From the NCBI RefSeq assembly GCF_000022265.1, contig NC_011979.1, positions 1,560,001 through 1,592,000 on the forward strand: a stretch of DNA of 32,000 bases, read 5' to 3'. Under the pieces are notes generated by a model. It saw nothing but the letters and a program-made list of their open reading frames with translations, was not told the origin of the DNA and did not search any database. The DNA is from Geotalea daltonii FRC-32 (GTDB taxonomy: Bacteria > Desulfobacterota > Desulfuromonadia > Geobacterales > Geobacteraceae). The position numbers and the translations under genes are program-made. Shown here in pieces: positions 1 to 32,000 of this stretch; the stretch's first letter is position 1; every line of letters starts with the position of its first letter.

Positions 1-1034
1 GCTATGACTACAGCCGCTCGGGCAATCCGACCAGGCAGGCATTGGAAGAGGGCATTGCCCGTCTCGATGGGGGGGCGAGGGGTTTTGCCTATGCCTCGGG
101 GATGGCAGCGATAACTAACCTGCTCATGCTGTTTCAGCGTGGCGACCACCTGATCGTCACAGAGGACCTGTACGGCGGCACTTACCGACTCTTCGAGCAG
201 ATCTTCCACCAGTACGGCCTGGAGTTCACCTATGTGGATACTTCCTCCCTGGACGAGGTGGCGGCAGCTCTTAAGCCCAATACCAAGGCACTCTTCGTTG
301 AATCTCTGACCAATCCGCTGCTGAAGGTGGCGGACATTAGGGCTTTGAGCAACCTCTGCCGGGAGCGGCAGCTGCTCTGCATCGTCGACAATACTTTTCT
401 GACGCCATACCTGCTCCGGCCACTGGACCTTGGGGCGGACATCACCGTTTACAGCGCCTCCAAATACCTGGCAGGTCATAATGACACCATTGCCGGTCTC
501 GTTGTGGCGAAAGATCCCCAGCTCGCTGAGCGCATTTATTTCCTGCAGAACTCGGTCGGTGCCGTGCTGGGACCCCAGGATTCATGGCTGGTGATCCGCG
601 GCATGAAAACTCTGAGCGTCAGGATGGACCGGCAGCAGGAAAATGCAGCTGCCCTGGCATCCTGGCTGGAGGGACACCCAACGGTGGCAAAAGTTCATTA
701 TCCGGGGCTTGCAGGACATGCAGGTCATGATCTATTGAAAGGCCAGGCTCGAGGATTCGGCGCCATGATAGCCTTCGAGGTAACCGATCCGGCATTGGTG
801 GAGACGCTGCTGCTCAAGACGCGTTTGATCTCCTTTGCGGAAAGCCTTGGCGGGGTGGAGACCTTGATCACCTTCCCCGAGTTGCAGACCCATGCCGATA
901 TAAAGGCCGAGATAAGAGCCAGGTTGGGCATCAATAATGTACTGTTGCGGCTGTCGGTGGGAATCGAAGATGTCAACGATCTCATTGCAGATCTGGAACA
1001 GGCCTTTGCACAGGAAGAAAAGGGGGAAGCATGA
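1..1034 (+). CDS. Cys/Met-metabolism PLP-dependent enzyme (cystathionine gamma-synthase / beta-lyase family), 5'-truncated by window edge
   Basis: The reading frame is open from the window edge (YDYSRSGNPTRQALEE...), so the TTG at 42 in the ORF track is internal. Family hallmarks are present: RSGNPT, DNTFLTP and the PLP-lysine motif SASKYLAGHND. The stop overlaps the next start (ATGA at 1031-1034). Confidence 0.85.
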   Translation, partial: YDYSRSGNPTRQALEEGIARLDGGARGFAYASGMAAITNLLMLFQRGDHLIVTEDLYGGTYRLFEQIFHQYGLEFTYVDTSSLDEVAAALKPNTKALFVESLTNPLLKVADIRALSNLCRERQLLCIVDNTFLTPYLLRPLDLGADITVYSASKYLAGHNDTIAGLVVAKDPQLAERIYFLQNSVGAVLGPQDSWLVIRGMKTLSVRMDRQQENAAALASWLEGHPTVAKVHYPGLAGHAGHDLLKGQARGFGAMIAFEVTDPALVETLLLKTRLISFAESLGGVETLITFPELQTHADIKAEIRARLGINNVLLRLSVGIEDVNDLIADLEQAFAQEEKGEA

Positions 1035-2167
1035 AGTTCGGCACGCAGATCATTCACAACAAGCATAGCATCGATCCATACGCAAAGGGGCTGTCGGTGC
1101 CTATCTACCAAGTCTCCACCTTCGCCCAGGAGTCTGTTGACCATTTCGGCAAGTACGACTATGCCCGCTCGGGCAACCCCACCCGGGATGCACTGGAGGA
1201 GACGGTGGCGCTACTGGAAAACGGCAGCCACGGCTTTGCCTTCGCCTCGGGGATGGCGGCTATCTCCTCGGTGCTATTGCTCTTTTCCCCCGGCGACCAT
1301 CTGGTCGTCTGCGAAGATGTCTACGGCGGCGCCTTCAGGGTACTGACCACCCTTTTCACGCGCTTGGGCATCCAATCGACTTTCGTGGATGCCACTGATC
1401 CGGCGAGAATTGCCGAAGCCATCACTCCCGCCACCAAAGCCATCTACCTGGAAACGCCTTCAAATCCACTGCTGAAGATTACAGACCTCCGGGCTGCTGT
1501 GGATCTGGCCAAGGAGCGAGGCCTGCTCACCCTGGTGGATAATACCTTCATGACTCCTTACCTGCAGAGGCCCTTGGATCTGGGCTGTGACATCGTCCTC
1601 CACAGTGGCACCAAATTTCTAAACGGCCACAGCGACGTCATCTGCGGTTTTGCCGTGGTGAAGGACGAAGGGCTTGGCAAGCAAATCAAGTTCATCCAGA
1701 ACGCCTTCGGTGCGATACTCGGCCCACAGGATTGCTGGCTGGTGCTGCGCGGTCTGAAAACTCTGCGGGTCAGGATGGATGAGAGCCAGAAGAGCGCATT
1801 CAGCGTGGCCAATTGGCTGACCCAGCAGCGACGGGTGACGGAAGTTTTTTATCCCGGCCTGGAACAGCACCCGGGGTATGGGGTGCACAAGTCCCAGTCG
1901 GCGGGGCCGGGGGCGGTGTTGTCCTTCAAACTGGAAACGGTGGAACTGACCCACCGCCTGCTTGAGAAAATGGAATGTGCAGCCTTTGCCGTCAGCCTCG
2001 GTGGCGTCGAATCGATCATCTCCTACCCGCCGAAGATGTCCCATGCGGCCATGCCTGCAGAGGAGCGTGCTTCCCGGGGGATAACGGACAACCTGGTGCG
2101 GCTGTCCGTGGGGCTGGAGGAGACGGAGGATCTCATTGCCGACCTGGACCGGGTGATCAATTTCTAG
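1031..2167 (+). CDS. Cys/Met-metabolism PLP-dependent enzyme (cystathionine gamma-synthase / beta-lyase family), second tandem paralog
   Basis: 378 aa, with YDYARSGNPTR, DNTFMTPY and the PLP-lysine motif SGTKFLNGHSD. By eye it is well over 50 percent identical to the upstream ORF. The 4-nt ATGA overlap implies translational coupling. Confidence 0.85.
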   Translation: MKFGTQIIHNKHSIDPYAKGLSVPIYQVSTFAQESVDHFGKYDYARSGNPTRDALEETVALLENGSHGFAFASGMAAISSVLLLFSPGDHLVVCEDVYGGAFRVLTTLFTRLGIQSTFVDATDPARIAEAITPATKAIYLETPSNPLLKITDLRAAVDLAKERGLLTLVDNTFMTPYLQRPLDLGCDIVLHSGTKFLNGHSDVICGFAVVKDEGLGKQIKFIQNAFGAILGPQDCWLVLRGLKTLRVRMDESQKSAFSVANWLTQQRRVTEVFYPGLEQHPGYGVHKSQSAGPGAVLSFKLETVELTHRLLEKMECAAFAVSLGGVESIISYPPKMSHAAMPAEERASRGITDNLVRLSVGLEETEDLIADLDRVINF

Positions 2168-2189
2168 CGGTTTTAGTGCAGGAGGCGCT

Positions 2190-3002
2190 ATGGAAAAGAC
2201 CATTATCGACCTCATACGCAGTTTTGTCCGTGACGATCCGGGTAACCGCCTTTCCGGCAACCGGGCTCCTTACTTTGACGAACCGCTGATCGGTTTTGCT
2301 TCCGCCGCCGATTCACTCTTTGTGGAGTACAAACGGATCATCGGCCCCTTTCATCATTCTCCAGCCGAAATCTTACCGGGAGCGAAAACGGTCATCAGCT
2401 GGGTGTTGCCGATCAGCCGTGTCACCAGGGAAACCAACCGGCAGGAGGAGCAGTGGCCCTCCCGTGAATGGGCGGTGACCCGCAACAGTGGCGAGGCCTT
2501 CAACTCATCGCTGCGTCGCCACCTGGTAGCTTGGCTGGAAGAACAGGGGCACCGGGCCGTGGCCCCCCAACTGGCACCGGGTTGGCGGCAGATTGACGAG
2601 ACTCCCATCGGTATTGCCTCCACCTGGTCAGAGCGTCACGCAGCCTATGCCGCTGGGCTTGGTACCTTCAGCCTCAACGACGGCCTCATTACCCCTCGCG
2701 GCATAGCCCACCGACTGGGGAGCGTCATCACCGACCTTTCCCTTGCTCCGACACCGCGCACCTCCCTTGACTATCGCCATAACTGCCTCTGGTACCGTCA
2801 GGGAACCTGCGGTGCCTGCATCGGTCGATGCCCTGCAGGAGCACTTTCATTTCAGGGGCATAACAAGAGCATCTGTCGGGATTATGTCTATGGCGCCGCT
2901 CCTGCAGCGGTCGCAGAAGCGTATGGCGTGAACCAGACGGGCTGCGGCCTATGCCAGACACGTGTGTCGTGCGAGGCCATGGTGCCTGCATCGAAGAATT
3001 AA
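2190..3002 (+). CDS. Fe-S protein with QueG (epoxyqueuosine reductase) / reductive-dehalogenase-like C-terminal 4Fe-4S motifs
   Basis: 270 aa. The C-terminal region carries cysteine clusters C-x8-C-x2-C-x3-CP (CLWYRQGTCGACIGRCPAGAL) and GCGLCQTRVSC, as in QueG-like ferredoxin domains. The protein is shorter than canonical QueG, so the function is uncertain. Confidence 0.5.
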   Translation: MEKTIIDLIRSFVRDDPGNRLSGNRAPYFDEPLIGFASAADSLFVEYKRIIGPFHHSPAEILPGAKTVISWVLPISRVTRETNRQEEQWPSREWAVTRNSGEAFNSSLRRHLVAWLEEQGHRAVAPQLAPGWRQIDETPIGIASTWSERHAAYAAGLGTFSLNDGLITPRGIAHRLGSVITDLSLAPTPRTSLDYRHNCLWYRQGTCGACIGRCPAGALSFQGHNKSICRDYVYGAAPAAVAEAYGVNQTGCGLCQTRVSCEAMVPASKN

Positions 3003-3069
3003 CCCCCTGGAAAGAGAAAGCAGATGATCAAGTGGATCAATGGAATGACGGGTTCGAAGAAGCGATGCT

Positions 3070-4257
3070 TCAGGATATGTTGTCAGCCACAGATCTTGGC
3101 ACAACTCTGCTGTCCGTATCCACAGGCTTGTTCTCAAAAAATCTCTTTGCCAAAAGGAAATGCTTTTCATAGGCATGCCAAATAACTATTGATGTCAGCA
3201 GCGATACTATTATTGATGCTAAAAAAAACGAAAAGGAAATGATGAGATAACTTGAGGAGATATTTTTAAATAGCTGTTCCCAAAGGATGGCATTAATTAC
3301 CATGTGAACGATATAAATACAGTAACTGTGCTTACCGAATAGCCGCAATGCTCCATTATCAAAAAAGCGAACCAATATATTGCGCTTTGGTAAGAAGAGG
3401 ATGAGATTGATAATACTGACAAAGAAAATCGCATGTAGTGTGTAACCAAAACTCAGGCTGGCGAACCAGCTACCATTTTCTGCCCATCTATAGTTAAGAT
3501 AAATTACAAATATATTTATAGCTGAAGCCAGAAATGCAAAGTAGTATTTCCAAATATTAAGAAATTCCCTTATTCCAGAGCGAATAAAAACGGCCAACAA
3601 TGCCCCGATTAAGATGGCATCCATCCGACAGAATGTCCAGCTGGCAGCCCAGTAGCGCCAACCTCTAGCATAGAAAAAAAGGCTTGTCCTCAAGACTAAT
3701 GCGATAATCACAAGGATTATGGCTATTCTGGCGACGCTTTGAGGTTTGCAGTAGAAGACCATAATCGGCCAGACCAGATAAAAATGTTCTTCAACCGCCA
3801 ATGACCACATTGGTGCAAGCAAGTACTGGTTAAGTGTACCGTCAGGTACTATCAGGAAGTTCTGCAAGTATGAGTAGTAGATCAAGTGGATGTTTGGTGC
3901 TAACTGGCTATTGAAATAATCGACTAATTGCGGGGTTATAAAGAAAATGCCAGTTATGGCAAGATAATACAGTGGGAAGATACGCAAGATTCTTCGACTA
4001 AAAAAATTAATGAAGAACCTGTCTGTATTTTTGCTTTTTAGTAAAATGCCTGTTATTAAAAAACCGGAAAGGACAAAGAATAAATCAACTCCCAACCTGC
4101 CATATAAACTTGTCTCATGCATCGCCTTGTCAAGAGATGATAAACTTGGAACAGATACTCCGAAGGAATGTACATAAAGCACCATGAGTATTGCCCATCC
4201 GCGAATCCCGTCCAATGCAGGAATATTACGATCAACATCATCCATGTAACAAGCCAT
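3070..4257 (-). CDS. Integral-membrane acyltransferase family 3 (O-acyltransferase of glycans/lipids)
   Basis: N-terminal motifs IPALDGIRGWAILMVLYVHS and GVDLFFVLSGFLITG are typical of the Acyltransferase_3 family, and roughly 10 hydrophobic segments follow. The ATG at 4257 is preceded by the purine-rich GGGGTGGGAG; the ORF track's TTG at 4290 is an alternative start. The gene is visibly A/T-rich compared with its neighbours. Confidence 0.8.
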   Translation of the reverse strand: MACYMDDVDRNIPALDGIRGWAILMVLYVHSFGVSVPSLSSLDKAMHETSLYGRLGVDLFFVLSGFLITGILLKSKNTDRFFINFFSRRILRIFPLYYLAITGIFFITPQLVDYFNSQLAPNIHLIYYSYLQNFLIVPDGTLNQYLLAPMWSLAVEEHFYLVWPIMVFYCKPQSVARIAIILVIIALVLRTSLFFYARGWRYWAASWTFCRMDAILIGALLAVFIRSGIREFLNIWKYYFAFLASAINIFVIYLNYRWAENGSWFASLSFGYTLHAIFFVSIINLILFLPKRNILVRFFDNGALRLFGKHSYCIYIVHMVINAILWEQLFKNISSSYLIISFSFFLASIIVSLLTSIVIWHAYEKHFLLAKRFFENKPVDTDSRVVPRSVADNIS

Positions 4258-4530
4258 AGTCTCCCACCCCAAGGAAAGAAATAAATTCAAATTTTGCTTG
4301 GATTGTATTTGCTCTGTAACGTGTAGTTTTTCATTAATTTACTATACTCTGTGAAGGCTTTTGTATAAACCTTTTGGTAGGTGCATTCAAGGTTAATTTT
4401 GATGATGGCAGTATTTGTAGGCGCGGCAGATATAGGGCAATTGCATAAAAGCGAATATCATTGGCCTCTTTTCATAACTACACACCTGCTTAGCTTTTTA
4501 TAGAGGCATGGACTGGGGACGTTGCATCGA

Positions 4531-4565
4531 AACAAAAAGGGTTTACAGCTGCGCGCTGTAAACCC
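4531..4565 (-). terminator. Rho-independent terminator downstream of tRNA-Thr
   Basis: On the minus strand: GGGTTTACAGC-GCGC-GCTGTAAACCC hairpin followed by TTTTTGTT. Confidence 0.6.
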
Positions 4566-4575
4566 TTGTAGTTAC

Positions 4576-4651
<76 letters not shown>

Positions 4652-4716
4652 CAATCGAGCTATTCTATTATATCAATTCCTGCGTCAAGTCAACCCATTT
4701 GCAGGCATACGGTCAT

Positions 4717-6027
4717 TTACTTGGCCTTGGCCGCCTGTTTTTCCATGGCGTCATCCATAACCTTGTAAGCACAAAACTCACCGCACATGGTGCAGGCGCC
4801 ATGCTCTGCAACCCCTGATTCGGCGCGGAGTCGCCGGGCTTTTTCCGGATCGATGGCCAAGGCAAACTGCCCTTCCCAGTCGAGCTTTTTCCTGCAGCGG
4901 GCCATCTGGATATCCTTCTCCATGGCGCCCTTGACCCCTTTGACGATATCCGCAGCATGGCCGGCGATGCGGGAGGCGATGACTCCCTCGCGGACATCGT
5001 CGACGGTGGGTAGGCGGAGGTGTTCGCTCGGCGTGACATAGCAGAGGAAGTCGGCGCCGGCGGCAGCGGCGATGGTGCCGCCGATGGCGCTGGTGATGTG
5101 GTCATAGCCGGGGGCGATATCCGTGACCAGCGGCCCAAGCACATAGAATGGTGCGCCGTGGCAGAGCCGCTTCTGCAACTGGATATTTGCCTCGATCTGA
5201 CTTAGGGGCATGTGGCCCGGGCCCTCGATCATCACCTGGACGCCGAAATCCTGGGCCCGTTGTGTCAGTTCGCCGAGGAGGATCAGCTCATGGATTTGGG
5301 CGCGATCGGTGGCATCGGCCAGACAGCCGGGGCGAAAGCCGTCGCCGAGGGAGAGGGTCATGTCATAGGCCTTGGTGATCTCCAGCAGCCGGTCGAAGTG
5401 TTCGAAGAGCGGATTTTCCTTCCTGTTGTAGGTCATCCACTCGATGGTGAATGCACCGCCGCGGGAGACCACGTCCATGATTCTGCCTTCGTTGCGCATC
5501 CGCTCCACAGTGCTTCTGGTGACGCCGCAATGCACGGTGATGAAGTCGACGCCATCTTCGGCGTGCTTGATGATTCCTTCGAAAATATCGTCAACCGTCA
5601 TGTCGACGATGGCCTTGTTCTTGGTCCGGACAGCATCCAGCGCTGCCTGATAGAGAGGCACCGAGCCGATGCAGGCAGTAGTTTCGGCTATGATGGCGCG
5701 CCTTATTTCGTCCACAGGCCCGCCGGTGGAAAGGTCCATGATGGCGTCGGCACCGTGTTTGACAGCGACCCTGGCCTTTTCCAGTTCCTTGGCGATATCC
5801 AGATCGTCGGCCGAACTGCCGATATTGGCGTTGATCTTGGTGCGGAGTCCTTTGCCCACAGCCAGAGGGCGGCCATTGCCATGTTTTATGTTGTGGCAGA
5901 TGATGATATTTCCAGCAACCAGCCCGTCACGGATGAATTCCGGGGAAATGCCTTCGGCAAGGGCTGCTTCCTTCATTTCCTTGGTAACGATGCCCTGGCG
6001 GGCAGATTCCAGTTGTGTCTTTTCCAT
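4717..6027 (-). CDS. thiC: Phosphomethylpyrimidine synthase ThiC (radical SAM)
   Basis: Full-length ThiC-like sequence (…NIGSSADD…, …MIEGPGH…) with the C-terminal CTMCGEFCA cluster motif. The ATG at 6027 has an AGGAG 5 nt upstream and lies 2 nt after the thiED stop. The ORF track's start at 6042 would overlap thiED. Confidence 0.93.
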   Translation of the reverse strand: MEKTQLESARQGIVTKEMKEAALAEGISPEFIRDGLVAGNIIICHNIKHGNGRPLAVGKGLRTKINANIGSSADDLDIAKELEKARVAVKHGADAIMDLSTGGPVDEIRRAIIAETTACIGSVPLYQAALDAVRTKNKAIVDMTVDDIFEGIIKHAEDGVDFITVHCGVTRSTVERMRNEGRIMDVVSRGGAFTIEWMTYNRKENPLFEHFDRLLEITKAYDMTLSLGDGFRPGCLADATDRAQIHELILLGELTQRAQDFGVQVMIEGPGHMPLSQIEANIQLQKRLCHGAPFYVLGPLVTDIAPGYDHITSAIGGTIAAAAGADFLCYVTPSEHLRLPTVDDVREGVIASRIAGHAADIVKGVKGAMEKDIQMARCRKKLDWEGQFALAIDPEKARRLRAESGVAEHGACTMCGEFCAYKVMDDAMEKQAAKAK

Positions 6028-6029
6028 AG

Positions 6030-7529
6030 TTACTCCTGACATGGCACGCCTTGTTGACAGCGGACCTTTTGTGCTGCCATATAATGGTTTACCGGCCCGT
6101 GTCCTTTACCTAAAGGGTGGGCCAGTTTTATTGCAGCGGTGATGAATTCCTTGGCGCGGGCAACCGCCTGCGGCAGCGGCTCGCCTTGGGCCAGGAATGT
6201 GGAAATGGCCGAGGCCAACGTGCAGCCGGTGCCATGGGTGTTTTTGGTGAGAATGCGCGGCACAGGAAACTGGCTGAAGTTTTTCCCGTCAAAAAGGATG
6301 TCCACGGCAGTTCCTTCTGCCAGATGGCCTCCTTTTACGAGTACGTTCCTGGCTCCCATCTGGTGCAGGGTTTTGGCAGCCCGTTGCATGTCATCCTCAC
6401 AGCTTACGGTGAAGCCTGTCAATTTCTCAGCTTCCGGAATGTTCGGTGTCAGCAGGTAGGCGCACGGGAGAAGTCTCTTCTTGAAGATGGCCAATGCTTC
6501 CCGGTCGATAAGTTCTGCTCCACCCTTGGCCAGCATCACCGGATCTATGATGATGATCTTTTTGCCATACTGCTGCAGCTTGTCGGCGATGATGCCGATG
6601 TTGTCTGCAGAGAAAAGCATGCCTGTCTTTACCACGTCTACATGGATGTCGGACAGAACGGAATCCAGTTGCTGGGCCAGGAATTCTGCAGGCACACCAT
6701 GGATGGCTGCGACTCCGCGGGTATTCTGGGCTGTGAGGGCAGTCATTGCCGACGCACCATAGGAGCCGAGAAGGGTGATGGTTTTCAGGTCGGCCTGAAT
6801 ACCGGCCCCGCCGCCGGAATCGCTGCCGGCGATGGTAAGGACATTGCCGCGGGGGAATTGTGCTCTGCGGTTGAAAAGAAGTGCAAGTTCGGCAGCTGCC
6901 AGACCCGGCTCCCTGTGCCCCAGGATCGCCGAAATAACCGCCAGGGCGTCTGCGCCGTTATCGACTATCTGACTGCCGTTGTCGCGATTGATACCCCCTA
7001 TGGCAACGACAGGCAGTTTCACCCGTTCCTTTATTGCCGGCAATGCTTCAGGACCGGCCAGATGGCTGATCTCCTTGCTGTCGGTGGGAAACATGGCGCC
7101 CAGACCTATGTAATCGGCACCGTCGGACTGAGCCTTGAGGGCTTCTTCCATATTGTGGGTGGATACACCGATGATCTTTCGCGGGCCAAGCTCCCGCCGT
7201 GCCTCCAGCGGACTGCCGTCATCCTGTCCAAGATGAAGTCCGTCTGCGTCAAGGGCCTTGGCCAGCGCCAGATCATCATTGACGAGAAAGGTGACGCCTG
7301 CTTCGGCACATTGTTTTTTCAGCTGCAGGCCGATGGACAGTTTTTCGCCAGGCTCCCCTGTTTTCTTTCGGTATTGAACTACGCTTACACCGCTGTTGAT
7401 GGCTACCTTCACCCGTTCGGCAAGTCGAATCCCTTCATCGGTAACCAGATAGACTCCCCTGATGGGGGAATTATTCAACTCCCGATCGACTACAAGACGG
7501 AGAAAATCTTTTCTGTTTTCCATGGACAT
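6030..7529 (-). CDS. thiED: Bifunctional thiamine-phosphate synthase (ThiE, N-terminal) / hydroxymethylpyrimidine-phosphate kinase (ThiD, C-terminal)
   Basis: The N-terminal half is ThiE-like (VYLVTDE…, GADYIGLGAMFPT, VVAIGGI). The C-terminal half is ThiD-like (VLTIAGSDSGGGAGIQADLKT, GTGCTLASAI). The likely start is ATG 7529 (MSMENRK); the ORF track's start at 7577 would run through a terminator hairpin. Confidence 0.9.
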   Translation of the reverse strand: MSMENRKDFLRLVVDRELNNSPIRGVYLVTDEGIRLAERVKVAINSGVSVVQYRKKTGEPGEKLSIGLQLKKQCAEAGVTFLVNDDLALAKALDADGLHLGQDDGSPLEARRELGPRKIIGVSTHNMEEALKAQSDGADYIGLGAMFPTDSKEISHLAGPEALPAIKERVKLPVVAIGGINRDNGSQIVDNGADALAVISAILGHREPGLAAAELALLFNRRAQFPRGNVLTIAGSDSGGGAGIQADLKTITLLGSYGASAMTALTAQNTRGVAAIHGVPAEFLAQQLDSVLSDIHVDVVKTGMLFSADNIGIIADKLQQYGKKIIIIDPVMLAKGGAELIDREALAIFKKRLLPCAYLLTPNIPEAEKLTGFTVSCEDDMQRAAKTLHQMGARNVLVKGGHLAEGTAVDILFDGKNFSQFPVPRILTKNTHGTGCTLASAISTFLAQGEPLPQAVARAKEFITAAIKLAHPLGKGHGPVNHYMAAQKVRCQQGVPCQE

Positions 7530-7560
7530 CCTGCTACGAACGTAAAAGCCGGGGCAAAGC

Positions 7561-7705
7561 AGGAAAAGCCGCGGCAATAAGGTCGCGGCTTTTCAGAGGT
7601 AAATCGGTTATGTCTGGCCACTTTTCTCTGCGCCTGAAAATCCGGACAGTGCAAATGATTTCAGCGTCAGCCAAACTCATTCTATTGTTTGCTATTTCTG
7701 GATGT
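7561..7705 (-). promoter_or_regulatory. thiED-thiC 5' leader: attenuator terminator plus a degenerate THI-box-like segment (candidate TPP riboswitch)
   Basis: On the minus strand, an AAAAGCCGCG…CGCGGCTTTT hairpin with a U-tract (7561-7593) sits about 30 nt upstream of the start codon. Upstream of it, GCTGAAA…CTGTCCGGATTTTCAGGCGCAGAGAA resembles the THI-box core (CTGAGA … CCTGATCCGGATAATGCCGGCGNAGGGA). The invariant CTGAGA and the GGGG/ACCC P2 helix are not cleanly present. Confidence 0.4.
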
Positions 7706-7902
7706 ATACAAAAGTCACATAACCTAAAATATATTTGCTGTTTAGTCAATGATTTATTGCGAGTGCAAGATGGATTGTGCAGGTACAAAAAGAGCCGTTT
7801 CCGAGAAAAAGCAATTCACTTTACAGTGTCGGAGATACGTGCTAGAAAATCTTCCATCGCCCCATTAGGCAATTAGTCAATTACGGCAGATGGAGTCTGA
7901 AA

Positions 7903-9036
7903 CTGATTATCGACAGTCGCCCTACCATAGCCGAGATCGATTTATCCGCTCTCAGGCACAATTTTCTTGAGGTAAAAAAGGTGGCCAGGCCGGGTTGCGG
8001 CCTGCTGGCGGTGGTCAAGGCCGATGCCTATGGCCACGGTTTCATGGATATTTCCCTGGAACTGGAATCCCTTGGAGTTACCGCCTTCGGTGTCGCTTTT
8101 CTGGCAGAAGGGATCCAGCTGCGCAAAAGCGGCATCGATCGCCCCATCCTGATCCTCGGAGGAATTTATCCCGGACAGGAAAAGAAATGCGTTGGCTTTA
8201 ACATTTCCACGGCGGTTTTCAGCCTGGAGCAGGCCAAGGCTTTGGATGAAACAGCCCGAAAACTTTACCGCAAGGCCAAGGTCCATCTCAAGGTCGACAC
8301 CGGCATGGGGCGCCTCGGCGTAACCATTGCCGAGGCCGGGGCTTTCCTGCGGGAATTGCGAGGCCTGAAAAATATCGAGCTGGAGGGTATTTTTTCCCAT
8401 TTTGCTTCAGCCGACGAACTGGATGAAAGCGGTAACCGTTATACTGCACAGCAGGCGGAAATTTTTGCCCTGGTGCTGCAAGACGCGAAGAAAGTCGGCT
8501 TCTCTCCCACCTATGTGCACATTGCCAACAGTGCCGCTGCCTTCAGCAGGGATTTACCCTTTTGCAACCTGATGCGTCCGGGGATTGTCCTCTATGGGGC
8601 CTTGCCTTCCGCCGACTTCAAAGGGAAAATAGATGTGAAACCGGTAATGCGACTGAAAAGCAGGGTTGCCATGCTGAAATGGGTTGAACAGGATACCTCC
8701 ATAAGCTATGCCCGTCGCTATGTGAGTCAGGGTAAAACCCTGGTGGCAAGCGTTCCGGTAGGCTATGCCGATGGTTATGACCGTGGCCTGACCAACAAAG
8801 GTGAAGCATTGATTCGTGGCCAGCGGGCAAGGGTGGCCGGCACTGTCTGCATGGACTGGATCATGCTTGATGTGACCCACATCCCCGGAGTCCAGGTGGG
8901 GGACGAGGTGACCCTGTTAGGCTGCGACGGCCAGGGCAACTGCATCCATGCGGAAGAGCTGGCGGAGTTGGCGGGCACCATTCCCTACGAGATATTCTGC
9001 GGGATCAGCAAGAGGGTGCCGCGCGTATATATTTAA
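7903..9036 (+). CDS. alr: Alanine racemase
   Basis: PLP-lysine motif [11 protein letters not shown] and Alr-like sequence throughout. The conserved N-terminal segment [21 protein letters not shown] lies upstream of the ORF track's GTG at 7981 in the same open frame. No ATG, GTG or TTG exists in that frame, so the start is set at CTG 7903 (GGAG 7 nt upstream) with low certainty. The stop is firm. Confidence 0.88.
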
Positions 9037-9044
9037 CTTATTTA

Positions 9045-9129
9045 GTTTCCGTCCGGGAAGGGTTCTTTTCTGCCCTGGCGGCGTCAATCTGCGGGCTTAC
9101 TTGTGCGACGTACCGATGTACGTCTCCGC
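9045..9129 (+). repeat. 85-nt intergenic structured repeat, copy A (between alr and selD)
   Basis: 82 of 85 positions are identical to 17375-17459 in the same orientation. It contains hairpins GGGAAG-GGTT-CTTTTC and GACGTAC-CGAT-GTACGTC, the latter nested in GCGGG…TCCGC. Confidence 0.85.
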
Positions 9130-9162
9130 TCCTTTCCGATCCTTGAATTCACACAGGAACCA

Positions 9163-10203
9163 ATGACCAAGCAGAAGATAAAATTGACCAATATGGTGAA
9201 AGCGGCAGGTTGAGCGGCCAAACTGGGCCCGGCGGGCCTGGAGAAAGCTCTGGCCGGTCTTCTGCAGTCTGATGACCCGGCTCTTCTCGTCGGTCCGGAG
9301 ACTGCCGACGATGCGGGCGTGTACCGTATCGGCGAGGATCTGGCGCTGGTGGAGACCACTGACATCATCACCCCGCTGGTGGACGATCCATTCACCTTTG
9401 GCCGTATAGCTGCCGTCAATGCCCTTTCCGACGTCTATGCCATGGGTGGGCGGCCGGTGACGGCAATGAACCTGGCCTTCTTTCCGGCCTGCAACCTGCC
9501 GGGCGAGATTCTTGCCCGGATTCTCGCCGGAGGCAAGGATGCCATGGCTGAGGCTGGGGCATGCCTTGTCGGCGGCCACACGGTTGAAGACGATGAGCTG
9601 AAATATGGCTTGGCCGTTACCGGGCTGATCCATCCTGACCGGGTGATCAGGAACTCTGCCTCACGGCCCGGGGACAAGCTGATCCTGACCAAGCCGCTCG
9701 GTACAGGTATTGTATCGACCGCAATAAAGGCGGACATGATTTCTGCAGCAGATGCAACAGACGCTGCCGAATGGATGTGCAGGTTGAACAAGGTTGCCGC
9801 AGAGCTGATGGTGGAATGCGGCGCCCATGCCGCCACCGACGTTACCGGTTTCGGCCTCATCGGACACGCTTGCGAAATGGCCAATGGTGCAGGGGTGACC
9901 ATCGGCATCCGCCTTTCCAGCATTCCGATCCTCTCCCCGGTTGGTACACTGATTGCTGATGGCCTGGTTCCGGCAGGCTGTTACCGTAACCGCGATTATT
10001 ACCAGCCTTTCGTCGGCAAAGGCGGAACCATGGTAGACAAGCTTCTGCCGCTCTTTGATCCCCAGACCTCCGGCGGGCTCCTGATTTCCCTTGCCTCCTC
10101 TGCCGCAGACAATTTTCTGGCACGTGCCGCCAAAAGCGGCTGTTTTGCCGTCTGCATCGGCGAGGTACTGCCGCGCGGAGACTTCCCCATTGAGATCATC
10201 TGA
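9163..10203 (+). CDS. selD: Selenide, water dikinase (selenophosphate synthetase) SelD, with UGA-encoded selenocysteine at 9211-9213
   Basis: ATG 9163 gives [30 protein letters not shown]…, in frame with the ORF track's 9319..10203 product. The UGA sits where SelD has its catalytic Cys/Sec (G-[C/U]-x-x-K). The total of 346 codons is typical for SelD, and the ATP-binding and AIR-synthase-like motifs follow ([14 protein letters not shown]). Confidence 0.9.
9216..9255 (+). promoter_or_regulatory. Putative bacterial SECIS stem-loop for the selD UGA
   Basis: The outer pair GGCCA (9216-9220) / TGGCC (9251-9255) encloses a GC-rich hairpin CTGGGCCC-GGC-GGGCCTGG (9223-9241). That hairpin begins 9 nt after the UGA ends (10 nt downstream of its last base). 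Confidence 0.5.
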
Positions 10204-11455
10204 ACAACTGGCCCTGGCCTTTGATGTGGGGACGACGACCATTGCCGCGTCCCTTTTGAATCGGGTAACCGGGGAACGGCTGGCCTCAGCAGGCCGCCTG
10301 AATCCGCAGCGCGAATTCGGCGCTGATGTGGTGACCCGTCTGGCTGCAGCGCTGAGTTCCCATGAAGAATCACAGACAATGACCAGGCTCATCAATGGAG
10401 AGCTGGAGTCCCTTGCTACGGAGCTGTGCACCAAAGCCGGTGTCAATGTGGCTGATATAGCCAGCATGGCAGCTGCCGGTAATTCAGTTATCCAACATCT
10501 CCTCCTGGGCCTTCCCGTCAATTCACTTGCCTTTCCTCCCTACCGGCCCCTCTTTCCTTCGGGAATGAAGCTGCGCACCATAGAGCTGGGGTGGGCAATG
10601 GATGTTGACTGTCGTATACTCCCCATGCCCGGGGGGTATGTGGGAGGAGATCTGGTCGCTTTTCTTTTCGGTGCGTTAACGGAAGGCAAAACCGATGATA
10701 ATCCCTGTCTTTATCTCGATCTTGGCACAAATGGCGAGATTGCCCTGGCAGCGGGGGAAAAGATATTCGCCACCTCTGCCGCTGCCGGTCCCGCCTTTGA
10801 AGCAGGTAATCTTGCCTGTGGCATGGTCGCCTTGCCTGGTGCCATCGATCGCATCAACCTGGACAAAGGCAGACCGGAAATCAATGTTATCGGTGACTGC
10901 AGTCCGGTCGGAATCTGCGGATCAGGGGCCATCGCCGCACTCGCTGCCATGCTTGAGCAGGGGGTAGTTGATGAGACCGGCCGTCTGTTGGCGCCGGAAG
11001 AAATTCCCTCCAATCTGGCAAACCATGTTCAGGAACGGCAAGGGGAGAATATTTTCGTTCTCTATCGTGATGCAAACCGCTGCATCTACCTCAGCCAAAA
11101 CGATATTCGCCAGATCCAGCTGGCAAAAAGTGCTATCAGTGCAGGAATCGAAGTGCTGCTGTCCCATGCAGGGCTGAATAAAACGGATCTGAAGCAAGTG
11201 ATTCTAACCGGCTCCTTTGGGGTTGTGCTTTCCTCACAAGACCTAAAAAATATTGGAATTTTCAGTGAAAACATGGTAAAAAACTGTCGCTTTGTCCATG
11301 AAGGGGCATTGCATGGTGTGGAAACTTCAATCCTTGCCGCAGATGATTTTGCCTCTCTTGATAAACTTGCTGAGGCGATCAAAGTTATCCCCTTGTCTGG
11401 TACCCCTGCCTTTGAGAAAAATTTTTTTGAGTACATGAATTTCCCGAAGCAATAA
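10190..11455 (+). CDS. ASKHA-fold ATPase, RACo (reductive activator of corrinoid proteins) / DUF4445-like, lacking the N-terminal ferredoxin domain
   Basis: Phosphate-1 motif [11 protein letters not shown] at the extreme N-terminus, followed by [16 protein letters not shown] and TGSFG motifs typical of the ASKHA/DUF4445 C-terminal domains. The start is TTG 10190, with GGAG 9 nt upstream, and it overlaps the selD stop by 14 nt. The ORF track's TTG 10091 lies deep inside selD. Confidence 0.7.
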
Positions 11456-11496
11456 AAGTGCAGCTTGTCACGGTTGCTTGTATCTAATATTCAGGT

Positions 11497-11526
11497 GCGA
11501 CAGTCCGAGCCTGCCGCTTTTTATTT
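11497..11526 (+). terminator. Possible terminator after the selD-ASKHA operon
   Basis: GCGACAG-TCCGAGC-CTGCCGC stem (6 of 7 pairs) followed by TTTTTATTT. Confidence 0.4.
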
Positions 11527-11565
11527 CCATTTTTAACGTTAAAGATCTTAAAAAAGGAGCATGAC

Positions 11566-13131
11566 ATGGCAAAAATTTCCCGCGCGCTGATCAGCGTATC
11601 GGACAAAACAGGGATTGTAGATTTCTCTAAAGAGCTGGCAGGGTATGGAGTGGAAATACTCTCCACCGGCGGCACAGCCAAACTTCTTCGCGAAGCCGGG
11701 CTTGCAGTCAAGGATGTATCTGAGTTTACCGGCTTTCCTGAAATGTTGGACGGCCGGGTGAAGACCCTGCATCCCAAGGTCCATGGCGGTCTCCTCGGCA
11801 TGCGTGGCAACTCGGAGCATGTGGCTACCATGAAGGCCCATGGCATCGAGCCCATCGACATGGTGGTGGTGAATCTCTACCCCTTTGAGGCGACTGTTGC
11901 CAAGCCCGATTGTTCCCTGGAGGACGCCATCGAGAATATAGATATCGGCGGGCCGACCATGCTCCGCTCTGCGGCAAAGAACAACGCCGATGTGACTGTG
12001 CTGGTGGACCATAACGATTATCGCAAGGTGCTGGACGAGATGAAGCAGAGTGGGGGCGCTGTTTCTTCCGCAACCAACTTCGGGCTGGCAGTAAAGGTTT
12101 ATCAGCATACGGCAGCATATGACGGGGCCATTTCCAACTGGTTGGGCGCCAGGACCGGGGAAGGTGTTGCAGAATATCCCGATACCCTGACTTTTCAGTT
12201 CAAAAAGGCCCAGGGGATGCGCTATGGCGAGAACCCACACCAGTCAGCTGCTTTTTATGTGGAGCGCGACGTGAAGGAGGCATCCATAGCCACTGCACTA
12301 CAGTTGCAAGGAAAGGAACTTTCCTACAACAACATCGGCGATACTGACGCGGCTCTGGAATGCATCAAGCAGTTCAACGAGGGGCCGGCCTGCGTCATCG
12401 TCAAACATGCCAACCCCTGCGGCGTTGCCATTGGCGCTAATCTGCTCGATGCCTATGATCGCGCCTATAAGACAGACCCCGAATCTGCCTTCGGCGGAAT
12501 CATCGCCTTCAACGGCGAGTTGGACGAGGCTGCGGCCAAGGCCATTGTCGATCGCCAGTTTGTCGAGGTGATCATCGCTCCCAAGGTTTCGGCCAAGGCC
12601 AGCGAAATCGTTGCGGCAAAAAAGAACGTTCGCCTTCTCCAGTGTGGGCAGTGGCAGGCTGAATCCCTGGCCCGGCTGGATATGAAAAGGGTCAACGGCG
12701 GTCTGCTGGTCCAGCAAACCGACCTTTCCCTCCACGGTGAACTGAAGGTGGTAACGAAGCGCCAGCCGACGGAAAAGGAGATGATTGACCTCCTCTTCAC
12801 CTGGCGGGTGGCAAAATTCGTCAAATCAAATGCCATTGTCTACGGCAAGGACGGCATGACCATCGGTGTCGGCGCCGGCCAGATGAGCCGGGTCAACTCT
12901 GCCCGCATAGCCGCAATCAAGGCGGAACATGCCGGCCTGCAGGTCGCCGGTGCCGTGATGGCCTCAGATGCCTTTTTCCCATTCCGCGATGGGATAGACA
13001 ACGCAGCCCAGGTTGGGATCACTGCCGTAATTCAGCCAGGTGGCAGCATGCGGGATGAAGAAGTTATCGCTGCAGCCGATGAGCATGGCATGGCCATGGT
13101 ATTTACTTCCATGCGCCATTTCAGGCACTGA
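11566..13131 (+). CDS. purH: Bifunctional AICAR transformylase / IMP cyclohydrolase
   Basis: 521 aa. The N-terminal MGS-like domain ([15 protein letters not shown]…) and the C-terminal AICARFT domain (…[14 protein letters not shown]…HFRH) are full length. An AGGAG RBS is present. Confidence 0.95.
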
Positions 13132-13174
13132 TCACCTTCTTCACAGTACTTTGGTCAATTGACGGGAGGCTTAA

Positions 13175-14443
13175 TTGAAAATTCTAGTTATCGGAAGTGG
13201 CGGACGTGAACATGCCCTGGTTTGGAAGATAGCCCAATCGCCGCTAGTGGAGAAAGTATATTGTGCCCCTGGGAATCCGGGAATCGGCACCATTGCAGAG
13301 AATGTACAGATCAAGGTCGACGACCTGCCGGGACTGCTCGCTTTTGCCAGGAAGGAGGCAATCGATCTGACCGTGGTCGGGCCCGAGTTGCCACTGTCGC
13401 TGGGAATAGTCGATCTTTTCGAGGAATACGGGTTCAAGATATTCGGTGCGCGCAAGAATGCCGCCATCATCGAGGCTAGCAAAGCTTTCTCCAAAGATCT
13501 GATGAAGAAATACCATGTACCCACTGCGGCTTACGAGGTCTTTACCGAGGTTGGGCCTGCCATAACCTTCATCGATAAAGTAGGGATTCCCATAGTGGTC
13601 AAGGCTGACGGCCTGGCTGCCGGCAAAGGGGTGATAATTGCCCAGACCCGTGATGAAGCAGTCGCTGCCGTTACGGACATGCTTTCCGGCAATGCCTTTG
13701 GTACAGCAGGTTCACGAGTTGTTATCGAAGAGTTTCTCAAAGGGGAAGAGGCCTCCTTTCTAGCCTTTACCGATGGCAAAAACATTATTCCCCTGGCCAG
13801 CGCCCAGGACCACAAGGCGGTCTACGATGGCGATACCGGTCCCAATACCGGCGGCATGGGGGCTTATTCACCGGCTCCCGTGGTTACGCCATCGATCCAT
13901 GAAAAGGCCATGGAAGAAGTGATGCGGCGCACTGTGGATGGCATGGCGGCCGAAGGGCGGCCATATCGCGGCGTGCTTTATGCCGGTTTGATGATCGATG
14001 GCGATAGTGTCAAAACCCTGGAGTTCAATGCCAGGTTCGGCGATCCGGAGTGCCAGCCATTGCTGATGCGGATGAAATCGGATATCGTACCGGTATTAAT
14101 GGCGGTTGCCGAAAAAGACATCAGTAATGTGCAGATCGAGTGGCATGATAAAGCTGCTGTATGTGTGGTAATGGCGGCGCAAGACTATCCGGGTGATTAT
14201 GCAAAGGGTGACGTGATTAGGGGGCTTGATGTTGCCAATGCTGATGATCTCTTTGTTTTTCATGCCGGCACGGCCCTGGACAATGGCCGTCTGATTACCA
14301 ATGGCGGCAGGGTGCTGGGTGTTACCGCTCTGGGGCCTACGGTAAAAGAAGCTATTGATCGGGCCTATTCAGGGGTTTCGGCCATTTCGTGGCGTGGGGT
14401 GCACTATCGGAAGGATATCGGAAGGAAGGCGCTCAGCAGATAA
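13175..14443 (+). CDS. purD: Phosphoribosylamine-glycine ligase
   Basis: MKILVIGSGGREHALVWK… with ATP-grasp motifs. The TTG start has a GGGAGG RBS 5 nt upstream. Confidence 0.95.
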   Translation: MKILVIGSGGREHALVWKIAQSPLVEKVYCAPGNPGIGTIAENVQIKVDDLPGLLAFARKEAIDLTVVGPELPLSLGIVDLFEEYGFKIFGARKNAAIIEASKAFSKDLMKKYHVPTAAYEVFTEVGPAITFIDKVGIPIVVKADGLAAGKGVIIAQTRDEAVAAVTDMLSGNAFGTAGSRVVIEEFLKGEEASFLAFTDGKNIIPLASAQDHKAVYDGDTGPNTGGMGAYSPAPVVTPSIHEKAMEEVMRRTVDGMAAEGRPYRGVLYAGLMIDGDSVKTLEFNARFGDPECQPLLMRMKSDIVPVLMAVAEKDISNVQIEWHDKAAVCVVMAAQDYPGDYAKGDVIRGLDVANADDLFVFHAGTALDNGRLITNGGRVLGVTALGPTVKEAIDRAYSGVSAISWRGVHYRKDIGRKALSR

Positions 14444-14641
14444 CTGCGCCTATCAGATCTCACCGGCAATATATCTGTAGCTGTTGCAGGTCCTTCGACT
14501 GAGGATGGTATTCTGGAACGCAAAAAAATTGACAACCCGGCCGGCCCAGCTGCAGATGAGTCCGCCGAAAACAAAAGCAGGGGAAAGCAGTCAAAATGCC
14601 TGACTCCGGGCGCTCTGTTTTTTTTCGCCCTGACAGCATTT

Positions 14642-16813
14642 TTGCTACGTTCCTTACCCTGGAAGAACTTTGTCGGCCTGGACGGTCAATACCTATTCTA
14701 CGGCCCTGACAGTTATGACCATCTTCGGCGTATAACCCTGGGCATGACCAGCTTTCCAGCCGTTCCCAGCTTTGATTCCTATTATGGCTATCCCCTCGGT
14801 ACCGGCCAGATATGGTCACCGCTCTTCGATTATCTCATTTCCGCTCTTGTGCTGCTGTTCGGGGGGGATGTCCATACGGCTCATACGCTGGGATTCTGGC
14901 TTCCTCCGGTTCTTTCCTTTTTCACAATTTTTATGGTTTATGCAGCAGGCGTACGATTTTTCGGCAGAAGAGCGGGTTTTGTTGCAGCAGGCGTTACTGC
15001 TCTGCTGCCGGGTCACATCATCTATTCCCTTGTCTCCGAGCTTGACCACCATGTTGCCGAACCGATGGTCTGCCTGGCAATTGTGATCTCCCACCTGAAA
15101 GCCTTTGAACATCTTGACGAAGGGAGCCCGACAAAAGTCGACTGGTTGAGCACCGGCGGCTTGATGGTATTTGCTCTCCTGATCTGGCGCGGCTCGGTGA
15201 TTTTCTGGGGGATTTTTTTTCTGGCCCTTGCTGTGCAGATCATAGCCGAAAGAGTTTCTCGACGGGACGCAAAAAATGTGTCCCGATATGGGCGCAATGC
15301 CTGCCTTTTTGCGGCTCTGCTGCTTTTGCCAGTGTGCTCCTTCGACCTGTGGGGGACTGCACAGGGAGTAAGTTTCGGCATCATTTCATGGTTCCATGTT
15401 ATTTTGCTGGCTTCATTTGCTTTGTGTCTCCACCATTTAGGTAACCTGCAGACAATCAAAATGAAGTTTCATGCAGTCACTGTTACTGCGGGCATAGCTG
15501 CTTTGGTAGTATTTGCTCCAGGAGTTAAAAGGTTTTTTTTCGAACTGCTATCAGGGATTTCGGTAATCGGCGGGAAAGATCCCTGGCTGGATTCCATTTC
15601 AGAGCTGCGCCCGATGCTTTTCCCTGCCGGTAAATTTGATCTCCGCCATGCCACTGAAACCATGAGCTTTCTCTACTGGCTTGTCCCTGCTGCTTTAATC
15701 CTGTCCTGCATTCGGTGGCGCAACAGCAGCTTCAGGGATTTCCGCTACTCGGTATTCATCGTCTGGGGTGGAGTGCTCTGGTTAATTCCCTTTTTTCGCG
15801 AGCGATATATTCATCTGGCTGCACTTGCCACTGCGCTGTCAGCAGGATTACTTTTCCTTTACTGGACCGAGAGAGCTTCGACATTTTTGAAAAGATACTA
15901 CGCCTGCGCTGCAGCATGCCTGTTACTATTGTTACTGATCAGCCCGTCTGCAGCTTATATCAAGGACCTTCCCAATATCACCCTGCCCGACCATGAGAAA
16001 TCGGATCTTATGGCTTCTCTTGCCTGGCTTCGGGAAAATACTCCAGCTACCTCCTTTTTTCTTTCAGCGGAAAAGGTTCCGGAGTACGGCGTGCTATCTG
16101 ACTGGGGCCTTGGCGCATACATAGACTATATTGCAAGACGACCGACAGTCTCGACAAATTTTGGCTGGGAGACCCATGGCCTTTTCGAGTCGGCATCTTT
16201 CCTGACCAGCACCAAGCCGGAGGATGCAGAAAAGATCCTGCGTCTGAACAAGGTTCGCTATCTTTTTCTCAATGAAGTCACCGGGAGTCTTCCACGCCTG
16301 AAATCAATTGCTGAATTCGGCATCAGGAAGAGCAGTTCAACAAGTTCTGTGCAAACTTTTAACCCTTTGGCTACAATGTATTACAGGCTTTACATCCAGA
16401 ATGGCTCGATTTACCAGGTGGGGGGGAATACAGAACATGCGCTGGGTAAATACCGTCTGGTATTTGAATCTGCAAATGGTTTTGTTGATCCCTATGTGGG
16501 ATTTGTCAGCCATTACAAAATATTCGAGCTGGTGCCTGGCGCTGTCATAAAGGGCAGAGTCCAGCCCGGTAAAAATATTTCACTAAAATTGCTGATCAGT
16601 ACTCAGGCGGGCAGACCCTTTACATACCGCGAAGAAATAATAGCCGGAAGCGATGGTGAGTTTTCCATTGTCGTCCCTTATTCGACAACGGGTAACGCTG
16701 CCGCAGGCGTGGCTCCAGCTGGTAAATACAGCATAACTGCAGGAAATGAAAATTTTCTGGTCCATGTCAACGAGGCAGCCATTCAATTCGGAGAAGTGAT
16801 TCAAATAAATTGA
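14642..16813 (+). CDS. GT-C fold polytopic membrane glycosyltransferase, STT3/AglB/PglB-like oligosaccharyltransferase family (N-terminus probably upstream, see findings)
   Basis: The first-loop motif GPDSYDHLRR resembles the D-x-D/YYHxR loop of AglB/STT3. About 12-13 hydrophobic segments are followed by a soluble C-terminal domain. LSDWGLGAYIDYIARRPTVSTNF resembles the WWDYG catalytic motif region. The frame stays open upstream and encodes a TM1-like segment (ALFFFALTAFLL). Confidence 0.65.
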   Translation: MLRSLPWKNFVGLDGQYLFYGPDSYDHLRRITLGMTSFPAVPSFDSYYGYPLGTGQIWSPLFDYLISALVLLFGGDVHTAHTLGFWLPPVLSFFTIFMVYAAGVRFFGRRAGFVAAGVTALLPGHIIYSLVSELDHHVAEPMVCLAIVISHLKAFEHLDEGSPTKVDWLSTGGLMVFALLIWRGSVIFWGIFFLALAVQIIAERVSRRDAKNVSRYGRNACLFAALLLLPVCSFDLWGTAQGVSFGIISWFHVILLASFALCLHHLGNLQTIKMKFHAVTVTAGIAALVVFAPGVKRFFFELLSGISVIGGKDPWLDSISELRPMLFPAGKFDLRHATETMSFLYWLVPAALILSCIRWRNSSFRDFRYSVFIVWGGVLWLIPFFRERYIHLAALATALSAGLLFLYWTERASTFLKRYYACAAACLLLLLLISPSAAYIKDLPNITLPDHEKSDLMASLAWLRENTPATSFFLSAEKVPEYGVLSDWGLGAYIDYIARRPTVSTNFGWETHGLFESASFLTSTKPEDAEKILRLNKVRYLFLNEVTGSLPRLKSIAEFGIRKSSSTSSVQTFNPLATMYYRLYIQNGSIYQVGGNTEHALGKYRLVFESANGFVDPYVGFVSHYKIFELVPGAVIKGRVQPGKNISLKLLISTQAGRPFTYREEIIAGSDGEFSIVVPYSTTGNAAAGVAPAGKYSITAGNENFLVHVNEAAIQFGEVIQIN

Positions 16814-16873
16814 GCTGAAATCCAGATGGGGAAACCTGATCTGATACGTCAATCAACGGGGAGTTTACGAATA

Positions 16874-17371
16874 ATGAGCAAATCTCTTGTTTTAATCGTC
16901 ATGGGAAGTGAATCTGATCTGCCGGTAATGGAGGAAGCAGCAAAAGTATTGAAAGAGTTCGGCGTGTCCCACGAGATGCGCATCTCCTCGGCGCACCGTG
17001 CTCCCAAGAAAACCGGGCTTATGGCTGCAGAGGCACGGGATCGTGGTGTCAGGGTCATCATCGCCGGCGCCGGGATGGCTGCCCATCTGGCCGGGGTGGT
17101 GGCTGCAGAGACGACTCTGCCTGTCATAGGTGTGCCGATGCCTGGTGGCGCCCTCAATGGCGTTGATGCATTATATTCAACGGTCCAGATGCCCGGAGGG
17201 ATACCCGTGGCGACCATGGCGATCGGCAAAGCCGGGGCGAAAAATGCCGGCTTGTTCGCCGTGCAGATACTTGCGCTGGCAGACAATGAACTGGCCGGGA
17301 AGCTGGCTGTCTTCCGGCAGAGCATGGCCGATGAAGTGGAAGAAAAGGATGCCAGATTACTGACATCATAA
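16874..17371 (+). CDS. purE: N5-carboxyaminoimidazole ribonucleotide mutase
   Basis: VLIVMGSESDLPVM…, SAHR and IIAGAGMAAHLAG motifs. The ATG at 16874 has a GGGGAG RBS; the ORF track's start at 16826 adds an unlikely extension. Confidence 0.9.
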   Translation: MSKSLVLIVMGSESDLPVMEEAAKVLKEFGVSHEMRISSAHRAPKKTGLMAAEARDRGVRVIIAGAGMAAHLAGVVAAETTLPVIGVPMPGGALNGVDALYSTVQMPGGIPVATMAIGKAGAKNAGLFAVQILALADNELAGKLAVFRQSMADEVEEKDARLLTS

Positions 17372-17374
17372 CTT

Positions 17375-17459
17375 GTTTCCATCCGGAAAGGGTTCTTTTC
17401 TGCCCTGGCGGCGTCAATCTGCGGACTTACTTGTGCGACGTACCGATGTACGTCTCCGC
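17375..17459 (+). repeat. 85-nt intergenic structured repeat, copy B (between purE and ppcA)
   Basis: See copy A. The three differences are G/A transitions at 17381, 17386 and 17425. Weaker similarity (CCTTGAwTTC … AGRAAC) continues for about 30 nt beyond both copies. Confidence 0.85.
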
Positions 17460-17595
17460 GCAAGCCCTTGATTTCCTTGCCAGAACAAAAAAATCCCCTC
17501 TTTCCGAATCGGAAACCACTAGTTTCTCATCCGGAGTTTCCCGATGGAGACTAACTTGTTGAGACATTACTGCTAATTTTAATGAATGATTTGCC

Positions 17596-17623
17596 TTGAC
17601 AATAACTGGCTGCCTGTATTAAT
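17596..17623 (+). promoter_or_regulatory. Sigma70-type promoter of ppcA
   Basis: Perfect -35 TTGACA (17596-17601), a 16-nt spacer, then an extended -10 TGtATTAAT (17615-17623). It lies about 40 nt upstream of the AAGGAGG RBS. Confidence 0.55.
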
Positions 17624-17665
17624 TTTTCGCATGTTTTTTATTTTAATGTGAAGGAGGTGACTCGA

Positions 17666-17938
17666 ATGAAAAAGATTTTTGTTGCGGTTGTACTGACCCT
17701 TACTTGTGCAGTTGCTGCCATGGCAGCTGATACCATTTCACTGCCTGCAAAGAATGGTAACGTAACCTTCGAGCACAAGAAGCACCAGGAATCCCTGAAA
17801 GACTGCAAGGCCTGCCACGAGAAGGGCCCGGGCAAGATTGAAGGCTTCGGCAAGGATGCCGCTCACAAGCTTTGCAAAGGTTGCCACGAAACAAAGAAGG
17901 CCGGCCCGACCAAATGCGGGGAGTGCCACAAGAAGTAG
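17666..17938 (+). CDS. ppcA: Periplasmic triheme cytochrome c7 (PpcA family)
   Basis: Signal peptide …AAMA/AD, then three CXXCH motifs (CKACH, CKGCH, CGECH). The mature sequence is nearly collinear with G. sulfurreducens PpcA as recalled (…KNG.V.F.HK.HQ…CHEKGPGKIEGFGK…GPTKCGECHKK). An AAGGAGGTG RBS precedes ATG 17666. Confidence 0.92.
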   Translation: MKKIFVAVVLTLTCAVAAMAADTISLPAKNGNVTFEHKKHQESLKDCKACHEKGPGKIEGFGKDAAHKLCKGCHETKKAGPTKCGECHKK

Positions 17939-17965
17939 TAGCGCGATTTAAATCTGGTGATCGAG

Positions 17966-17997
17966 AAGGGATGACATTTGCTTGTCATCCCTTTTTT
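17966..17997 (+). terminator. Rho-independent terminator of ppcA
   Basis: GGGATGACA-TTTGCT-TGTCATCCC perfect 9-bp stem followed by TTTTTT. Confidence 0.85.
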
Positions 17998-18029
17998 AGT
18001 TTCAAGGCGGAGCTTAATCAAATTTTATT

Positions 18030-18058
18030 TTGCCGCGGTTGATGATTTAGTTTATACT
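18030..18058 (+). promoter_or_regulatory. Possible sigma70 promoter for the resB operon
   Basis: TTGCCG-N17-TATACT located between the ppcA terminator and resB. Motif match only. Confidence 0.3.
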
Positions 18059-18116
18059 GCCCTGTCGGTTACGGTTTCCCCACCGAAGACGATCACAAAT
18101 AACTCAGGAGACAGCC

Positions 18117-19484
18117 TTGACAACAAACAATCGCGGATTTGCACAAACGTTGTGGGATTTTTTCTGTTCACTGAAGCTTTCCATCTTCCTTCTTATCGGC
18201 CTTGCCTTAACGTCCATTATCGGCACGGTCATCCCCCAGGTGCCGGTCCCCCAGGAATACCTTCAGACCATCACTCCCTTTAAGATGCAGCTCTATGAGA
18301 AGCTTGGATTCTTCGACATGTACCACTCCTGGTGGTTCATTCTGCTTCTCTATCTTTTGACGGTCAACCTCATTGCCTGCTCCATCAAAAGGCTGCCGCG
18401 GGTATGGAAGATTGTTTCCGAACCGACGCTGGTCATGGATGAGGGATTTGAAAGGTCGCTTTCCCATACACACGAAATCAAAGTTCCAGGCAGCGCTCCA
18501 GCCTTGAAGGACAAAATGGCTGCATTTCTCAAAGCCGAATTCGCCGAGCCGACTGTGACCGAGGCTGGCGGCGAATATCACTTATTCGCCCAAAAAAGCC
18601 CCTATTGCCGTCTTGGCGTATACGTAGTCCATCTGAGCATTATTATTATTTTCATTGGCGCGCTTATCGGCTCCTTTTTCGGGTACAAGGCCTATGTCAA
18701 CATCGCCGAAGGTACCGGCGTAGATTCTGTTGAGAGCCGGTCAGGCAAGAACATCCCTCTGGGATTCTCCGTCAGATGTGAAAAATTTGCCGTATCATTT
18801 TACGATACCGGTGCACCAAAGGAATTCAAAAGTATCCTCACGGTTCTGGAAAACGACAAGCCTGTTCCAGGCTATGAAAATGTTAAAGTTATCGTCAACG
18901 ACCCGCTTACCTACAAAGGCATCACATTCTATCAGTCTTCCTACGGGGCTGCCGGCGATACACTTTATCGTTTCTCTGTCAGAAGCCGAAATGGCGGACA
19001 GCCTGTCCCCCTGATCGCCCACGAGGAAGACCGGGTACCGCTGCCTGATGGTGGTTTCATGCAGATCATCGGTGTTGCGCCTGAGGTCGGCAGTGACTTC
19101 CCCGGTTGTTCAGGGCCCGGGGCCAAGCTGGAGATTACCCGCCCCAACGGCAAAAAAGAATACGCCATAGTGCTGCTTAATCCCGCTTGCCGCGATTTCG
19201 ATGAAAAACGTGGCAGTGACCTCATCTTCACTTTTGACGGCAAAGATGAAAAGTTCTATACCGGACTACAGGTTGCCAAGGATCCAGGGGTATGGGTGGT
19301 CTGGCTTGGTTGCTCCCTGATGGTGGTAGGCATTTGCATGGCGTTCTTCATGTCACATAAACGCATCTGGATCAGAGTCGCCAATGGTCGTGTTACGTTA
19401 GGGGGGACTGCCAGCAAGAATCCTGCAGGATTTGAGCTTTTATTCCAGGAACTGGCTGCCAAGCTCGACAGTAGTATTAAATAA
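18117..19484 (+). CDS. resB: Cytochrome c biogenesis protein ResB/CcsB (System II)
   Basis: Typical ResB N-terminus (LWDFFCSLKLSIFLLIGLALTSIIGTVIPQ), a large periplasmic domain, and a C-terminal TM segment. The TTG start has an AGGAG RBS. Confidence 0.9.
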   Translation: MTTNNRGFAQTLWDFFCSLKLSIFLLIGLALTSIIGTVIPQVPVPQEYLQTITPFKMQLYEKLGFFDMYHSWWFILLLYLLTVNLIACSIKRLPRVWKIVSEPTLVMDEGFERSLSHTHEIKVPGSAPALKDKMAAFLKAEFAEPTVTEAGGEYHLFAQKSPYCRLGVYVVHLSIIIIFIGALIGSFFGYKAYVNIAEGTGVDSVESRSGKNIPLGFSVRCEKFAVSFYDTGAPKEFKSILTVLENDKPVPGYENVKVIVNDPLTYKGITFYQSSYGAAGDTLYRFSVRSRNGGQPVPLIAHEEDRVPLPDGGFMQIIGVAPEVGSDFPGCSGPGAKLEITRPNGKKEYAIVLLNPACRDFDEKRGSDLIFTFDGKDEKFYTGLQVAKDPGVWVVWLGCSLMVVGICMAFFMSHKRIWIRVANGRVTLGGTASKNPAGFELLFQELAAKLDSSIK

Positions 19485-19539
19485 GTCAATACATTACTCT
19501 CTAAAAACCCAACTGTAGCCACAGCGGAGGAAAGATCGA

Positions 19540-20388
19540 ATGTCCAGTTCCATGCTCTTTAACGTTACGACAATTTCTTACATGCTCTCAACGTTGCTAT
19601 TTCTGGCATTTCTTGCCACTAAAAACAAAAGCATAGGGCTTTCCGGTACCATTGCTGCAGGTTTCGGCTTTATAGTCCAGACGACCGCCATCGGCCTTCG
19701 CTGGAAGGAATCCTACGATCTGGGACGCGGACATGCTCCATTGTCCAATCTCTTTGAATCGGTAGTGTTCTTCGCTTGGACCATCGTCCTTATTTTTCTG
19801 ATCATCGACTTCAAGTACAAATACAGGGCTGTCGGTTTTTTCGTGGTACCCTTTGCCCTGTTAGGCATGGCTTGGGCCCAGCTTGGCCTTGACAGCGGCA
19901 TCGAGCCATTGGTGCCTGCTCTGCAGAGTAACTGGCTTTTGTATCATGTAGTCACCTGTTTTCTGGGTTATGCTGCATTTGCAGTAGCCTGTGGCCTCTC
20001 CATCATGTATCTCATTCGTGAAAAACAGGAGGATTCGTCGGCTTCTTCACCGGCAGGCGGGGTAATCGGAATGTTTCCCTCCGTCAAAGTTCTGGACGAC
20101 CTGAATTACAAGGCGATCATGATCGGTTTTCCCCTCTTGACCCTCGGCATCGTCACCGGCGCTGCCTGGGCAAACTATGCCTGGGGCACATACTGGAGCT
20201 GGGACCCTAAGGAAACCTGGTCACTCATAGTCTGGTTCGTATATGCTGCATTCCTCCACGCACGCATAACCAGAGGCTGGGTCGGCAGAAGGGCAGCCAT
20301 CCTTTCCATCGTCGGATTTGCCGCTACCATTTTCTGCTATCTCGGCGTCAACCTTTTCCTGTCCGGCCTGCATAGTTACGGCAAGTAA
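19540..20388 (+). CDS. ccsA: Cytochrome c biogenesis protein CcsA/ResC (System II heme handling)
   Basis: Polytopic membrane protein with the tryptophan-rich WWD-type motif WGTYWSWDPKETWSL and conserved histidines. Confidence 0.9.
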   Translation: MSSSMLFNVTTISYMLSTLLFLAFLATKNKSIGLSGTIAAGFGFIVQTTAIGLRWKESYDLGRGHAPLSNLFESVVFFAWTIVLIFLIIDFKYKYRAVGFFVVPFALLGMAWAQLGLDSGIEPLVPALQSNWLLYHVVTCFLGYAAFAVACGLSIMYLIREKQEDSSASSPAGGVIGMFPSVKVLDDLNYKAIMIGFPLLTLGIVTGAAWANYAWGTYWSWDPKETWSLIVWFVYAAFLHARITRGWVGRRAAILSIVGFAATIFCYLGVNLFLSGLHSYGK

Positions 20389-20440
20389 AAAAAATTCCCG
20401 TCCTGAGCCACCTGACTCGCACATGGATTAAATAGCTAAA

Positions 20441-21451
20441 ATGGTGATGACAACACCTATACGTATAAAATACAGGCCTACGTTCCTGTCTGTCTTGACC
20501 ATATTGTTGTCTTTGCTGGGTGCCGGTACCCTGAGAGCAGAACCCCTCGACTGCCGACGCTGTCACAGTGATTTGGAAAAAGCCAGGGTAACGCATTCAC
20601 CATTTGCTGCCGGTGAATGCTCATCCTGTCATCAGCTTGCTCTGGACAAACGGCATCCTGAACAGAAAGAGGCCATTGTTCTTGTCAGCGATGGTTCAAA
20701 GCTCTGCAGCCAATGTCACGAAGCATTGGACACCGCCAAAAATGTTCATGGTCCGGTGGCATCAGGCGATTGCATTTTCTGTCACACACCGCATTCGTCA
20801 CCAAACGACAAGCTACTCAAGGATACAGGCATTGCCCAGTGTCTGAACTGTCATGAGAATAAATTCCAGCAAAAGTACATGCATGGACCTGTTGTTGAGG
20901 GTAAATGTTTTATTTGCCATGATCCCCATCAATCCGACAATCCTTATATTCTGAAGATGGGCCTTCCTGCACTCTGTTTGAGCTGCCACGATGCCTCGGC
21001 CATGTCCGGCAAATCAATCCACGCCCCGGTCAGGAAAGGTAACTGCCTGGCCTGTCATGATTCCCACGGCTCACCATACCGCAAGCACCTGCGAAAAGAT
21101 TTTCAGGAAAATTTTTATCTGCCCTTCAGCCCTGACAATTTTGCCCTTTGTTTTGACTGCCATGCGTCGGAGATGATCCTTGACCGGCGTACTGACAGCC
21201 TGACCGATTTCCGTGACGGTGACCGCAATCTGCATTATCTGCATGTCAACAAAATAGATAAAGGCCGGTCTTGCAAAGCCTGCCATGATGCACATGCGGC
21301 AGAACAGGCAAAATTAATCAAAAGAAAGGTCCCGGGTTTCGGAAAGTGGGAGATCCCCATTGAATTCCAAAAGACCTCTACCGGAGGCACATGTATCGTT
21401 GGCTGTCACAAGCCCAAATCCTATGACAGAATAAAAACCAATGAATTCTGA
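20441..21451 (+). CDS. Periplasmic multiheme c-type cytochrome (10 CXXCH + 1 CX3CH), paired-CXXCH architecture
   Basis: Signal peptide (…GTLRA/EP). Heme motifs are CRRCH, CSSCH, CSQCH, CIFCH, CLNCH, CFICH, CLSCH, CLACH, CFDCH and CKACH, plus CIVGCH. The recurring pattern H(G/A)P…G.C..CH.PH is typical of doubled-CXXCH domains. Confidence 0.9.
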   Translation: MVMTTPIRIKYRPTFLSVLTILLSLLGAGTLRAEPLDCRRCHSDLEKARVTHSPFAAGECSSCHQLALDKRHPEQKEAIVLVSDGSKLCSQCHEALDTAKNVHGPVASGDCIFCHTPHSSPNDKLLKDTGIAQCLNCHENKFQQKYMHGPVVEGKCFICHDPHQSDNPYILKMGLPALCLSCHDASAMSGKSIHAPVRKGNCLACHDSHGSPYRKHLRKDFQENFYLPFSPDNFALCFDCHASEMILDRRTDSLTDFRDGDRNLHYLHVNKIDKGRSCKACHDAHAAEQAKLIKRKVPGFGKWEIPIEFQKTSTGGTCIVGCHKPKSYDRIKTNEF

Positions 21452-21493
21452 TATCAAGGTTACGGTCTTCACATTGGTAAGAGGAGATTCTTT

Positions 21494-22480
21494 TTGAAAG
21501 GGAAACCAGCTTTTTTTGCGGCGTTATTGGTTCTGTTTGCGGGTTTTTCCTCTGACGCGGCAATAACCTTTATCTATCCCTCTCCGAAAACCCAGGTCAA
21601 ACGTTCTGATTACCTGATCCTTAAAATGAATAACCCGCAGATTTCCGGGATCAAGGTAACTGTTAACGGCCTGGCCAGTGATACGATGCTGATCGGGTCC
21701 GCCGAGTACAAGAAGGCATTTCAGGACCTGGTAATACTCCAGCCGGTATGGGATGGTGGAAAGAACGAGATTATCGTTGAGGGGTACGATGGGGAGAAAA
21801 AGATTGAAGCGACCTCAACGGAAATTTTTTTCAGCGACAAGCCTGCCGCAAATGTTCCGTCCCAATATAAGCGGAATGTCATGCACGTACCTGAACTGGA
21901 AAAATATTGCAGCCCATGCCATGACATGAATCCCACTACAGCACAGCTGGACACCAACATGGACAAAAAAAATCCATGCTATGGTTGTCACAAGAAAATG
22001 GGGAATACTAATTTTGTGCATGGTCCGGCCGGAACCTTTTCTTGTGCTTACTGCCACAACCTCAAGGGAATGCCAAAATATGCCGTGATGCTCCGCGATG
22101 CCGCGTTGTGCAATGAATGTCACGCCGATAAGGCGACTGAATTCAAAAAGAAAAAATTCCTCCATGGTCCCGTTGAAGCCGGAATGTGCGAAATCTGTCA
22201 CGACCCCCACGGCAGCAACTTCACCAGCCAGTTACGGCTACCCATAAACGAACTTTGTTTGTCGTGCCATGAATCTGTCGCCAAGGAAACACATGTGGTG
22301 AGGTTGACAGATGGGGCTGGCCACCCGCTGAAAGACAAGCCGGATCCCTCAAAACCAGGCTCGGGGCGTGATCTTTCCTGTATCTCCTGTCATAATCCCC
22401 ATGGGGGAGAGGCCCGGTTCTTTTTCCAGAACAATGTGGAAGACAGGATGCAGCTCTGCCAGGTCTGCCATAATAAATAA
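21494..22480 (+). CDS. Octaheme c-type cytochrome with a ~110-aa non-heme N-terminal beta-rich domain
   Basis: Signal peptide (…FSSDA/A). Eight CXXCH motifs are present (CSPCH, CYGCH, CAYCH, CNECH, CEICH, CLSCH, CISCH, CQVCH), all in the C-terminal two thirds. TTG start. Confidence 0.9.
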   Translation: MKGKPAFFAALLVLFAGFSSDAAITFIYPSPKTQVKRSDYLILKMNNPQISGIKVTVNGLASDTMLIGSAEYKKAFQDLVILQPVWDGGKNEIIVEGYDGEKKIEATSTEIFFSDKPAANVPSQYKRNVMHVPELEKYCSPCHDMNPTTAQLDTNMDKKNPCYGCHKKMGNTNFVHGPAGTFSCAYCHNLKGMPKYAVMLRDAALCNECHADKATEFKKKKFLHGPVEAGMCEICHDPHGSNFTSQLRLPINELCLSCHESVAKETHVVRLTDGAGHPLKDKPDPSKPGSGRDLSCISCHNPHGGEARFFFQNNVEDRMQLCQVCHNK

Positions 22481-22510
22481 TTCGATCCTGTAAAAGTAAA
22501 AGGAGTTTGT

Positions 22511-23608
22511 ATGAAAAGTGTAAAAGCAGTAGTCGTTGTTTTGCTGTACCTTTCGATTTCAAGCATCATCGCCGGCTGTGCGTCAGCACCCGTCGTGAAA
22601 AACCGTGTCTTTTGGCCACCCCTTCCGGATGATCCCAAAATCGAATGGCTGGGAGCATATCGTACGGAGAATGATCTGCCAAAAACGGGCAGTCAAAAGT
22701 TTTTTAAAAATATCATTGGCGAAGAGGAGCAGATCAGGTTCAACCGGGCCATGGGCATAGCGTCCGACGGCTCCGGCAAGGTCTACATTACCGACCCATC
22801 CGAAATGCAGGTTGTCGTCTATGATTTTAACAAGAACAAGGTCCATGTCTTTGCCGAAAAAGACAAGGAACTGCAATCCATGATGAAAGAACCTATGGGC
22901 ATAGCCGTTGACAACAACGCAAATATCTATGTTTCCGATGCGAGTGCTAAAAAAGTGTTCGTTTTCAATAGGGACGAGAAACTGATCAACACCATCAACC
23001 TGACGCAAGACACAAAGCGCCCTTTTGGCATTGCAATCGATAATGATCGTAAAAGGCTCGTTGTGGCAGACCCTGTTGTTCACAACCTTGAAGTCTATGA
23101 CCTCAATGGCAAACACATGAAAACCATCGGCAAACTCGGCTCAGGACCGGGGGAATTTTATGGGCCCACCTGGGTTACCGTATTGAGAAATGGTAACATT
23201 GCTGTTTCCGAATCCAGGAATTGCCGGCTGCAGCTGCTTGACCCGGAGGGTAAATCGCTTCAGATTATGGGCCAGCGGGGAGACCGTCCAGGCGAACTGC
23301 AGATGCCGAAGGGAATAGCTGCGGACTCTGAAAATCATCTTTATTCCGTTGACGGCAGAGCCAATGCGATCAATGTCTTCTCGGAAACCGGGGAATATCT
23401 GCTGACCGTTGGGGGAGGCTACTCCGCTGAAAGAAAGATCGCTCCCGGCGGTTTTTTGCTCCCCATCGGCATATTCATCGACCAGAAAGATACCATCTAT
23501 GTGGTAGATCAAATGAATCTCCGCTTCCAGATCTTTCAATATATGAATGACAAGTATAAGAAAGAGAACCCTGTTGCAGCGGGTTCCTCCTCTTCTGTTG
23601 CCAAGTGA
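22511..23608 (+). CDS. NHL-repeat beta-propeller lipoprotein
   Basis: Lipobox IIAG-C at residues 19-23. Repeated NHL-type units are present (PMGIAVDNNANIYVSD, PFGIAIDNDRKRLVVAD, PTWVTVLRNGNIAVSE, PKGIAADSENHLYSVD, PIGIFIDQKDTIYVVD). Confidence 0.85.
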   Translation: MKSVKAVVVVLLYLSISSIIAGCASAPVVKNRVFWPPLPDDPKIEWLGAYRTENDLPKTGSQKFFKNIIGEEEQIRFNRAMGIASDGSGKVYITDPSEMQVVVYDFNKNKVHVFAEKDKELQSMMKEPMGIAVDNNANIYVSDASAKKVFVFNRDEKLINTINLTQDTKRPFGIAIDNDRKRLVVADPVVHNLEVYDLNGKHMKTIGKLGSGPGEFYGPTWVTVLRNGNIAVSESRNCRLQLLDPEGKSLQIMGQRGDRPGELQMPKGIAADSENHLYSVDGRANAINVFSETGEYLLTVGGGYSAERKIAPGGFLLPIGIFIDQKDTIYVVDQMNLRFQIFQYMNDKYKKENPVAAGSSSSVAK

Positions 23609-23742
23609 TCTTGTCAACGGCTTTTTATTTTGCGGTTATATGGCTGGGTAAAACGTTATTGAACGATGAGTGCGCCGCGATTGTCAAATCTTGTTGGATT
23701 GAAAATATAGCAATAACAGCTCCTTAGGTTTGGCTGTTCTGC

Positions 23743-23758
23743 TGGCACGCAAGTTGCT
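23743..23758 (+). promoter_or_regulatory. Sigma54 (RpoN) -24/-12 promoter upstream of omcE
   Basis: TGGCAC-GCAAG-TTGCT matches the TGGCAC-N5-TTGCW consensus with correct spacing. It lies about 150 nt upstream of the omcE ATG. Confidence 0.65.
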
Positions 23759-23910
23759 ATATGTTAAATCAAATCTAATATTGCTTTCTAAGCATCAGGC
23801 GCATTCATTCAATAACGAAAGGAAGGTGAAAGAACTAAGTATCACGGCAGTCGGTTTTACCCAGGCATCTAAATCAAGCAACAAAAAAATGAAAGAGGAG
23901 GATTATCAAG

Positions 23911-24600
23911 ATGAAAAAAGTTTTATTGACAGCAGCAGCAGTACTTACCATGGCCGGTAGTGCAATGGCCGCATCAGTCGTCAGCAGCAAGCATGACCTT
24001 TCGACCGGTGGCCCACAGACTGTGTACAACACCAACACCCAGCAGGTATGTGTTTTCTGTCACACCCCTCACAATTCCAAAGAGACACGGGCTCTGTGGA
24101 ACAGAAACAGCGCCACTTCTACAAGCTACAAACTGTATACATCCGGTGTCTGGGCCGAGCAGGCATCCTGGTTTGAGAGCGGCCAAAAAGGAGTGATCAA
24201 ATCTGACAGCCCTTCACTCATGTGCATGAGCTGCCATGACGGCAGCAGCCTCAAGGCCGTTGTAAACAAACCGAAAGATGTAACCGCTCTTTCAGCAAGC
24301 AGCGACACAATCGGATCCAACCCTGCCAACCTTGGTACAGACCTGACCAACGATCATCCTATCAACATCAAGTATGCTGATTACCGGGCCAATACCCAGT
24401 ACAGCGGTTCTGTTGCTACGCTTGCTACCGAGGATACCACAACTGGTACGGTTGGCGCTTCTACCCTCAAGCTGCCGCTTGCCAAGGGCGTTACCGTTGA
24501 GTGCAACACCTGCCACAACGTCCATGACCCCGCAAACGTGCCTTTCCTCCGTGGAACCATGGGTAAAAGTGCCCTTTGCACCGCATGTCATCTGAAGTAG
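23911..24600 (+). CDS. omcE: OmcE-like secreted tetraheme c-type cytochrome (filament/nanowire-forming family)
   Basis: Signal peptide (…GSAMA/AS) and four CXXCH motifs (CVFCH, CMSCH, CNTCH, CTACH) in 229 aa. The SKHDLS…VCVFCHTPH start is typical of Geobacter outer-surface cytochromes. The position after ppcA-resB-ccsA-cyt-cyt-NHL matches the G. sulfurreducens ppcA…omcE order as recalled. A GAGGAGGA RBS is present. Confidence 0.75.
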   Translation: MKKVLLTAAAVLTMAGSAMAASVVSSKHDLSTGGPQTVYNTNTQQVCVFCHTPHNSKETRALWNRNSATSTSYKLYTSGVWAEQASWFESGQKGVIKSDSPSLMCMSCHDGSSLKAVVNKPKDVTALSASSDTIGSNPANLGTDLTNDHPINIKYADYRANTQYSGSVATLATEDTTTGTVGASTLKLPLAKGVTVECNTCHNVHDPANVPFLRGTMGKSALCTACHLK

Positions 24601-24617
24601 TTTGAGATGTTAAGCCA

Positions 24618-24647
24618 AGAGGAGGGGGTAACCCCTCCTCTTTTTTT
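24618..24647 (+). terminator. Strong rho-independent terminator of omcE
   Basis: GAGGAGGGG-GTAA-CCCCTCCTC (9-bp stem, GNRA loop) followed by T7. Confidence 0.85.
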
Positions 24648-24882
24648 GTCCCATGAATTTTCCCCCTCAGTTTGCTCGCTTGCGGCACCTTTCTCAAGTT
24701 ACCTGCCCACTCCCTCAAACTTGCCCGTTTGTTTGGCGAATTGGATAACCATCTCCAGGTAGGCTGGTCTGTTTTTTGACTGCCTGATTTGGGTTAAATG
24801 GCTAGTCGAAGTTGCTTCTCTGTGCATTAATAGACAATAACTCCTTATCATCTGTAAAATAAGCCAGTTACAGTGTTTTTAG

Positions 24883-24912
24883 TTGCGTCAAAAAAAGCCG
24901 GCAAGGTATAGT
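24883..24912 (+). promoter_or_regulatory. Possible sigma70 promoter for the barrel-glycosyltransferase operon
   Basis: TTGCGT-N18-TATAGT about 58 nt upstream of ATG 24970. Motif match only. Confidence 0.3.
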
Positions 24913-24969
24913 AATTGCAGAAAATGCTACAGATAGAGATGGCTACTGTTTATAACTATCAGAGTTGTT

Positions 24970-27210
24970 ATGAAATCAATGTCTTATAAAAACCTGCTCA
25001 ACAGGGTGAAGTTTTGCCGACTTCGGCTCGTGCTGGGGCTTCTTTTGGCAAGCAGTTCCGTGTCTTTGCCTATGGCCCAGGCTGCCCTCGTCGGTGAAGC
25101 GGAGCTTGGCTACGTTGACTACAGGGCCGATGTCAACGGAGCCAGGTCTGTGGACGCTTCAGCTTTCAGGCAGCGTTACTCGCTACTGTATTCCAAGTCT
25201 GATGTCCTTGCCAATGGCCGGCTCGGCAAATACCGATTTTCTTTAGGCTATGAATGGGCCGCCGTCGACTCCAAGATCAAGGAATATTCAGGGGTGCAGA
25301 CTTCGGTGGAATCATCATCGGTCAGCGCCGGCCACCTGCTTTTCCGCGGCGACGTGATCTTGTCCCCGCAGCAACTGCCGATCAAGTTGAGAGCATTCAG
25401 CCATGATCTGAAGCGGGCCAGCTTTTCAACCATCGGTTATTATGGCGCTTCAAATTTGATTGAGCCGGGGATAACCAATTCGATCTTTGGGGGAACAAAT
25501 ATCCAAAGTGGTGTTTATGCGGAAGTAGGTCTGAAAGAGACCATGAGCCAGGGGGGGGCGAGCTTTTTTGCCCGGATGCCGCGTCTTTATATCGATTATC
25601 GCGATAACATCATCAAGGACCTGGACAGCTTATCGCCCACTGACAGCAGAATGAAAAAGCTTTCCTTTGTCAGCCTCAACAAAAAAGATAACTGGTTTCA
25701 TGTCAGAACGATAAACTACACCGATTATCTCCGGTCAACCAATGATTACAACGAGACGCAGGTGATTCTGGGCACCATAGACCAGCACATGGACCGCAAA
25801 TGGGTCGATTTCTCCAACTGGATAAAGCTTTCTGCGGATGGGCAGTTCATCAAGCATACGGAATACAACGACAATTATGAATCATATGAGCTCAACCTTT
25901 TCGGCATTGCATCCAGGAGCCGTTGGGAAGCCAGGTCCTTCAATACCTTCAGACGTACCCTTGACCTAAGTGGGCTCACCTACGATACGAAAATTCCCCT
26001 TTACGTGACTGGATATGCCGGTCCTGATACGGACTGGCGGGTCCGGGTCAGTACCGAACAAAGCAAGGTAAGTCTTATTCAGGACTATGACACCTCAGAC
26101 ACCCTGGTCTCCTATAGAATAAATACCTTCAAACGCGAGGCCTTTACTCTTGCGCATACAGGTGCCATTGAAAGCTACGAGCACACTGACATAGGTAAGA
26201 CGTTGAGCCTGGATGCACGTGTTGAGATCGCCAGCTCCAGGAGATTCTCGACCAAGTTGGGAATTATTGGCAGCTACAACATCACCTCGGCGAAAAACCA
26301 GCCAATTAATGCAAGCGAAAATAGCTCGATGACACAGGTATTCGATTTAAAAGGCGTCTACACCCCTACCAATTCATGGAAATTTGAATTGGAAGAAAAT
26401 GTCACCATAGGAAGTGGCAATAGCTCCGACGACCTGACCACTCAGAGTTACAACACCCAGAGCAGCTCCGTTGGCACTGGTGTCTCATCTTTTAATGTGC
26501 CTGACGACAGCTATACACGCTATCGGACCATGGTTAAAGCCGACTGGCAACCAGCAGCACGCTTGAAGGTGGGTTTTACCGTCACTGATGATTTACTGCA
26601 GGCAAAGGGCAAAAAGACGGAACATGGTACGGAGTATGCCAATACCATCGATTTCACCGACAAGCGCCTAACTGCAAGATTGACGACGCGTTATACCACA
26701 TCCACCTTATCCAGTGGTTCATTGTCCGGATTCAGCAGTAACGGGCATATCTCTTATTCCCCCGACCGTTCTCTGGACAACTCGGTCTCTTATTATTACG
26801 GCAATATTAACGACCGTGACGGATCAAAATACAGCAGCTTCACTTTAAGGCAGAGCGCCAACTATTTTCTCTATACCGATTATGGAATAAGCCGCCGTAT
26901 TCTCGAACTGAATCAGGGCCTTGAATACGAGGGACAGTCGTACAGTACAGGCCTCAGGAGGACCACCAAAAGCCTGATCGGCGGCTTCAGGTATTACCCG
27001 ATCAGCCGGCTTTTTCTTGCCGGTAGAGCAAAATACTCACTCCTCACCTATGAGACACAGACAAATGCTACCCAGAGCATATATAATGCAACTATAGGCA
27101 TGAATTTCAACCTGATACAGGCAACCATCGATTACAGCCTTGGCCGTCAGAATGGTAACGGTAACAGGTTTGAAAGACGTTTTGAAGCCAACCTGAAAAA
27201 AGTATTTTAG
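24970..27210 (+). CDS. Large predicted outer-membrane beta-barrel protein (746 aa), function unknown
   Basis: Signal peptide ending PMAQA/AL. The mature protein has no cysteine and no long hydrophobic helix. It is rich in Y/S/T/N/G, with many short alternating amphipathic stretches (YRFSLGYEW, YSLLYSKS, FTLRQSANYFLY). It ends in an aromatic residue (…NLKKVF), the classic BAM-recognition signature. Confidence 0.6.
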   Translation: MKSMSYKNLLNRVKFCRLRLVLGLLLASSSVSLPMAQAALVGEAELGYVDYRADVNGARSVDASAFRQRYSLLYSKSDVLANGRLGKYRFSLGYEWAAVDSKIKEYSGVQTSVESSSVSAGHLLFRGDVILSPQQLPIKLRAFSHDLKRASFSTIGYYGASNLIEPGITNSIFGGTNIQSGVYAEVGLKETMSQGGASFFARMPRLYIDYRDNIIKDLDSLSPTDSRMKKLSFVSLNKKDNWFHVRTINYTDYLRSTNDYNETQVILGTIDQHMDRKWVDFSNWIKLSADGQFIKHTEYNDNYESYELNLFGIASRSRWEARSFNTFRRTLDLSGLTYDTKIPLYVTGYAGPDTDWRVRVSTEQSKVSLIQDYDTSDTLVSYRINTFKREAFTLAHTGAIESYEHTDIGKTLSLDARVEIASSRRFSTKLGIIGSYNITSAKNQPINASENSSMTQVFDLKGVYTPTNSWKFELEENVTIGSGNSSDDLTTQSYNTQSSSVGTGVSSFNVPDDSYTRYRTMVKADWQPAARLKVGFTVTDDLLQAKGKKTEHGTEYANTIDFTDKRLTARLTTRYTTSTLSSGSLSGFSSNGHISYSPDRSLDNSVSYYYGNINDRDGSKYSSFTLRQSANYFLYTDYGISRRILELNQGLEYEGQSYSTGLRRTTKSLIGGFRYYPISRLFLAGRAKYSLLTYETQTNATQSIYNATIGMNFNLIQATIDYSLGRQNGNGNRFERRFEANLKKVF

Positions 27211-27246
27211 ATATAAACAAAGGATGAACATCATTTCAAATTCAAC

Positions 27247-28206
27247 ATGGAATTTCTGAGAATATCCATAATCATTCCGGTAAAGCCTGCTGGAACCGTC
27301 AAGGCTTTACGGAACCTCGCCTGTGTTGAGTATCCTCCCGAACTGTTCGAGATATTTGTCGCAGAAGGCCGCAGACCCGGCACCCAGAGAAATCAAGCTG
27401 CTGCCAAGGCAACGGGAGACATTTTATACTTTCTTGATGATGACTCTCTGGTTGAACCACATTGTCTGGCCAAACTGGCTTCTCATTACTTGGGGGATCC
27501 TGCTGTGGCAGCTGTCGGCGGCCCTTCACTTACCCCTGACGGGGATTCGGCTTTGCAAAAGGCGATCGGTAAAGTATTTATCTCGCTTTTCGGCGGTGGC
27601 TGTAATCGCAATCGCTACCGGCAAAACGGAATGATGCGGGAAACTGACGACAGCGAACTTATCCTGTGCAACCTCAGCTTTCGCAGGGACGTATTCATGC
27701 AGAGTGGCGGGTTGGACGAAAGGCTTTATCCCAACGAGGAGAACGAATTGCTGCACAGGCTCAAAGAAGCAGGGAAACGGCTGCTCCATGATCCTGACCT
27801 TGCAGTTTTTCGCAGTCAACGAGCTTCTTATCCTGCCTTCGTCAAACAGATCTTTGGCTATGGGCGGGGCAGGGGAGAGCAGGTACGCATAAGCAAGGAG
27901 ATAAAAATCTTTACCTTCGGGCCATCATTGTTTATCTTGTATCTGCTATTTGTGCCTTTTTTCTTTGGAACATTATATATAGCTCCATTGGTGGTTTACT
28001 TAGTCCTTGACCTGTGGTTTTCATTCTTGGAAGGGCCTAAGAACGAGCACAGATTTGCTTGGCTCAAAGTAATCCTTTTCCCCACACTGCATTTAAGCTA
28101 TGGCGCAGGTTTAATCGCAGGTCTGGTTCTGCCACGCTTCCATAAAGCTGCGGCTGATTCCGGTGCAGTGGAAATAACAAGAATGAAGAACATGGATGCA
28201 AATTGA
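27247..28206 (+). CDS. Family 2 glycosyltransferase with C-terminal transmembrane segments
   Basis: ISIIIPVKP…, an FLDDD (DxD) motif and a GT-A fold pattern. Two to four hydrophobic helices lie in the last ~100 aa. Confidence 0.8.
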   Translation: MEFLRISIIIPVKPAGTVKALRNLACVEYPPELFEIFVAEGRRPGTQRNQAAAKATGDILYFLDDDSLVEPHCLAKLASHYLGDPAVAAVGGPSLTPDGDSALQKAIGKVFISLFGGGCNRNRYRQNGMMRETDDSELILCNLSFRRDVFMQSGGLDERLYPNEENELLHRLKEAGKRLLHDPDLAVFRSQRASYPAFVKQIFGYGRGRGEQVRISKEIKIFTFGPSLFILYLLFVPFFFGTLYIAPLVVYLVLDLWFSFLEGPKNEHRFAWLKVILFPTLHLSYGAGLIAGLVLPRFHKAAADSGAVEITRMKNMDAN

Positions 28207-28226
28207 TCGATGTACGGGAGCATTTC

Positions 28227-29171
28227 TTGGACTTGAGTGTAGTCGTACCAATTTATAACGAAGAAGAAAATATTCCGGAGCTATGCCGCAGGGTGTTCGC
28301 CGCTCTTGATCAAAGCGGACTCTCCTATGAACTTATACTTGTGGATGACGGCTCGGTAGACGAGTCATTTAATCGTTTAAAAGCAGTAGCCGCCCATAAA
28401 CCTTTTGTGAAGATCATCAGGTTTCGACGCAATTTTGGCCAGACTGCTGCCATGGCTGCAGGCTTCAATGCTGCTAGTGGCAGCGTTGTAATCCCCATGG
28501 ACGGAGACCTGCAGAATGACCCTTCAGATATCCCTCGCCTTGTAAAGAAGATCGATGAGGGGTTTGACGTTGTCTCCGGTTGGCGTAAAAATCGCCGTGA
28601 CACCTTCGTCAACCGCAAATTGCCTTCACTTATTGCCAATCGTCTCATCTCCAAGATGACAGGGGTTCATTTGCATGACTACGGTTGCACCCTGAAGGCC
28701 TACCGCCGGGAGGTGCTTGATGCGATAAATCTATATGGGGAAATGCATCGATTCGTCCCTGCGCTTGCCTCTCAGGTCGGGGCAAAGGTCGCAGAACTCC
28801 CGGTTGCCCATCATCCTCGTCTACATGGCGTCAGTAAATATGGAATATCCAGGACCACCCGCGTCATTCTGGACCTGATGACCGTTAAATTCCTTCTTAC
28901 CTATTCGACCAAACCGATACAGCTTTTTGGCAAGTGGGGGATTTATGCCTTATTTGCCGGAATGATGAGTGGTGCTGCCGTCGTCTATATGAAAATTTTC
29001 GAACAGATGAGCATGAACCGGAATCCCTTACTTATTTTGACTGCTTTTCTGCTGTTCATGGGGGTCCAATTCATCGTCCTGGGGCTTTTGGGTGAGTTGA
29101 ATGCCCGCACCTATTATGAGGCCCAATCCAAGCCCATCTACGTTGTTAAAGAAAAAGTCAACATTGCCTGA
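28227..29171 (+). CDS. Polyprenyl-phosphate glycosyltransferase (GT2; DPM1/GtrB/ArnC-like)
   Basis: LSVVVPIYNEEENI, LILVDDGSVD, FRRNFGQTAAM, IPMDGDLQNDP and GWRKNRRD motifs, plus two C-terminal TM helices. The start TTG 28227 has GGGAG 6 nt upstream; TTG 28203, which overlaps the previous stop, is the alternative. Confidence 0.85.
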   Translation: MDLSVVVPIYNEEENIPELCRRVFAALDQSGLSYELILVDDGSVDESFNRLKAVAAHKPFVKIIRFRRNFGQTAAMAAGFNAASGSVVIPMDGDLQNDPSDIPRLVKKIDEGFDVVSGWRKNRRDTFVNRKLPSLIANRLISKMTGVHLHDYGCTLKAYRREVLDAINLYGEMHRFVPALASQVGAKVAELPVAHHPRLHGVSKYGISRTTRVILDLMTVKFLLTYSTKPIQLFGKWGIYALFAGMMSGAAVVYMKIFEQMSMNRNPLLILTAFLLFMGVQFIVLGLLGELNARTYYEAQSKPIYVVKEKVNIA

Positions 29172-30351
29172 TAACCCGATCAAAGTCATCATGCTTGCCC
29201 CTACACCGTATTTTTCCGATAGGGGTTGTCATGTGCGGATTTACGAAGAGGCAAAAGCCCTGCGACAACTGGGGGTGGATGTCAGAATTGTCACCTACCA
29301 CCTGGGCCGCGATCTCGGTCAAATACCCACATACAGAGCCTGCAGAATTCCCTGGTACAAGAAAGTCGAAGCCGGCCCTTCCTGGCAAAAGCCTTATCTT
29401 GACATCCTCCTGCTGTTCAAGGCGATGCGCATTGCCAGGATTTTTTCTCCCGACCTGATTCATGCACATCTTCATGAGGGTGCTCTGATAGGCTTTTTCC
29501 TAAAAAAATGGCTCCAGGTACCCTTGCTTTTCGATTACCAGGGTAGCCTGACCGCTGAAATATCGGCCCATCGTTTCATCAAAAAAAAATCACTCCTCCA
29601 TAAAGTTTTTGCTGGTCTGGAAAGCACAATCAATAATCTTGCTGATTTCATAGTTACCAGCTCCAGCCCCAGTGCCTCGGCGCTTGTGAATGACTGGCAC
29701 ATGCAGGCTAATCGGGTTCAGGCGCTCATCGATGGCGTGGATACGGATGATTTTCGTCCCTACTCTAAGGTGGACTGTCGGAAAGAGCTGAACCTGCCGC
29801 CGGATGTGCCGATAGTAGGCTTTCTCGGGCTTCTCAACGAATATCAGGGCATCGATATTCTCCTTGAAGCCATTTCCATACTCAAGGGGCAAAACACCCG
29901 GACATTTTTTCTGGTCATGGGATTTCCTGAAACGGAATACGTTAAAAAGGCCAAGGATTTAGGCTTGGACAGCATCATTCGCTTTACCGGCAGAATCGAT
30001 TACACCCTGGCGCCAAAATACTTGTCAGCATGCGATCTGGCTGTTTCCCCCAAAATTTCGCTCTCCGAGGCCAATGGCAAACTGTTCAATTACATGGCTT
30101 GCGGGCTGCCGACCATTGTTTTTGATACCCCTGTGAATAGGGAGATACTTGGGGAAATCGGTGCTTATGCTGCCTACAGCGATGCGTCAGATTTGGCTGT
30201 ACAAATAGCCATGCTTGCAACCAACACTCCCCTGATTGAGGAGTTGTCGGAAAAAAGCAGGGAAAAGGCAGTCCAGGAACATTCATGGCGGGCAAGGGGG
30301 GAGACTCTTTTAGAATTGTATCACGGGCTATTGAAAAAGAGTAAAGCATAG
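29164..30351 (+). CDS. Family 4 (GT-B, group 1) glycosyltransferase
   Basis: N-terminal IKVIMLAPTPYFSDRGCHVR is typical of GT4, and the C-terminal half carries an E-x7-E-like region (SLSEANGKLFNYMACGLP). The start TTG 29164 overlaps the upstream stop by 8 nt; ATG 29191 is the alternative. Confidence 0.8.
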   Translation: MPDNPIKVIMLAPTPYFSDRGCHVRIYEEAKALRQLGVDVRIVTYHLGRDLGQIPTYRACRIPWYKKVEAGPSWQKPYLDILLLFKAMRIARIFSPDLIHAHLHEGALIGFFLKKWLQVPLLFDYQGSLTAEISAHRFIKKKSLLHKVFAGLESTINNLADFIVTSSSPSASALVNDWHMQANRVQALIDGVDTDDFRPYSKVDCRKELNLPPDVPIVGFLGLLNEYQGIDILLEAISILKGQNTRTFFLVMGFPETEYVKKAKDLGLDSIIRFTGRIDYTLAPKYLSACDLAVSPKISLSEANGKLFNYMACGLPTIVFDTPVNREILGEIGAYAAYSDASDLAVQIAMLATNTPLIEELSEKSREKAVQEHSWRARGETLLELYHGLLKKSKA

Positions 30352-30371
30352 ATCACTGCTAATGGTGAAAC

Positions 30372-30407
30372 AAAAAAGGGCAGCCACTTCAATGGCTGCC
30401 CTTTTTT
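30372..30407. terminator. Bidirectional rho-independent terminator between convergent genes
   Basis: AAAAAA-GGGCAGCCA-CTTCAA-TGGCTGCCC-TTTTTT: a perfect 9-bp stem flanked by an A-run and a T-run. Confidence 0.85.
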
Positions 30408-30431
30408 AGTCCTGCAATAAATAGTGATTAT

Positions 30432-32000
30432 TTATTTAATAGCAATGTTGTCTACAGTTAAAGTGCCCTGGGTAATGGTAAGGGTTCCAGTGATGGTGGA
30501 GGGCGTTGGCCCTTGCGCCGTGAAAGTTTTGTCTGCGTTCCACCCGCCGCTCAATTTGAATGCTGCACCGCTGACATTAAGATTCGGACTTTCGGGGAAA
30601 TCTGCCAGGGCAAGTTGTATATCAGTTGTCGGTGCTGTAACAGCGTTAAAGGCGCCTTGAATAGTGGGGTAAAAGGTGGTCCCCGGTGACAGCATGCGAA
30701 CAACGTCATTAACTGGCGTATCGGAGAAGACGGCGGTGAAGTGAGTGTAGGTGGACATGGTAAATGTGCAGCTCGTTGTAGTAAGGCCATCGCAGAGAGC
30801 ACCGTTGTTGATCAAAAGTCCGTTTTTATCTCTGTCCCCGACCCATTTGACAAAGTATTTACCAGTGTTGGGTGTTGCCAGGATTGTTACAGAGGCACCT
30901 TCCTGAAACAGCACATTGCAGAGGCTGGGAGAAGTCGAGGCGCTGCAGTTTATGCCTGCAGGGGTGCTGGTGATCGCACCATTCGCTGTGACTGTATCTG
31001 CAGGCCTCGTGACTGAGACGTAGTCGAAGTCCTTGATGAAGGTAACATCGATCGATGGGTCGGAATTGACAGGGCTGAATGTATAGGTGGAGGTTGTTTG
31101 ATTGTAGTTGGTATCGGTCCTGAAATCGATAATATTGCCATTTATGGCGATGTTATTCACCCGGTAATATTGCTTTGGCGCAAGAACATACGCCGGCCTG
31201 TCGCCAGGGCTGACGATCTGGGTAAATGTATTTCCATTGGCTTCGCTGGTGATTTTGCTGCCATCGATTGAAGCGACGGTGCCGTTGGTGTCGGATGTGG
31301 CCGTAACGGTGTAGAGTTGGGGGCCGATAAAATTACCCAGAGCTTCGGGGGAGTTGAAAAAATCAGGATTTCCCGACGTATTGGGGAGGTTGGTGATTGC
31401 GTTGCTGTACAAATTGATGGATGAAAGGCTTCCCAGGCTGGTATTGCCTGGAGCGGCATCCGCTGTGTTATTTACCGCATACAAAGTTGTCCCATCAGGG
31501 GTTATGGCGAGGCCCATTGGCGAATATCCCAAGGGAAGCAGATATGGAGTGGTGACACTGTTGTCGGCTGTGTTGATGACCGAGATGCTGTCACCAAAGG
31601 TATTGGTGACATAAGCCTTGCTTCCGTCTGGTGCAACTGCGACCGTGTAAGGGAATGCTCCAACCGGGACGGGGGTAACGGCCCTTGTTACAGCATTGAT
31701 TATCGAAATGTTATCGGATCCTTGGTTGGCAACGAAAATCTTGACAGCGCTGCCGACAGTGCCCACCGCGATGCCGGTGGGCATAGAGCCGACCGTTATG
31801 GGGAGGCCGGAAACCTGGTTGGTTGCCGTATCGATTACCGAAACGGTATCTGAGCCGGAGTTGGCAACATAGACGAAGGTACCAGCCGGGTCCATGGCAA
31901 CACCGACAGGAGCATTGCCTACTGCTGGGGATGCCAGCACTGTCGGTGCAACGGTACCGGGAGTAAGTGCCGATATATCGAGAACGGTAAGGGAAGCGGC
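30432..32000 (-). CDS. Secreted/surface protein with YVTN-type beta-propeller repeats and C-terminal beta-rich (B-repeat/Ig-like) domains; N-terminus beyond window
   Basis: The frame is open to the window edge. Repeated ~40-aa units are present ([64 protein letters not shown]). The C-terminal half is S/T/N-rich beta-type sequence with no TM segment. Confidence 0.75.

Follow-up and report, generated by a model that had tools for sequence, protein, structure and literature searches.

An OmcE cytochrome-nanowire cluster in Geotalea daltonii with a giant outer-membrane barrel as candidate passage and anchor

In MtrCAB/Pcc conduits, paired-CXXCH cytochromes of the MtrA type are encoded beside a large barrel and an extracellular cytochrome, a decahaem lipoprotein of the MtrC/OmcA type; MtrB, the barrel that sheathes MtrA, has 26 strands. 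In chaperone-usher systems (FimD/PapC), the gene for an externally polymerising subunit lies next to those for an outer-membrane barrel of its own and a partner in the periplasm. The osc cluster of OmcS in G. sulfurreducens, reportedly described by Shen et al. in 2025 (Cell Chem Biol 32:239), is said to encode a beta-propeller-like protein (OscD), channel-like proteins (OscEFG) and a prolyl-isomerase chaperone (OscH). The products of oscC, oscI and oscJ are periplasmic cytochromes (PMC13194489). For OmcE, a cluster running from purHDE-resB-ccsB through the OmcE gene and a barrel gene to glycosyltransferases has already been described, with the barrel as a putative secretion pore or anchor (bioRxiv 10.1101/2025.10.22.684050). 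The idea that the neighbours are assembly or anchoring machinery for OmcE was proposed there and is not new; the parallel with OmcS assembly is drawn in the same preprint. According to that work, almost all Desulfuromonadia have purHDE-resB-ccsB synteny, and only some genomes carry the OmcE cluster as an insertion at this place.

The window analysed here is a 32-kb stretch of the Geotalea daltonii FRC-32 genome. Judged by its sequence, the locus is the G. daltonii orthologue of the ppcA...omcE region of G. sulfurreducens (GSU0612-GSU0618 and the downstream barrel gene), an OmcE cytochrome-nanowire cluster. Its features are:

11566..17371, + strand: upstream context, with purH, purD, an AglB/STT3-type oligosaccharyltransferase (14642-16813) and purE (Pfam)
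17596..17624, + strand: candidate sigma-70-like ppcA promoter, TTGACA, about 17 nt, weak -10 (direct reading)
17666..17938, + strand: ppcA, periplasmic trihaem cytochrome c7, 3 CXXCH; ATG at 17666 after AGGAGG, the ORF opening with GTG at 17648
17969..17998, + strand: ppcA intrinsic terminator, GGGATGACA-N6-TGTCATCCC followed by T6; 9-bp stem, 6-nt loop (direct reading and folding)
18117..19484, + strand: resB, System II cytochrome c biogenesis (Pfam ResB, 374.7 bits)
19540..20388, + strand: ccsB/ccsA, System II haem lyase partner (NCBIfam cytochr_II_ccsB, 309.8 bits, cutoff 187.6)
20441..21451, + strand: 11-haem MtrA/DmsE-like periplasmic cytochrome, 336 aa (GSU0615 position), 10 CXXCH and one CX3CH (CIVGCH)
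21494..22480, + strand: 8-haem MtrA-like cytochrome, 328 aa (GSU0616 position), 8 CXXCH and a haem-free N-terminal domain of ~110 aa
22511..23608, + strand: NHL-repeat six-bladed beta-propeller lipoprotein (GSU0617 position; ACM19791), Pfam NHL and DUF5128
23743..23757, + strand: sigma-54 (-24/-12) promoter element TGGCACGCAAGTTGC, TGGCAC-N5-TTGC, upstream of omcE (exact consensus match)
23911..24600, + strand: omcE orthologue, tetrahaem and predicted nanowire subunit, 229 aa (ACM19792), 4 CXXCH
24617..24649, + strand: strong intrinsic omcE terminator, 11-bp GC-rich stem, 4-nt loop, T7, 17 nt past the stop (scan and folding)
24970..27210, + strand: giant outer-membrane beta-barrel, 746 aa (Geob_1433, annotated hypothetical), with signal peptide and C-terminal ...KKVF (AlphaFold2 model)
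27247..30351, + strand: downstream context, with GT2, GT2 and GT4 glycosyltransferases (Pfam), the first beginning 36 nt past the barrel gene

Inspection of the ORFs and CXXCH motifs bore out all gene positions, haem counts and spacings of the original prediction, including its tight operon from resB to the NHL gene: the gaps are 178 nt between ppcA and resB, 55, 52, 42 and 30 nt from resB through ccsB and the 11-haem and 8-haem genes to the NHL gene, 302 nt to omcE, and 369 nt from there to the barrel gene. The entries ACM19791-19793 are exact G. daltonii FRC-32 protein records. The original prediction took the order of ppcA to omcE to be that of GSU0612...GSU0618, and the literature indeed gives ppcA as GSU0612 and omcE as GSU0618 (PMC2700814). 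The predicted transcription units in G. sulfurreducens (ppcA alone, gsu0615-0616-0617, omcE alone; PMC1829397) are the same as here; this comparison is literature-based, with GSU and Gmet locus numbers taken from publications and resB/ccsB corresponding to GSU0613-0614. As in the Desulfuromonadia clusters of bioRxiv 10.1101/2025.10.22.684050, purHDE and resB/ccsB anchor an order of two multihaem cytochromes, a beta-propeller lipoprotein, OmcE, a large barrel and GT2/GT4 genes; the upstream purHDE is the anchor reported there and the downstream glycosyltransferases correspond to the glycosylation extension of Geobacter-type clusters. In G. daltonii, unlike those clusters, the oligosaccharyltransferase gene is inserted between purD and purE, and a single NHL lipoprotein gene lies inside the cluster, whereas the minimal clusters of the preprint have two.

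The 229-aa tetrahaem protein is, by homology, an OmcE-family subunit and the OmcE orthologue, as originally predicted. It aligns end to end with OmcE of G. sulfurreducens (7TFS; E 9.7e-44, though only 152.7 bits) and of Desulfuromonas soudanensis WTL (9YUQ; E 2.8e-30), is of comparable size at 229 aa (they have 232 and 218), and has in common with them four CXXCH motifs, four distal His and the C-terminal CHxK ending. All eight His (four of CXXCH and four distal ligands) are invariant among 25 homologues. The loops between the haem motifs differ from those of 7TFS and 9YUQ. In the 32 kb, the sigma-54 consensus is matched exactly just once (0.15 expected), upstream of this gene; the element is identical in G. 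toluenoxydans, and a GG-N10-GC element precedes omcE in 12/12 related loci. With this element and the strong terminator, omcE is predicted to be transcriptionally insulated, in agreement with the original prediction.

For ppcA, a promoter and a terminator of its own had been claimed as well, and the terminator holds: the hairpin with its T6 tract was read by eye, though absent from the output of the consensus scan, and the 72-nt stretch folds with -23.9 kcal/mol. The sigma-70-like promoter is only plausible, with a weak -10 and no call from the consensus promoter scan; its region is ~96% identical in G. toluenoxydans. The product matches NCBIfam CytC7_Geobact (145.6 bits, cutoff 120) and the PpcA-family chains of the PDB (~1e-28). 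The claim of a single compact module stands for the cytochromes, the NHL lipoprotein, omcE and the barrel, which are syntenic, but not for ppcA, resB and ccsB: since purHDE-resB-ccsB is widespread in Desulfuromonadia, these are probably conserved housekeeping neighbours outside any dedicated OmcE module.

The lipoprotein matches PDB NHL propellers (3e-41), and its lipobox (IIAG-C23) has a Cys23 conserved in 13/13 orthologues. Of 80 OmcE-homologue loci drawn from many lineages, 70 have an NHL propeller gene next to the homologue, and no other link is conserved as widely as the OmcE-NHL pair. In some genomes (loci L004 and L082) omcE and the barrel gene are separated by a further NHL gene; the G. 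daltonii window has neither such a gene nor a remnant of one at that place.

Both cytochromes have MtrA as top PDB match (6r2q_A, 1.5e-11, for the 11-haem protein; 1.5e-10 for the 8-haem protein) and match the NCBIfam DmsE-family decahaem model only partly, with 90 and 73 bits, well under the cutoff of 192. The 11-haem protein shows five Paired_CXXCH domains (Pfam), with 22 Cys and 22 His conserved in 11 orthologues, and in the 8-haem protein 16 Cys, only 15 His and Met145 are conserved (13 orthologues). MtrA-like cytochromes occur in only 30 of the 80 OmcE-homologue loci. The sole published knockout in the cytochrome operon, the uncomplemented gsu0616::kan mutant of G. sulfurreducens, showed increased, not decreased, reduction of U(VI), Fe(III) citrate and Fe(III) hydroxide. 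The insertion is probably polar on the NHL gene gsu0617, and OmcS is redundant with OmcE in this species.

The predicted 746-aa outer-membrane barrel is supported by its signal peptide and an all-beta AlphaFold2 model (mean pLDDT 84.1) with ~36 strand elements; the strand number and the lumen size are estimates only, because the pTM is just 0.60 and the coordinates were not inspected. Searches of Pfam, NCBIfam and PDB gave no sequence match. The barrel forms a small, discrete family, with 232 representatives in a set of 1.84 billion proteins. Foldseek returned generic large barrels only (SlpA, MtrB in fourth place, LptD, TonB-dependent transporters, ushers), the match to MtrB being a generic one with TM about 0.3. 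A second, non-homologous giant barrel family (F2), whose highest TM-score is to MtrB (0.43-0.44), is present in 35/80 OmcE-homologue loci; MtrA-like cytochromes directly adjoin the F2 barrel in other phyla. With its own 369-nt upstream region and glycosyltransferase genes 36 nt downstream, the G. daltonii barrel gene may be transcribed with those genes and not with omcE.

Twelve of the loci examined carry the G. daltonii type of barrel: 10 of the 80 OmcE-anchored loci and 2 barrel-anchored ones, the barrels of these two being only 30-34% identical to that of G. daltonii. In 12/12 the barrel gene lies directly downstream of omcE and the order resB-ccsB-cytochrome-cytochrome-NHL-omcE-(NHL)-barrel is kept. 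No related locus examined separates omcE from the two cytochromes, the NHL lipoprotein or the barrel, as the original prediction expected. That this order persists at 30-34% barrel identity points to selection and not to a recent common ancestor. A large barrel of either family is found in 28 of 42 loci at least 18 kb long. OmcE-like tetrahaem proteins are also encoded in quite different contexts (L055, L027, L060).

Set alongside by descriptions only, the osc cluster resembles the omcE locus in combining a filament cytochrome with a beta-propeller protein, a channel in the outer membrane and additional periplasmic cytochromes; no prolyl isomerase is encoded in the G. daltonii region (Pfam), and a single giant barrel stands in place of the three-protein channel. 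The likeness to chaperone-usher systems lies in the polymerising subunit encoded with its own barrel and periplasmic partner, and ushers are among the Foldseek matches. Usher and PapD-type chaperone domains are, however, absent from the locus (Pfam), the subunits are joined by His-haem ligation in OmcE and by donor-strand exchange in the pili, and the barrel model, essentially strands only beyond the signal peptide, would leave few residues to form a plug or domains in the periplasm, unlike in ushers.

We consider it probable that the locus is an OmcE nanowire cluster in which the barrel serves as passage or anchor, the NHL protein as assembly factor and the cytochromes as relay, beside housekeeping ppcA, resB and ccsB. 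Sec would export OmcE, the two cytochromes, the lipoprotein and the barrel, and System II (ResB/CcsB) would attach haem in the periplasm. The barrel would provide the outer-membrane passage and the anchor of the OmcE polymer; from ~36 strand elements, arithmetic on standard barrel geometry gives a lumen of ~5 nm, which could fit a folded, haem-loaded subunit or the base of a ~4 nm filament. Cytochrome nanowires measure 4-6 nm in diameter (PMC12954529). The NHL lipoprotein may partner the OmcE subunit as a periplasmic or outer-membrane assembly factor, and the 11-haem and 8-haem cytochromes may take electrons from PpcA-type carriers and pass them on to the filament end nearest the cell.

The original prediction saw in these genes the logic of a porin-cytochrome conduit, and this did not hold: membership of the porin-cytochrome family was rejected, as searches of Pfam, NCBIfam and PDB relate the barrel sequence to neither MtrB nor OmbB, and OmcE is no MtrC-type lipoprotein but a polymerising tetrahaem protein. 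A true conduit, with the 11- or 8-haem cytochrome inside the barrel handing electrons to an OmcE that exits elsewhere (by a type II or pilus-like system) and docks, is unlikely. The MtrA relationship and partial DmsE matches of both cytochromes, the high rank of MtrB in the structural matches to either barrel family and the cytochromes beside F2 barrels speak for it; the low family scores, a barrel that appears much larger than MtrB, and a gsu0616 knockout without a drop in Fe(III) or U(VI) reduction speak against it. Moreover, the link that persists across phyla is that of OmcE-NHL and a barrel, with MtrA-like cytochromes in the minority of loci given above, and the NHL lipoprotein is a constant component of the omcE locus that MtrCAB/Pcc lacks.

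It is improbable that the barrel instead works with the glycosylation or polysaccharide genes downstream of it, perhaps as a pore through which glycans are exported, with its place beside omcE due only to a regional synteny of one clade. No match to known polysaccharide-export porin families was found (Pfam, NCBIfam), and minimal marine, alkaliphilic and thermophilic clusters retain the barrel without glycosylation genes (bioRxiv 10.1101/2025.10.22.684050). The separate upstream region past the omcE terminator and the close GT2-GT2-GT4 genes would suit such a pore, as would the GT2 gene that most of the 12 loci have directly 3' of the barrel gene and an ABC-2 exporter gene after the barrel in L069; in L009, however, no glycosyltransferase lies within ~6 kb of the barrel, its place being taken by a TPR protein and a beta-propeller, and the NHL-OmcE module of other phyla includes an unrelated giant barrel with no glycosyltransferases nearby. 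About as improbable is the reading that the OmcE-like protein of G. daltonii is a loosely bound monomeric surface cytochrome that forms no filament, its neighbours being independent redox proteins of the periplasm whose proximity reflects shared ancestry only. The first description of OmcE, as an outer-surface cytochrome with a loose association, the finding of G. sulfurreducens filaments in strains without OmcS, and the varied contexts of OmcE-like proteins would agree with it. Against this, the residues of the filament haem chain, the four distal His included, are all invariant, the gene order persists among the divergent barrels, and two homologues with a mutual identity of 41% both form filaments.

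The tetrahaem protein encoded at 23911-24600 is, judged by its sequence, OmcE, and it is flanked by an NHL-repeat lipoprotein gene upstream and a very large predicted outer-membrane barrel gene downstream. The ORF map of the region agrees exactly with the coordinates, haem counts and gaps of the original prediction and contains the following genes.

11566-17371, + strand: purH, purD and purE, located 5' of ppcA, resB and ccsB (Pfam)
14642-16813, + strand: AglB/STT3-type oligosaccharyltransferase, 723 aa, between purD and purE (Pfam STT3, AglB_core-like, AglB_L1)
17666-17938, + strand: ppcA, trihaem, exceeding the curated cutoff for the Geobacter cytochrome c7 model
18117-19484, + strand: resB, unambiguous in the family search
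19540-20388, + strand: ccsB, unambiguous in the family search
20441-21451, + strand: 336-aa cytochrome, ten CXXCH and one CX3CH, Paired_CXXCH domains
21494-22480, + strand: 328-aa cytochrome, eight CXXCH, Paired_CXXCH domains
22511-23608, + strand: NHL-repeat lipoprotein (ACM19791), 365 aa, six-bladed NHL propeller
23911-24600, + strand: omcE, tetrahaem protein (ACM19792), 229 aa
24970-27210, + strand: barrel protein (Geob_1433, ACM19793, annotated as hypothetical), 746 aa
27247-30351, + strand: GT2, GT2 and GT4 glycosyltransferases, the first starting 36 nt past the barrel gene
30432 to beyond 32000, - strand: large beta-propeller gene, lactonase/YncE-like with a C-terminal repeat domain, running off the window end

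The intergenic gaps are, in order, 178 nt 3' of ppcA, then 55, 52, 42 and 30 nt, and finally 302 and 369 nt on the two sides of the tetrahaem gene (omcE starts 302 nt past the end of the NHL gene, and the barrel gene 369 nt past omcE).

The OmcE assignment is based on full-length alignments, as had been anticipated for the 229-aa protein: 7tfs_A, the G. sulfurreducens OmcE filament, is matched with an E value of 9.7e-44 (residues 4-229 on 7-232), and 9yuq_N, from the D. soudanensis OmcE bundle structure (9YUQ), with 2.8e-30 (residues 1-229 on 1-218). The OmcE family is defined by four CXXCH motifs and four further conserved histidines that complete the bis-His ligation, one of them in trans. 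The protein carries a type-I signal peptide, four haem sites and exactly eight histidines, all of which are invariant in the alignment of 25 homologues, four within the CXXCH motifs and four as distal ligands; this agrees with the histidine conservation reported for OmcE in a 2025 preprint on the Desulfuromonadia omcE cluster (bioRxiv 10.1101/2025.10.22.684050). The neighbourhood by which the preprint recognizes OmcE, a large outer-membrane barrel gene and a beta-propeller lipoprotein gene, is found here as the downstream and upstream neighbours, respectively. At the nucleotide level, comparison of window 23609-27210 with the corresponding segment of G. toluenoxydans (9700-13303 of locus L001) shows the omcE coding sequence to be 89% identical, the two non-coding spacers flanking it 91 and 94%, and the barrel gene 96%; the filament subunit is thus diverging faster than its own intergenic flanks.

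The 746-aa protein, which carries a signal peptide and terminates in ...KKVF, had been predicted to be a barrel, and the AlphaFold2 model (29-sequence alignment) is consistent with this: it is all-beta, with mean pLDDT of 84.1, pTM of 0.60 and about 36 strand elements as counted from the DSSP string. Pfam, NCBIfam and PDB sequence searches returned no match. Foldseek retrieved generic large barrels only, with Deinococcus SlpA as the best (TM 0.44-0.47), MtrB in fourth place (TM 0.29-0.33), and TonB-dependent transporters, LptD and ushers following. According to textbook barrel geometry, a barrel of 32-36 strands would be about 59-64 Å in diameter at the C-alpha positions, and its lumen would be near 5 nm. 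MtrB-type barrels have 26 strands, and the lumen estimated from the model would be wider than theirs. The estimate is comparable with the 4-6 nm diameter of cytochrome nanowires (PMC12954529). A profile search of 1.84 billion representatives recovered 232 proteins at E <=1e-3 (216 of them below 1e-10), nearly all 700-790 aa long, which delimits a small and sharply bounded family.

Both multihaem cytochromes have MtrA (6r2q_A) as the closest solved relative, with E values of 1.5e-11 for the 336-aa protein and 1.5e-10 for the 328-aa protein. Against TIGR03508, the DmsE/MtrA decahaem family model, they score 90.5 and 72.7, respectively, well short of its cutoff of 192.2, and their haem counts are 11 and 8, not 10. 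The 11-haem cytochrome keeps 22 cysteines and 22 histidines in 11 orthologues, which fits all-bis-His ligation. In the 8-haem cytochrome, 16 cysteines, only 15 histidines and one methionine (M145, two residues past the first CXXCH) are kept in 13 orthologues, hence one haem must be either His/Met-ligated or completed in trans by another protein. The idea that the 8-haem cytochrome is itself an OmcE-like subunit was rejected: hhalign gave a probability of 90%, but the confident part covers only the signal peptide and the C-terminal paired-CXXCH motif.

The OmcE alignment was scanned against 185,579 species genomes, and the best 80 loci were compared. They come from many lineages: Thermodesulfobacteriota, Gamma-, Beta- and Alphaproteobacteria, Campylobacterales, Nitrospirota, Bacteroidota, Ignavibacteriaceae, Calditrichota, Gemmatimonadota, Planctomycetes, Acidobacteriota, Verrucomicrobia, KSB1 and one Frackibacter genome. 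The G. sulfurreducens locus lies outside these 80, and its comparison with the window is taken from the literature. The barrel family of the window is present in 10 of the 80 loci, nearly all from Geobacter, Geotalea, Geobacteraceae or Desulfuromonadales, and each of the ten shows the order resB-ccsB-cytochrome-cytochrome-NHL-omcE-(NHL)-barrel. Two further loci, reached from barrels 30-34% identical to that of the window, have the same order, and the barrel gene directly follows omcE in all 12 loci examined. For 13 more pairs of OmcE and barrel matches, whose longest contigs have the same length, we infer that both genes are on one contig. An NHL homologue (E <1e-20) occurs in 72 of the best 80 loci, in 70 of them within 500 nt of the OmcE homologue and on the same strand, while MtrA-like cytochromes are frequent and inconstant (30/80). 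The original prediction is supported in part: the expected co-conservation of the neighbours with omcE is borne out, and the view of one compact module goes too far for ppcA, resB and ccsB.

Outside Geobacterales, 35 of the best 80 loci encode a second giant barrel family of about 680 aa (F2), typically in the order omcE-NHL-F2-NHL followed by a protein of ~580 aa with 11 CXXCH, 24 conserved cysteines and an OmcE-like N-terminus. The model of one F2 member is also a giant all-beta barrel (pLDDT 85.4, pTM 0.67), with its best TM-score to MtrB (0.43-0.44). Homology between the two families was considered and dropped, as they are not detectably related: profile comparison in hhalign gave a probability of 1.9%, and another run aligned the C-terminal beta-signal alone. 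What is constant around OmcE-like genes is thus an NHL propeller together with a very large barrel of one kind or another. The F2 module is found near position 10000 of L008, L012, L020-L022, L032, L036, L042, L058, L066, L077 and other loci, and its hosts include Gammaproteobacteria (Woeseiaceae, Acidiferrobacterales, Thiodiazotropha symbionts), Betaproteobacteria, Bacteroidota, Ignavibacteria, Calditrichota, Gemmatimonadota and Planctomycetes, which extends the distribution beyond the five phyla listed in the preprint. In three other loci (L027, L034 and L060, also near position 10000), an NHL protein of ~900 aa and the OmcE homologue are followed by very large cytochromes with 16-31 CXXCH, and neither barrel family is present.

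The order ppcA...omcE had been expected to be that of GSU0612...GSU0618, and the G. metallireducens genome paper agrees with this, equating ppcA with GSU0612 (Gmet_2902) and placing omcE (GSU0618, Gmet_2896) in a syntenic location (PMC2700814). The same paper reports a conserved ResB/ResC-like pair (GSU0613-0614) and suggests that such pairs may serve cytochromes encoded nearby (PMC2700814). According to the preprint, the stretch from purHDE and resB/ccsB to ffh is a syntenic frame in nearly all Desulfuromonadia, into which the OmcE cluster is inserted in some genomes; the smallest clusters comprise two multihaem cytochromes, two beta-propeller lipoproteins, OmcE and a large barrel, and Geobacter- and Geomonas-type genomes have 15-70 further glycosylation genes (10.1101/2025.10.22.684050). 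The window shares the purHDE...resB-ccsB insertion site, and, like the 12 related loci, the two multihaem cytochromes, OmcE and the large barrel. As in the freshwater genera of the preprint, where glycosyltransferase and sugar-modification genes follow, GT2, GT2 and GT4 genes come next. The minimal cluster has two beta-propeller lipoproteins; in the window, a single NHL lipoprotein gene is found within the cluster. With the G. daltonii locus, the described cluster type has one more representative. For the barrel, the preprint also proposes the role of a secretion pore or anchor; it prefers a porin model for how nanowires are mounted, and refers to the OmcS osc machinery (Shen et al. 2025) (10.1101/2025.10.22.684050). 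Since both the cluster and the putative role of the barrel are already described there, the original prediction is sound but not new; what the present analysis adds are the co-conservation counts, the small discrete barrel family, the unrelated second barrel family and the 8-haem cytochrome that is one histidine short.

We consider it fairly probable that the barrel would provide outer-membrane passage and an anchor for the OmcE polymer, with the NHL lipoprotein acting as an assembly partner of the subunit and the two MtrA-like cytochromes as a periplasmic relay from PpcA-type carriers, while ppcA, resB and ccsB would be conserved neighbours rather than dedicated parts. The MtrA similarity of the cytochromes, and the fact that MtrA-like cytochromes adjoin F2 barrels, would also suit an MtrAB-style conduit in which a multihaem cytochrome occupies the barrel, but the apparent size of the barrel and the patchy presence of the cytochromes make this doubtful. 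Membership of the porin-cytochrome family, the component logic initially proposed, does not hold: in MtrAB/MtrCAB and Pcc systems the MtrB/OmbB-type porins have 20-26 strands, compared with about 36 strand elements in the window barrel, which has no sequence relation to MtrB, and the outer component is an MtrC/OmcA-type multihaem lipoprotein, which OmcE is not (its match to the OmcA/MtrC model is faint, E 0.002). A chaperone-usher system finds no counterpart either, as Pfam detected a Usher or PapD domain in none of the eight proteins, and ushers are only generic structural matches of the barrel. An unlikely variant would make the barrel a dedicated 'nanowire usher' crossed by the base of the OmcE filament, with the 8-haem cytochrome as its cell-proximal adaptor; with 15 histidines and one methionine for eight haem sites, one haem of this cytochrome could take the free histidine of the terminal OmcE and be completed in trans. 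If this were true, one continuous haem chain would run from periplasm to filament, and the same design would exist in many bacterial lineages with the second, unrelated barrel family. The operon layout gives some support to a barrel that serves the glycosylation genes, and yet we regard this as highly improbable, given that L009 has no glycosyltransferases near the barrel, minimal clusters lack glycosylation genes (10.1101/2025.10.22.684050), and the barrels of other phyla have no glycosyltransferases nearby. The weakest reading of all, to which we give hardly any credence, is a non-filament OmcE with unrelated neighbours.

One experiment, on a mutant of G. sulfurreducens, is relevant to the cytochrome operon. 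In that organism GSU0615, GSU0616 and GSU0617 occupy the positions of the 11-haem cytochrome, the 8-haem cytochrome and the NHL lipoprotein, and reduction of U(VI), Fe(III) citrate and Fe(III) hydroxide was more rapid in the gsu0616::kan strain than in the wild type (PMC1829397). The insertion, which was not complemented, is likely polar on the NHL gene. The result argues against the cytochrome operon being essential, although OmcS redundancy could mask a defect. It is a recognized open problem how nanowires cross the outer membrane, how they are started and stopped, and how they are linked to periplasmic carriers (PMC12307469; 10.1101/2025.10.22.684050); for this the locus offers a compact list of candidate parts and a usable test bed in a genome other than that of the model organism, and specialists have pointed to the same parts earlier. 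Should deletions confirm the roles, OmcE wires would be easier to produce heterologously.

Transcription signals were examined for both ppcA and omcE. A terminator of ppcA (9-bp hairpin and T6, 17969-17998) is visible in the sequence with a stable fold, although the consensus scan missed it; the promoter is a candidate only, with a TTGACA and a weak -10. The sole exact sigma-54 match in the 32 kb is TGGCAC-N5-TTGC at 23743-23757 (0.15 expected), and a -24/-12-type element with 0-2 mismatches lies 5' of omcE in all 12 related loci, so that the element is conserved rather than a chance occurrence. The omcE terminator (11-bp stem and T-run) is the strongest of the region. These units match those predicted in G. 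sulfurreducens, namely ppcA alone, gsu0615-0616-0617, and omcE alone (PMC1829397). That the long spacers contain a riboswitch or small RNA was rejected, since an Rfam search at gathering thresholds matched only the tRNA at 4579-4651 and nothing in the spacers.

The lactonase/YncE-like propeller at 30432 may represent the 'second propeller' of this cluster type; homologues lie 3' of the barrel in L001, L002, L009, L014, L054 and L081. A pseudogenised second NHL gene in the omcE-barrel spacer, where L004 and L082 carry theirs, was rejected, as tblastn found no remnant. The OmcS osc assembly cluster includes the prolyl isomerase OscH beside the propeller component OscD and the channel components OscEFG; no PPIase domain is present among the scanned window genes. 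The idea that the adjacent AglB/STT3 enzyme N-glycosylates OmcE was likewise dropped: OmcE has no N-X-S/T sequon and is thus unlikely to be the canonical target, while the barrel has nine. The placement of the oligosaccharyltransferase gene between purD and purE recurs in the metagenomic locus L081. Far upstream, positions 3001-5000 of the window have a low GC content (0.40-0.46 versus about 0.5-0.6 in the flanks) and contain two features.

3070-4290, - strand: Acyl_transf_3 membrane acyltransferase gene, adjoining the tRNA gene
4579-4651, - strand: tRNA gene (Rfam)

This low-GC stretch could be a small acquired insert.
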